Assembly (NCBI GenBank): GCA_965644495.1
Contig: CBFFSA010000015.1
Coordinates: 124,001-188,000, forward strand
DNA: 64,000 bases
Reading direction: 5' to 3'
DNA from: Perkinsela sp. CCAP 1560/9
Taxonomy: Eukaryota; Protista; Euglenozoa: Kinetoplastea
Made by a program: the position numbers and the translations under genes. Shown in pieces: positions 1-64,000 of this stretch (within the stretch, counting starts at the first letter, position 1; each line of letters starts with the position of its first letter). A model generated the notes under the pieces. The model was not told the DNA's origin, ran no database searches, and was given only the letters and a program-made list of their open reading frames with translations.

Positions 1-112
1 TTGAATATTTGGAGAAAACAACTCTGTGAGATATCTCGAATGCGCTATTGTTTTCCAAAATTGGACAAATTTTACGTTTTTTAGATTCCCCACCTTTGGA
101 CTCGCACCCCTG
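1..112. mobile_element. Right end of a Tc1/mariner-type element, truncated by the window edge
   Basis: Ends ...GCACCCCTG followed by TA. The subterminal sequence (ctcgaatgcgctatt..ttccaaaattgg) matches the right end of the Tc1-like element at ~21008-21089. Confidence 0.55.
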
Positions 113-259
113 TACATTACGATACATAGATTACTTACTCAAACTAAAGGGATAAAAGCACACAAACCTCTGCTCACGATGCTAAAGGGGGGGTCACCTA
201 TTATCACACTTTAGATGAGGTTCAAGTTTTACTAAGACTGATTAACAATCACATGATTT

Positions 260-826
260 TTATTTGCGCTTAAAATAAAGATCTAATATTTCGTCAAGGA
301 ATGCTTGACTTTGTGTGCGATAGATTTCGGCTTCGTCGGTAAGGGTTTTACGTTCGGCAGGTGAGAGGCATCTATATTCTTCTGCTACACGTTTCGTAAC
401 CGCACGAAGCAAAGATTTTGTGTCCTCGGTATTCTTCCTTTCTTCAGCATATATAGCCTTTGAACGTTTCCTCCTAAATAAATCATAGTTTTTGCAGACT
501 ATATTCCTCACCCGCATCTTTAGTAATTTCTTTTTTTCCGTATTGTCGACAGCAATCTTTTGAAGAAGTTGTAGTTCATTTGGTGAAATCCTATTAAAAT
601 CCTCGTGCATCTTCTTAAGTTGATTTAGAAGAAAGGTATCTCTCGTACCTTGAAAAAATTTTGATAGATAAGCTGTTTTTGCCGTAGATGGCAGTGATTG
701 CTCACCCCAGGGTCTTCTCAGCGCTTTGCGGCGCAGTCTTATCCATTTTGACGTCCGATGACTCGCAACCAATGGGTCAAAATTCCATTGTTCGAAATTC
801 CATTGTATGAATGAACGATTAAACAT
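260..826 (-). CDS. Kinetoplast-associated protein (KAP)-like basic protein with degenerate HMG-box-like repeats
   Basis: 188 aa, K/R-rich, MFNR-type short presequence, PWG motif, Y-x-LF and V...Y..LS..E+K.L motifs. Clearly paralogous to 3015-3699, 56482-56982 and 57569-58063. Confidence 0.6.
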   Translation of the reverse strand: MFNRSFIQWNFEQWNFDPLVASHRTSKWIRLRRKALRRPWGEQSLPSTAKTAYLSKFFQGTRDTFLLNQLKKMHEDFNRISPNELQLLQKIAVDNTEKKKLLKMRVRNIVCKNYDLFRRKRSKAIYAEERKNTEDTKSLLRAVTKRVAEEYRCLSPAERKTLTDEAEIYRTQSQAFLDEILDLYFKRK

Positions 827-876
827 TATTTAATAAAATGTAAGGATCAAAAGCCGAGAAGCAGTCTATTACATAC

Positions 877-1071
877 ATGTAACCCAGGCTAAAGCGGACG
901 AGGGGATACTAATAGCACAGGTACGGCAGTTTCTCACAGAAAAAAACGGTATCTCCCTTGTGGCATGTGAGCCTGAAGGCGGATACAAAGGTGGAGATAC
1001 CTTTTTTCCTGTAGGGAACTGTCGCACCTGTACTATTATTATCCCTTCATCCACCTTAGCCTGGGCTACAT
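877..1071. repeat. Imperfect ~80-bp inverted repeat (long hairpin or old MITE)
   Basis: atgtaacccaggctaaagcggacgagggg...ggtatctcc pairs with ggagatacc...ccaccttagcctgggctacat; mismatches are almost all transitions. Confidence 0.8.
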
Positions 1072-1943
1072 AGCCATCGAGACATGTTCCCTAGGGCTCC
1101 TTACAGCTTCTCCGGACTGAAAAATTTCATTACTGGTGAAGGGGCACATGGGGAGCAATGTTTAATACACGCATATCAACAAGCAACAAGGTGCTGAGCA
1201 CCACTCAACAAGGTGCATAACACCCAGCAAGGTTTAAAAGTCTGAATCAGAAAAACAAAATAGGAAAAAAAAACATTAATGAGAAGGTTTTCAAAAAATC
1301 TTCAAAACATATTAAGAAATCCGATTACTTATGTTTACATGAGGGAAAAACAATGCCAACCTTAAGAATGAGCGGAAAAAACCCAAGTAAACATGATATG
1401 AAAACATACTAAACGTTCTTAATGATATCAAAACCTTAGTCAATATCAGTAACGTGATTTGGTTGGATAAAACCTTTCAATACATCTATCTTGTAACTTC
1501 TGCGGATACGTCGTAATCGATTCGTCCTTTCGCAGTGACGTCGTATTTTTTCTTCCGGAGAGAAATATTTTGAATTTCGTTGATGAACAGACCGACAACC
1601 GACTAAAATGTTTGGGAAGATTTTGGCGAAAATCTAAAAACAAAAAATTATTCCGTTAATTATTACCGTGAAAACATTAATTAAGAATAACATAAATTAA
1701 GGTAACTTTTTTTTGGCACATAATTATTACCTTAATTTCTGGTACCTTAATTATTGGTACCTTAATTATTATTTGGAGCTCATATTTCCGATGTCGATAT
1801 CCTTCGAAACTTGAACAAAATTCAGTTGTAAGTATCTACAACACCTGTAACCTTTTCGAACATGGGTCTGTACCTTGTACGATTTTTGAATGCACGCAGA
1901 TAGATTCTAAGTTGAAAATAACCACCGCCTTTCACGAGGCGAC

Positions 1944-2303
1944 TAGAATAGAAATTAATTATTACAGCAGATTTTCGGAAAAATAAGTGACACATAATTA
2001 TTACCTTAATTTCTGGTAACTTAATTTCTGGTACCTTAATTTTAATTACCTTAATAAGTGTTTTGACGGTAGAATAGAAATTAATTATTACAGCAGATTT
2101 TCGGAAAAATAAGTGACACATAATTATTACCTTAATTTCTGGTAACTTAATTTCTGGTACCTTAATTTTAATTACCTTAATAAATGTTTTGACGGTAGAA
2201 TAGAAATTAATTATTACAGCAGATTTTCGGAAAAATGAGTGACACATAATTATTACCTTAATTTCTGGTACCTTAATTTTAATTACCTTAATAAGTGTTT
2301 TGA
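1944..2303. repeat. AT-rich tandem repeat, 126-bp unit, ~2.8 copies
   Basis: tagaatagaaattaattattacagcag recurs at 1944, 2070 and 2196, with internal 15-bp ccttaatttctggta subrepeats. Confidence 0.85.
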
Positions 2304-2404
2304 GTCAAAACACTTATAAAAATTAACGGTATTCCGTTATCAAATTGACGGTATTCCGTTAATTATTATTCCAATGATTTTTATTCCGTTAATAAGTACT
2401 TTGA

Positions 2405-2645
2405 CGGTACTAAGTGGGTACGGTATACTAAATTTTGTCTAAAAACCAAAAAAAAATATATCGCGTTCCTTCTCTGTAGTTGCTAGAAAAATGGTGCCTT
2501 GACCTTAAAATGCGATCTCTTACCTGGGGATTGCTAGAAATGTTGCTCTGTCGCTTCTAAAAAAGGGACGTCTCCCGCTGCTGTTGCTGGGAGGGGGGGG
2601 TAGGTATACTAAGTGGGCATGGGTATATTATCCTGGAACATGGTT
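2405..2645. mobile_element. Truncated copy of the AACCATG-terminated MITE (full copy at 60421-60706)
   Basis: Long match to ~60450-60706, ending atcctggaacatggtt+TA. Confidence 0.7.
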
Positions 2646-3014
2646 TATATTGAAAACAACCGCCATGTTTAACGAAGCGACTAAAAAGGATCATATTCAT
2701 AACCGTAGCTATAAAGTCACAAAAATGGCTATGCATGATGACCCCAATTTACCAGTACTGTACGTGTGATGAGCGTTTAAGTATTGAATGTAAAAGAAGT
2801 CCAGAATATAATGAACCGGGCGACATCTAACCGATTTTGTGTAACGCTAACCTCCCTGACTAGGTTAGAAAAAAGTGAAGACGAAGTACCGTACCCTGGA
2901 GCCCTACAGCAGTAGGGGGTAATTACCACATGCGTGGTACTTAGTACATTCATAACGAATTCGGTCGAAAGATTTTGCAATCAACAACAAAGCACTGAAA
3001 GAGCAATTTCCGAG

Positions 3015-3699
3015 CTATTTCTGTTGATTCATGAGATACTTGATAAAATCTAGGGCCCGTGAACGGCGCTTCGCGGCTTCCATTGAGAGGTATTTGTGCT
3101 CACGAGGTGACAACCTCCGATAATTCGCAGCTATTTTCTTTGAAACTGCGGCAAATAATTTTTTACCGTCCTTAAACGTTTTGCGTCGTGCATTACATAC
3201 TCTTTTCCAATTGTTTTCCGTAAACAAGCCGTAAGAAGTGCAACGTGCATCGCTTATTTTCTTTTTTAAAAATCTTTTCCTCTGCGCATTCGCGGAAGCA
3301 ATTTTTCTTAAAGATTTAGCATCAACCTTGGATATGTTTTTAAACGCTTCATGTGCATTTTTGAATTTAGCTTTCCCTCTTTTGCCCTTGAGAAACCTTG
3401 ACATAAAGACTGCTTGCACACTAGAGGGTAGAACTTGTGAACCCCACGGCTTCTTCAGAAGTTTTGGGCACGCCTTTCCATTGTTTAAAGTGAATCGTGA
3501 TATAGAGAAATGAAACGTTTTTAAACGCTTCATGTGCATTGTTGAATTTAGCTTTCCCTCTTTTGCCCTTGAGAAACCTTGACATAAAGACTGCTTGCAC
3601 ACTAGAGGGTAGAACTTGTGAACCCCACGGCTTCTTCAGAAGTTTTGGGCACGCCTTTCCATTGTTTAAAGTGAATCGTGATATAGAGAAGTGAAACAT
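3015..3699 (-). pseudogene. KAP-like paralogue frameshifted by an internal 181-bp tandem duplication
   Basis: ATG TTT CAC at 3699. Segment ~3336-3516 is repeated at ~3517-3697 (period 181, not a multiple of 3). The downstream part encodes the full KAP-like body (KKPWG...SYGLF...YRRLSPREHK). Confidence 0.65.
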
Positions 3700-3770
3700 A
3701 AGCAACAGAAAATCTTTACGTATTCCTATGAAGTTCAACATATTTTTCCTCTTTCCGTATATGATTGGTA

Positions 3771-3998
3771 CTCTACCCCTCTGCCTATGAGTTCCCTTGT
3801 TTGAGAAAAAGAAACTCATAAGCATACCAGACCAGAATTCGAGCCATAAAAGTGCAAAAATTCGAGCCCGCGGCGCTTCGCGTCGCAGGTTCTCCTTCAC
3901 AATGATACTGGTGCTAAAAAGACTAGCCGCTCGGTGAGCGAGTCCGTAGAGCAGCCTGACGTATAGTTGTTGGGAAATTTATGAATTTTTGTTCAGTG
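3771..3998. mobile_element. Truncated MITE copy (family of 31710-32003)
   Basis: Matches ~31710-31895 (atgagttccc...gtagagcagcctgacgta...atgaatttttgttcagtg); the right TIR is missing. Confidence 0.7.
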
Positions 3999-4032
3999 AG
4001 TTTCAGATTTCATTCAGAAGGTGTAATATCAT

Positions 4033-4632
4033 TAATAAAGATACAGTACATCAATACTAAAGATACAGTTTCTGTACCTTGTTGGTACATTTTCCCTTTA
4101 GTTCATCTTTTCTTTCCCCGGCAACGGGCATAATCTTACTGTTTTATATGCCCGTTGCCGGCCGGCACTAAGGCCGAAACTGTCCCTCTTTCTCGGCGAA
4201 GTAGGGGACGCGCTTCCACCCCATCACCCCTCCCCGGCTCACTCCTTGAGTGGGTTTTCTTCCCTCCCCGGCTTTCTTCCCTTCGCGCCCTTTTCTTCCC
4301 GGGGAGCCATGCGCCATGGTGGCCTCCCTTGAGGACCACTGGGCGTGGCTCTGCCTCGCATTATCGCGAGGCAGCGGTCGGTTGCAGTGCGCCCCTCCGG
4401 CTGCGTAAAGAGGTGGTGAGTTGCCTGGACCACCTCTACCGACTGGGACCGAGTCGGTTGCAGTGCGCCCCTCCGGCTGCGTAAAGAGAGGGCGAGTTGC
4501 CTGGACCCCCTCTACCGACAGAGTCCGAGCTAAACCCCCTTGGTGCGACATCCGTCAATACGGATTGTGCCGATGATATCGGCTGTCGCATCCAGGGCTG
4601 TATCTCTGCTCCAACGAGCGCATGAACATCAA
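4033..4632 (+). mobile_element. SL-RNA-headed structured non-coding element, copy A (divergent subfamily, doubled head)
   Basis: Starts TAATAAAGATACAGT, then TAAAGATACAGTTTCTGTACCTTGTTG|GTAC (4058-4088). The 5' ~290 nt and 3' ~95 nt are homologous to the reverse complement of 26835-27450. The middle has a 76-nt tandem duplication (4377, 4453). Confidence 0.7.
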
Positions 4633-4903
4633 AACTGTGTACCGTCAATACTGCATACCATCACCACTGTAACCCCCTCGCTAATACACAAGTATGCACA
4701 TTTCTGTATATACACTGTACATACAGTAACGTTTCTGTATGAGTGTAAGTGTCTTGTTGTTGCAATTGCTGTTACAATGACGTAGTATTGACAAACACCG
4801 TACAGTCGTCAGCAATCAGAAATCTCTTTGTTCATTTCGCATCGTCTAAAAAACGAGCAGTCACCAGGAAGACCCATTCCGCAGAGTCACGAAACGCATT
4901 GCC

Positions 4904-5938
4904 TCACCCCTTGCCACCCACTCCCTGCGGAAGAATTTGGAACGTTGAGAAAACGGGACCCAAGTCCACACATTGATTAGGAGTTATCTTTTCCTCCCGA
5001 GGTTGGAGTGGGGTGTTACGTTCGTGAACGTTTCGAGGCACTACCCCAGCGGTAGCCATATTACCCTCTTCTCCGGGAATGGTACTCAGGACACGTTTCG
5101 CCATGGTAGAGACGTGTCCGGCAACGTCAAATGTGGAGCCGGAGCCCAGACACAAGCGTACAGCCCCGCTGGCATGGACACGAAGTTTCCCCACCTTGCC
5201 CTGCAGTCGGTGAGAGGAAGAACCCGAGGACGCCTCCATCTCCTTCTGAGTCCCCGTACCCGGAGGTACTGAATCTAATCCCTTAGGAAGGCAAAATAGC
5301 GTAAGCGGAGAGGGACCACTCTCCCCATTCTCGGGATAACCCATCGAGGATAAAATGTCACGTATTCGTGTCCTCTCCATTTCCTCGGGCGTTACCTCAG
5401 TATCTTTTTGTGTTTCCGACTCAGGCAAAATGTTGGGCAGGAACTCGGAGAGCGGGGAGGACTCGCGGTATTCCTCCGGCAATAACGCGGCAGAGGCGGT
5501 GCTGCTTTTTCCGCGACCATGAAATTCTGCCTTTTTATCCTTTTTGGTGGCTCCTCTTCCACTCTTACGGTCGTTTAACCCCTCGCCCTTCTCCTTGTGG
5601 CTCCCTGAGGCGTCTTCCTGGGATACTTTTAAGTCCCGAAAAGAATGCGGTTGAGTTTTCCCTCCTGGAATGATTTCTCGTAGCAGGGCTCGCGTGACCT
5701 CCTGGGCTTGCTGCCGTTCACGCGTGCCGGTTTGCAGAAAAGCATACCCGATCTCAGGGTCGTTTTCATGTGCAAATTTACGCTGCGAGGTGCGTAGCGA
5801 GGGTCGGGGCATTACTTCAATCGGGAGTTCTCCCGAGTAGGTGAGGGTGGAGGGAGGGAGCGCGAGCTGTTCATCCGGTGAAGTGCTGGTTGAGGGATTT
5901 TCCGGAATAGGGGAAGTGGGCGGGGAAGGAGAAGACAT
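4904..5938 (-). CDS. RPC4: RNA polymerase III subunit RPC4 (C53)-like
   Basis: C-terminal LFCLP...GKVGKLRVHASGAVRLCLG..TFDV matches the RPC4 domain signature; low-complexity N-terminus. Confidence 0.72.
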   Translation of the reverse strand: MSSPSPPTSPIPENPSTSTSPDEQLALPPSTLTYSGELPIEVMPRPSLRTSQRKFAHENDPEIGYAFLQTGTRERQQAQEVTRALLREIIPGGKTQPHSFRDLKVSQEDASGSHKEKGEGLNDRKSGRGATKKDKKAEFHGRGKSSTASAALLPEEYRESSPLSEFLPNILPESETQKDTEVTPEEMERTRIRDILSSMGYPENGESGPSPLTLFCLPKGLDSVPPGTGTQKEMEASSGSSSHRLQGKVGKLRVHASGAVRLCLGSGSTFDVAGHVSTMAKRVLSTIPGEEGNMATAGVVPRNVHERNTPLQPREEKITPNQCVDLGPVFSTFQILPQGVGGKG

Positions 5939-6579
5939 GGTAAGAAATACGCGTGGAGTAGATTTTCGCTGCCCGTTTTGTGTGAAAAGGAGCTGCGAAA
6001 AAGATTGCCGTCTTGTTGCAGAAAAGCGTATGCTGAAGAGTAAAAGTAGGACTAGTGAAAGAGTTTAGAGAGAAATGAGAGGAAAAGATAGTGTAGAAAG
6101 AGAGCTGTTTGTAATTAAGACCCGTAAAGTGCCCTTTTTGGCCCATCTTAGTGTGTTTCACGCATGAAAATATTTTTTTTGAGTTCTGTGAGAAAAGAAC
6201 GAGCAGATGGGAAAACGTACAAATCGTAAATAGGCAGTCTCTACAGTAAAAAACAGTCTAACTGCAGTAATGTAAAATGGTACTGAACACCGTTCTCCGA
6301 TCTTCCAATCCTCACAGTGTATGCCGATTGACAGCACTGAATCCCCCCTTCACAGTAACAAAAAAGGTTTAAATGGAACCATTTTAGCCAATCAAAAAAT
6401 GTTATACGGCCCTTCCTTCATATTCATCTATTTACTTATTCTTCACTGTTTTCTCAATATGCAACCATGAGAACCAAAGACGAATAATTTTTTCTGAACC
6501 TTTTTATATCCTTTTTACTCACACGTCCTCTTTGCGTGATTTACACACAATCCCCCAAAAAACAAGCCCCCCACCCCCC

Positions 6580-7410
6580 TCAAAACTGCCCCCGCCCCCG
6601 CCCTCGATACCCTGCCGCACCCCGTCCCCGACCATACCCCCCACGCCCTCTCCCCGGCGCCATCATCATCCCACCCCCCGGATAATGACCCGGGTACCCC
6701 CCACGCACAAACCCCACAGGCGGAGGGGGACCCCCCATCCCCATCTCCCCCCCTCCCCCCATCTGTTGTTGTTGCTGCTGCTGCTGCTGCGCCCCCATCA
6801 GGTAACTCATCATCAGCAGCCCCATCGGGTCCGCGGGGGGGGTTGTTGCCGCTGCTGCCACTGTCGGGGGCAGCGCGCCCTGTCCCGCGTGCCCCCTCTT
6901 CCTCCCGGGCACGTTGCTGCGCTTCGGGGCGACCGCGAGCGTGCGGGCGCGGAGCAGCGCGAGGTGCTTGGTGCGCACCGCGGCCTCGGCCCCCGCGCGC
7001 TCGCGGAAGCACACGTAGGCGCGCCCGGTGGGGAGCAGCGTGTGGCTGTCGTGGAGCAGCGTGACGCGGTCGACGGGGCCGCAGTCGGATAAGTGGTTCG
7101 CGAGCTCCTCCTCGCTGGTGTTCCAGTCCAGGCCGCGGACGTAGACGGAGCGCGCGTCGGACTCGAGCTGCGCCGGGGTGGGGGTGGGGACGGGGAGGGG
7201 CGCATCGACAGTGTCGGTTTCGGAAGACGTGGGGGTCGTGGTGGTCGTCGCTGTGGTCGTCATGGTGGTGGTGGTGGGTTCAGAAGGTGCCGGGGGGGCT
7301 ACGGTTGAGGTCAGGGGGTCGGTGTCCATGGCGTGGGGGGTTTCGGAGGGGGAGGTACGGTCTTGGAGTTGTTTTTTGAGGGCTGCGATTTGTTGATCAA
7401 TTTCGTCCAT
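6580..7410 (-). CDS. PABPN1: Nuclear poly(A)-binding protein PABPN1/PABP2-like
   Basis: N-terminal coiled coil, single RRM (ESDARSVYV..LD....EEL..H...CG.V.RVTLL.D.....P.G.AYV.F...PKR.NVPG), RGG-rich tail. Confidence 0.8.
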   Translation of the reverse strand: MDEIDQQIAALKKQLQDRTSPSETPHAMDTDPLTSTVAPPAPSEPTTTTMTTTATTTTTPTSSETDTVDAPLPVPTPTPAQLESDARSVYVRGLDWNTSEEELANHLSDCGPVDRVTLLHDSHTLLPTGRAYVCFRERAGAEAAVRTKHLALLRARTLAVAPKRSNVPGRKRGHAGQGALPPTVAAAATTPPADPMGLLMMSYLMGAQQQQQQQQQMGGGGEMGMGGPPPPVGFVRGGYPGHYPGGGMMMAPGRGRGGYGRGRGAAGYRGRGRGQF

Positions 7411-7847
7411 GGGTGGTGAGAGAGAGAGAGAGAGGGTTGGGAGAGGGTGTGGGGGAAAGGGGGGAGGAGGTGATGGGGTGTAGGAAAGAGAAAAAAAGAA
7501 TGGGAGAGAGGGAGAAAGGAAAGGGGTTGGGTGAGAGGTGAGAAATAAGGAAAAAGCGTGTGGATGTAGAATATAGAATAAAAAAAGAATAACAAGTCGA
7601 ACGAGTGACGCAAATTTTCTGGGCTCATTGTTTGGGTTACGTGTTAGAATAAGGCCTCAGCCCTATCCGTACCCTCTACGTTGAACAGAACATTGATGTG
7701 GTTACGTGGCAGTGTATGAAGAGTCGAAACACGAAAAAGGAAAACAGGGGGTAGGACTTCAAGACTTCTCCTGTCGTTCAGCTCCTTTCTCTGATCTGTA
7801 ATTCAACGCCCCGCTTCTTCTGCCTTCGTAGTCTCATCTCTACTTGG

Positions 7848-9698
7848 TCACAGCGTTTCAGAATCCTTGCCCTTTTCTGATCCCCGTTTTCGGTTTTCCG
7901 AACCTGATTCTGCCCCAGCTCCCGTTTTCTCCACCCCCTCCTGCCCCTTCTCCCCCTCTTTCCCCCGCTCTCCAGACTCTTTATTCTCCCACACTTCAAT
8001 AAACGCCTCCCCGGCGGTACCATCGTCACGCTCCACCCCTCGTCGAATGTGAAACCGACCCCGGGCGGTGTCCCGCAGCAACCTCACGGTGGGATACCCC
8101 ACCGAGAGAAGATACGGTACCACATCTAAGGGAATCTCATCGAGTATCTCTACCGGGAGAGTACTCAGAAGATATTTAAGCGGCCACCGGGTGCCATCCT
8201 CCGGGAGTGCCTGCCGTACCGACTCCGCCACCATATCCTCCGTGATGTGAATATAAGAGGTGTGACGACGACGTACCGAGAGGCGTAACTCCTCCGGGGG
8301 CAAATTAAGCCCCCCCGTGGCCGTCGTATTCGCGGAAGACGACCCACTTGCCCCCGCCCCACTACTCCCCACCCCTTTTGCCACATAGCTCGGGTAGGCG
8401 TTCTTCACCGCCCGGCTGTAGGGGATCGTCACCTCAAACACATCCTTGTGCTTGCGTAGCCAGGCCACGATCCCCCCGTAGTACGCCGCCTCCTTGACCG
8501 CCCCCTTGGTGAGCCTTCTCGCGATCACCCCGAGCTGGACGTAGTGCCGCGGCACGGTGCATTTCAGCACCTGAAACAGCAGCGGGGTGCGACACAGTGC
8601 CGCCGGTGGGGCCCCCACCACCCCTTTCCCATCCATGACCAGAAACCCCGAGAGGTGGGCCTGGCACACCGCAATAAACTTCTCCAGCGGGAGTTTATGC
8701 GAGACCTCGGGGGGGACATTCACGTGGAAGGCCTTCCACGCCACGTGCCGGCGCCACTGCTGGTTCAGCACACTCGCGAGCGTGGCGTGGGCGAGCATGG
8801 CGTTCTCCATCGCCACGTCGGTGCGGATCCGACCGAGGTCGGGGATATCCACCCCGCGACGGAGACGCTTGATCGTGTGCCGACACCCCACCCCCGCCTT
8901 GGACTCGAGAAAGTCATTGAGGTACGGCAGGATGGCCCCCCACCGCGTCGGGATGTGTCGCTCCCGGACCTCCGCGGGGATCAGGGTGATGAGATCCGGC
9001 GCAATGGTCCAGTGCAGCGGGAGGTACCGCACAAGGAACATGGAGTGGTAGTGGAGGGTCTCCGGGGAGGCGGTGGGGCCCCCGCGGGGTCGCCCCACCC
9101 CCTCGAGCTCCTCCGCCTCCTCACTCTCGCTCACCTCCAGCTCCTTGGCGTCGGGGAGGGCGCTGACCTCCGCCTTGCGCGCCACAAGCATCCCCAGCGG
9201 GGAGAGGGTGAAGCGGGAGGGGAAGGCTTTCAGCACGGAGGCGATGCCGCCGTACTTGCGGATCTCTTTACGGTCCGAGGAGCGCAGGGAGCCGTAGAGG
9301 GTGCTGACCCCCGTGGAGGGGTGACCCTGTAGCGTGGCCTCGAGACGCTGTAGGATATCCACTGGACAGCCCTCGGGGTTGTCGAATTTTTGAGCCGGGG
9401 GGGCGCCGGGACGGGGGTCCCCGGGCTCGGGTTGCGTACCCACGACCTCGGCACCGGTGTAGTCGGCCCGGGAGACGGTTAACAGGTTTTTCACCCCCAC
9501 CGCTTTGAGGTTAAACACCTGCGGGTGGGCGCGGATAAAGTCCTTTAGACTTCCGTGGTCGGTGGCGATGGTTTCCATGACGGCGTCGGGGAGAAGGCGG
9601 GAGAGTTGAGCCAATGTCACTACGTCGTTTGGGGGGACAGCGGCGACGACGGTGGATACAACCCGTTCGCATAAGAGGTAGAGGTGTCGTCGAAACAT
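7848..9698 (-). CDS. Hypothetical, probably mitochondrial protein with repeated winged-helix (OST-HTH/LOTUS-like) modules
   Basis: First ATG gives MFRRHL, presequence-like. Three related motifs: HGSLKDFIRAHPQVF, YGGIASVLKAFPSRF, YGGIVAWLRKHKDVF. Long GC-rich ORF. The domain call is by eye. Confidence 0.55.
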   Translation of the reverse strand: MFRRHLYLLCERVVSTVVAAVPPNDVVTLAQLSRLLPDAVMETIATDHGSLKDFIRAHPQVFNLKAVGVKNLLTVSRADYTGAEVVGTQPEPGDPRPGAPPAQKFDNPEGCPVDILQRLEATLQGHPSTGVSTLYGSLRSSDRKEIRKYGGIASVLKAFPSRFTLSPLGMLVARKAEVSALPDAKELEVSESEEAEELEGVGRPRGGPTASPETLHYHSMFLVRYLPLHWTIAPDLITLIPAEVRERHIPTRWGAILPYLNDFLESKAGVGCRHTIKRLRRGVDIPDLGRIRTDVAMENAMLAHATLASVLNQQWRRHVAWKAFHVNVPPEVSHKLPLEKFIAVCQAHLSGFLVMDGKGVVGAPPAALCRTPLLFQVLKCTVPRHYVQLGVIARRLTKGAVKEAAYYGGIVAWLRKHKDVFEVTIPYSRAVKNAYPSYVAKGVGSSGAGASGSSSANTTATGGLNLPPEELRLSVRRRHTSYIHITEDMVAESVRQALPEDGTRWPLKYLLSTLPVEILDEIPLDVVPYLLSVGYPTVRLLRDTARGRFHIRRGVERDDGTAGEAFIEVWENKESGERGKEGEKGQEGVEKTGAGAESGSENRKRGSEKGKDSETL

Positions 9699-10136
9699 GA
9701 GGAAGGGGGGTGGGAAAGTACCCTGAGGATTGAGGGTGGGGTTAAAGAGCAAGAAAAAAGAGCAATTTCTAAAGAGAAAGAAAGAGAATAAAAGACAGTG
9801 AGACAGAAAAGGTACAGATATGTTTTTTTTTGCATGGATGAATAGTCAAGGAGAGTGGAAAATTCACAGAAAACAGATGATAAAATCGTTAGTTGTGTCG
9901 GTGTTTCTCAGTTTTTGTTAGAGAGAAAGTAGCAGTTAAGCAAGAATGGGTATCCGTTCGTCAAACTTTCGGTCCTAAGAGGATACATGTTGTCGTAGCC
10001 CAACAAGGCTTTCACAACTGCACCTGAAAATGCTTCCTGAAAAGAGTAGAGGTAGCCGATGTCCACAAGATTTTATATGCCAGAAAACGAAGGATTGCCC
10101 CCTACCATTTTCCTTCGCGAGTCGAATGGTGTTCGC

Positions 10137-13100
10137 TCACTGTAAATTCTTAAGCTTTAGACCTGGTAAGCGCTTGTTTGGCTTGTGTTCTGTTTGTTCC
10201 ATCGCGCACACGATTCCAAAACTGGGATGAAGAAGTACGTAGGGGTTGTAGTGTAACGCGTGGTGTTCTAGCTCATACTGGGCGTTCAAACACACCACAC
10301 CGTGTACCACCACGGGACGCTGACTCTTTACGTAGTTGCAAACCTCATCCCAAGTAGACTCCGGGCATTTGTAGTACCGCACCACGAATGTTTCCTTTGG
10401 TACAAAGTCGATGAAACACACCGATAAGCTCTTGGGCGCTTGCGGTTTCGTGGGGTCGCCCTTTGTTTTTTCTACTGGAGAACCTTCCCCGGGAACGGTT
10501 ATGGAAAACTGCACCACCTGCTGGGTGCCGACATATCCACGTTCGACTTCACTGACATGTCCCGCGAGTACAATACGGTTCACGCAGAGAGGAGAGGCGG
10601 CGACGGGGTTCACGAGCATCCGCATCCGGGCCTCCTCCTCTCCGAGATACTCCGAGTTGGAAGACGCGGCACGGAGCGCACGGTCCTGCCCGGCAGCAAA
10701 AACCCCCGCGACGTGTTCCGGACTCCGTGCGTTCTCTGTGAGCGAAGAGGGCAGAGAGGAGAGAGCGGGTAGTCCCTGTGTCGCGGAGGGGGTGGTACCG
10801 CCAGCTAGCATAGGCGAGGCGCCAGAAAAACCGTAAACATCCACTGCCCCTCCCTCCGGGAATAGCGGCATCGAGGTGGTGAAGTCCTGACCCGATAAAC
10901 CACCACCCTGTAGCTCGGAGGGCATCCCACCGAACGCACGTAGCACATCCGGGTGAACCGCTTTTAAGTGTTTCACCAGCGCGGTCTCGAGGCGGAATGT
11001 TTTTCCACACGCACAACACGTGGAGCGGGTCTCGGTGGTGGGCACGCCCGTGACTCCAGAAAAAGGAGAATCCGGCGGAATCGCTCTCTTTGCAATCTCC
11101 TCCGCCTCTCCTTCCAACGGGATCGGTTCTGCCGCACTCCCTCCCTTTTTCCACAAACTACTCACCGCGGAGCTCTTCGCATCCACCTCCGCGAACTGGG
11201 ACTTGCAATTCACCACCGTCCCGGAGGTATACGGGTTAAACGAGATCTGATTCCCCAACGTGTCACCTGACAAGATCCCCCCACTAATCCCCGTGGCGGC
11301 AAGATTCCGCAGTGACCCCGGGGCATACACCATCCCCGCAACCCCTTTCCCCGTCTCCGTACCCCCCACCGCCCCCTCACCCCCGGAGCCGAACTCACCC
11401 CCCACCCCCCCACCCGTCATTGACGTCCCCGACGGTGACGGGTTCACCATCGGGTTCATCATAAACGGGGCGGAGGGGGATGCTGTTGTTGTTGTTGTTG
11501 TTGCTGTTGTTGTTGTCGTAGCCACTCTCCCCATCCCCCTCCCCCTTCCCTCCCCTTGCAACACCCTCCCCATCCCCTCCACGCTGCCGAGGGTGGGGTT
11601 ACGCCCGAGGGCCTCTGTGGAGGCAGCGGCGTGGGGGGAGAGGACCCCGATGTTGGGGGGGGCAAAGGGACTGGGGCCCCCGCCGGGGACCCCCGGGGGG
11701 GAGAGGGGGGGGTAGTCGTCCAGGGAGGGCGTAGGGGTAGTAGTCGTAGGGGGAGTACTACTACTACTACTACTAGAGTAAGTGGAGGGAGCAGACGTAG
11801 TAGAGGGCAGGATAGCGGAGAGACCTGAGGGGGAGGCGGTGAAGGGGGAGGTCTCTAAGGCAGGGGTAGGGGTAGGGGTAGGGGTAGTGGTGGTGGGGTA
11901 GGGGGATGGAGGTGAGTTGAACGGAACGAAGGGGGAAGACAATGGAGCGGAAGGGAAGATTCCGAATGGAGAGGGGGAGGAGGGGGAGGGGGTGGTGTTG
12001 GTACCGGGGGTGTTGACTCCGGTAGAGGGTGATGGGGGGGAGGAGCGGGGGAAGGGGTCAGGAGGGATGGAGGAGGGCGTGGGGAAGGCAGAAGGGGGTG
12101 GGGTAAAGGGGGAGGAGGGGGGAGTGGGGGTGGTGAAGGGGTTCGTGGGGCTTGAGGAGGGTGGAAACGGGGAGGCGGGGGGAGAGGTTGTGGGGGAGGA
12201 GAAGGGAGAGGGAGACATGGGGGAGGTCCCCGGTATGGAGGGGGTACTTGGGACAGTGCCCGGTGGTAGGTTGCCTCCATGCATGGCTCTCCCTGTTTGT
12301 GGGAAATGCCCTGTCGTATTCTGTCCGGTGGTACTACCTGCGGTAAAAGGGTTTTGTGCGGAGATAAACGGATTTTCCTGACCCGGGAGGGGAGCACCTC
12401 CGAAGGGAGAGGGTAGCCCTGTGGCATTAGGAAGCATCCCAGGGCTACCTGATGCGGCTTGGGAAATTCCTGCAGGGCTACCTCCGACGGGAGCAGCTCC
12501 CCCATGCTCCACTACCATATGGTTTTTTAGTGCCACAGCAAAACGAAACGTTCGTCCACAGTGAGGACACTGGTTATTGTCCGGGGTTCCCGAGGGGGGG
12601 AAAGACGTTGATCCAAAGGGAAAGGCAGTACCCGAGCTGCCGGGTACTGTGGAGGCCGGAACTGTCTGTGCGTGCTCAGTTGTAGCTGAGGAGGTTGCTC
12701 TGAAGTATGAAGGACCAGAGTCGCTTTTTTCTTGGGAGAGATGGGGGTAAAGCCTGCGATGGGGATGTCCGGATGGGGGATAGGCAACCTCTGGAGTGAG
12801 AGGAGTTTGATGCTTTTTGTGCGCTTCCTCCAGCAACTCTTTGGCATAGTCAGAAGTATTGGCGCGGAAAGAGGTAACGTATGCACTAGTAGACGAAAAG
12901 CTTATCCATCGACGAGGGTGAACAAAAAACGAAAACGTGGTGCGCTGCACCCTGTGTGTCTGAACTCGAAAACCAAATTTTGTGGGTGAAACACTATAGC
13001 AAGGAAGATAAAGGGTGCAGGACAAGCTACAAAAGTTCCTCGCGTTCGAAGGTGAACACCCTTGTATGAGACAAAGCCTACTAGAAGTGGCATGACTCAT
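10137..13100 (-). CDS. KREPA2: RNA editing core complex KREPA-family protein (two C2H2 zinc fingers plus C-terminal OB fold), most like KREPA2/MP63
   Basis: CPHCGRTFRFAVALKNHMVVEH and CACGKTFRLETALVKHLKAVH; C-terminal VNRIVLAGHV..V.RGYVG...V.QF...V.G...LN......H..PYV...P..G OB-fold pattern. KREPA3 is not excluded. First ATG at 13100. Confidence 0.65.
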   Translation of the reverse strand: MSHATSSRLCLIQGCSPSNARNFCSLSCTLYLPCYSVSPTKFGFRVQTHRVQRTTFSFFVHPRRWISFSSTSAYVTSFRANTSDYAKELLEEAHKKHQTPLTPEVAYPPSGHPHRRLYPHLSQEKSDSGPSYFRATSSATTEHAQTVPASTVPGSSGTAFPFGSTSFPPSGTPDNNQCPHCGRTFRFAVALKNHMVVEHGGAAPVGGSPAGISQAASGSPGMLPNATGLPSPFGGAPLPGQENPFISAQNPFTAGSTTGQNTTGHFPQTGRAMHGGNLPPGTVPSTPSIPGTSPMSPSPFSSPTTSPPASPFPPSSSPTNPFTTPTPPSSPFTPPPSAFPTPSSIPPDPFPRSSPPSPSTGVNTPGTNTTPSPSSPSPFGIFPSAPLSSPFVPFNSPPSPYPTTTTPTPTPTPALETSPFTASPSGLSAILPSTTSAPSTYSSSSSSSTPPTTTTPTPSLDDYPPLSPPGVPGGGPSPFAPPNIGVLSPHAAASTEALGRNPTLGSVEGMGRVLQGEGRGRGMGRVATTTTTATTTTTTASPSAPFMMNPMVNPSPSGTSMTGGGVGGEFGSGGEGAVGGTETGKGVAGMVYAPGSLRNLAATGISGGILSGDTLGNQISFNPYTSGTVVNCKSQFAEVDAKSSAVSSLWKKGGSAAEPIPLEGEAEEIAKRAIPPDSPFSGVTGVPTTETRSTCCACGKTFRLETALVKHLKAVHPDVLRAFGGMPSELQGGGLSGQDFTTSMPLFPEGGAVDVYGFSGASPMLAGGTTPSATQGLPALSSLPSSLTENARSPEHVAGVFAAGQDRALRAASSNSEYLGEEEARMRMLVNPVAASPLCVNRIVLAGHVSEVERGYVGTQQVVQFSITVPGEGSPVEKTKGDPTKPQAPKSLSVCFIDFVPKETFVVRYYKCPESTWDEVCNYVKSQRPVVVHGVVCLNAQYELEHHALHYNPYVLLHPSFGIVCAMEQTEHKPNKRLPGLKLKNLQ

Positions 13101-13442
13101 TGTGAGCGGCACGATTCAGTTCAAGCACAAAGACGATGCGATGAAATACGAACAAACTGTCAACCTCTGGGAACCATCTATTTTTGTGTTGTATGAATAA
13201 CAGACATAAAATTGTTTTAAGGAATCTTTTTTTCAGTGTTTGAGGAAATTTATAAAATAAATGACCCAAATTCATGACCAACCACCCTCACCCAGCCCAG
13301 CGACCCCCACCCGCTCAAACACCCCCTCCCCCCTCCAACCACCCTCCCGAACCAAATCTCTGTTACTGGGGGTCAGCCCAAAAATGGTCAAATCTCTGTT
13401 ACTGGGGGGGTCTATTACTGGGGGGGTATACGGTAATAATAA

Positions 13443-13543
13443 TTAGGCTCTTCGTTAAACGCGGTGGTTGTTTTCAACTTAGAAGTCACTCATGCTGCGC
13501 GCTTCGCGTTGAAAACTACCACCGCGTTTAACGAAGAGCCTAA
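13443..13543. mobile_element. ~100-bp palindromic MITE family (also ~14281, ~18793, ~52423, ~60827; partial at ~1914, ~2650, ~40263, ~58873)
   Basis: TTAGGCTCTTCGTTAAACGCGGTGGTTGTTTTCAAC...GTTGAAAACTACCACCGCGTTTAACGAAGAGCCTAA, near-identical dispersed copies. Confidence 0.85.
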
Positions 13544-15165
13544 AAAAGAAAAATTGGCCGGGGACTCTGAAGAAAACGGAAGGATTTGAGCCAAAAATAA
13601 ACAATTTTTAGGTAAAAATGGAGTGATTTTTGTGTATTTTTGCCCTTAGAGCACTAAATTCGACTTTTGCGTGTGGGAAAACACTCGTAGGCATGTATTC
13701 GAGGCTACAGAACGTATTGGGTAGAGAATGCGACTCCAACAACACCATTCTTCCGACCCAAAAAGACCCCTTTGGGTCCGAAAATTACTTTTTCGCTTTT
13801 TTTCGTCAAAAATGGGTCATTTTGGGAGGCGTACCACGGTTTCATGAAGCGACATCTCGCGAAAACAATGGCGCAGAATGCTAGAATAGGTCACAAACTA
13901 TCAAAATACAATAGAGGAAACAATTTTGGAAAAATATTTTTTTTACCATTTTTTTCGTCAAGTTGAAATTTTTTTCAAAAAAAAAATCCGAAAAAATCCG
14001 AACTTGACGGACCCGTCCTGCACATACGAGGGGGGGTCACCCCCGAGTAGGGGGGTGGAAAATGTGCGCCAAGATCCCGGCTACCACTTCTGCGCTTTTA
14101 TTTTGAAAAATAATTTTTTCAAAAAAGTTTCGTGCAGTATGCCCCCCACTGGACCCTCAAGGGTCCGAATTTTTTTGAAAATTTTTGGACCACCGAAGCC
14201 CCTTTTATATATTTTTCTTCTATTATATTACTGTGTTCCTCTTTATATTTTCACTGTTTTTGTTCACATTTTTTTCAATTTTAGGCTCTTCGTTAAACGC
14301 GGTGGTTGCTTTCAACTTAGAAGTCACTCATGCTGCGCGCTTCGCGTTGAAAACTACCGCCGCGTTTAACGAAGAGCCTAAAAAAGAAAATTTAGCCTGG
14401 AAAACGGAACGATTATAGCCAAAAATAGCCGAATTTCGGGTAAAAATGGGGTGATTTTCGCGTATTTTTGCTCTCAGAGCACTAAATCCGACATTTGCGC
14501 GTGGGAAATCACTCGTAGGCATGAATAGAAGCCTACCGAACGTATTGTGTAGAGAATGCGACTCCAACCATACCATTCTTTCGACACAAAAATGCCCCTT
14601 TAGGTCCGAAAAATACGTTTTCACCTTTTTTCGTCAAAAATGGGTCATTTTGAGGGGCGCACCACGGTTTGAAGAAGTGATACCTTGCGAAAACAACTGC
14701 GGAGAAAGCTAGTGTAGGTCCCAAACTATCAAAATACAATAGGGGAAACGATTTTGGAAAAATATTTTTTTTGCCATTTTTTTCGCCAAGTTGAAATCTT
14801 TTTAAAATTTTTTTTTCCGAAAAAATCCGAACTTGGAGGACCCGTCCTGCGGAAACGCGGGGGGGTCACCCCCGAGTAGGGGGGTGGAAAATGCGCGCCA
14901 AGACCCCGGCTACCCTTTCTGCGGTTTTTTTTCGAAAACTAATTTTTTCGAAAAAATTTGCTCGACCATGACCCCCCCCCTGGACCCCCCCCATGGACCC
15001 CCCATTTTTTTCAACTTTTTTTTCAGTTTTGGACCACCGGAGCCCCCTTTTATATTTTTTTCTTCTATTATAGTACTGTGTTCCTCTTTATATTTTCACT
15101 GATTTTGTTCACTTTTTTTTCAATAATCGAGTGTAGAGCGGTAGTTTTACAACCACCGCAATTTT
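13443..15165. repeat. Two diverged tandem copies (~840 bp) of a composite interspersed repeat
   Basis: 13443-14280 and 14281-~15120 share colinear blocks (gagcactaaat, cactcgtaggcatg, gtagagaatgcgactccaac, caaactatcaaaatacaatag, ggggggtcacccccgagtagggggg). Part recurs inverted at ~16590-16865. Confidence 0.8.
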
Positions 15166-16997
15166 ATTATAATATAATAGAAGAAAAATATATACCGTGA
15201 CCCCCCTTAGTTATCTGTCATTTTTGGTTCAAAATCGGGTTTTTTTTTGATAAGTAGTATAGGTTTTTCGATTCGAGACGATTGGGTCGAAAAACAGTCC
15301 CATATCAAATATTTCGAAAATCGAACAAAATACAAGACCTGTAGGGGGGGGGGTAAATGAAGCTGGACAGGGGTGTATGGACGGTACGAACGCAAAATTA
15401 TGCGCCGATCACTTGTGCTCGAGCAAACGATCTTATAAAGAATAATATGCCCATGTTTCACAGAGGCGGCATGGGAAACTTATATGACACACGAAAATTA
15501 CAAGTGGCCTGGAGGAGCTTGTACGGACATTGAATGATGGGAGAAAGTAGGGCGCTACGATTTTCCGGAAGTCTACCCTCTGGCGCAACATTATCTGTTT
15601 GTCCCGCCGGTTGTCACATATTGTGATTCTCTGCTTTCAATGATGACACACATGTATAATTCTAGGCAAGCGTCCATGACTCCCGGAAACGTTTCAATGC
15701 AAATGCTTCTTCACGCCAACAGCAAGTCTGTCGCGGAACTCATGGATATGACATCCGTTCTTTAGCAATTTTTAGTATTAAGCAGCCAGGTATCAGCAAC
15801 CCTGTATAGTATTTTTAGAGCACACATCCACAGCTCTGTTTATAAAATAATAGTATTAAAATCTCTGTTTGTTTCTATCCTCTCATCGTATCTAAGGGTT
15901 TCTGTCGTTTGCCGTGGTGTCGCGAACATGCAATGTTTATCAGTTTTAGTAGTAAGTGACCAGGGATTAGCAACCCTGTAAAACATTTTTAGAGCACACA
16001 TCCACAGCTCTGTTTTCTTAATTATCCTCCCATCTTATCTAAGGGTTTCTGTGGTTTACCCTAGTGTCGCGAGCATGTAATATACAGGATCGAGGGCTAG
16101 TGATTAAATGTGTATACAATATGTGTATAAACTTATGCATTACATGTACATGTAAATATAATCTAAAATATATTTAAGTTAGTATGTATTATATTTTATT
16201 ACATTCCGTTACCATGATATTCTAGTAGCAGTAGTAAGAGATCCTTGTTCTCACCCCTTCTCTTCACCCCTTGTCACCGTGCCGTACCATCAACCCTTGA
16301 TATCACTCCTGTCAGCACCATCCTTAGTACTGGTTCATGAAGTGGTTCATTGGTTCATGAACCACCAAGGTATGACTCTTCCAACTCTTGTTGGATAGTG
16401 CTATTCTTTACGACGAGGATGTCCTATCATACGAGGGTTGAAAACTATGAAAGACAAAACATGACAAAACCCGCATATTACTCATTGAAGTGGCGAAGAA
16501 AAGTACTGTCAAAAATAGTGAAGAGCATACTTGGTCTCCATTGTGCGCTGCGGAATATTTTTGCGCTGAAAAAATGAAAATTTTGCAAAACAAAAAATTC
16601 AAAAAAAAATCCCCAGAAGGGATAGCCGAGGTCTTAGCGCGCATTTTCCACCACCCTACCTTGGGTTGACCCCCTCTGGTATCCGCAGGGCGAGTAGGCC
16701 AAGTTCGATTTTTTGCGGAAAACGTTCTTAAAAAAACGTTTTTTGGAAATACAGGTAGTTTCGCCTATTGTACTTTAAGAGTTTGGGACCTATACTAGCT
16801 TTCTACACCTTTGTTTTCACAAGATACCCCTTCTTAGAACCGTGGAATGCTTCCTAAAATGACGCCCTAAAACATAGGTGTTCTAGAAAAACCAGGCAAA
16901 ACTTGGCAAAACCCGGCAAAACTTGACAGTTTTCAACCCTCTAAGTGTCCCATTTACAATTTGTTTTGTATGGCAAATAATTATCCTGAAATAAAAG

Positions 16998-18259
16998 CTA
17001 TACTTCACATATGCTTGTGCGATCGATCACCACCGTATGCAGAGTTTTAGGGAGAAGCGTCTTGTCAAGTACTCCGTGCAACTGAATGTTATTTTCCAAA
17101 CATAGTCTTTGCATGTGTGTAGGTAAGTTGTCAAAACGTACTTCGCCTTCGAAAGTATTGTCACTACAGTAAAGCATTTCTAACGACTGAGGTAGTCTCT
17201 GTAGATTAAGAGATCCAGTAAACATGTTCTGCCCCAGATGTTATGATCATACGCTCGTGGCGCAGAGATACGTCTCTCTGTGTGACGGCCGATACCATCG
17301 GCGCATGACCCGCATACGACGGGTGTCACACAGAGAGTGGAGTGCGAGGTAGGAGACGAGACGCCCATCGGTCATGCTACAGCACGTATAGCCATGGTTC
17401 ATGCTGCAACACGGTCAAGCCGTGGGTTCATGCTGTCAGATGGTCTATCGTGGATCATGATGCATCATGGGGAGGTCCGTTACCGCCGCACTCGCTACAG
17501 CATGTAGGGAGAGAGGGGTGCAAGTTCGCATCCCCTATACACGCATACAACGTGTCCTCCCGCTGTAGCACGCCCAGTGGTCCTCAAGGGAGGCCACCAT
17601 GGCGCATAGCTCCCGGGAGAAGAAAGCACGAGAAGGAGAGAGCCGGGGAGGGAAGATAGATATATGAGATTTCTCATACACGACGGTAAACAGGTCAAAT
17701 TTATGTTTCCTGAAAATTTGTTGTCATTAAGACTCAGATGTTGTAGACTCGCAGGAAGATGTGCTAGATCTACATTCCCTTCAAAACAATTCGCAGAACA
17801 ATAGAGTATCCTTAGCATGTGGGGCAAATGCTGCAGATCCAAATTACCCATAAATTCGTTCCTCCCGATTTCTATTTCACGCAAAGGTGTGGGCAAAATA
17901 CCTGTGGAGAATGGCCCTGTAAGTTTATTAACGTAAAAATTGCACGCGTATACGGTTTGTGGTAATGAATCCCACTGCGGTGTCCCTGTAAGTGCCATCA
18001 TATACCAATTGAGTCCCGTCACGTGTAAGTGATCGGCGCACGTTACTCCTGCCCACCTACAAGCTGGTGTGGATGTATTCCATGTGTGATGCGGATTTTT
18101 AATGTCCACAATGAATTGGACAAGCTCATATTCCTGAGGCAATTTCGCTCCTCGTACTTTTCCCGCCCGACTACGATACTGTGCGGCATCTGTATCATCA
18201 GCTGCGGTGTATGAACATAACAAGGTCGTGGATTTCAACGTGAAAATGCGTGAACTCAT
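16998..18259 (-). pseudogene. LRR-family gene disrupted by SL-element copy C
   Basis: LPQEYEL...WN..TPAC.W.GV.C cap and 22-aa LPxxLxxLxLxxNxFxG repeats. The frame resumes (HLGQNMFTGSLNL) after the 17240-17656 insertion. Confidence 0.8.
17240..17656 (-). mobile_element. SL-element family copy C (5'-truncated, lacks the SL head)
   Basis: Differs from 26835-27251 at only about four positions that I could see; same 3' end (GTATGATCATAAC). Confidence 0.85.
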
Positions 18260-19406
18260 CTGGTTCTCAAAGGAACATACAAAAGAAAACATTAAACGAT
18301 GAGGGAAGTAAATGTTTTCAAAATAAGTATTGAAGACTTGTAACAAATAAGCGTCACGAAATCAGATATCACTAAACGAAATTATGGTGTAGCGGTGTGA
18401 AAGATTTTTTTTTATGTAAAGTCCTGTTTTGGGCCCGAAAATGCAAAAAAAGGGTCTTTATTTTTTTATATCGGGCTTTACTTAATTACGGAATTTCTTA
18501 ATTACGGTTAACGCTTAAAATTTCGTCGATTTTAACCTTAAATAGGTTAACCGTAATTAGGGAGTAACCGTAATTAAGAAATTCCGTAAATAGGGAAAAT
18601 GGGCTATGCATTGACCGCACCGAATTTCAACATCAATGAAACGATAACAATCAATCATCAATATCGTGCATCTTATACCCACTAGATTCGTTGTAGCTTT
18701 CTAGTGGTATCCTCATCATCGTTGCGTTCCCCGTAGCCAAATCCAAGCTATAATGTTTCCAAGCCCCTCGTAATGCAATTACATATTCTTTTTTAGGCTC
18801 TTCGTTAAACGCGGTGGTTGTTTTCAACTTAGAAGTCACTCATGCTGCGCGCTTCGCGTTGAAAACTACCACCGCGTTTAAAGAAGAGCCTAAAAAAGAA
18901 AAATCGCCAAAAAATCATGAATAATCTAGTTTTTTGGGTGAAAAACCTCCAATCCAAAAAAATCCAAGTCATTCCGGATCGCTCCGGATGGTCACTGGCA
19001 AGCCAGACCCTTCACAGACAGATTTGGAAGTTCCGAGGCCGACGTCCTCTACCAGTTTCCGCTTGTCCAAGGCGGCACCAACGTGCTGTTGCCAACACGT
19101 TGCGTCGACGAACTGTACGTCAACACGGCTTACCCAAGAGGTGTAAGCCGGGTAAGGGAGCTGGTTCCCTGAGGGGAGGGTCCGGGACGGTCCTCCGAGT
19201 ACCGGGCCTAGTCGGTTCTCAGCCCAGCCTCTTAGAGTGAGGCCGCCGGGAATATTGCGATGAGCGGGTTTGAACTCGCCGTCTGAGCACCATGTGCTTC
19301 AAACTTTGAATTCTTGCCACTCCGACACCTCCGCCTAGCAAGAAGCACAAGCGCAGCTCAGATTTACGAGCAATGGCAACATTGTGTTGCTGAAGAATGT
19401 AAATTA

Positions 19407-21089
19407 CAGGGGGGGTCACGAAATATACACCTGCAACGAGTGTGCAAAAGCGAATAGGAATTTCGCTTTCAAAATCGGAAATTTTGACCTTGTCGGACCC
19501 CTCCTGCGCGTACCAGGGGGGGGGGTGGAAAATTATCGCCTCGGCCTACTCTACCACTTCCCCGCGCTCGATTTTGAAAAGCAAAAAATTCGATTTTTTT
19601 TTTGCGACGTATGCCCTCCCCCCTGGCCCTCCCCTAGACCCCCCATTTTTTTGATTTTTTTTTTTCAGTTTTGGACCACCGGGGACCCCTTTTATATTTT
19701 ATTCTTTTATTATATTACTGTGTTCCTCTTTATATTTTCACTGTTTTTGTTCACTTTTTTTCAATAATCGAGGGTAGAGCGGTACTCCCCCTCTCATTAA
19801 TAATTATAATTATAATTTATGAACTTTTTTAGTTTATAATTATAATTATAGTTCATAAATATTAATGAGATCCGATAAGTGATATTTTCATATTATGGAC
19901 TTCAAATTCTTGATTTCCGAGACACTTCATTCGACTTAGAAGCAATTTTTAGTGCAAAGTATGTGGTACATGTGTCTTTCTAGATAAAAAATGAAGAATT
20001 TGAGGTTTATAATTAGAAAAGTGAGACTCAGAATTATAATCTCATTAAATTTCTATAATCGAACCCTTCAATGATTTTTGGAGGTTTATAATTATTAATG
20101 AGAGTGGGAGTAGTTATACAACCACCAGCAAAGGTTTCAGATGCTCCCGTCGCGCTCTGATACGTTCCCTCAAGAAGGAGGGTATCATATCCCGCACAGT
20201 CCCCCGAAACCCTGCACTCACAAAGGAGCACAAAAGGAAACGAGTAGAGCTATGTCAGGAGTTGGCAACATGGACCCCTGCTCAGCTTGAGGCTATCGTC
20301 TGGACAGACGAGAAAAAATTTACTTTCGGGGTCAGCCGCAAAATTACCTACCTTTGCCGTCGTTCAGACCCCCCAAAGGAGCACGCCGGTGAGCGGGAAA
20401 AGTGGTTGGGGGGTGATGGTATTATGGTGTGGATGGGGGTCAGCATTAAGCACGGTTTCTTTTTTCATGAATTCCCTAATAACGATCAACAGGGTAATAA
20501 AATTTCAGTGAATGGGGACCTTTTCAAAAAACTATGCTACAACGTAACGGTTTCTTATCTTTTTTACGAAGACATCGGAGGGCAGTCGTTGCTATGGATA
20601 ATTGTACAATTCACAATAGCACTCGTCGTGCCTTTAATGATGAAGGAGTGAAGATGTTGTGTTGGCCACCCAAATCCCCAGATTTAAACCCAATAGAAAA
20701 CATTTGGGGAATAATGGACGAGCATAAAAACGCGCTTTGTCCAACGAATCGTGAAGATTTGAGACAAGCGATCGCTTCTGGGGTCGAAAAATTAAAGGGG
20801 GAGCAATACGATGTATTTTTGAGAACTTTAAAGAGTGTTCCAACGCGTGTGAAAATTGTGTTGGAGAAAAAAGGTGGAAATTGTGGATACTAACTTTTTT
20901 TTTACCAGAAAAAAAACTTGAAGTTGCCCTATTTACGGTATTCAGGAGAATGCATATACCTGGAAACTACGTAAAACGTAATATCACATGACATGTAACT
21001 CTGCGAGAGCTCTCGAATGCGCTATTATTTTCCAAAATTGGCCGAGTTATAAGAATTTTGACCCCCCCATATTTTCGTGCACCCCCCTG
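19407..21089 (+). mobile_element. Decayed Tc1/IS630-like transposon (frameshifted transposase ~20130-20893)
   Basis: TA-flanked TIRs CAGGGGGGGTCACGAAAT / ATTTTCGTGCACCCCCCTG. Motifs VWTDEKKF, MDNCTIH and WPPKSPDLNPIENIW lie in two frames. The 5' part is replaced by nested repeats. Confidence 0.85.
19785..20110. mobile_element. AT-rich MITE with CTCCC termini and TA duplication
   Basis: CTCCCCCTCTCATTAATAATTATAA / TTATAATTATTAATGAGAGTGGGAG. Removing it restores the gagcggTAgttatacaaccacc hairpin of the host repeat. Confidence 0.8.
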
Positions 21090-21319
21090 TATGTAGCAAC
21101 ATGGTGGCGCATTCCACATTGCACGAGGAATGCCAGTCGCTCTATTCCTCGCCCAGGCGGCTTTCTGCTCCCTGATATTCCAGTCACAGGGCGCATAAAA
21201 ATTTTGCTTGAAAAATAAAAATGTCAGTTTTAATCTAAAATAGATTAACCGTAACTAGGTAAAAACCGTAATTAAGGGCAACCGTAATTAAGTAACGCCC
21301 GGTAACCCGGGGAACGATA

Positions 21320-21967
21320 TAAACCCCCCACAGCGAAAAGTCACCCCCCTCTAACTTTGTGGTACCCAATTGTGCCCCCTGGCCGCGGAGTGTTTGTTTT
21401 GTTAAATTAGTGTGGTATGACGATGCAAAAAAATAGAACCTAAAAATAATTTTCTTTTTCAGTTTCTAAAATGATCTAAAAATGGTGGGAACGTGTAGAT
21501 CTCAGAATTTTGAACGAGAAAATGATATCTTAACCCCCTTAGGCCCCTTCAAGCAAAAAGTAAAGGGGACAGCTTAAAAAAGTTAATTTATCACTGTTTC
21601 AAGAAAGAACCAATCAAAGAAAAATATTCCACCACGTGACAAATTGCATGTTTGTTATCTGTTTTTGATCATTTTTGTTGCAATCGAGAGATCTCGTTCC
21701 CCTAGCGAAGATCTGTGACACCATTTTCATGTTGACCCCCTTCTCCCCCCCTGGTCGAGGAACATGAGATTTTTCAGTTAATATTGGCATGACTATGTAA
21801 AAACGTCCTTAAAAAAATGAGTTTTAATTTGTTATCTGTGAAGAGGTCTAAAAACAGCGGGAACGTGCAGATCTCAAAATTTTGAACGAAAAAGTGGTGC
21901 CGCAACCCCCCTAAGCCTCGTTGTACAAAAAAAAGAGGGGGGTGACTTATTCGCTGTGGGGGGTTTA
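21320..21967. mobile_element. Non-autonomous Tc1-type element (TAAACCCC termini)
   Basis: TAAACCCCCCACAGCGAAAAGTCACCCCCCTCT / AGAGGGGGGTGACTTATTCGCTGTGGGGGGTTTA; termini are related to those of 61692-63024. Confidence 0.8.
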
Positions 21968-22345
21968 TTATTTAAATCACCATTTAAATGAGGGGCTGCG
22001 GGTGCTGTGTCAGCACGGTTTCGCGCGGTTTCGGTACGGTTTCGCACGGTTTCGCCGCGGTTTCGCGCGGTTTCGGAGAGATCCGAACGCCTTCTCTACA
22101 TAAAGGTGGGATGTATCGGTGCGGCCTCAGTGCGGTCTCGTTTGGTGTGGTGCGGCCTCAGTGCGGTCTCGGCCAATCTTCCTTGCGTCATATTTCAACA
22201 ATTGCGTAGAAAAAATCTGAGTTAAGATTGTATTGGATCAAAGGATAATCAAAAGCAAATGTGTGTACATTTTTTATGTTCTAACCAAGATTCATACTTT
22301 TTTTTATGAAATATCGGTAGTGCGGTAATCTAGAAAACGTGAACA

Positions 22346-23344
22346 TTATGACTTACCCGGTTTTTTAGGGTCGTACGCCACGTTATGGATATGCTCCTTA
22401 AGCCAGTCTCTGCGGGCTTTTGTACACTCAACCATACCGCACCCTTTACTACACAAACACTCATCCTCATCACTTTTAGGTTTTAAACTTGAATATATCA
22501 TAGAATCAAAATCATACTGCGGCTTGTTAGCCAGCAGACCGTACGTTACTACAGATACAATTTGAAGGGCGTCTCGGACCCAAGGAATATCATGGTCAGT
22601 ACCATGAAAAAAACGAAACCTGTCAAAATGAGCAAAACATCGCTCAATTCGAGACCGAATCAATGAAATTCTTTGGTTAAGCTGCTTTTGCGATTTGGTC
22701 AGACCACGGCCAATTTTTTTATAGGGTACAAGGCAGTGTGCACAACCAATGTACCCTAAATCAGCCAAAAAAAGTTCATCCTTGTGGTGATCAAATACAG
22801 GAGTACGATGCACACTCGTACTTTGGTAAATTTTCGCATCGTGGATGCTACCAACAATGGGTCCCCGAAAAAAAATTGGAATCCCAGCCAACGTCAGCCA
22901 AAACTCTACCTTAAAGCAGTGCTGGCGATGCTTTCCAGAGTAGGTGCTGTCTCGGGAACAGAGTTCTCCCGATGTCTTGTCCCGTACTTCTTTTGGCTTT
23001 CGTGTACGACACGGAATTGTCGTGACGTCGAGCATGCAAGTAACATCAGGGAGCCAGGCGATTGCTTGAGTAAAACGAAGGTTGGGGTCCATGAGGTTGG
23101 GTGAGCGGCACAGCTGTGCGACACGAGCGAAATCTTGTCAGAGAGTCCGGATAGAAACTGAAGGGGTGTCTGACGGGAGCCAGGATCTCTGAACTTCGTA
23201 TAGCTGTTCCCATGTGCAGTTGAGAGCACAGATGCGTAAAGAAGACTGGACACGACGGTGATCAGTCTCTGTGACATCGGAGCCATGTACTCGCTTGAGC
23301 TCGTTATAGAACTCCCGTACCTGTACCGCCGAGATGCCAAACAT
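22346..23344 (-). pseudogene. DDE_Tnp_4 (HARBI1-like) transposase with one in-frame TGA at 23138-23140
   Basis: LDVTTIP, YSGKHRQHCFK, GSIHDAKIY, LADLGY, LVPYKK, N..IS..R..IERCF. The upstream ORF 23138-23395 is in the same frame. Confidence 0.8.
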
Positions 23345-23544
23345 ATTCAGAAAGAGTGAAATGAAGAAAAGAAAAATAAAGACACGAAAAAACAAATTTA
23401 TTATTGAATTTATTAAATATTCCTTAGAATTAAATTTATACTAGGTAAATTTATACTTCTAGAATCGGAAGAGATGAGAACTTAACTCAATGGACTTACT
23501 TCGCTTACTTAACACTTATCAACTTAACTTCATCACTTCACTTA

Positions 23545-24186
23545 TTAAAGACGTGGAAATGAGACAATTCGATCAGAGGTTTGAATGCTTTCCGCCCGGT
23601 AGTATGTGCCGGATGGAGTCTCGGAACGTCCTGGCGCTTCGACAGAACGCTCCTCCTGTGAACGGATGTTAGTGTTTTTCCGCTGGAGACGCCAGTTTGC
23701 ACAACAACGCGAGCGTTTTCCGGAAACAGAACGCCAAAGACTTTCCACAAAGTCAGCAACTTCGCTTGAACGCCGCGGAGCAAACAAAGGGTTTTGTTCA
23801 AGGAACGACCCAAGATCTTGACCTGCCTCCTCCACAAAGTAGATCGCGCGCGATCGAACATCTTGCAAAAGATGTCCACGGCGATCAATGATGTGGAGAA
23901 GTGCACGCTCTAGGAGCTTTGGCGTGACTTCGATTCCACACACAGTACGTCCTCCGTGCAAAAAAGAATCCATAGTTCGTTGTACACGATCCAAGATTTC
24001 TTCGATCTTAGCACCGAGCTCCTCCTCAGTGATTGTAAGCGCAGGAGGTGTGAACACAGACACTCGTTTCGTATAATTTCTCTTTGTTGAAGCCAGTACA
24101 GCCTTGTAGATGGCTTCTTCTGTTTCACTCGCCGAGGGACTCGAGATTCTTTCCATGAGCGCTTCGTTGCTATCTATTTGGGACAT
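23545..24186 (-). CDS. Accessory ORF2 of the Harbinger-like element
   Basis: 213-aa ATG-started ORF inside the TIRs and co-oriented with the transposase; no domain recognised. Confidence 0.5.
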   Translation of the reverse strand: MSQIDSNEALMERISSPSASETEEAIYKAVLASTKRNYTKRVSVFTPPALTITEEELGAKIEEILDRVQRTMDSFLHGGRTVCGIEVTPKLLERALLHIIDRRGHLLQDVRSRAIYFVEEAGQDLGSFLEQNPLFAPRRSSEVADFVESLWRSVSGKRSRCCANWRLQRKNTNIRSQEERSVEAPGRSETPSGTYYRAESIQTSDRIVSFPRL

Positions 24187-25134
24187 AATGTGTTTGAAAA
24201 AAATATGATAATTTAAGAAAATCAGAAAGATAAATAAGTTGAATCCAGTAGTTCGAAAAAAATCATTCGCAACACATTATACATGTATTATTGCACTTCC
24301 ACTCATACCCTAAACGCCTTGAAAAAATAAAAAATCAAGTATTTATTCTGCAAGCTACTATCCACCGAGGCCTCGGAGGGTCAAATGTAAACCGCGGTTT
24401 CGCGCGGCTTCGGCACGGTTTCGCACGGCACCACCCGCAGCCCCTCAAATAATGTAGTGTCATTTAAATATTATAGCGTTATTAAATAATATACTGTTGC
24501 CCGGGTTAAACGATTTTGTCGACTGACTTTTTCGGAGATTGTGGACTTTTATGTCGGAGGCGGGGGTATATTAAACCAGAGTGGACACCATAATATACTC
24601 CCACGGGTATAGTACGAGGGTGTACACACTGTAGATATGGTAAACTGGACGGTGGTTTAAGGGTAAATTGCAAGCAAATGGGAAAATGATTCTCCAGCAC
24701 CTTTGTATCAACCCTACTACCACTACGTTTTGCTCGTGTGAACCCAAAGCTTAAACTTCTTACGAAAATTTCGAAGCAAACCCATATCTAGCGGAGGCCT
24801 CTTCCTATTTCTCGGCACCGTTTCCCCCCTCCTTTCCCCCTTTTCCTCACCCCCCCCCCCTGTATCTTGGGAACCTCTTCCAAAAGCTGTCGCTCCCTCG
24901 GAATCACCACCGCATAGTGCAGATACAAATGCCCCTGCTTCACCCCCCTCGCACCACCACACTCACAAACAAATAGTGCGCTACTGTGTTCAGGAATGCT
25001 TATTTCAGAAGCGCCGCTGCACGCATTTCTAGAAATCCCTTGCTGCAGAATTAAAGACAAAGATTAACCGATGATCTAGAGAGCATTTATCAGTAATGTA
25101 CGCTTCTGTCGGCATGTACCATTTTCGAATGCCT

Positions 25135-25929
25135 TTAAAATTCCTCCCCGTTGGATTCCTGCCACGTTCCTTTTTCCCTCCGCGGCCCAAACACACGCCT
25201 TTCCTCCGCACCCTCCTCCCTCTCCCTAAGCCCCTCCTCCGCACTCCTCCTCACACTCTCCATTTCCCTCATCTCCTGCGCAAGAAACAAAAACACCCCC
25301 GGGTTCTTCCGCACACACCTCTCCACAAACCCCACCTCCCTTCCCAACCTCTCCCCCACAAACCGCCACATGGCGGGATCCCCCCCCACCGCCCTCTCCA
25401 CCACCTCCGCATCCTCCCGCAGCTCCTGCGCCACATAGGGCAGCACCGCCGCGTGCCCCCGCCCCACCAGCGCGAGCACAAACCCCCTGTCCGCCCGTAG
25501 CCCCCCCGAGGCGTGCTGGAACGCGCACGGGCGGGCGCCCACCGCCGCGGCCACGACGCTGCGGTGGGCCCGGAGCCGCCGCGAGACGTGCCGCAGCGCC
25601 ATGCCGTCGCGGCGGACGGCAGCGAGGGCGAGGGCGTCGTCGTCGCGGAGGGGCTCGGGGGCGTACCGCAGCGCGTGGCCGTGCTGGGCGACGGCGTAGC
25701 GCACGACGGGGGGGGAGGCGCGGAGGGGGGCGGGGAGCTCGCGGAGACGCCACCCGGCGCCGTGGAGGGCGGCGCGGAGCTGGGTGGCGTTGGGGGGGTC
25801 GTGGAGGGGGTGGGTGGTGGTGGCGTGGTGGAGGAGGGAGGCGGGGTCGAGGGCGGGGGTGGGGGGAGGGGGGAGGAGGAGGAGGAGGAGGAGGGAGGGG
25901 GGTGGGTGGGGAGTCGGTGGGTGGGACAT
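25135..25929 (-). CDS. DUF4116-repeat protein
   Basis: Repeats of V..AV..(H/D)G.AL.(Y/H)A...LR.D..(V/F)V. Confidence 0.75.
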   Translation of the reverse strand: MSHPPTPHPPPSLLLLLLLPPPPTPALDPASLLHHATTTHPLHDPPNATQLRAALHGAGWRLRELPAPLRASPPVVRYAVAQHGHALRYAPEPLRDDDALALAAVRRDGMALRHVSRRLRAHRSVVAAAVGARPCAFQHASGGLRADRGFVLALVGRGHAAVLPYVAQELREDAEVVERAVGGDPAMWRFVGERLGREVGFVERCVRKNPGVFLFLAQEMREMESVRRSAEEGLREREEGAEERRVFGPRREKGTWQESNGEEF

Positions 25930-26021
25930 GGAAAGGGGTGAGGGGGGTTGTGAGAAAAAGGGGATTATGGTAAAATGTGAGAGTGTGGGAGGAAGTTATT
26001 TCACTAAAAAGAGTAAGAAAA

Positions 26022-26340
26022 GGTCCGGTTTAGCGTACCCCGGTATGGTAATTTGTTTGGATAAAATGTTAAAAAAGTGATTACCAGCAAAAATTACCAG
26101 TAAGGGTTAATAATAGCACCAATAGAAATCATAGAAAAGAAAGAAAGCGTTAAATAGTAAAGAAAACAAATGGATAATGCTCTATAGAGTTGTGATCTAC
26201 GTGATGTACGTGGGCCACCTCGAACAAGAAGTCGACATCACACCTTCTCTGCCTGAAAAACCAGGGGGGGGGGTATGCTATCGACCTTGGGTCACGATAC
26301 CATACCCCCCCGGTAGGTCACAGGTATGCTAAACCGGACC
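26022..26340. mobile_element. Putative MITE
   Basis: GGTCCGGTTTAGCGTACC / GGTATGCTAAACCGGACC inverted ends; no clear TSD. Confidence 0.5.
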
Positions 26341-26834
26341 CCCATTTAGCTCTTATGGATGTAGTCAGTCAGTATCAGCCAGTGATAACCCATGTCAGTT
26401 CGTGTGAGCTAGAGTTGCAAAACACTGGCTAACGGGGCTTCCGCGTTTTTTTGAAAAGTAATTTTTTCGAAAGAAAAATGCTCGCCCATGGATCTCCAAT
26501 TTAGTCATTTTTTTTCGATTTTGGACCACCGAGACCCCTTCATGTGGGATCATGCGACACAAAATCATTTCCCAGAATGCGAATAAAAGAGTGCAAATAA
26601 AAGAATACAAATAAAGAGTACGAATAAAAATCTTGTCGACAAATATTTGAATCCCATGAGAAACTTCTTCAAGAAGTTCATAGGTGAGGTTAGTGTTCAC
26701 AGTGCTCAATCGAGATCGCACAGCCTCCGGGAGCAAGCTTATTTTTACCACACCAGAAAGCTCAACATTGTTACTCAAATCAAGGCTGAAAAGTAGAGGA
26801 AGGCACGTCAGGTCTTCGAATTATTGTCTTCGAG

Positions 26835-27450
26835 GTTATGATCATACGCTCGTGGCGCAGAGATACGTCTCTCTGTGTGACGGCCGATACCATCAGCGCA
26901 TGACCCGCATACGACGGGTGTCACACAGAGAGTGGAGTGCGAGGTAGGAGACGAGTCGCCCATCGGTCATGCTACAGCACGTATAGCCATGGTTCATGCT
27001 GCAACACGGTCAAGCCGTGGGTTCATGCTGTCAGATGGTCTATCGTGGATCATGATGCATCATGGGGAGGTCCGTTACCGCCGCACTCGCTACAGCATGT
27101 AGGGAGAGAGGGGTGCAAGTTCGCATCCCCTATACACGCATACAACGTGTCCTCCCGCTGTAGCACGCCCAGTGGTCCTCAAAGGAGGCCACCATGGCGC
27201 ATAGCTCCCGGGAGAAGAAAGCACGAGAAGTAGAGAGCCGGGGAGGGAAGAAAGCTCACTCGAAGAGAGCGAGCCGGGGAGGGGTGAAGAGTGCGAAGTG
27301 CGTCCCCTACTTCCGCGACAAAGAGGGACAGTTCCAGCTAGCCGTCAGCCGGAAACGGGCATTTAAAAGTAAGAATATGCCCGTTTCCGGGAAAAGAAAG
27401 GAAGGGCTAGCAAAATGTACCAACAAGGTACAGAAACTGTATCTTTATTA
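26835..27450 (-). mobile_element. SL-RNA-headed structured non-coding element, copy B (apparently full length, 616 bp)
   Basis: On the minus strand it begins exactly where the LRR frame stops (CAA CTG|TAATAAAGATACAGTTTCTGTACCTTGTTG|GTAC) and ends GTATGATCATAAC where the LRR frame resumes. Confidence 0.8.
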
Positions 27451-27577
27451 CAGTTGCAGCAAATTCCTTGGAAGCAGCGTTAAATCTAAAGCTCCTACCA
27501 AAAAATTACGTCCGACTGAAAGACATTCCATTGATAAAGGAAGAAGCGTCAGACAAATATTCCCTGTGAATCTATTA

Positions 27578-28493
27578 AACCACCGTCCGGGTTATTATAC
27601 CTAGGAGGTATAATAAGTGTCCCTAGGTATAATAAGTGTCCCTAGGTATAATAACTTTGCTTTGCAAAAAGGATAAAAAAAATTTCGCGCCGCTTCGCGG
27701 CGCGTTCTTCTTCACATTGCCCACAACAAGTTATGATCCATTTGTAAGTTTCCCTCGCGCGCCTGGGGAAACGTGTGCGAGTGGGGGGGTAAGATTGTTT
27801 TCTGGGGGGTCAGGGGTAAAAGAATATGAAATGCCACGAATACATGTATTTTCGTGGTTACTATACCCCAACTGATCAAAATTCTTGACAATGGATGTAA
27901 TGCAAACAGATAGTGGCAGACGGTGACAGATGGTGGCAGACAAAACCATACACTTCTGCAGTACATCCAATGTCAATCTGATTTCTTGGTAATTTTCCCT
28001 CATCAAACGCAACATTAAAATTTACGCGCAGTGAGTGGAAAAGATTGCTGCGACAACAAAGAGCATGCACCAGCATGCTTTTACGTGTCCAGGAGATGAA
28101 TTAACCCTTTCGGAGTGTATATGTTTGGGCGATCGTCCGTAATCCCGTCTTTGTGGCATAAATCAGGGGGGGGATCAGAAAAATTGTAAAAAATGCAAGA
28201 TTTTGTCTACCAAAAAACAATGTGATCTATGTGCATTCGAAAATCCAAACGCAGATTACGTGCCTGCACGTTCATGAGCCCTGTTCGAGTGCTCTCGAAT
28301 GCGCTATAACTTTCCAAAATGGGCCAAGTTTTACAAATTTTAGTCCCCTCCCACATCAAAGTTTACTGTCCTGTAAGTTCTGCACCCGCCTCTGAAGGTA
28401 GGGGGCGGGAGGTATAATAAGGACCCTAGGGACACTTATTATACCTAGGAGGTACAATAGGTGTCCCTAGGTATAATAACCCGGACGGTGGTT
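27578..28493. mobile_element. Non-autonomous TIR element with TA duplication
   Basis: Perfect 28-bp TIR AACCACCGTCCGGGTTATTATACCTAGG, subterminal ccctaggtataataa repeats, TA on both sides. Confidence 0.9.
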
Positions 28494-29213
28494 TATTATT
28501 TAAGTGCAATGTAGTGATTAAATTTGGAAGAGAAGTCAAATCCAATCCCTCACTAAACATATTCAAAGAAAGATTCAATATTTCAAGCTTCGGAGGAAGC
28601 CTGTCCAGTGGTGCTTCATTTATTAATACATTTTCCTCAACGTTGAGAATCTCAAGTGTTTGAGGAAGGTGCAAAAAGTTTAGAGAACCACACATTTCGT
28701 ATTGCTCCCAGTGAATTTCGAGAAATTTTGCCTAGTTCGTTGCAAAACACGCCGATCCATTCACAAGCAGGAGTGTTCGTGTTCCAAGATGGAAAGTAAG
28801 CCTTGGTTACATCCTTAACAAAATTTTCAAGCTCGTATTCTTGTGGCACAATGGCGCAACTGACCTTTGCAGTTTGTAAAGAAGGATTTATTTCAGAAGC
28901 CTCCACCAGAAAAGATACATGTACGTTCATTTGCAGAACTTAGAAAATCTAGAATTAAACCATTTAGTAAACAAATTGATTTTCAGTGTTTGCAGGAAAG
29001 GTAAACCACAAACCTACATGAAAAAACACCAACTTCGAATTTCATTGACACTTGTTCTATAAAAAAGAAGTCAAGTAAAGTAGCAAAAAAAGAACACTGC
29101 AAGCAAGAAGTGAGCATATTCATGGCAAGATTTATGTAGCAACAATGTTTAAAAACCTAAAAAAATATTGTATTCCACAAGCTTAAGTGCGCTATTCACA
29201 ATGAATTGTACTA

Positions 29214-30551
29214 CTAGCTGTATGAATCCTCTGTTTTTAGATCCATCAATCGTTTGGTAGCCTTTAGAAGTGACTCATAATCGACATCTAATTCAGATTT
29301 TGAACTGGATTGTGTCGATGTATCTTCGGTACTTAAGTCATTTAAATCAGAAACGAAGGTTCGGTGCATAGAATGTGTCGTGCACCTCTCGATCCAGTAT
29401 TGCCGCCTCTGTTCCGACATAGCCTCCCACTCTGCTCGATCCAACGAAGAATGTGGTGTACATTCCGCGTTTGCTGCGTATTCGCCCTTTCGACACTTAT
29501 TCGATGTAAGCGAGAGATCAGTTGTGACACAATCCTTTCTGTAATATTTCATGAACACTTGTACGGCTTGAAAAAGAGTTTCATCGTCCGTTGTGTTCCC
29601 CTGAACAGAGTCTCTGGTTTCAAAATATTTACGTGAGATCGAATCCATGCGCAACCACATGTCCCGAATACGTTCCAGCGTGGCGTTCAAATCCTTTATT
29701 GAGCTTCCTGAGTGACTTCCGTCGCTAATACTTGCGTGCAATTCCTGCATAAGAAACACAAGATAAGGTGTGAACTTCCGTGAAGAGGACTGGTGCTCGT
29801 TTGCGGTAGTGGCTAAAGGAGCTGTATAATATTTTCCGCTATTCTCATCATGTGTATGCAAAGAATACTCTTCAGAAATGTCAAATGAAGGCGCTTCTCT
29901 CGAATTTTGTTGCTGTACCGATTCTTTTGATGCAACGTACCGAATGGCGTGCTCCTTAAGAGATTTACGACGTGCAAGAGCCTCCTCTATGTTTCGTCCA
30001 AGAAGCTCTTCCCTGGGCAGAATAAAAAGTTCAAGTTTTCGTTGCTCACGGCGAGCAACTATCTCATCCTTCCAAAGCAATTTCGACCAGTTATCTTTAT
30101 GCCGATGCCCTTGTATTTGACGAACTTGTTTATGCATCTTTTTCCCTGTGTTGCTTCCCTTTTTTACCAATGGTATTCTAGGAAATATCTCATGCGTTTT
30201 CCCCTTTGAGTCTTCAGATGAGGTCATGAGAGAAGTCCCAAATTTCGATTGTACCGGGTGCTCCTTCGCAGAGTTCAAGATTGTTTCCTTTCTTGCATAA
30301 GCCCGTGCGGGACGAGAAAAAAATGATTCCTGTGCCTTAACACTGAGTGAAAAGTAAAGTTGGCATAATCTAGCTCTGTGTTGAAGTTGTGATTCGTCTG
30401 GATTTCGTCGAAGAAGGGGATTCTGTTTTCTGACAGAAGTAGCCACGACGTTGCTGTAGAAACGAGTGAAGGATGTATTTACTAGGCATTCAGAGGCAAC
30501 ATTTCCAAGAGCGTGGGCACAACAACGCATGATCTTAGTACCAAACATCAT
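29214..30551 (-). CDS. Hypothetical, probably mitochondrial protein with an HMG-box-like segment
   Basis: 445-aa ORF with presequence-like N-terminus; RKFTPYLVFLMQE...IRDMWLRMDSISRKYFE resembles an HMG box. Confidence 0.5.
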   Translation of the reverse strand: MMFGTKIMRCCAHALGNVASECLVNTSFTRFYSNVVATSVRKQNPLLRRNPDESQLQHRARLCQLYFSLSVKAQESFFSRPARAYARKETILNSAKEHPVQSKFGTSLMTSSEDSKGKTHEIFPRIPLVKKGSNTGKKMHKQVRQIQGHRHKDNWSKLLWKDEIVARREQRKLELFILPREELLGRNIEEALARRKSLKEHAIRYVASKESVQQQNSREAPSFDISEEYSLHTHDENSGKYYTAPLATTANEHQSSSRKFTPYLVFLMQELHASISDGSHSGSSIKDLNATLERIRDMWLRMDSISRKYFETRDSVQGNTTDDETLFQAVQVFMKYYRKDCVTTDLSLTSNKCRKGEYAANAECTPHSSLDRAEWEAMSEQRRQYWIERCTTHSMHRTFVSDLNDLSTEDTSTQSSSKSELDVDYESLLKATKRLMDLKTEDSYS

Positions 30552-30687
30552 GTAAAGCCATACAGTGTGTAAGATATACGAATGTACGGATAACTATTCC
30601 TGCGAAAAAAATTTAATAAAAAATGACGAAAAAAAGAAGGAAGCGGAACTCCCATAATACAATGTAGAAAATACTAAAAAAATAAAG

Positions 30688-31635
30688 TTATTTTTCCTTT
30701 GAGCTGCGGGCTGCCTTTTTATATTGCTTTTCTGTCATTCGTTCGACCGACGACTCAATGCACTGAGGCGACAATTTGCGTCGAGAAAGTACAGTTGTGA
30801 ACTTATTTCCAGTGAGACGAAGGGACGAAGTTTCTCCGTAGTATTTGAGAGAAGCTGGCAACTGACTTAAATTGACAACGCCGTCGAGCTGGTTGTCCTG
30901 AAGTTCCAGCGATTCTAACGCGCTTGGAAGCTGAGTAAGATCAACAATCCCTGTAAAAAAGTTTGCTTCCATTAACAATGCGTTTAAAGAAGAGGGGAGA
31001 TTGGTAAGAATGAGTTCCCCATTGAACAGATTTTCTTCCAACCGCAACAATTGGAGTGATTCAGGCATGTGCATAAGGTCTACTGATCCCGAAAAATCGT
31101 TCTTTGAGATGATCAATTCGCTTAATTGTGGGGGAAGTTGGGTAAGATCAGCAGGACCATCAAAATCATTCAAATAAATCCATAGATAAATCATTTCTTT
31201 CGGCAAACCTGTAAAGTCGAAATGACCATAATGCCCTTGGCATGAAAGATTTAGAAACTCCAGAGGAGAATTCAAATCTGAGGTAGCTAGAGGACCACGT
31301 AGAGAAATAACTTCACGCATGAGTTCGTTGACTGAAATGTCCGCGCGCACGACAGAGGAGGGAAGAAAAGACCATGTTAGGTTACCCTTTGAAGGCGTAT
31401 TGCGCCACTCGAGTTCGACAACCCTTTGCTCTGCATTACATTTCACTCCTCTCCACCGACACACGGAAGTACGATTCCACGAGGGGGGTTTATGCTCAAC
31501 GTGTTCAACAAATTTCGTCATGCGCTCCACTTCAGAGATTAAAGTTATATCCTGACGAATCCGAGCACCGTATTTGCGCCGTTTTTGTGGAGGCTCGTCC
31601 GCCGAGAAGAGAGAACGGAAAAATTGAGCAACCAT
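30688..31635 (-). CDS. Leucine-rich repeat protein (expanded family)
   Basis: SWN....C.W.GV.C cap and 22-aa repeats; first ATG (MVAQFF) at 31635. Confidence 0.85.
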   Translation of the reverse strand: MVAQFFRSLFSADEPPQKRRKYGARIRQDITLISEVERMTKFVEHVEHKPPSWNRTSVCRWRGVKCNAEQRVVELEWRNTPSKGNLTWSFLPSSVVRADISVNELMREVISLRGPLATSDLNSPLEFLNLSCQGHYGHFDFTGLPKEMIYLWIYLNDFDGPADLTQLPPQLSELIISKNDFSGSVDLMHMPESLQLLRLEENLFNGELILTNLPSSLNALLMEANFFTGIVDLTQLPSALESLELQDNQLDGVVNLSQLPASLKYYGETSSLRLTGNKFTTVLSRRKLSPQCIESSVERMTEKQYKKAARSSKEK

Positions 31636-31709
31636 AAATAGAAGTATGGGACAACAAAGAATATCGACATCGAGTACATCGGAAGATTGCCAATAAATAT
31701 AAGGACCTA

Positions 31710-32003
31710 CTATACACCCCCTGCTTATGAGTTCCCCGGTTTTGAGAAAAAGGAAAATTCGGGCTCGCACCGCGAAGCGCCGCGGGTTCTACTTGACAAT
31801 GATACTAGCGTTATAAAGATTATCCGCTGAATGAGCGAGTTTGTAGAGCAGCCTGACGTACGGCTGTTGAGATTTTTATGAATTTTTGTTCAGTGCAAAA
31901 AAAATCACTTCGCGAAAAGTGGGTACAAAAACATTCGCCTTAGAAAAAGGAACTCATAAGCGTACCAGAATTGGGGCAACTCATAAGCAGGGGGGGGGTA
32001 TAG
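31710..32003. mobile_element. MITE with TA duplication
   Basis: CTATACACCCCCTGCTTATGAGTTCCCC / GGGGCAACTCATAAGCAGGGGGGGGGTATAG, flanked by TA. Confidence 0.85.
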
Positions 32004-32449
32004 TATTTTTTTACGACACGTAAAAAGGCGCCGAAGTTTCTAATAAATGAATAACAGCATCATTGGCCTTGTCCTCACGCTACGAAAGGTGCACTTGAAC
32101 GAAGTTTCTAAACAAATTTACAAAATTTAGTTCGTACCAGCCATAAAGCACGCAACTAAGGTGCACCGCAAAATTGCGAACATATTAAAATTGAGCCCTC
32201 TTTCTTTTCCTAACCATTTAGAAATATAATAAGTACTGTTGATCAATTTACCTCCCAAATAAAGAGGCACAACTTTTCGAAGCGTCACAACGGCGAAAAA
32301 CGGACTTGGTCTAATTTTTAATTTCAAGGATAAATGCATGTAATTTATTGTCTAGATTCTTTCAACATGTACCCAATCTACCGCACATGCATCTTTTATT
32401 CTTATTATCCCCTTCGCAAAAAAAACTCTTTTTACACAACCCCCCACAT

Positions 32450-33130
32450 TTACGGCGTCTTTATCGTCTCCTCCCCAGGCTTCCAGTTACACGGCATCAC
32501 CTCCCCCTTATGCTCATCCGCGTACTGCACCGCCTGCAACAGCCTCAGCGTCTCCTCCACACTCCGTCCAATCGGCAAATCATTCACTGTACTCTGTCGC
32601 AGTACCCCCGACTTGTCAATAATAAACTGCCCCCGCAACGCCACCCCCTCCTCCTCGACCAGCACCCCGTAATCCTTTGCAATCTCCTTCGTCAGGTCAC
32701 TGAGCAGCGGGAGTTTCATCTCCGGTCCCAGACCCCCGGCCTCCCGGGGCTGCGCACACCAGGCCTGGTGGCTGTACACGCTGTCCACGGAGATCGCGAG
32801 CACCGTGGTGTTGCGGCTCGTGAACTCCTCGAGACGGTCGTTGTACGCGAGCAGCTCGGTGGGGCACACAAAGGTGAAGTCGAGGGGGTAGAACAGCAGC
32901 ACGACGTACCGCCCCCGGAGCTCGGTGAGGGCGATGGGCTTGGGGGAGAGGGCACCGTTGACCACCGCCTTTGCGGTGAACAGGGGGGCCTCTTTGCGTA
33001 CGGTGGCGATTTGGAAGGTTTCGTAGTCCGCGTAGCAACGGGGGAAAGGGGTGCGGGAGAGGAGACGTCGGGTGGTGGTGGTGAGGGAGAGGAGAGCACG
33101 GTGAAGGGGGGGAGAGGAAAAGGCACGCAT
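32450..33130 (-). CDS. mTXNPx: Typical 2-Cys peroxiredoxin, mitochondrial tryparedoxin peroxidase type
   Basis: FYPLDFTFVCPTE peroxidatic motif. The resolving motif GEVMPCNW resembles the IPC of kinetoplastid mitochondrial enzymes rather than VCP. Arg-rich presequence. Confidence 0.9.
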   Translation of the reverse strand: MRAFSSPPLHRALLSLTTTTRRLLSRTPFPRCYADYETFQIATVRKEAPLFTAKAVVNGALSPKPIALTELRGRYVVLLFYPLDFTFVCPTELLAYNDRLEEFTSRNTTVLAISVDSVYSHQAWCAQPREAGGLGPEMKLPLLSDLTKEIAKDYGVLVEEEGVALRGQFIIDKSGVLRQSTVNDLPIGRSVEETLRLLQAVQYADEHKGEVMPCNWKPGEETIKTP

Positions 33131-33452
33131 GGGAAAGGGAGAGAGAGGGAAAGGGTAAAAAAAGTTTTTTTTTTGTTTTTGAAAAAAGTGTTCTCTTTTG
33201 AAGAAATGGGTTGATGTGGTAAAGAGGTGTGGGACTTATCGTACTCATTCGTGTATTGGGGTACACCCCAGCTATTGTTTTATAATTTATTAGTATCGAC
33301 CACAAATTTTGATGGATGCTACCAGGTAATTGCGGCGGTTGTATAACTACCGCTCTATCCTCGATTATTGACAAAAAATCAGAGGCCCCTAAAACTAATT
33401 ACAGATAGTTTATAGTGTTTCAAGAAAATTTATGGTACTATAAACCTCGTTT

Positions 33453-33980
33453 ATTGCGGTGGTTGTATAACTACCGCTCTACCCTCGATTATTGAAAAAA
33501 AGTGAACAAAAACAGTGAAAATATAAAGAGGAACACAGTAATATAATAAAAGAAAAAAATATAAAAGGGGGCCCCGGTGGTCCAAAACTGAAAAAAAAAT
33601 TTCAAAAAAATGGGGTGTCTAGGGGGGGGGTCCTTGGGGGGGGTCCAGGGGGGAGTCCAGGGGGGGGCATACGTCGCGATTTTTTTTTCGAATTTTTTGC
33701 TTTTCAAAATCGAGCGCAGGGAAGTGGTAGAGTAGGCCGCGGCGATGACTTTCCACCCCCACCTGGGGGTACCCCCCCCTGGTACGCGCAGGAGGGGTCC
33801 GACAAGGTCAAAATTTCCGAAATTTTTGGGAGGACCAAAAAACAATTTTTTTGACCCCAAAAAAAGTAAAAATATTATTTTTCCGAAATCGACTCCTAAA
33901 ACATATTTTAAGAGTTTTGGACCTCAGCTACCATTATGCGACGTTTTTTTCGACAGAATCGCCTCCTGCCTCTACTGGGG
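33453..33980. repeat. Abundant interspersed repeat ending in a GCGGTGGTTGTAWAACTACCGC hairpin (about 10 copies or fragments in the window)
   Basis: TTGCGGTGGTTGTATAACTACCGCTCTACCCTCGATTATTG...GTGAACAAAAACAGTGAAAA recurs at ~15030-15162(rc), 19470-20127(rc), 33330, 37915(rc), 51838-52310, 52830(rc), 59692 and 60972. Confidence 0.85.
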
Positions 33981-34045
33981 GCAATTGTGCAAATCCCGTT
34001 AAAATTGTCTATTAAAGGATACAATTCTCTTCTATTAAGTTCCAA

Positions 34046-35730
34046 ATGGGAAAACGACATAGATTAAACTTCCGTCATGTATCGCCCGAGCATGCATCCT
34101 ACGGCACACGGATTGTGAGCGCGCACGAAGTGCATCAAGGCAAGTCTATGAGGGAAACAGCATGTATGATGAATTGCGGAAAGAGCAGTGTTCATCGCTA
34201 TGTTGAGCGATTTGCCAAAACAGGTGATGTGCAACGGAAAAACTACGTACGTAGTCCTACGGTTATCACAGACGAGTTTAAGCAAACGCTTGTTACTCTT
34301 GTAGAGAGTGAACGTAGTAACCCGCACGGGTGTCCGGGATTTAAATGGGTGTACAAAAGACTTGATCGAAACCTCTACCCCTGCGGTCTCATGACTGTGA
34401 AACGAGCCTTGAAAAAGATGGGGTACGTCATGAAAACGATGATTCGAAAGCCTGTACTAACTCCTTTACATAAGGAAAACCGTCTGCGTCTCGCAGAATA
34501 TTTTGAAGGTCTGTCAGAGAGTCAACTTCAGAATGTCATCTGGACAGACGAAAAACTTTTTCGTTGCAGTACACACGGTAAAAAGATTACCTACCTCGCC
34601 CATAAGGACGATCCCGATCGTGAACCACCACCCCAAACTGATCGTTGGTATGGGGGGAAGGGTGTTCTTGTATGGATAGGTGTCAGCCTTAAATGGGGTA
34701 TACCACCTCATTGTTTTCACGAGTTTGGGGAGCACAACACCGTAAGTAATGACTCTTTTTTCAAGGTCATGAGTAAAAGGAACGGCTTTTTTAATTGGGT
34801 TCGGCGCCGACCATGTTCCATCATTGTTCTTGACAATGCACCGGGTCATGGGCAAACCTGTCGTGCGGGATTGCAAGCAGGCCTAAACATTATTGATTGG
34901 CCCTCAAAGTCACCTGACTTAAACTTGATAGAAAACTTGTGGTCAATCATGGATGACTACATTCATCATACCCCTGCCGGGTCGATGGGTAATTACCCAT
35001 TAGCGGGTCTGTGCGGGTAAATTACCCGGGTCTGTGACCCAGTTACCCGCACCGACCCACACAGACCCGCATCGGCGCACTAGCCATTAAATACAAAATA
35101 ATTTCCTCTCAAGTGTGCTGATTTGTAGGATTGGCACGGAATGCTCTATGTACAGAAACGGTATCTTTAGCGTTGAGGAATTCCTTCCATAAGAAGAATT
35201 CCCTCTACTGATTTTCTTGTGTCGCCCATCTATTTTTTTTATTTATTTTTTGGTGTGAACCCCCTAGGCCAACCAGAAGCCTACCCCTAACACCGCAATG
35301 GTACCAATTTTCTTTATTTTTTCTATGAATTTCATAGTTCTTTGCGTCCGAAAAATAGGCATGAATTGCGAGAGGCCATACCCAAGGTTATTGAATATCT
35401 CCTAACCGAAAAGCGGGATATCCTAGAGAAGACTCTGAAGAGCCTCCCAAAACGGTTAGAAGAGTTACGAAAGTGTAACGGAGGGGTTATTTCATACTAA
35501 ATAACTTTTTCAATGCCTTTTAAGACATTTTTATCCACATTTTCAAATGTGCAAATTTTGAAAAAAATCGTTTTTGTCGTACACACCCTACTTTTTAGAT
35601 GTGTTTAAATAGGCGCAAAATGTCGTTCCGATCATATTCGCGTCGAGATCTCTCTTTTGCAACAAAAATCAAATGAAACGGACACGTGGCACAAAAATGG
35701 CGGGTGTCCCGATATTGGTGATCCCCCCTG
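34046..35730 (+). mobile_element. Tc1/IS630-like transposon; transposase 34046-35500 interrupted near its C-terminus by a ~370-bp insertion
   Basis: HTH N-terminus, IWTDEKLF, LDNAPGH, WPSKSPDLNLIENLW. The C-terminus SLRPKNRHELREAI...NGGVISY* resumes at ~35338. Right end GGTGATCCCCCCTG+TA; left TIR not found. Confidence 0.85.
34966..35337 (-). other. Insertion carrying an SL-exon-like relic (35150-35174) and a hairpin cluster
   Basis: Minus strand AACGCTAAAGATACCGTTTCTGTAC; gcgggtctgtg/cacagacccgc stem with gggtaattaccc palindromes. Boundaries are uncertain by a few nt. Confidence 0.6.
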
Positions 35731-36541
35731 TATAGTACTATAAAAACTATATGGTGTTTATCAGTGTTTCATGTCCAGAAAGGTCCGAGCGCCTGCTCGG
35801 TAGACAGATCGGTCGATGGACTTGGAGGAATTTCGCGGAGCAGGAGAGAGCCGATGGAGGTGTAGAGGCTTAGAGGGGTCACGAGATGTTAGGTGGAACA
35901 AGTGGTGTGGATACGCTGACGCGTAGAAAAAAGTGAAAAGAGTTGTAGTTTTTGTGCAGAAATGGAAAAAGACGGGATCCTATCGCTCACAACAAGTTCT
36001 TCCCATAATGCTCTTTCCTTGTAGCGTGCAAACCGCATTACAGCTGTCCAACGAGTTCCCGTTAGATCACTCGTTGGATCCTAGACGTGGCGTATTCAAT
36101 GGCAAGGTAAAACACAAAAACACAACGCAGAGCCTGTAAGATTCAATATCTGCAAAATTCATAATCTTTTGAAGAAATTTGAAGAATCACTTACCCCCTA
36201 TTCCACATTTACACATTATACTTCGACAGGAAAAGCGACCTAAGAAGACAAGGCGTCTGGGCTGGAACACATCTGAAATTAAAGTAGGTCGACTTCCCCA
36301 TCGACTTCAACGGAGTGAAAAAACGATTTGAGCTTGACCACGACGCTCGTTGGGCATAATGATGAGAAAAATAGTAAGAAATCTTTCAAGAAAACGGGAG
36401 TGATAAAAATAAATTGCGTCGAGTCGGCATTTCAAGCAATACTTTCAGAAAAAACCTACTAAGAAAAATAGTAAAAAAATATAGTTTTAATATATAGTGT
36501 TTCAAAGTTTATAGTACTATAATAGTACTATAAAATAGTTT

Positions 36542-37190
36542 GGGTACAGACCACTTATATTGCACCCACTTTCAAAATAATGCTATGAATGTATTGAAAT
36601 GTTTTCTTCCGCAGCGTAACTTCACACACTTTATCTCACTTCCTCCTTCCGCCTACTTTACGTCAAAAAAATATTGCAGTATGCTTAAAGTTAGCCACTT
36701 TACACGTCAAATGCCCATGCACAGATAAAATGCTTGTGGGCAGATAAACTGCCAATGGACAGATAAAATGCCACAAAAAAAAGCTTGGCGTCAGTGCCAC
36801 ATGACAGACGGGGAAGACCGCTAGGAGGTCCCATGTTGGACCATGTTGCCCCATGTTAGGGCTGTGGGAAATATTGAGAAGACTCCTAGTTTGCCTGTCT
36901 GGAGGTAAGGCCCAACTTTGAGCGTAGCCCACGTCTGTGAGCAAAGCCCAACTGTGGACGTAGCCCTGGGACAGAATTATATTTTAGCTCCCCTGCACAC
37001 AGAAGCGAGCGGGGGCGCGTACTAAGAACCAACGTTTGTCCCTTCCGCAGGATTGTGTACTTGTTTTCCTATGTTGTGTGACCGGGCGTGTGATCCAGTA
37101 GCTTTTTAGGCTATGCTGTCCATTTCAACTCTGTGGCACAGTTTGACCCAAAAACTAGAAAAGTGGGTGCAATATAAGTGGGCATTACCC
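36542..37190. mobile_element. Non-autonomous element with GG termini and 8-bp TSD (Merlin-like)
   Basis: GGGTACAGACCACTTATATTGCACCCACTTT / AAAGTGGGTGCAATATAAGTGGGCATTACCC; AATAGTTT on both flanks. Confidence 0.8.
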
Positions 37191-37379
37191 AATAGTTTTT
37201 GTAGTTTTACGGACCTCTGCAAAAAATGAACAAAAAAAGTGAAAATATAAAGAGGAACACAGTGATAAAGATTAAAAAAATATGTTTTTATCTTTTATTT
37301 TTGAAGAGGGCTAAAATCAGCGGGAACGTGCAGATCTCAAAATTTTGAACGACAAAGTGGTGCTGTCACCCCCCTAGCA

Positions 37380-37787
37380 AATCTGAAGAGAGTGAATCCC
37401 CTAAAAAGGCTGTGTGGCCCTCAACATAATTTCTAAAAAGCAAAGAGAAAGTCAAAAACACGGAAGTTGAACTCAAAAAGGCTAAAAAGGAGTTGGAGTC
37501 CGAGTACACGGATCTCGATCCCTTTTCGATCATCGTTAAATGTATTCCTGTAGAGGTGAGCAAGGAAAGCTTTCGAAGGAAACTTTTTTTCGTCCTTCGG
37601 AGCGATAGTGAAAATGACCCTTCTGTCTAACAAACATCTCGCCTTTGTTTGTTATGAAACAATTGAGCAGGCGAAACGTGCTGAACACTCATGCCGAATC
37701 ATGCAAGTGCATCTAAAAGGGAAAAGCAAAAAGCGGAACAGGATTAAGATTCGTAAGGGGTCAAGGGATCGAAAAAAGCTTTTTTAA
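37380..37787 (+). pseudogene. RRM-domain gene fragment with a 1-nt frameshift
   Basis: SIIVKCIPVEVSKESFRRKLF / SSFGAIVKMTLLSNKHLAFVCYETIEQAKRA (RNP2 and RNP1); the shift lies in a T7 run near 37590. Confidence 0.55.
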
Positions 37788-37955
37788 GGGATAAATTTTA
37801 CCATTTTTCTGTTTCTTTTCCGTTTGCATCAATATGGAAAGCGCACAACGGGTTTGTTGCACATTCGGCAAATAGAGGTTGTGCATGAAACAGTTGACAT
37901 CTGATGATATAGTCCAATTTTTCGAGGGTAGAGCGGTAGTTTTACAATCACCGCA

Positions 37956-38083
37956 ACCGTAATAATAATGTGAAAGGTAATAATAATCCGAAATGGTAAT
38001 AATAACCTGCGAAATGTAATAATAATCCGAAACAGTAATAATAACCCAAAAGGTAACAATAATCCGAAATGTAACATTAATCC
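37956..38083. repeat. ~21-bp minisatellite
   Basis: Repeated gaaa(t/g)gtaataataatcc units. Confidence 0.75.
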
Positions 38084-38879
38084 GCCCCCCGGTTTAATTT
38101 TGTAGCCCTTGTGAATCATAATTATGAATAATACTTACATAGAGTACATGTGTATTATACGCATGTACCACCCGTACAGTACAGGTGTGAAATCACAAGA
38201 AAGTTTAGTCGGATAGCATAACACGGTCGGTAACTTATTGATATCAGAGAATGGATTAATTTGATCGGTTTCATGCGTTTTCAAAAGTGTCTTTTCATCA
38301 CGAAAGTTTGCATATCGTAGTGCGCGCACTGATTGTGAATTTTTTAATTTATATTACACTGGTAACTAATATTTATTGAGTTTTAAATCATTGGCGAAGC
38401 TATGCAACTTTACGACATAGAAGAAGGACTCCTGAGCTCAGCTCCAAGAGCTGGCCATGTACATGTAGACCCTATGTAAGAATTATAAAAAGCGTAGCTG
38501 GAGGAAACAAATACGCGAATCTAGAGTAATTAGTAAAATTTATGAGTGGATAGCATGAGGAATGGCAAAGAAAGTAAATCCCCCCAAAAAAAACGTTAAA
38601 CAAAAGTTTACGCCAACCTTTGTTCTATTGCACTCAAAGTTTTCTACTCCATTATACAGTAAAATCTCCTTCATATTTCTTCTTCCGAATTTTTTCTACA
38701 AATGCACCCTGGTCTCACACCCCAGCCTTCTCGACGCATGAGTAAAACCGTGCTGCCGGGGAGATCACTCGGTTGTGGGAGCGGGCCCCTTAAGTGGGAA
38801 GCGACAGGGCATAGCAACTCCCTCATTTAGGGGTAAAAATGGCCCACATTTCCTAATGCAGTTCTTTGTACTGTGACTA

Positions 38880-38999
38880 CAGTGCGCCCAGATAGTAAAG
38901 TTTTTTTTTAGTAGTTACCACCGATTTTGGGTAACTACTAAAAAAAACTTTACTATTTGGGAAAACCGTTTTTTGGGACTTTACTAACTGGGCGCACTG
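38880..38999. mobile_element. 120-bp pogo-type MITE
   Basis: CAGTGCGCCCAGATAGTAAAGT / ACTTTACTAACTGGGCGCACTG with TA on both sides; CAGTG termini as in 45885-48255. Confidence 0.85.
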
Positions 39000-39067
39000 T
39001 ATATTGTTTTTCCAAGCATCAAGAAAGGAGGTAGTCAGGGAATATTACGTAGATCTATTAATAGGAA

Positions 39068-39916
39068 CTATAAATCACACCTCAAAGAGAGTGGAAATGG
39101 ATATGGTTCCACAGAAGAAATTTTGTTCCCTTTAAGGTCAATCGAAATCAATTGTTTGGATGCAGTTCGGAGGTCAACATGCCCAGTAAACGCATTATTT
39201 CTTAGTAAGATATATCTCAATTTGGATGGAATAGAATCAAAGCTCAATTCGCCGCACAGTTTATTATTGTCGACGTCAAGCCGTACGAGAGTAGTTGGTA
39301 AGGTCTTAAGAGTCAGGCCCCCATAAAACATGTTGTTGGCCAGGTACATTTTTTCCAGCCTTGGAGGTAAGTTAGTCAAGTCAAGCTCCCCAGAAAGTAA
39401 ATTTTCTTGAAGATCTAGCATGGTTAGACCTCGAGGTAAAGAACATAGAGACACAGACCCCTCAAACCGATTCCTCGCTGCTTCAAAACCAATCAGATCT
39501 GCAGGAAGCTTATCTAAGTCGATCCCCCCCGTCATGTTATTAGCATCTATGACGAACGTTCTGAGTCGCGGAGGCAGCTCCAAAACCGGAAGTATGCCTG
39601 TAATTGAGTTCTGATTTTCCCAGCTAAAATACTTTCCCAGAATCAAAGTCTCTACGGTCACTGGAATATGGCGCCAGGATATTGTACCTTGAAGACCCAC
39701 AGCCGGCCACCTCATCTCACTCACTTGGCGACTCGCATCACACGTTATGCCATGCCATGCACACGCAGGCGTCTCCGTAGTCCATGAAGGGTCACGATTC
39801 GAAATGTTGCCGACAACACGGGCGAGATCATATTCTTGCGGAAGGGAAGGACCACGCGCGCGAGCCGGCTTTCGTGTAGGGACACTATCCGCAGTATCCA
39901 GGATTAGCCTCATCAT
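39068..39916 (-). CDS. Leucine-rich repeat protein (expanded family)
   Basis: SLPQEYDL...SWTTETPACAWHGITC cap and 22-aa LRRs; intact 282 aa. Confidence 0.88.
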   Translation of the reverse strand: MMRLILDTADSVPTRKPARARGPSLPQEYDLARVVGNISNRDPSWTTETPACAWHGITCDASRQVSEMRWPAVGLQGTISWRHIPVTVETLILGKYFSWENQNSITGILPVLELPPRLRTFVIDANNMTGGIDLDKLPADLIGFEAARNRFEGSVSLCSLPRGLTMLDLQENLLSGELDLTNLPPRLEKMYLANNMFYGGLTLKTLPTTLVRLDVDNNKLCGELSFDSIPSKLRYILLRNNAFTGHVDLRTASKQLISIDLKGNKISSVEPYPFPLSLRCDL

Positions 39917-40406
39917 TTAAAGTAGATACGTTCAAGATGCAACAAGGTATAGATTCCAAAATGAACAGAAGCAGTACGGAAACTGCTTATGAAGAAAGGA
40001 ATAAGGCACCCCACTTATTAAAAACAATAATGCGAAAATCGTCACTATAGAAATCGAGCAGCAAATCTCGTTCGTCCTTCGGCCTGAAACAAACACAAGG
40101 TGCGCAAGCTGCGCACAATTTTGCATCAGTTCCTAGGTCGAACTGTGTAATGTCTATGAAGTTAAAATTCAATCACTAAATAGAGGGGGGCGAGGTACAA
40201 AATAGTATAAACACAAAACAGTGTAAGTAGTGAATAAGGGGGACGGCATAATTACAAAATTTTTAGTCTCTTCGTTAAACACGGTGGTTGTTTTCAACTT
40301 AGAAGGCACCACTGATGCGCGCTTCTCGTTGAGCGCATGTGAAACGTACATGGGTGGGCGCCTTCAGAGTAAAATACACTTCAGAGTAAAATACGGCAAA
40401 CCATAA

Positions 40407-41258
40407 TCATGTTTCTCGTACGCTTATTAGGGTATGCAAGGTTTTAAAAGCTGCCTCGTTCGTAGTATAAGTGTAGGAAAATAGACCCCTCCACTCCTTG
40501 ATATGCATCTGTTTTGGTAAAGCTGAGGGACGGTACATGCCCTTTAAATTCGTATTGTCTGAAAGATCCAAAAAGGACAAATTCGAGGGGAGGTTCTCCA
40601 GGTTAACGTCACCAACAAATCTATTTTTTGAGAGATCTAGGCGGACCATTGAATATGGTAGCTCTGCTAGATTTAGAAACCCAGAAAAGTAATTGGATCT
40701 CAAGGATAATACCGTCAGAGCAGGTGGCAAGCTCAAAAGGTGAAGATAACCATCAAACTTGTTTCCAGAGAGCTCAATAACATTAACGCTGCGCGGAAAG
40801 TCTGTCGGACACGGATTTCCCGTAAAAAAATTAGAAAATACTTCAAAATTTAATATCAGCGGTGGCAAGTCTGTCGTCGAGACAGATCCGGAAAGTTGGT
40901 TGTTACCCAATTCTAAATATTTGAGCGTTCTTGGTAAGTATTGCCAGCGCAACGCACCTCGAAGTCGCATGCTACTCCAAAGCAATTCTTTTACGTTGAT
41001 GTCAACCGATTCGTGGTAGTCAATAAAAAATGAAGACGATGATTTGCCAGTCCTCGATTTAGGCCTCCCTCGCATGAAGCGTTCCCCTATTTTGACGCCA
41101 TTCCATTGACAGGCCGGCGCGTTGATATTCCATGTACTGTCTGGGTTCTCTATGTCCTTTATTAGCTCTGTAAGTTCGTACTCTTGTGGAAGAGAAGCCC
41201 CCACTTTTCCTAGGCGAGTAGAAGTATTATCGGCATCCGCTGCGCATATTCTCAGCAT
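40407..41258 (-). CDS. Leucine-rich repeat protein (expanded family)
   Basis: MLRICAAD..SLPQEYEL..TWN..APACQWNGV cap and 22-aa LRRs. Confidence 0.88.
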   Translation of the reverse strand: MLRICAADADNTSTRLGKVGASLPQEYELTELIKDIENPDSTWNINAPACQWNGVKIGERFMRGRPKSRTGKSSSSFFIDYHESVDINVKELLWSSMRLRGALRWQYLPRTLKYLELGNNQLSGSVSTTDLPPLILNFEVFSNFFTGNPCPTDFPRSVNVIELSGNKFDGYLHLLSLPPALTVLSLRSNYFSGFLNLAELPYSMVRLDLSKNRFVGDVNLENLPSNLSFLDLSDNTNLKGMYRPSALPKQMHIKEWRGLFSYTYTTNEAAFKTLHTLISVRET

Positions 41259-41697
41259 CGATGATAAAGTAAACAAGGAGAAATATGAGTCAAATCGATA
41301 GAAGTGACATATTATGATACACACCGAAAAAATATCTAAAACGGGCTCCCACTTTTGTAGTCCCTCAAATCTCAATGTGTGTGAACCGTCGTAAATATCT
41401 AAGTTCTACCTTACTTCGAGTTTACTTTTGTGTAACTGTCTGTTCATAAAAAACTGTACATACAAACTTTATAAAATCCTTTAAACAGGAAATGCCACCA
41501 ACTTTGTTTATCTAAATAAATTCAATGACAGCTGGGTTATAACACAGCTGATGATACGTTGATCGCGACATTGCAACTCTTTAAAATTGAGGCTACCTTG
41601 TTGTATTGACATTCTACAATGTAAATACACACCCGTATGCCTTTGCCTACTTTTCTTTTTGACTAAACGTCTTCACATTCACTTTTTTTCAGCCTTC

Positions 41698-42249
41698 TCA
41701 TCGCACGAGACGACGAATCAGTGTCATATCCTTCGGCATGACGGTGACCCGTTTCCCGTGCAGCGCAGCCAGGTTCGAGTTCTCAAGAAAGTTCAGCATG
41801 CTCGCTTCGACCCCTTCCTGCAGGGCCATTACGGCCTCCCGTCGCATACGGTTGCCTGCCTTTGCCCAGCTCTCGGGTAAGTTCTGGCTCAGGATCTTCA
41901 CAAATCGAGCCCGGGGGATAAGCAGCTCGGTTCCTTTTTGAAGTTTCTTAATGGTACGCAACACGACGGTGCCAGGGCGGAAGCGACGTACCTTTGGGCG
42001 CACGACCGAGGAGAGCTCTGCGGCTGCAGAAGGCTTTACGGGTTTCTGCTTCTTCAAGGGCCGCGCATTGGTGGGCGTTGTCTTCTTTGCAGAGTTTCTT
42101 TTCTTCGCGACCGGTCGTGAAGCGGGGGAGAGGGAGGGGGTGCGGTGGGGGTAGGGGTTCGCCATTGGCTTTGGTGGACCTTTGTGAGTGGCTTTCGTCG
42201 AGATACCTTGTCGAGGAACCCGTCGGGTGCTTGCTTTGGTACGTGCCAT
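41698..42249 (-). CDS. Divergent histone H3 variant with long N-terminal tail (H3.V-like or CenH3-like)
   Basis: MARTK start, ~85-aa tail, RRFRPGTV..., QKGTELLI, AVMALQE, NLAALHGKRVTVMPKD; 183 aa. Confidence 0.85.
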   Translation of the reverse strand: MARTKASTRRVPRQGISTKATHKGPPKPMANPYPHRTPSLSPASRPVAKKRNSAKKTTPTNARPLKKQKPVKPSAAAELSSVVRPKVRRFRPGTVVLRTIKKLQKGTELLIPRARFVKILSQNLPESWAKAGNRMRREAVMALQEGVEASMLNFLENSNLAALHGKRVTVMPKDMTLIRRLVR

Positions 42250-42676
42250 GAGGAGGGTAAGTTTAGGAGATAGTAAATAGAGAATTAATAAAAAGTAATG
42301 ACATAAGGACAAAAGAAAAAAATATAGACGAATCGTGTATAAAGAATGCAAGAAAAGCCTTCGTACCCTACAGCGTCCCTTGTAACTCAAGTTACTAATT
42401 CGGGGCTTGAATTCTAAGAAACCCCGTTGTAATATTTTCTGGTAGAAAATTTCTGACAATGGTCGCAAGAATTTGCTCTTCCCCAGGTCGGCAGCCTAAA
42501 AAAAGCAAAGCCACGAAAAAAGTATAGTAAAGTGCAATTGTTGTATATTCACAGTTAACTGACGGCATACAACAGATTTCATTAACAGTAATTGTCCTTC
42601 AAGTAGGATGTCAGAAGGTCTAAAGGCTCAGATGTAGTGCAAAAAAGAAGAGAACAAAGAAGGAACAGTACTCTTC

Positions 42677-43903
42677 TTACCATTTTAAAATCACTTTACC
42701 AAAATTACGGTTCAGCTCAAGGCGCTCGTGTGCCTTCTTCAGTTGTTGTGTTGCGTATTCGTCAGCAGACATGTTCTTCGGCCTGTCACATTCCTTCGCG
42801 GACAATGGAATCACAGAATCAATAATAGGGTAAAGTGAGTGTTCATCTGGAACAGTGTTCTCATTAAAAATAAGATTTTGAAACAGGCGAAAGCGATTGG
42901 CTGCAAAGCTCACAAACTCGGACACCATCCTTTGTTTGTACTCGACACTCTGTGAACGCAGTGTAGAGAACAGTACCCGGGCTCTTTTTTGTATCAAGGG
43001 CAAACAGCTGATGTTCTCCAACCGATGACCGCCAAGAAACGATAGAACAATATACACCCCGTCGGAGTTTAACGCCGCCATACCTGCTTTAAAGTACCGT
43101 GTCCCAAACACAGGGTCCAGAATACAATCCACCTGGGGCCAGGGTGTCTCACCCCCTCCCTTGCCCTCCGAACCCCCACCTCCCCCCGAAAGCGGCGTCT
43201 CCCCCCGTATCTGCGGGAACACCTCCTCTGCACCTACTTGTTTACACAACGCCGCCTTCCCGGGGCTACATGTGACATAGGGCAGCGCCCCGACGGCACG
43301 ACACAGCCGTATGGCCGCGGTGCCCACCCCACTCCCCCCGGCGTGGATCAGCACACGCTGTCCGTGCCGAATCCCCCCATCGGGGTGGGAGAACAACAAA
43401 CACTGGAACGCCGTGAGGTAAGCCTCCGGGAGGGCAGCCGCGGCAAGCACCACCTCCCTCTCCTCCCCCCCTTCCTTCTCCCTTGCGGTTTGCCTTTCGT
43501 CTCGCCCCCCTGGCCTCTCCTTTGAACTTTGTCTTGTGGGCCCGTGTGACCCAAACAACAGGGCCAGCGGGATCACCTGGGACAGTGGGGCCCGCACGTA
43601 GGTGGCGTAGCCCCCGCCCTCGAGCAGTGCCATCACGGGGGCCCCGGGGTAGAGCCCCGGGGGGAGCGCGGCCCCCCCGGAGTCGTGGAGATACCCCGCG
43701 ACCTCGAGCCCCAGCCCCGAGGGGGCCCCGGGGGGAGGGGGGTAGCGCCCCTGCCGCTGTAGGATGTCGGCGCGGTTGACACCGCTGGACACGACACGGA
43801 GGGTGACCTCGTGGGGGATGGGGGGGGAGGGGGGAGGAAGGGGGAAGGGGTGGAGTTGGAGGACGGAACGGCCCCCCGCTCCGGTGCATACAAAGGCTCG
43901 CAA
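42677..43903 (-). CDS. NADPH:quinone oxidoreductase, PIG3/zeta-crystallin-like MDR (start codon uncertain)
   Basis: GVNRADILQRQGRYPPPPGA...LGLEVAG, VMALLEGGGYA, AAALPEAYLTA, VLIHAGGSGVGTAAI, STLRS, NFGKVIL. No in-frame ATG precedes the domain; TTG at 43903. Confidence 0.85.
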   Translation of the reverse strand: MRAFVCTGAGGRSVLQLHPFPLPPPSPPIPHEVTLRVVSSGVNRADILQRQGRYPPPPGAPSGLGLEVAGYLHDSGGAALPPGLYPGAPVMALLEGGGYATYVRAPLSQVIPLALLFGSHGPTRQSSKERPGGRDERQTAREKEGGEEREVVLAAAALPEAYLTAFQCLLFSHPDGGIRHGQRVLIHAGGSGVGTAAIRLCRAVGALPYVTCSPGKAALCKQVGAEEVFPQIRGETPLSGGGGGSEGKGGGETPWPQVDCILDPVFGTRYFKAGMAALNSDGVYIVLSFLGGHRLENISCLPLIQKRARVLFSTLRSQSVEYKQRMVSEFVSFAANRFRLFQNLIFNENTVPDEHSLYPIIDSVIPLSAKECDRPKNMSADEYATQQLKKAHERLELNRNFGKVILKW

Positions 43904-44029
43904 AGAGAGAGGGGGGGGGAAGGTAGGATAGAAAAAGAAAAGAAGAAAGGGGGGGCAATGGAAGGGTTTCAGGGGTTGGCACTCGCACACTGATAATGCA
44001 TAAAACTCGCACACTGATAATGCATATTA

Positions 44030-45113
<1,084 letters not shown>

Positions 45114-45884
45114 TAATGTGAGGGTTGGTAGTCCTAATCTGGGCTTACCCAGAGAGGGTCCACCAACCCGTCATTATCACGGCGCAGTAGACGCGCCATG
45201 GCAGGCCTGGCACCATGAAGGCCAGACAAAAAAAAATGACTTGACGCCTCCGGGCTTGAAACCCGGCCTGCACAAAATCCGAAAACTGTTTCGGCAGAAT
45301 TCAGGCAGATTTGATGGAGCGTGGAGCCGCTATTTGATACAGCGTGGAGCTGCTCGCATGGAGTGTGGAGCCGCTGCGTTGTCAGCGTGGAGTCATTCAT
45401 GCAAATTTGATCGAGTGTGGAGCCGCTGTTTGATACAGTGTGGAGCCGCTCGCATGGAGCGTAGAGCCGCTGCGTTGTCAGCGTGGAGCCATTCATTCAA
45501 ATTTGATCGAGTGTGGAGCCGCTGTTTGATACAGTGTGGAGCCGCTCGCATGGAGTGTGGAGCCGCTGCGTTGTCAGCGTGGAGCCATTCATGCAAATTT
45601 AATCGAGTGTGGAGCCGCCGTTTGATATAGCGTGGAGCCGCTCGCATGGAGTGTGGAGCCGCTGTTTTATCAGCGTGGAGCCACTCATGCTAACTTGATG
45701 GAGCGTGGAGCCGCTGTTTGATACAGCGTGGAGCTGCTCGCATGGAGTGTGGAGCCGCTGCGTTGTCAGCGTGGAGCCATTCATGCTAACTTGATGGAGC
45801 GTGGAGCCGCTGTTTGATATAGCGTGGAGCCGCTCGCATGGAGTGTGGAGCCGCTGCGTTGTCAGCGTGGAGCCACTCATGCTA

Positions 45885-48255
45885 CAGTGTACACAATTAT
45901 TAGTGTAAGAATAATTCGTAAAACAAAAATTAGTAAATTTTTAATTAGTAAAACATTTTGCAAAATTCAGGTTTTACACCTTACATTTTTTTTTATTTTT
46001 TTCGAAATTCTATTTTTTTTTACGAAAAGTTTTCAGATTACTATGTCGCTCGACATCGGAGAAATGATATTTCTCAGCAATCTGATAAGTGCTTCGTCTA
46101 GCAACACGCCCTCCGGAACTTCCCTAACAGATGAGCAAAAGAATTGGTTATTCGAACACACTCGTGGTGTTTTTCGGGGCGAAGATGTTCGACGAAAGTT
46201 TGAGCTGAAATTTCATCGAGGTCTCAGTTCAGCCGCTATGACCAAGTACAAGCGCATTGCGCGTTTGGATGACGTTGGTTCTCGTGGTCGAAAGAGTCTT
46301 CTCACGGAAGACGAAGAAGCTCAGTTGTTAAAAGCCTTTTTGCTGATTCGACGAACTGGCGTTGCTGTCGACGCAGCTCGCGTAGCCAAAATTGCGAAAG
46401 GTATCAGAGAACAGCGACAGACGGGATCCACAGTGCTGAACGGTGGCACGTTGAAATTTTCGATTTCTTGGGCAAATTCTTGGATGCACCGCAATGGCAT
46501 TAAGGTGCGACGGGCAACTACAACTCGAACTGTGACACCTATTGAAGTTGCACAGGCAGCTAATGTATTTTTTTCTCATTTACGTGGCCTAAAATCTTTC
46601 GATGTTCGAAAAGAGCTTGTGTTTAACGCGGACGAGTTTTTCGTTGGTCTTTCTCCAGAAGGCTCAAACATGAAGTGGACTTGGGAGCGAATTGACGTCG
46701 GAGAAAGTAGAAGTGTTGAAATCCAGAATCGCAAAGGGGGTTTCACTTGTACGATGCTAACGAATGCTGCTGGTGATTTGAATCTTCTACAATTCATTTT
46801 TCAGGGTACTTCCCGCATGTTTGTCGACGTTGAACACAATGATCGAATTCTACAGTGCGCTCGGACCGGATCTCACTTTCAAGATTCAAGCACTTGGGCC
46901 GAATTTCTCGAAAGATTTCTTGATATTGTTGATGTGGAGAGGAGCAAACTTTCAGACGTTAACACTCCGGCTCTCCATATCATAGATGGTGCAACACAAC
47001 ACAAAGACTCTGCCACGGCGCTTTCCTCCAAAAACTGCAAGTGTGTAGAAATTCCGCCTAAAATGACTCACGTTTTTCAGCCGGCGGATCAGTTTGTGAT
47101 ATCTGGGTTGAAAGTCAAGGCTCGAGCACTTTTCAATGATTATGTTGCTCGCATTTTTGCCCGTCAAAATGCCGAAGATGCCGTCCATGAAATGGTTATG
47201 TCTTCCGCTTCACATCTCCGAACGCAAAAAGTCACGCTAATTACCAAAGCTATGCGAGAAATTACTCGTGCTCAAGTCATTGCTTCTTGGAAAGTTGCGG
47301 GTATAACTGCCGCTCTTTTTGATGAAACTGAGATGTGTACTCCGACACGAGCCGACGCGTACGCATCCTTGCTCACCGAAAGCGAACGTGAAACAGTCAG
47401 CAGACATGGAGATGAGCTACAAGAAATGCACGTAAATGTTAACGTTGATGAAATCGAACCCCCAGAAGACCAAGATATTCGACAGGAAAATATTCAACAT
47501 ATTGTCTCTCTTCAACGCAAGAAACGAGGTTGTCCTCCCAACCCCAGTCTTTCAGAACGGCTTGAATCAAATAGAATTGAGAAGGAAAAAAAGAATCAAG
47601 CTCGTGAGGAAGGATACAAACTGAAAGAACAGACAAAAGGCATGAGTCGAGCTCAGAAGAAGTTATTCATTTCTCAAAAGAAGTGTGCAAAACTAGATCT
47701 ATGGGGTTTCGGGAAGACTTCTTCTGAAATTGAGACATCCGCCAGTGCCGAAAATACATTTTTCTCTGCAGCTACGTCTATATGCACGCCTATTCGTTCA
47801 ACTCCTCGAAAGGTCCAGTCAGATAAATACAAATGCATGCACAATAATCACATTGACTATAGCAGCGATTATGAAGACAGTTCGGAATTTGAAGGGGAAA
47901 GTGAAACGGAAAGCGAGCAAGATTTCTGTGAGCAATATTTCTATGAGCAAGATTTTTATTAATATTATTTTTTCTGGGTGTTTTTTACTCTGTGCTACAG
48001 ACACATATTACTTTCCACGCTTCTGATTTTTTTCTGAATCTCTGACTTTCTTGTTCGTTGTATTCCTATTTTTAAAAGACTTTCTCGCTCCTCGAACGCG
48101 AAACATCGCTCTCTTGTATTTAAGACATTTTATCAAGTTGGCAAATTTTTTGGGGGCAGCGCAAAAATTAGTAAAGCAAAAATTTGTGAATTTTTAATTA
48201 GTAAAACGTTTTTATTATTTTACAATAAAAGTTTTACTAATTTTTGCGAGCACTG
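45885..48255 (+). mobile_element. pogo/Tigger-like DNA transposon, apparently intact
   Basis: TA duplication, CAGTG...CACTG imperfect TIRs, subterminal AATTAGTAAA repeats, uninterrupted transposase ORF. Confidence 0.9.
46043..47962 (+). CDS. pogo-family transposase (CENP-B-type HTH plus DDE_1), 639 aa
   Basis: LTEDEEAQL...KFSISWANSWMHRNGI, VFNADE, IIDGATQH, IPPKMTHVFQPADQ; acidic C-terminal tail. Confidence 0.88.
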   Translation: MSLDIGEMIFLSNLISASSSNTPSGTSLTDEQKNWLFEHTRGVFRGEDVRRKFELKFHRGLSSAAMTKYKRIARLDDVGSRGRKSLLTEDEEAQLLKAFLLIRRTGVAVDAARVAKIAKGIREQRQTGSTVLNGGTLKFSISWANSWMHRNGIKVRRATTTRTVTPIEVAQAANVFFSHLRGLKSFDVRKELVFNADEFFVGLSPEGSNMKWTWERIDVGESRSVEIQNRKGGFTCTMLTNAAGDLNLLQFIFQGTSRMFVDVEHNDRILQCARTGSHFQDSSTWAEFLERFLDIVDVERSKLSDVNTPALHIIDGATQHKDSATALSSKNCKCVEIPPKMTHVFQPADQFVISGLKVKARALFNDYVARIFARQNAEDAVHEMVMSSASHLRTQKVTLITKAMREITRAQVIASWKVAGITAALFDETEMCTPTRADAYASLLTESERETVSRHGDELQEMHVNVNVDEIEPPEDQDIRQENIQHIVSLQRKKRGCPPNPSLSERLESNRIEKEKKNQAREEGYKLKEQTKGMSRAQKKLFISQKKCAKLDLWGFGKTSSEIETSASAENTFFSAATSICTPIRSTPRKVQSDKYKCMHNNHIDYSSDYEDSSEFEGESETESEQDFCEQYFYEQDFY

Positions 48256-48652
48256 TAACTTGATGGAGCGTGGAGCCGCTGTTTGATATAGCGTGGAGCC
48301 ACTCATGTTAATTTGATGGAGCGTGGAGCCGCTGTACCTCTGAAACTTTATACTGTAGCCAAGTTCTCGTGTAGGCTTCCGTGTAGATTTCATGTACATT
48401 AGTAGTACAGAAGCGTTATGGCTACAATGAATTGGGATTGGCATACGGTTGGAAATAATTATTTTCAGTTGCCTTCTACGCGACAATGATGCGACGTAAT
48501 TCCGCCGCCTCGCGGCGTACAACTTCAGCAGAAGAAGAAGCAACTGAGGTGTTGATCCTACCTTCGTTATCGTTTACGGACGCAGTTTAGGAAGCCTCTT
48601 TTTCTGCGGTACGACACTCCTTTCGATCTCCCCTTTGTAGTTGCGTTAATGC

Positions 48653-49507
48653 ATGGGGCACCGGAGCTTTCTTTTCAAAATACTCTTCTTGAGTTCGTGG
48701 ATACGGAATTCACGAGTAAGAGCAAGCCGGAACGTTCTACTACTCGCCCAGCAGCTCATGGAGGCGCGAAAAACACGGCAAGTGGAACCTATTGTTCCAA
48801 TACTTGATGACCAGCATAAACGTCGGGTTCTCGTAGAGCTAATCCTCGATCCTCCAAAAGTTACTAAGAAGGTGGAGACGCGGTCGACTGACACTGCGAC
48901 GAATGACCAGCTTGTCGGCTGGATCGGGACTAAACTCACCCCTTGCATCGACGGCATGCTTTGGGAAGCTATGCAGGAGGACACAGCCTTTCGATCGTTC
49001 GGAAAACCTTTATTGGGGACTTCTTTCGGCCAATATTTCCTGTCAATGTTTATGGCCTCAGGCAAAGGGCGTGTTCCGATTCAAATACGGGATCATGAAG
49101 CTTTGAGTATTGCAGGAATTTTTTTTGTCTCGGAGCTGGCGGCACTGTTTCTCGCCTTTAAAGGCGGATGCAAGGATTCATCAGCGAACAGGTGCGTCGA
49201 GTCTTGTCGCGCCACAGTTGGCATGATATCTTCAGAAAATTCCGTTATTATACCAGCGGAGGTTCAAGCCACGATGAAGGTGAACGAGTCCAACGAGTAT
49301 CCAGGTAAACAGAAAGGGAATACCTTTTTCAGCCGTCACGGGCGCCGAGTTCATCCTGGATACTACCCCCAAGCCCAGCGCCAACCTTTTCACAAGTTTC
49401 GTAATCGAGGAATGAAACGCAACAACCCTGAAGACAAATCGGGAATCCTGGGTTCTGACAATGGGAAGAATAAAAGTAACTCCTACCCTCGAAAAATAAA
49501 TATGTGA
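48653..49507 (+). CDS. Hypothetical ORF upstream of the tyrosine recombinase (possible gag-like ORF1)
   Basis: 284-aa ORF with a basic C-terminus, co-oriented with the recombinase and antisense to host genes; no motif recognised. Confidence 0.4.
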   Translation: MGHRSFLFKILFLSSWIRNSRVRASRNVLLLAQQLMEARKTRQVEPIVPILDDQHKRRVLVELILDPPKVTKKVETRSTDTATNDQLVGWIGTKLTPCIDGMLWEAMQEDTAFRSFGKPLLGTSFGQYFLSMFMASGKGRVPIQIRDHEALSIAGIFFVSELAALFLAFKGGCKDSSANRCVESCRATVGMISSENSVIIPAEVQATMKVNESNEYPGKQKGNTFFSRHGRRVHPGYYPQAQRQPFHKFRNRGMKRNNPEDKSGILGSDNGKNKSNSYPRKINM

Positions 49508-50158
49508 GGTGGAGAAAAAGCGCCGTGGTGAAAGAAAGAAAAAAGAGGGACGCGAAATATGCTTTGCAGGTGAATTTAAATTTTGCAGATAGATGAACAT
49601 TTTTCATCTATCAAAAATGCAGAAAGATTTGAAATGTGCGTTCTATTAACTCCGGTGACGCGAATACGTCGTGCATACTGTTAAACCAGTTTTTTTAATA
49701 TACAGTATTTTGTTTTTTTACCTTGTGGGCTATCTTTTCAACGATATTCCTTCGGTACAGACAGCTTCGAGTGCGTGAAAGTCTGGTAAGTGCGGAGAAT
49801 ACAATGATGTAGACAAGTCGATACAACCCAATTAACCAATAACTTTTCAATAGAGTACACGGTAACATTCGTGTAATTAGCATACTTTGCAGGCTAATAA
49901 GTTCATTATAGGAGATTTTGCACTCTTTTGAATGGGGAGTGAAAGGCAATGCCTAGATTGAAAGGTGTAAAACAAAATAGTTAAAAACGAGAATCATAAT
50001 TCCACACTTTTAGGTGAATCATGAATAGTGGACACAGGTGTCGCATTGTGTATTGCGTATTCCGGCTTTACGGGATATTTTAAGTAAAGTTGAGTTGAAA
50101 GGAATCAAAATGTCATACCGTCTTCAACGAATAGCTTTAATACGCTCTACTCCTACAC

Positions 50159-51053
50159 ATGATACCGCATGAGAGGAAGTCTGCTTTAAAGGAGTATTCA
50201 GAGCTTGAGAAACTAGCAGAGCGTTCTGTAGCTTCCTCTACTCTTTCGATGTATCGCGGCCGCATAAACGTGATCAAACGTTTTAGTATTGACGCGGGAT
50301 GCAATCGCATCACGAAGGAGGCGTTTGGAAGCTTCTTATCGCAACTTGCCGACACGGGAAAATCCTCTATACAATTCCACTATACAAGGATACTACAGTG
50401 CTCTCATATTTTTTCAGGAAGTACATTTTGATTTAAAGAAAGGTGAAAATATGTGGGCCAAAGATCCCATTGTTACACGCGCTGTTGAGGGCGCAAAGTG
50501 CGTTAGTAAACAAAATAGGATCGAAAGAAAGGAAAGAGGATACGTGACAGAAAGTATGCTGGGTCAACTTACGAACTGGGTTTCAGCTAGGCGCGACGGG
50601 CTTCAACTTGCCAACGCGCTCAAAGTTCAGTTTTATGCCGCACTGAGGTCATGTGAAATATAAACACTACGTGGTGGTGATCTGTGCGGCGAAGGAAATA
50701 GAATGTATTTGTTAGTTCGAGGGGATAAGGCACAAAAACAAAGCTCAAGCCGGTTGAGAAACAAACCTTTGTGTCCTCGCGCAATTCATATCATTGAGCC
50801 TATTATGGAAATGATTCCACTCGGCAAACACGCTTTTCCGGCTTATAAGAAGAGAAGAGTGGGTCAACTCTTGAAACAAGCGGCCAATGAACTCATGTGG
50901 CCTCCAGATGTACGGTTCGACGGGACACACACATTGCGTCACGGTGGTACAGATATGGCAGTAGATGAGGCCTTGGACGTAATGAAGGATGCCCTTGCAG
51001 GAATGTCAAGTAGAGTGCGTGAAAGGCACTACATGAGCCCAAGACTCCAATAG
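50159..51053 (+). pseudogene. Tyrosine recombinase of a DIRS/TATE/Crypton-type element (one frameshift, one in-frame stop)
   Basis: SVASSTLSMY...STIQGYYSAL N-domain; catalytic ALRSCEI, GDK, HTLRHGG, RHY. Frameshift near 50365; TAA at 50661-50663. Confidence 0.8.
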
Positions 51054-51563
51054 AAAACAAGCTTTTGGTATTAGAATTCTTACTAGCGCTCCCAAGGAAT
51101 AATCTCAGACTTAATCTCTAAACAAAAAATTACTATTTGCATATTCTTGTTATTTTCTTGCTGTTAATAAACAGCACCAGAGGAGTCGGCTATCATAAGT
51201 ACTTTTCAAGAATGAAACAAAAAAAAGAGCAATTAAATGAGAGATCGTCTTTCATGCGTGAGGAAGCATAGATTCAAAAGTTTACAAGTTACTGCGACAC
51301 CCCCTGTGGGGCTCCCAAACCAAATCTCTCTTACTGGGGGGGTATCTTACTGGGGGGGTATACGGTACTACCATAACCTTTTTTCTCTATCGCAAAGTTT
51401 TGACTATTGCAAAATTAAAGTGGGCTTGCTTCTGGGCGCAACCCAAAATGGGGAAGTAAGGTCGGGACCTCCTCGTGGTCTTCCCTGGCACTGCTATCTT
51501 ACTGATGGTACTAACGCTGACCTAAGAACATTCGTAAGCAGATATTTTTGAAGTATGCACGAA

Positions 51564-51659
51564 CTGTAACCCCCCCACTTAATTGTCATAGCTCCACCCC
51601 CCCCTACTTATTTGTCCTTTTTTCGAAAAAGGGGTGACAAATAAGTGGGGGGGGCACAG
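51564..51659. mobile_element. ~96-bp MITE
   Basis: CTGTAACCCCCCCACTTAATTGTCA / TGACAAATAAGTGGGGGGGGCACAG. Confidence 0.65.
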
Positions 51660-51660
51660 T

Positions 51661-51835
51661 ATGTTATGAGTGTACATTATGCATTATGAGTGTGCATTAT
51701 GCATTATGAGTGTGCATTATGTATTATGAGTGTGCATTATGCATTATGAGTGTGCGAGTTACTATGCATTATCAGTGTGCGAGTTTTATGCATTACATGT
51801 ATCAGTGTGCGAGTTTTTATGCATTATCAGTGTGC
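51661..51835. repeat. Simple repeat of tgcattat(g/c)agtg units (also 52530-52600 and rc at 43981-44025)
   Basis: Directly visible tandem units. Confidence 0.8.
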
Positions 51836-53233
51836 TAATTGCGGTGGTTGTATAACTACCGCTCTACCCTCGATTATTGCAAAAAAAGTGAACAAAAACA
51901 GTGAAAACAAAAAACAGTGAAAGAGAAACACAGTAATATAATAAAAGAAAAAAATATAGAAGAGGGCTCCGGTGGTCCAAAATAGAAAAAAATAGAAAAA
52001 AATGGGGGGTCCAGGGGGGGGCAAACGTCGCTTTTTGAAATTTTCAAAGTCTTGATTTTCGAAATCGAGCGCAGGGAAGTGGTAGAGTAGGCCGCGGGGA
52101 TGACTTTCCACCCCTCACCTGGAGGTACCCCCCTGGTACGCGAGAGGGGACCGACAAGGTCATAAATTCCGAAATTTTTGGGGTGACCAAAAAAAAGTAA
52201 AAATATTATTTTTCCAAAATCGACTCTTAAAACGTATTTGAAGAGTTTTGAACCTCAGCTATCGTTCTACGACGCTTCTTGCGACAGATTCGCCTCCTGC
52301 CCCTACTGGTAAGGCACCCAAAAAGTCCAAAATTCGGGTTAAAATTTCGCAATTTTCGCCGAAAAATCCAGCTTTTTCAACCAAAAAACTAGACTCTTCA
52401 TGACCGTTTGGCGATTTTTTTTTTAGGCTCTTCGTTAAACGCGGTGGTAGTTTTCCACGCGAAGCGCGCAGGATGAGTGACTTCTAAGTTGAAAACCGCG
52501 TTTAACGAAGAGCCTAAAAAAGAAAAATCAGTGTGCCTATATGCATTATCAGTGTGCATTATGCATTATCAGCGTGCGAGTTTTATGCATTATCAGTGTG
52601 CGGGTGCCGTTTCTGCCGATCTTCCTACTTGGTAAATTTCGATTTTTATCCGTTTTTGTTCATTTTTCTTTCAAAAGCAAGACTTTTTCTTGCTCATTAT
52701 TTTATTTCTCTAGCAAAGCGAATAGAGAGAGAGAGGTCGATATTTACGCGCTTACAAGGGGTTTAGCGAAGAGACTGAACAAGAACAACCTTTTTAATGT
52801 TTTTTTTTAAAGTTTCCGAACCCTGCTCTATTTTTGTTCACTTTTTTCATCAATCGAGGGTAGAGCGGTAGTTCTACAATCACCACAATAAAAGTGCGTA
52901 AAAATTGAAAGGGCTAAAATGAGACTCCCTTTAGGTACTCACATATTCCCCCTAATAAATCGCTGTACAAGAAAGCAAAGTATTGTATTGATGTCATGAA
53001 ACAAGTTTTTGAAAGGAGACAAGTTTCGTGAGACACGCATTTTGAGATACTTCCACACTAAAAAAATGGTGGAAAAAACCTTTCGACACAGTAACTGCAT
53101 ACATGTATACTATCCAAAAAATGAAAAAGTGGCAAGAATACTTTGTTCAGTGAGGAGGCAAGAACTAGTTCTAGGAGAAAAAAAGTGAATAAAATTGTTG
53201 TATGAACACAATGAAACCATCAATCACTGTATA

Positions 53234-54811
53234 TTAGGCTAAGTTTCCAAGATGCGCGTCAAGAATCGACTGGTTCGATATTTCGGACGCATTGTACAAC
53301 ACTGTGATTTTACTGTCAGTAAGCCATAGACGTACATTTGCACCCTTTGCTTTAGAACGCAATTCTAGAGGCGGGGTGAAATACTTCATTGATTCGGCTG
53401 AAATCCAGTAAGGCGACTCAAACTTTTCATGTTGCATTACTTCATTCAGCTGATTTTGGACATGAGTGGGGAATTGCTTGCCACTGATCCCGCTGTACAT
53501 CACAAGGTGTTTCTCTTTGCGTGTTCGCGACCCTACTCTCCGTATGGCGCAAGGGTTCGAAGTTTGTTCTGCATTGTACCATTTCTTCTTCTTTTCCAAG
53601 AGTGTGAATGACTCTTCATCTTGATTGCTTCCACCTATCGTGATACCCACCTGTCCGGGAATAATATGCACTTGATCTTGGAAAGTGTTGCGAAGCGATT
53701 CTTCCGTGAGCCATATGTTGCTGCGGAACCCCTTTTCCTTGGCATGACCATGCAGTTCTGCTTGCCAGTGCAATGGGAGTGGTTTCGCGCCCCAGATGCC
53801 ACGCATGAGACCACGACGGGCAAATTCTATCAACCGGACAGGATCAGTGGTACTCTCCGCGTTGTAAAAGTGATGCGTTTCCTCTTTTCCTTGTTTGAAC
53901 GTGATTTTGACGATGCAGCATTTAGCCCCTTCCAGTGGCATGATGCGGCTGCCGTGTACAAGTGTAAGCGCTCTGTCTGTGATCCAATAGGGAGAAGATA
54001 ATCGATGTTCCTTGGAGAAGGCTTGAAGGACGCGCTGCAAGGGAACTCCTAACGGGATGCTTGTCAGTGCACTGCGATGAACGCGTTCAAAGAAATGAGT
54101 AACTACCTCTTGTGGGTCGGAAGTTTGCTGCGCGTTGTAGTACACGTATGGCTGAGTTGCGCTCGAAGCATCCGAAGCAGAAAAGTCGGGAGTACCATGC
54201 TCTGATATCACGGTATAAGAAGGTTTGTCAGCAAATGGAGGCTTGGAAAAAGTTACGCCTTTGCACATGGGAAGAGGGTTGATGTTTCCGTCCCCTATTA
54301 AGGGTAACTCATGCGCGGCAGCCCAAATATTCCACTCCCAATTTTCTTGTGCCGCACGCGTAGATAAATATAGGTCGTGCGGGGGACGAAACCTTCTTCC
54401 CGTCATGGCATTTACACACGATTTAGATTTCCGTAAATACTTGCCAATTTTTTGCACCATGCTGGTGGCCGCTCCAGGGTCGGAAGTTTGTTCCAGATTG
54501 TACCACATCTTGTTTTCAACAATTTCATCAGATTCTTCCCTTGAGGATATATCAGCATTTGTTTTTAATGTAGCTTTTGAGGCTTGTGACACATTATTAT
54601 TTCCATCAAGCTCGGAGACAACTGAATTTCCAGATTGAATAGTGATGCACCCACCGGTTATAGCCTGTAGCTGTACTTCGGTAACCCAATATGGAGAATT
54701 GAATCCCTTTTCTTGGGCAACCTGAGCTAAATTCTTACAGAAAGGAGCAGGGAAAGGCTCCCCACTCACACCGCGGAGCGGCAGATAGCGCAGAGCACAA
54801 ACAAATCGCAT
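53234..54811 (-). CDS. Tc38/RBP38 (p38)-domain repeat protein, mitochondrial single-stranded nucleic-acid-binding family
   Basis: Five repeats of (S/T)G..F....Q..L...A....(F/L).S..W.T...YN(A/L)(E/Q)QT.(D/N)P; MRFVCALRYL presequence. Confidence 0.72.
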   Translation of the reverse strand: MRFVCALRYLPLRGVSGEPFPAPFCKNLAQVAQEKGFNSPYWVTEVQLQAITGGCITIQSGNSVVSELDGNNNVSQASKATLKTNADISSREESDEIVENKMWYNLEQTSDPGAATSMVQKIGKYLRKSKSCVNAMTGRRFRPPHDLYLSTRAAQENWEWNIWAAAHELPLIGDGNINPLPMCKGVTFSKPPFADKPSYTVISEHGTPDFSASDASSATQPYVYYNAQQTSDPQEVVTHFFERVHRSALTSIPLGVPLQRVLQAFSKEHRLSSPYWITDRALTLVHGSRIMPLEGAKCCIVKITFKQGKEETHHFYNAESTTDPVRLIEFARRGLMRGIWGAKPLPLHWQAELHGHAKEKGFRSNIWLTEESLRNTFQDQVHIIPGQVGITIGGSNQDEESFTLLEKKKKWYNAEQTSNPCAIRRVGSRTRKEKHLVMYSGISGKQFPTHVQNQLNEVMQHEKFESPYWISAESMKYFTPPLELRSKAKGANVRLWLTDSKITVLYNASEISNQSILDAHLGNLA

Positions 54812-55059
54812 AGGCCTCTAAAACAATAGTTCGTAAAAGTTAGATTGCTCGCAAAAATTAATAAAACTTTTATTGTAAAATTACAAAAAAAGGAACCGGT
54901 GAAAAAGGATGATTTTTCCGAAATGTTTTACTACAGTCCCTCCTATTTAGTGTTTAGTAGAATTGGACAAAAATAAACACTAAGTTATTTAAAGTACAGT
55001 AAGTTAGTTAAAGTGAAGGAGAGAGGAAATATCAATGAAAAATACATGAGGGGACAACA

Positions 55060-55835
55060 TTTTGTGTTGTGTGTAATGATATCTTTCGGTCCTTGAAATT
55101 TGGGCGTAAATTGCTCCAAAATTAGTTTTCAGAAACAAACCGTAGGATGTGGTGCGTGCATTTTTCGCCTTCAATTTCAAAGACTTCTTCTCATTTGTAT
55201 TCTTGGCAGCGATTTTTGTAAGCGACTTTACTTGAGCCGTGAGCCGGGCTCACCTTTTCAAATGCAATATGCGCAGCCTTCAGCTTATGACTCCTAGGCT
55301 AGGAGTTCCCTTATTTGGTGGAAAACAGCGAAGATTGCACACATTTTTTCAAAGAAAAAAATGGAAGATTTTTTAGCCGTTTTTTTTATAATCCATAATT
55401 GCTTTTTGTTGAAAATTGATTGTTTGTTTAAGATTTTTCATCATTTCTTCGGGACTAATTGATACACAGCTGCTTTTCAGTATTTCATGACCACCGCGGG
55501 AGTACACGTACTTGCAGGAACGCCTCCGTGCTGTAACAGAGAAGTGCAACGGAAGCTTACAAAAGCATAAAAGTATTCCTTTAGTGAGAGTGCTTACGGA
55601 TTTAAACCTTGTTTGCGAAGAAAATATTCTTACGGCCTAATTTGCAGTATATCTTCTGATGATTTTTGAAAGTGTGCAATCTTCGCTGGATTTAACCCCT
55701 TATTTCCTTTGTGGAACTTTGGCATAAAGACACGTCTGGCAGTAGCAGGCATGGTGCGTGTACCCCATGGTTTCTTGACAAGTTTTCGTAACTTTGCGCT
55801 GTTCGCGACCAGTCGTGTCAAAGCACTGTAACATT
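55060..55835 (-). pseudogene. KAP-like pseudogene split by a Merlin-like MITE
   Basis: 55698-55835 matches the 5' part and ~55130-55316 the middle of 56482-56982; no intact start. Confidence 0.75.
55317..55697. mobile_element. MITE with GG termini and 8-bp TSD (Merlin-like)
   Basis: GGTGGAAAACAGCGAAGATTGCACAC / GTGTGCAATCTTCGCTGGATTTAACC; CCTTATTT on both flanks. Confidence 0.8.
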
Positions 55836-56481
55836 TGTTATTCAAATATGAAACGGGCTAGATATAATATTTTGCAGTGAAACATGGATTTTTAGACGAA
55901 CAGTTCCACAGCATTTTACAGCACAATGATCTGTTAAATAAATTCTGGAGTATGATACTCTATCCCACTGCAACTCTGTGTGTGAGACTATCGGCAGGTC
56001 AAACCTAAAACCACAGCAAAAAAAATAGCTATTTCAAGTCCTTCATATCGCGAACTTTAAACATCATTAAATCGTTGTATTCTTTGAGTTTTAAACGAAG
56101 TTTGATTTGCCTAACATGAAAATTCAATTCTACCAAACGCAATGATGAAAAAAGTAATAAATGTAGATAACTTATTTCTGGGCGTTGAGAAATTTTCTAG
56201 ATGATAATACAAGAACTAGTATCATTAAAAATAACCATGTTGCTTGAGCATGTGAGACTTGATAAATTTTTGAGTATGATACTTAGTATCTTTTTCTTGA
56301 GTGAACATAATGCAAGCCTATATGGCATTGCATACAATAATTTCAATAATTTCTTTGCGTTTTCCCATGATTAAATTATGACGAACATTCGATAATACTT
56401 GCACGTTGAAACGGTTGTTACTGTATATTTTTCTATGAACAAGACAAAAGTTATGTGACGGAAAGATCATTATTCAGAAAT

Positions 56482-56982
56482 CTACTTTTGTTTACGCACT
56501 AACTGTTGAATGAACGCTTTTCCTTGTTTGCGACGCTTCGCTGCTTCCAACTCTAAAGATTTTTTGGCGCTTGATGACAGGTTCTTATATTTTGCAGAAA
56601 CCTGCTTTGATACTGCACGAAATAGCTTCTTTCGATCCTTGAAGTTTGGGCGTTCTGCTGCGTAAATTACTCCCATATGCTTCTTCACAAACAAACCGTA
56701 GGATGTGGTGCGTGCATTTTTCACTTTCATTTTCAAAGACTTCTTCTCTTTCGCATTCTTGACAGCAATCTTTCCGAACGATTTTACCTGAGCCCGACTT
56801 AACTTCTTGAACGCAACATGCGCAGCCTTCAGCTTAGTTCCCTTCTTTCCTTTAAGGAACTTCGACATAAAGACACTCCTGGGAGTAGCAGGCAAGGAGC
56901 GTGTACCCCATGGTTTCTTGACGAGTTTTCGGCGTAACTTTGCGCTGTTCGCGGCCAATCGTGTCAAGGCACGGTGAAACAT
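56482..56982 (-). CDS. KAP-like basic protein
   Basis: MFHRALTRL presequence; KKPWG, VFMSKF, SYGLFVKKH, YKNLS..K; very K-rich, 166 aa. Confidence 0.7.
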   Translation of the reverse strand: MFHRALTRLAANSAKLRRKLVKKPWGTRSLPATPRSVFMSKFLKGKKGTKLKAAHVAFKKLSRAQVKSFGKIAVKNAKEKKSLKMKVKNARTTSYGLFVKKHMGVIYAAERPNFKDRKKLFRAVSKQVSAKYKNLSSSAKKSLELEAAKRRKQGKAFIQQLVRKQK

Positions 56983-57568
56983 CTTTTTTTAAGTAAAAGA
57001 AGAAAGTGAAAACAGCTTACGGAAGTTAGATTAGATAAACTATTTGAAAAAAAACGTGTAAATACAAATTAATGGACTTGACGGGTTAATGGAAGGAGAA
57101 TTACTGTTTTCGTTTCTAAAAGTGTAGGAAAAATGGTTGATAATCTTCGTTGCCATGGTTCACTATTCTAAATTGAATTTATACTAAAAATGCTAAAGTT
57201 ATTGCGTAAATAAAGTTAAAAAAGTACGAAAAAGATAAGCTTTTCATTTATCAGTTTGATAAGCAAACAGAAAAAAATGTTTGCTTTATATATTATATAT
57301 ATCGAAGTGCAATAAAAGGCAATAGAGTTTCGGAAAAGATGTATATGGGATGAGATTGATTATTGCTTACTCATGGGAAATGTATTGAATTCAAATTCGA
57401 CGCTCAATTTCTACTTCGGAAGCAGACTATTACAAAACATCTGAAAAATAAAGTAAAAAGCCATGAAAAAATATACACACTATATTAAGTGTGCTTTGAA
57501 TGTTTAAAAAACATTAAATTAAGAATCACGCTTTAGTTTGGTACCAACACTATTCTATCATTCTATTT

Positions 57569-58063
57569 TTATTCTTTCTGGCCCGTACTATCCTTAATGA
57601 ACGCATTGCCCTGCTGGCGACGCTTCTCTGCCTCTTTCGCAAAAGCTTCACGTTGACTAGCTGAAAGTTTTTTATACTTTTCTGAAATCTGTTTCATCAC
57701 TACCTTAAACAGTTGCTTTCGATCCTTGTACTTCGGGGATTCCGCTGTGTATAGCGCTCCCATATATTTCTTAACAAATAGGCCGTAGGGTGTGGAACGC
57801 GCTCCCTTGACTTTCTCTTTCAAAGATTTCCTTTTTGCTGCATTTACGGATGCAATTTTTTCCAAAGATTTCAACTGAATAGGAGAGATTTTATCAAATT
57901 CAGCATGTGCCGTCTTTAGATCAGGCGTACCCTTTCGGCCCTTAAAATAGTTCGACAAAAATACTCCACGTGCGGTCGCAGGACCTGCTCGTCCAGCCCA
58001 CGGCTTCTTAACGAATTTTCGGACAGCTTCCGTGGTCAATCGTACCAAAGCACGGTGAAACAT
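57569..58063 (-). CDS. KAP-like basic protein
   Basis: MFHRALVRL presequence; KKPWA, PYGLFVKKY, ISEKYKKLSASQRE (HMG-box-like); 164 aa. Confidence 0.7.
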   Translation of the reverse strand: MFHRALVRLTTEAVRKFVKKPWAGRAGPATARGVFLSNYFKGRKGTPDLKTAHAEFDKISPIQLKSLEKIASVNAAKRKSLKEKVKGARSTPYGLFVKKYMGALYTAESPKYKDRKQLFKVVMKQISEKYKKLSASQREAFAKEAEKRRQQGNAFIKDSTGQKE

Positions 58064-58448
58064 GATTAGTAAAGGAGAGATGTGATAAGGAGAGATAACG
58101 CAAAGAATGCAAAAATTTTCTAAAAAAATATTTATCGTTTTATTTAACTACTTTCATCCAAAATTGGTCAAAAATGATTAAAGCGGGGGGTGGATCAATG
58201 CTCTTCTGGGGAGTTTCATTTCACTTTCATACCGGGCGAGCCGGCAGAGCATTTGCCTGTTGTACGACGACCGTTATCAACGGCCATTGGAATCCATAGT
58301 GTAGACCGCCACTGCGAGCCAGTGCCAAATGCTGCCAGCCACTGCGAGCCAAAAACGTCCTCTGAGAGCCTTTCTCCCTGAAGCCAAACCATCTGGTTAC
58401 CCGAACATGTAAGTCCTTCATGTCTTGAAGGTACGCTTCAAGGCAATA

Positions 58449-58783
58449 CCGTATCCCTCCCAGTAAGAGAATGAGTTTTGGGTCGAAATGGCCAAATCTC
58501 TCTTACTGGGGGGGTATGATTTTTTGGCCAGTTTCCTCTTTTCTCCCAACTTTTTTGACTATTTTTTCTTCTGAAAACGTGTTAAAACGCTTCTTTGGGT
58601 TACTCCCGAGGCCCCCAACATGCAGACACCCACCCCCTACCCCTTATACGCCTCCTGTTGGGCTCCCAAACCAAATCTCTCTTACTGGGGGTCAGCCCAA
58701 AAAGGGCCAAATCTCTCTTACTGGGGGGGTACCTTACTGAGGGGGGTACCTTACTGGGGGTATACGGTACAGGGGGTATACGG
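58449..58783. mobile_element. MITE with CCGTAT termini (right ends also at ~13350-13433 and ~51300-51366)
   Basis: TA+CCGTATCCCTCCCAGTAAG / CTTACTGGGGGTATACGG+TA, internal ccaaatctctcttactggggg repeats; right end duplicated. Confidence 0.75.
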
Positions 58784-59426
58784 TAATCAACAAATGTAAA
58801 CTTTTTCCAGTTTTTGTATCTCTTTCCACCGAAAATACAAACCGCGGTCTCGATGCGGTCTCGCAGCCCCTCAACTACCGCGTTTAACGAAGACCCTAAA
58901 AAAGAAAATTAATTTCTATGTCATTTTTCTCAATTTTGTGTCATACGCTGCCATACAGGTATGGCAGGCGCCCCTGTATACTGCCGTACGCTGTCAAACG
59001 CTGCCAGCCACTGCGAGCCAAAACTGCATGGGTTCCATTACAGCGCATTCAACGCCGGTCGTATGCAGGGATTCGGCCTATGGCCACGCCACGTGGTCCT
59101 CAAGGGAGACCCTGCAATTCTCTCAAAAATTGTCCCAAAAATTTTGTCCCAAAAATCACGAATGGGGTTGTAGGTACAGCGTTTGCAAAAGTTTGTGAAC
59201 GTTTTATTGTAAACCACATACCCATTTAACATCCCCCCCTGTATGCTATCAAGGTATAGGTATGTTATTGCGGGGGTTGTTTACAACCTCTGCCTCTTCC
59301 TTCTTTATGGTGTCCGGGGTAGGGTGGATCCAGCAGGGTGAGAAAAGGGGGTCCAGCTCCCCCTCTATCCTCGATTTGGGCACTAATCGCGGTGCTTAAA
59401 AACGTAGGTCCCGGGACTCGAACCCA

Positions 59427-59493
59427 GGTAGTCCAGTGGGTAAGACCTGACGTTCATAATCTGGTGGTCGCAGGTTCGACTCCCGGAAGTTAC
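59427..59493 (+). pseudogene. tRNA-like sequence (degenerate, CAT at the anticodon position); pseudogene or SINE head
   Basis: A-box-like TAGTCCAGTGGGTAAGAC, TTCATAA loop and B-box GGTTCGACTCC at tRNA spacing. Anticodon and acceptor stems pair poorly. Confidence 0.4.
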
Positions 59494-59801
59494 ATTTTCA
59501 TCCTTACGCGACGCCGTTAGTGGGAAGCAATTTGCGAAGCCGAAGTGGGGGTATGGCGAGGGCTATCATGAGCGGGTCTGAGCCATACGCGGCGTCGTTA
59601 GTGGGAAGCAATTTATTCTTTTACAATATTCTTTTACAACAACCATCGCTTTTTAACGAAGCAGCTAGCACACCGACATCAAGGTATAGGTATTGCGGTG
59701 GTTGTAAAACTACCGCTCTACCCTCGATTATTGCAAAAAAAGTGAACAAAAACAGTGAAAATATAAAGAGAAGTACAGTAATATAATAGAAGAAAAAAAT
59801 A

Positions 59802-60141
59802 TAAACCCCGCGACATGAAAGCGACATTGTTCCTTCTAGAAACGTTGAAATCACGGGTTAGCTCTTTTATTGGTACTCCTTGTCCGTGCCTCACCTTTAA
59901 AAGAACCTTTCCACTAGAAGTCAGCCCCCCTCTTGGGAGTCGATATGGTGATTTTGGCATTTTTGAAAAAAAAGTTGAAAAAACTAATTTTTTTTACTGA
60001 ATTTCAAAGTTTTAAAATGAGCTAAAAACAGCGGGAACGTACAGATCTCAAAATTTCGAACGACAACGTGGTATGATAACCCCCCCACGACCCCCTGTGC
60101 TAAAAATAAGGGGGGGTCACTTATTGGTGACGCGGGGTTTA
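59802..60141 (-). mobile_element. Internally deleted Tc1-like element retaining the transposase N-terminus
   Basis: TAAACCCCGCG termini with TA duplication. MPKSPYRLPRGGLTSSGKVLLKVR..QGVPIKELTRDFNVS aligns with the N-terminus encoded from 61871. Confidence 0.8.
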
Positions 60142-60420
60142 TAAGGGGGCTCCGGTGGTCCAAAACTGAAAAAAAAAATTCAAAAACATGGGGGGTCTAG
60201 GGGGGGGTCCAGGGGGGGTCCAGGGGGCGGGGCATACGTCGCGATTTTTTTTCGATTTTTTAGCTTTTCAAAATCGAGCGCAGGGAAGTGGTAGGGTAGG
60301 CCGCGGCGATAATTTTTCACACCCCCTGGTACGCGCAGGAGGGGTCAGACAAGGTCAAAATTTCCGAAATTTTTGGGGTGACCAAAATTTTTTTTTTTGA
60401 CCTAAAAAAAAGTAAAAGTA

Positions 60421-60706
60421 AACCATGTTCCAGGATAGCATACCTAGTAGGTATACTAAGTGGGTACGGTATACTAAATTTTCTCTAAAATGCAAAAACA
60501 TGTTTCGCGCGTTTCTCTTATCTGTAGTTTCTTATCTGTAGTTGCTAGAAAAATGGTGTCTTGACCTTAAAATGCGATTTCCTACCGAGTGATTGCTAGA
60601 AAAGTTGCTCTGGCGCTTCTAAAAAAGGTACGTCCCACGCTCCTGTTGCTAGGAAGGGGGGTAGGTATACTAAGTGGGCATGGGTATACTATCCTGGAAC
60701 ATGGTT
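60421..60706. mobile_element. MITE with TA duplication
   Basis: AACCATGTTCCAGGATAG / CTATCCTGGAACATGGTT; removing it restores the host repeat. Confidence 0.85.
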
Positions 60707-61691
60707 TATTATTTTTCCAAAATCGATTCCTAAAACGTGTTTTAGGAGTTTGGGACCTTCGCCAAAAAATCGCTCTTTTTTACCCAAAAAAATAGATTAT
60801 TCATGGTATTTTGGCGAATTTTCTTTTTTAGTCTCTTCGTTAAACGCGGTGGTAGTTTTCAACGCGAAGCGCGCAGCATGAGTGACTTCTAAGTTGAAAA
60901 CAACTACTGCGTTTAACGAGGAACCTAAAAAAGAATTTGAAAAAAAAGTGAATAAAAACAGTGATTCTTAATTGCGGTGGTAGTATAACTACCGCTCTAC
61001 CCTCGATTATTGAAAAAAAAAGTGAACAAAAACAGTGAAAACAAAAAACAGTGAAAGAGAAACAACAGCCGTGGGACGAGGGGGGGTATGTTAAGTGTCG
61101 CTGGCCAAAATAACATACCCCCCGGTGTGTTATCCAAGGTACAGGTATGTTAAACGGGTATGTGGTTTACAACTTTTAAAATTGTTGCACAATAAAAGAG
61201 TTACACATTTTTGTTGCACAAGTTTTTGTGCAAAGGATCATTGGAGACTGCAGTCCACGCATGACCATTTGTGACGCTTCATGACGATTCGTGACAGCGA
61301 AGACTAAGCTCTGACAGAGAAATAGGAACGGTCTGTGAAGAGACCAGTGTGCAAGTCTGAAAAGGTATTCGAGTTTTGTATAGGGGAAGCCCATGTAGCA
61401 TGCCTAAAAAATAATTTCTTCTAGGAAATCTAATGAATCACAATCTCGCTACTATCTACTTTTGGGCTATCAACTATTTCAGTCCACTCGTACTCATCTG
61501 AATTCGTGCTCGTAAAGTCAAAGTTATCAAGTGTTTTTTGACTTGAAAGAGGGACATTTGGGCAGGGTACCGACGATGCTGCATGTTACAGGACCGCATC
61601 TTCGCAGATATACGAGAGATTTCCTCAGGAGAAGGTTGCCCCCCCATATTACCACTCCATTCGTAGTGAAGATAGGCTTCGATGTTATGAA

Positions 61692-63024
61692 TAAACCCCT
61701 TGACACGAATAAAGCACCCCCCTTTATTTTTTGCGTGCGGGGACCCATGGGGGTTGCAGCACCACTTTATCGTCCACAATTTTGAGATCTGCACGTTCCC
61801 GGGGTTTTTAGCTTCATTTAAAACTTTTAAAAAAATCAGTTCCAGAAATATTTTTTTTTTCTAAACTTTCATGGTAAAATCCAAGTACCGTCCCCCAAAG
61901 GGGGGGATGACCCCTATAGGTAAGACATTATTGCGCCTGAGGATCGAAGACGGTGTCCCAAAGAAGCAACTTGCACGATAATTTAATATTTCAGTAAAAT
62001 ATGTGAGGCAATATCTGAAAGCAAAAGAAACCAATAAAACCAAAATATTTACACCGAAAAAAAATATTTTACGTCGCAGAAAAAAAATAGTAACCATTAT
62101 TTCACCAAAAGACCTTGCCGGAGTGCCGAAACACAGCAGCGCTAGATGCATGGCGGGGAGATTGAGTAAAAAGGGGGTACATGTCACAAAACGCACTGTT
62201 CAACGTGACTTAAAAGCAATGAAATATACTTATTCCCCACGCCATGTTACTATGGCGTTGACCGAACGTCAGAAGGCTAAAAGGGTTGAGGTTGCCTTAG
62301 CATGGAATGGGGATTCACGCATAATTGTATTTTCTGATGAAAAAATCTTTGATACTAATGACATGCGTAAGAAAATGTGGGTTGCCCCGGGCGAAAAGGC
62401 TGCTTCAAGGCAGAAAATGCGTTGGGCCCCAAAATACCATGTGTGGGGTGCCACTGGAGTTGGGTGGCGTTATCTAGCTATTCTTCCCAATGACAGCTCA
62501 ATTACGAGCGGAAAGTATATTAAAACCCTGCGTAAGACTCCTTTCCCCCGTAATTTTATTTTTCAACAAGATGGAGCAGGCGCACACACTGCAAAAATGA
62601 CAAAGTCTTATCTTTTTGTATCAGAAATTCAGTATATCAAAAATTGGCCTGCCAACTCACCTGACCTCAATCCTATAGAAAATGTATGGGAAATGATACA
62701 GCAACGAGTATGTGGAATGAACCCCTCCAGTACTACTTCGCTTATTAGGTGTGTAAAAAAAGCATTTGAAGAAATCTCCCGAAGGCAAGTAAATAAAACT
62801 GTTTTAAGCTTCGATCGTCGACTAGAAGCCTGCGTAAAGCGCAAGGGAGAAAAAGTGAAAAAGTGGTAATCGTCTACTTATATTTTACCTTATTCACCCC
62901 GGGACAATTTTACAAGGTGCGCAAAGTCTATTCACTGAGATCTGCAAAATGCCACAAGAATTAGCTCAAACGGACTTACCATACAAATTTTAGAGGGGGG
63001 TGCTTTATTGTGTCGAGGGGTTTA
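61692..63024 (+). mobile_element. Near-intact Tc1/IS630-like transposon; transposase 61871-62869 with one in-frame TAA at 61979-61981
   Basis: TAAACCCCTTGACACGAATAAAGCACCCCCC / GGGGGGTGCTTTATTGTGTCGAGGGGTTTA; VFSDEKIF, FQQDGAGAH, WPANSPDLNPIENVW. Confidence 0.9.
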
Positions 63025-64000
63025 TAATAAGACGTGATTTAAACTTTGAATCATCATTTAAATTTTAAAGCAATGGTATAGTAAACTCCACCTTTTTTTT
63101 TTGCAAATAATTGGGGGGAATAGTATTGAGTCTTACTTTTTATGTATGGAGTCCAACTTTTCCACAATTTCCATTTTTTTTTGTGTTATTTTTAATTGGG
63201 GGGAATAGTGTTGAGTCTAACTTTTTATTTTCCACCACTTGGCTCTACCCACAACAGACACAGACCCCAGTGCCCTGAATAACACCATCTTCAAGACAAA
63301 GAAGGCATCCCTTTTGTTCATCTGGAGTCGGGCGCCACTTGCAGTAAACGCAAAAAGAAGGGCGGTTCGGACGCGAAATAGTGAACCGTGTCGTGGTCTG
63401 ACACTTTCCCAAGCATTGCTTTCGAAGAATGGAGGATTGCCTATTTATGAGTAAATACTATTAGGACTGTTTTTTACTTGTTCTATTTGTAAAAAAATCG
63501 ACATTCGAAAATGAATTGACACTGGAACTTTTGAAAGTCCTTTGAAAACTATGATTTATGATTTTCTTTAAAGTGGCTAACGCGTGACAGCCGAGCCTTG
63601 CACAGTCTCCATTGTTTTGGGATTCCCGATCATCCTGGGTTGAAATCACAAGGTCCTTCAACCGCAATATTTCACCAACATTGTTGCTCACAGACGGTTA
63701 AAAAATGTTTCTTTTAGAAATTGGGTGGAAAAAATGCAAAAATATAGAAATAATATTTCCATTTTTAAAATTGCTGCAACATAAAGAATTCTCAAATTTT
63801 TGTTTTCCTCTTTTTTGTTACACAAAAAAGTAAGTAAAAGCACGTAAAACTGGGTGGAAAATCGTTGCAAAGGCACCTCAATATGAAGCTGGGATGAAGA
63901 AATGAACAATATGAAAAATTCAAAAAAAAAGATTTTGAGGTACAATTTCGAATTTCAAAAGTGCCGAATCTCTGTACGGGGTATACGGTGCTACTTTCGT

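What the first reader, a model, noticed from the sequence alone, without database searches (positions are those of the whole stretch)
26835..27450. Mobile non-coding element headed by a spliced-leader RNA exon and its splice donor (candidate SL-derived SINE)
Seen: the element's first 30 nt are TAATAAAGATACAGTTTCTGTACCTTGTTG followed by GTAC. The same head occurs at 4058-4088, and a headless near-identical copy lies at 17240-17656. There is no ORF, TIR or poly(A) tail. Known: the 39-nt kinetoplastid SL exon starts AACTAACGCT, has the core ATACAGTTTCTGTAC and ends ..TTG before a GT intron. Adding AACTAACGC to this head gives exactly 39 nt, so the element starts at about SL nt 10. TGTACC-TTGTT-GGTACA reproduces the SL stem-loop that spans the donor site, which points to an SL gene rather than a trans-spliced mRNA as the source. 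CRE1/SLACS/CZAR retrotransposons insert at about SL nt 11/12. Inference: a non-autonomous retroelement derived from SL RNA or from a CRE/SLACS-type insertion, now jumping outside the SL array. I know of SINEs from tRNA, 7SL, 5S, 28S and U snRNAs but none from SL RNA. In sense orientation it also places an SL exon plus GT donor inside a pre-mRNA.
Basis: partly seen in the sequence, partly recalled or inferred. Interest (0 to 1): 0.92.

Follow-up and report, generated by a model that had tools for sequence, protein, structure and literature searches.

The report
Spliced-leader-headed non-autonomous retroposon
This is a real, recently active 615-bp non-coding retroposon of a kinetoplastid-type protist that starts with the last 28 bases of the cell's own spliced leader. 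It is probably copied by R2-like LINEs that have the same truncated leader and the same 3' hairpin, so it is an unusual SINE-like parasite of a LINE, but its origin from the spliced-leader gene is not shown.

Summary
Window 26835-27449 (minus strand) is a 615-bp non-coding element. Its first 28 templated bases are identical to nt 11-38 of the genome's own spliced leader (SL) and are followed by GTAC.

It is mobile. One public run has the empty site, with 2 bp in place of the 615 bp and no target duplication. At least 140 heads are dispersed in the 21-Mb assembly. Many copies are 5'-truncated but keep an intact 3' end, which is the mark of target-primed reverse transcription.

Its 3' end is a motif (ATCTCTG, a 4-bp covarying stem-loop, then YATGA) that also ends R2-like LINEs in this genome. 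These LINEs have an RT, no APE hit in Pfam, and a C-terminal domain whose model matches R2 endonuclease structures. Both full-length copies of one such LINE also start at SL nt 11. That LINE and many SINE copies sit at the same position of leucine-rich-repeat (LRR) genes.

Origin from the SL gene is not supported. Only GTA matches the true intron (GTATGAG...), and the LINE carries the same head followed by unrelated sequence. T-runs argue against Pol III transcription, so it is SINE-like but not a canonical SINE.

First-stage notes flagged SL-headed elements elsewhere in this genome; none had been followed up. Verdict: new variant of a known kind, interest about 0.6.

The parts
26835..27449 (-). 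Complete element, subfamily A, 615 bp, a polymorphic insertion
   Evidence: A contig of run X2 skips exactly 26835-27449 and has AC in its place. At least 17 near-full-length copies at 96-100% identity lie elsewhere in the genome.
27421..27448 (-). Head: 28 nt identical to nt 11-38 of the organism's spliced-leader exon. Base 27449 is one extra A that is not SL.
   Evidence: 31-nt 100% match (SL 11-38 plus GTA) to both SL genes of locus L044. These columns are invariant in all five subfamilies.
27417..27420 (-). GTAC after the SL part. It looks like a donor, but only GTA is shared with the true intron (GTATGAG...).
   Evidence: No copy of the body was found with anything other than the SL head in front of it.
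27416..27432 (-). Hairpin I, TGTACC-TTGTT-GGTACA, spanning the SL/GTAC junction
   Evidence: Predicted in the MFE and consensus folds. The genuine SL RNA has the weaker GTACC/GGTAT version.
27349..27390 (-). 14-bp hairpin CCGGAAACGGGCAT / ATGCCCGTTTCCGG
   Evidence: Kept in all subfamilies, with one pair changed on both sides (C-G in 5 sequences, A-U in 4).
27318..27336 (-). 'Anti-SL' strand (GGAACTGT..CTCTTTGT) predicted to pair with SL nt 11-26. This closes a 130-nt 5' domain that begins at the element's first SL base.
   Evidence: The 5' 300 nt fold with z = -6.9.
27150..27216 (-). Conserved box hairpin (..GCCATGCGCCATGGTGGCCTCC..GGACCACTGGGCGTG..) at the end of the shared ~290-nt 5' module
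   Evidence: Several pairs keep pairing through changes on both sides. The 5' module is 78-92% identical between subfamilies while the middle is unrelated.
26835..26925 (-). Shared ~90-nt 3' module
   Evidence: A 525-613 aligns with the 3' end of subfamily B.
26835..26864 (-). 3'-terminal motif: ATCTCTG + stem-loop GCGC-CACGA-GCGT + ATGATCATAAC. No poly(A).
   Evidence: The same motif, with covarying stems GCGC, GCAC, GTAG and GCAG, ends all SINE subfamilies and the RLE LINEs L066, L058, L064 and L067.
4058..4635 (+). Complete copy of sister subfamily B, 578 bp, head starting at SL nt 12
   Evidence: Most genomic copies of this subfamily are 96-99.8% identical to it.
4033..4047 (+). Aborted or duplicated head (TAATAAAGATACAGT) 10 nt upstream of the B copy
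   Evidence: Similar stuttered 5' junctions occur in L007, L011 and L029.
17240..17659 (-). 5'-truncated subfamily A copy with an intact 3' end
   Evidence: 99% identity to query positions 197-616 (sequence).
27450..27560 (-). Upstream target flank: a leucine-rich-repeat (LRR) coding-type repeat read in the same sense as the element. Together with the downstream flank (26700-26834) it places the insertion between LxxL and xLxxNN.
   Evidence: My own translation of the sequence joined through the empty-site letters. The same relative position is seen in many other copies and in the LINE L083/L066.

Best explanation
The element is a non-autonomous non-LTR retroposon. It is SINE-like in size and copy number, and closest in logic to the R2 'SIDE' elements or to RIME/NARTc. 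It is copied by target-primed reverse transcription (TPRT) borrowed from R2-like LINEs of the same genome that carry a restriction-like endonuclease (RLE).

Shown:
- It inserts and is polymorphic.
- Copies share a fixed 3' end and have variable 5' truncations.
- At the one site with an empty allele there is no target duplication and 2 bp are lost.
- Its 3'-terminal stem-loop motif is the one that ends RLE LINEs.
- One such LINE starts at the same SL nt 11 and sits at the same position of LRR-gene repeats.

Inferred:
- The LINE protein recognises the 3' stem-loop to start reverse transcription at a nick in LRR-type targets.
- The conserved, strongly structured 5' module, whose closing helix uses the SL bases, serves the 5' steps (protein binding, second-strand cleavage or defining the 5' end), as the 5' RNA does in R2.
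- The SL(11-38) head is a 5' signature shared by this LINE/SINE system and inherited as DNA. It most likely goes back to an SL carried on an RNA template. A trans-spliced transcript is favoured, because the LINEs carry the same head in front of unrelated sequence.
- The GT after the head is then a coincidence, or at most a 3-nt remnant.
- Transcription is probably read-through Pol II, not Pol III.
For: Mobility:
- Empty-site contig in run X2.
- 140 dispersed heads.
- Copies 96-100% identical.

TPRT signature:
- At least 11 copies start between positions 138 and 261 and end at the normal 3' end.
- Terminal 11-14-nt duplications in L020 and L026, and stuttered heads in L007, L011, L029 and window 4033-4047.

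Partner LINE:
- Tail motif shared with LINEs, with compensatory stems. The stem-loop and flanking motif of SINE subfamily C are near-identical to those of LINE L066.
- The LINE has an RT and no Pfam hit for an APE endonuclease in its 936 N-terminal residues.
- Its C-terminus has CCHC, RHN, PD, ELT and K..KY motifs conserved among its relatives.
- A model of that C-terminus (pLDDT 80.8) matches R2 proteins at Foldseek E 1.5e-6 to 1.4e-4.
- Both full-length copies of this LINE start ATAAAG = SL nt 11.

Common target:
- LINE L083/L066 and many of the sampled SINE copies lie in the same register of LRR repeats, in sense orientation.

Structured 5' module:
- z = -6.9, 12 pairs with changes on both sides.

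Against Pol III:
- T4 runs at positions 35, 55 and 82.
Against: - No LINE with exactly the A/B-type stem (GCGC..GCGC) was found among the 30 RT loci I could read.
- Apart from the head and the tail motif, the SINE shares no sequence with the LINE, so trans-mobilisation is inferred, not demonstrated.
- How an RNA with a 5' end inside the SL is made is unknown.
- A few copies have longer heads, back to SL nt 2-8. So the template, or some templates, carry more SL than nt 11-38.
- The perfect 6-bp hairpin across the SL/GT junction, and the absolute conservation of the head in subfamilies that differ by 10-22% elsewhere, could mean the junction is functional and not a coincidence.
- No RNA data were available. 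The only run guessed to be RNA gave three small contigs.
Confidence: 0.62

Rival explanations
1. The head comes from an SL RNA gene or from unspliced SL RNA (exon plus donor). For example, an ancestor inserted just after the donor of an SL gene, was transcribed from the SL promoter as an SL-GTA-element chimera, and that RNA became the master.
For: - The 31-nt identity includes GTA.
- The element keeps, and even improves, the donor-spanning hairpin of SL RNA.
- Unspliced SL RNA is retroposed in this genome. Five dispersed copies of SL plus true intron plus an A-rich tail exist.
- Some element copies carry heads back to SL nt 2-8.
- No SL-less copy with an AG acceptor exists.
Against: - Beyond GTA there is no similarity to the intron.
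- The partner LINE has the same truncated head followed by unrelated sequence.
- Several other SL-headed families also continue with GT.
- No copy lies inside an SL gene in the assembly. The seven SL-plus-true-intron loci are all accounted for.
Confidence: 0.25
2. It is an internally deleted derivative of its partner LINE, as RIME is of ingi, NARTc of L1Tc, or SIDE of R2. In that case head and tail are simply the LINE's own ends.
For: Same SL(11-38) start and same terminal motif as the LINE.
Against: The ~260 nt after the head and the ~60 nt before the tail motif have no match in the sampled LINE sequences. Only 30 of more than 1000 RT candidates could be read.
Confidence: 0.1
3. The 5' domain is a self-cleaving (HDV-like) ribozyme that cuts read-through transcripts at about SL nt 10/11, as in R2. 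The same has been reported for L1Tc Pr77 (recalled, not checked here). This would explain the fixed start.
For: In subfamily A the element's first SL base is the first base of the closing helix of a very stable domain. Head starts cluster at nt 10-12.
Against: - No Rfam ribozyme match, even at E up to 5.
- The pairing of nt 11-14 is not kept in subfamilies B-E.
- I could not thread a convincing double pseudoknot by eye.
- Heads range from nt 2 to nt 16.
Confidence: 0.08
4. The block is only a piece of the SL gene repeat unit, or the SL flank left by a CRE/SLACS-type insertion, or a dispersed functional SL RNA gene.
For: None beyond the 31-nt match.
Against: - The 297-bp SL gene unit shares nothing else with it.
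- In the window, no retrotransposon poly(A) lies upstream of the head.
- The empty site shows that the 615 bp insert as a unit.
- The first 10 SL nt, including the cap-4 positions, are missing. There is no SL promoter context.
Confidence: 0.01

Closest known systems
R2 SIDEs (short internally deleted elements of R2) and the R2 5'/3' RNA protein-binding motifs
   Same: Non-coding parasite of an RLE LINE. It keeps a structured 5' module and the 3' end that the RT would recognise. No poly(A). Insertion at a specific repeated target with loss of a couple of bases and no duplication.
   Different: The body is not derived from the LINE. The target is an LRR-gene repeat, not rDNA. The 5' module begins with spliced-leader sequence and has no demonstrated ribozyme.
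RIME / NARTc / SIDER, sharing the 5' 'Pr77' signature with ingi / L1Tc in trypanosomatids (PMC8190864, PMC2323293)
   Same: A kinetoplastid LINE and its short non-autonomous elements share a short 5' signature and a 3' end.
   Different: Those belong to the APE-type ingi clade and are described as carrying poly(A) tails and target duplications (recalled). Their signature is Pr77, not an SL fragment.
CRE1/CRE2/SLACS/CZAR (CRE clade), RLE LINEs that insert in SL RNA genes (PMC12278014)
   Same: RLE-type LINEs of kinetoplastids linked with the SL. The head here starts at about the SL position where those elements are reported to insert (nt 11/12, recalled).
   Different: Here the elements are outside SL genes. 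They carry the downstream SL part at their own 5' end, whereas CRE elements have the upstream part in front of them. A search with the LINE's RT-to-C-terminus region returned no hit that a source names as CRE or SLACS; the nearest hits outside the closest group were unnamed or R2-named at 25-29% identity. Clade membership is unresolved.
Relict spliced leaders on retrogenes of dinoflagellates (PMC6050394, PMC5585692)
   Same: DNA-encoded SL remnants at the 5' end of retroposed copies mark passage through a trans-spliced RNA.
   Different: Those are host retrogenes. Here the relic heads a self-propagating LINE/SINE system, is always truncated at the same place, and is perfectly conserved.
Canonical SINEs (heads from tRNA, 7SL, 5S; rarer snRNA or 28S heads)
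   Same: Short, non-coding, high copy number, LINE-matching 3' end, head taken from a small cellular RNA sequence.
   Different: No Pol III promoter. T4 runs sit inside the first 90 nt. The SL part lacks its first 10 nt and the gene's upstream promoter.

Membership tests
Non-LTR retroposon copied by target-primed reverse transcription | Constant 3' end with variable 5' truncation among copies | tested here: met
   copies cover 138-616, 140-616, 143-616, 159-610, 197-616, 209-616, 261-616 and others. Full copies start at positions 1-44.
Non-LTR retroposon copied by target-primed reverse transcription | Discrete insertion with a demonstrable empty site | tested here: met
   a contig of run X2 joins 26834 to 27450 with AC in between. 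125 nt flank the joint on its shorter side.
Non-autonomous element | No coding capacity | tested here: met
   Longest ATG ORF is 85 aa. The central part differs between subfamilies.
SINE in the strict sense | Pol III transcription from an internal promoter in a tRNA, 7SL or 5S head | tested here: not met
   No tRNA. No tRNA, 7SL or 5S match in Rfam. T4 runs at positions 35, 55 and 82 would stop Pol III. Expression itself was not tested.
SINE/LINE partnership | 3' end shared with an autonomous LINE of the same genome | tested here: met
   Motif ATCTCTG-stem-loop-YATGA in all subfamilies and in LINEs L066, L058, L064 and L067. The stem-loop of subfamily C is near-identical to that of L066. Actual trans-mobilisation was not tested.
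   Identity stops after GTA. For the next 90 nt, 358 of 500 (subfamily A) and 94 of 500 (subfamily B) shuffles score at least as well.
   28/28 identity to SL nt 11-38 of the SL genes next to 5S rRNA. The 5' end of the SL is inferred, not mapped.
RLE (R2-like) LINE, for the partner | RT followed by a CCHC knuckle and a PD-(D/E)XK endonuclease, with no APE | tested here: met
   RT. No Exo_endo_phos hit in the 936 residues before the RT. Conserved C..C..H..C, RHN, PD, ELT and K..KY columns. The model matches R2 structures at E 1.5e-6, TM about 0.6.
CRE clade (CRE1/SLACS/CZAR), for the partner | Insertion inside SL RNA genes, and RT phylogeny within the CRE clade | tested here: not met
   The LINE copies read lie in an LRR gene (L083) and in unrelated DNA (L084). 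No CRE- or SLACS-named relatives appeared among the hits. No phylogeny with reference CRE sequences could be made.

The most novel reading that the evidence does not exclude
A lineage of SL-gene-specific RLE retrotransposons escaped from the SL array to a new multicopy target, the LRR-gene repeat, while carrying the downstream half of its old target (SL nt 11-38) as a functional 5' signature. That signature, held in a helix with an 'anti-SL' strand, is what the LINE protein or a processing activity recognises at the 5' end. A non-coding parasite has captured both it and the 3' hairpin. Because copies insert in sense inside transcribed genes, each also plants a near-complete SL exon with a GU donor in a pre-mRNA.
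Probability: 0.25. Interest if true: 0.8.

Novelty: new variant of a known kind. Interest (0 to 1): 0.6.

Why it matters
I found no description of a SINE-like family headed by spliced-leader sequence, or of LINEs that carry a truncated SL as a fixed 5' end, in five full-text paper searches. Kinetoplastid retroposon biology is built on four clades known from trypanosomatids (PMC12278014).

This system offers three things:
- A natural LINE/SINE pair of the R2 type with a simple, covarying 3' recognition hairpin.
- A clear insertion polymorphism and a repeated protein-coding target.
- A way to ask how an RNA with a 5' end inside the SL is made, and whether an SL exon plus donor placed inside genes is ever used by the trans-splicing machinery.

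It is also a warning for annotation. SL-like sequences in this genome (508 cores) are mostly retroelement heads, not SL genes.

Tried and rejected
- Large element starting at 4058. I first suspected this because 4-14 kb is GC-rich. The ORFs there are on the other strand and are not RT (zf-C2H2, RRM). The 4058 copy ends at 4635.
- Rfam. Nothing at gathering score over the whole window, and only noise at E up to 5 on the element. No hammerhead, HDV-like, tRNA, 7SL or 5S match.
- The poly(A)-tailed SL-headed LINE of L031/L052 as partner. Rejected because its tail is different.
- The tails at C1:394-407 kb with 5.2-kb spacing. They are not LINEs. There is no long ORF and no head, so this is probably a segmental repeat that holds a truncated copy.
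- An SL-less master copy with an AG acceptor before GTAC. None found; the one hit was a chance match.
- The LINE C-terminus against solved structures by sequence. Nothing. Only the fold search found R2.
- Literature search for the head sequence itself. No paper.
- Organism. It could not be named because the runs are coded. A Tc-38 domain gene in the window and the SL point to a kinetoplastid.
- Data limits. I therefore could not read the long-headed copies at C14:310678 and C19:15573, or the 5' ends of the L058-type LINEs.
Full report
**1. The observation**

On the minus strand, window 27449-26835 reads A, then ATAAAGATACAGTTTCTGTACCTTGTTG, then GTAC, then about 580 more non-coding bases. The same head opens a second unit at 4058 on the plus strand. 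A copy without a head lies at 17240-17659.

The SL core ACAGTTTCTGTAC occurs 3 times in the window against 0.05 expected. It occurs 508 times in the 21-Mb, 110-contig assembly, against 0-1 for the reversed pattern. The 27-mer spanning core, exon end and GGTAC occurs 140 times on all large contigs.

The window encodes a Tc-38 (p38) domain protein. Together with the SL, this places the organism among kinetoplastid-type protists. The public runs that hold the sequence have coded names.

**2. The organism's real spliced leader**

Only seven places in the assembly have the exon followed by a trypanosomatid-like intron, GTATGAGAAGCTTCG....
- Two are tandem (297-bp unit) at C1:661.3 kb, about 0.4 kb from a 5S rRNA gene (99 bits). 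I take these as genuine SL RNA genes.
- The other five are dispersed. They start at SL nt 2-3 and end in A-rich tails, so they look like retroposed SL RNA.

The gene reads ...GTTAACTTTAACGATAAAGATACAGTTTCTGTACCTTGTTG|GTATGAG. By analogy with other kinetoplastids the exon would be AACTTTAACG...TTG, 38 nt. Its 5' end is not mapped, and some retro-copies suggest AACTAACG or AACTTAACG variants.

In this numbering the element's head is SL nt 11-38, with 28 of 28 bases identical.

In the read data the bin holding the head is roughly 500-1000 times deeper than flanking single-copy DNA. This suggests the SL array is collapsed in the assembly, though summed contig depths are a crude measure.

**3. It is a mobile unit with defined ends**

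Contigs of four public runs were laid on 25600-28900. One contig of run X2 (3.5 kb, depth like the flanks) joins 26834 directly to 27450 with the two letters AC in between.
- The 615 bp are therefore an insertion that is absent from one sequenced sample.
- In the sense of the element, the empty site is ...CAACTGT-GT-CTCGAAG....
- There is no target-site duplication, and two target bases are missing in the filled allele.

Genome-wide, subfamily A has at least 17 near-full copies at 96-100% identity. At least 11 further copies begin at positions 138-261 and run to the normal 3' end. That pattern is the classical product of target-primed reverse transcription.

Other traces of a reverse transcriptase:
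- Duplicated terminal 11-14-mers in L020 and L026.
- Stuttered heads in L007, L011, L029 and window 4033-4047.
- Head-to-tail stacks such as the B-A pair of L024/L025.

**4. Family structure**

At least five subfamilies exist: A (615 bp), B (578 bp), C (~650 bp), D and E, plus A/B hybrids.
- They share the first ~290 nt at 78-92% identity and the last ~90 nt. The middle is unrelated.
- The SL part and GTAC are invariant in all of them, apart from one G-to-C change in the E copy L050. The mean column identity of the 5' module is 71%.

The 5' 300 nt fold far better than shuffles (-124.5 kcal/mol, z = -6.9).

The consensus fold has these features:
- The donor-spanning hairpin TGTACC/GGTACA.
- A 14-bp hairpin with a pair changed on both sides (C-G in five sequences, A-U in four).
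- A box hairpin with several such changes. In all, 12 pairs show changes on both sides.
- A long-range helix in which SL nt ~15-26 pair with a conserved 'anti-SL' stretch, GGAACTGT..TCT.

In subfamily A this helix extends to the very first SL base of the element. Because the SL side never varies, this helix cannot be tested by covariation.

**5. The 3' end and the partner**

All subfamilies end in ATCTCTG, a 4-bp stem with a 5-8-nt loop, then YATGA and a short A-rich end. There is no poly(A).

The genome is packed with retroelements: more than 1000 RT candidates, 150 scored, many with open frames of 1100-2800 aa. Among 30 RT loci that I could read, four end in the same motif.
- L066: stem GCAC..GTGT. 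Its stem-loop and flanking motif are near-identical to those of SINE subfamily C.
- L058, L064 and L067: stem GTAG..CTAC.
- A further tail, L033, has GCAG..CTGC.

The stems GCGC, GCAC, GTAG and GCAG keep pairing through compensatory changes, while the flanking ATCTCT and ATGA stay fixed. This is what one expects of an RT recognition hairpin.

The L066/L083 LINE is about 5.06 kb and has one long ORF (1637-aa open frame).
- It has an RT.
- It has no APE-endonuclease hit in the 936 residues before the RT.
- Its C-terminal region has C-x2-C-x8-H-x4-C, RHN, RPD, ELT and K..KY motifs conserved in a 12-sequence alignment.
- A model of that region (pLDDT 80.8) finds the R2 retrotransposon proteins as its seven best PDB matches (E 1.5e-6 to 1.4e-4, TM about 0.6), followed by PD-(D/E)XK endonucleases.

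It is therefore an R2-like RLE LINE. Whether it belongs to the CRE clade is open. A search with its RT-to-C-terminus region returned no hit that a source names as CRE or SLACS; the nearest hits outside the closest group were unnamed or R2-named at 25-29% identity.

**6. The LINE has the same truncated head and the same target**

Both full-length copies of this LINE subfamily begin ATAAAGATACAG...CCTTGTTG, that is at SL nt 11, and continue AATTATTTTTCAATTTTG and then the ATG.

Among 32 independent SINE junctions (34 tallied, the L024/L025 pair being read twice), the head starts at these SL positions:

| SL nt | 8 | 9 | 10 | 11 | 12 | 13 | 15 | 16 |
|---|---|---|---|---|---|---|---|---|
| copies | 2 | 1 | 7 | 9 | 7 | 3 | 2 | 1 |

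A few other copies reach nt 2-7 (L046, L050, C14:310678, C19:15573). Extensions beyond nt 11 are more frequent than chance matches of the flank would give, so at least some templates carry more of the SL.

The LINE copy L083/L066, the window copy and many of the other SINE copies sit in leucine-rich-repeat coding sequence. They lie in the same sense as the repeat and between 'LxxL' and 'xLxxNxFxG'.
- A simple motif scan marks about a third of the junctions. By eye the share is about half.
- For L021 the two flanks join in frame without gain or loss (my reading).

A shared truncated head, tail motif and target register are the main reasons to pair this SINE-like family with these LINEs. Direct mobilisation in trans has not been shown.

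**7. Where the head came from**

The element matches the SL gene over 31 nt (SL 11-38 plus GTA) and nowhere else. The following 90 nt align to the intron no better than shuffled sequence.

In favour of a trans-spliced RNA as the source:
- The LINEs carry the same head in front of unrelated sequence.
- Another LINE family carries SL nt 3-38 in front of a similar AATT... leader and ends in poly(A).
- Several SL-headed families continue with GT (GTTG, GTTT, GTCT, GTGG).
- Tandem SL cores 18-40 nt apart at other loci look like repeated rounds of SL addition, as known for dinoflagellate retrogenes (PMC6050394).

These points make an SL acquired on an RNA the more economical origin, and the GT a coincidence.

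Against full confidence:
- No copy of the body exists without the head, and TTG|GTAC offers no AG acceptor. The head is therefore now inherited as DNA.
- Its perfect conservation and the perfect hairpin across the junction suggest function.
- Unspliced SL RNA is itself retroposed here.

I give the trans-spliced or SL-on-RNA origin about 0.55-0.6 and the SL-gene or unspliced-SL origin about 0.25.

**8. How it most likely works**

Shown: insertion, 3' anchoring, 5' truncation, no target duplication with a 2-bp loss at one site, motifs shared with an RLE LINE, and a shared target.

Inferred, by analogy with R2:
- The LINE protein nicks the antisense strand of an LRR-type site and binds the 3' stem-loop of the RNA to prime cDNA synthesis.
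- A second step at the 5' end uses the structured 5' module, of which the SL bases form the closing helix. This step cuts the other strand 2 bp away and completes the insertion.
- Stacks arise because the downstream half-site survives.

Transcription is probably read-through from Pol II units, since copies lie in sense within genes and the T4 runs argue against Pol III. How the 5' end near SL nt 11 is produced is unknown. The candidates are a processing or self-cleavage event (no support from Rfam), termination of reverse transcription at the domain, or cleavage of the copied SL by an endonuclease that descends from SL-gene-specific ancestors. The last idea links the nt-11 start with the nt 11/12 insertion site of CRE/SLACS/CZAR, which I recall from the literature. 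It is attractive but untested.

**9. Comparison, novelty and verdict**

It works like an R2 SIDE or like RIME/NARTc. It fails the strict SINE definition because it has no Pol III head. I found no description of SL-headed LINE/SINE systems in five full-text paper searches. The recent mobilome survey of trypanosomatids lists only the INGI, CRE, VIPER and TATE clades (PMC12278014).

First-stage notes of this scan had already flagged SL-headed retroelements on other pieces of this genome, including a 'structurally conserved non-coding mobile element (tandem pair)'. None had been followed up.

I rate it a new variant of a known kind. Interest is about 0.6.

**Limits**
- No RNA evidence.
- The SL 5' end is inferred.

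Noticed in passing
window 27575-28492 (terminal repeats about 27580-27650 and 28420-28491): A second presence/absence polymorphism right next to the finding. A 918-bp non-coding element with long terminal inverted repeats (CCACCGTCCGGGTTATTATACCTAGG...) is skipped by contigs of runs X2 and X4. It looks like an active MITE-type DNA transposon. The same terminal sequence follows SINE subfamily D in L018.
   Followed up: partly
window 26042-26314: Run X2 has a contig that skips 273 bp here, with 13 other letters in between. This is another indel or replacement polymorphism of unknown nature.
   Followed up: no
window 34046-35020 (+) and 45824-47962 (+): ORFs with Tc1/mariner-type (DDE_3, HTH_Tnp_Tc3_2) and pogo-type (DDE_1) transposase domains. 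The trypanosomatid mobilome survey I read lists only retrotransposons, so DNA transposons stand out in a kinetoplastid-type genome.
   Followed up: no
G000:C1:661299-661650 (L044) and the depth table: Only two tandem SL RNA genes (297-bp unit, beside a 5S rRNA gene) are in the assembly. The SL-head bin is roughly 500-1000 times deeper than single-copy flanks. The SL array is probably collapsed or missing from the assembly.
   Followed up: partly
L045, L047, L048, L049 (C2:801.6 kb, C20:10.9 kb, C25:23.9 kb, C49:34.4 kb): Retroposed copies of the whole SL RNA (exon plus true intron up to the 3' stem-loop) followed by A-rich tails or short tandem repeats. LINE machinery in this genome copies unspliced SL RNA.
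   Followed up: partly
genome-wide list: In SL-headed elements the bases before TAACG vary (CTT, ATT, AGT, ACT, AAT, AGC...) while the rest of the SL is invariant. The variable positions correspond to the cap-4 nucleotides of kinetoplastid SLs. This would fit misincorporation by reverse transcriptase opposite modified bases.
   Followed up: no
C1:44382/44422, C4:505026/505048, C22:25575/25593, C46:10633/10667: Pairs of SL cores only 18-40 nt apart, that is tandem SL relics. This is what repeated rounds of trans-splicing and retroposition would leave.
   Followed up: no
genome-wide: More than 1000 reverse-transcriptase candidates in 21 Mb, many with intact frames of 1100-2800 aa. This is an exceptionally retroelement-rich small genome, or a repeat-rich part of one.
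   Followed up: no
subfamily A copies listed: Six of the 5'-truncated copies start within positions 138-143. This lies just 3' of the closed 5' domain and inside a GC-rich hairpin arm. It may be a stalling site for reverse transcriptase.
   Followed up: no
window 4900-13100 (minus strand): A GC-rich block (53-60% GC against about 40% around it) with long ORFs carrying zf-C2H2, RRM and weak RPC4-like hits. It is not part of the element at 4058.
   Followed up: partly
window 44150-45970: Long GA/GAAA-rich microsatellite arrays and a 96-bp tandem repeat with strong purine strand bias.
   Followed up: no
L044 461-659 (+): A degenerate, 5'-truncated copy of the SINE lies a few hundred bases from the genuine SL genes, in the opposite orientation.
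   Followed up: no
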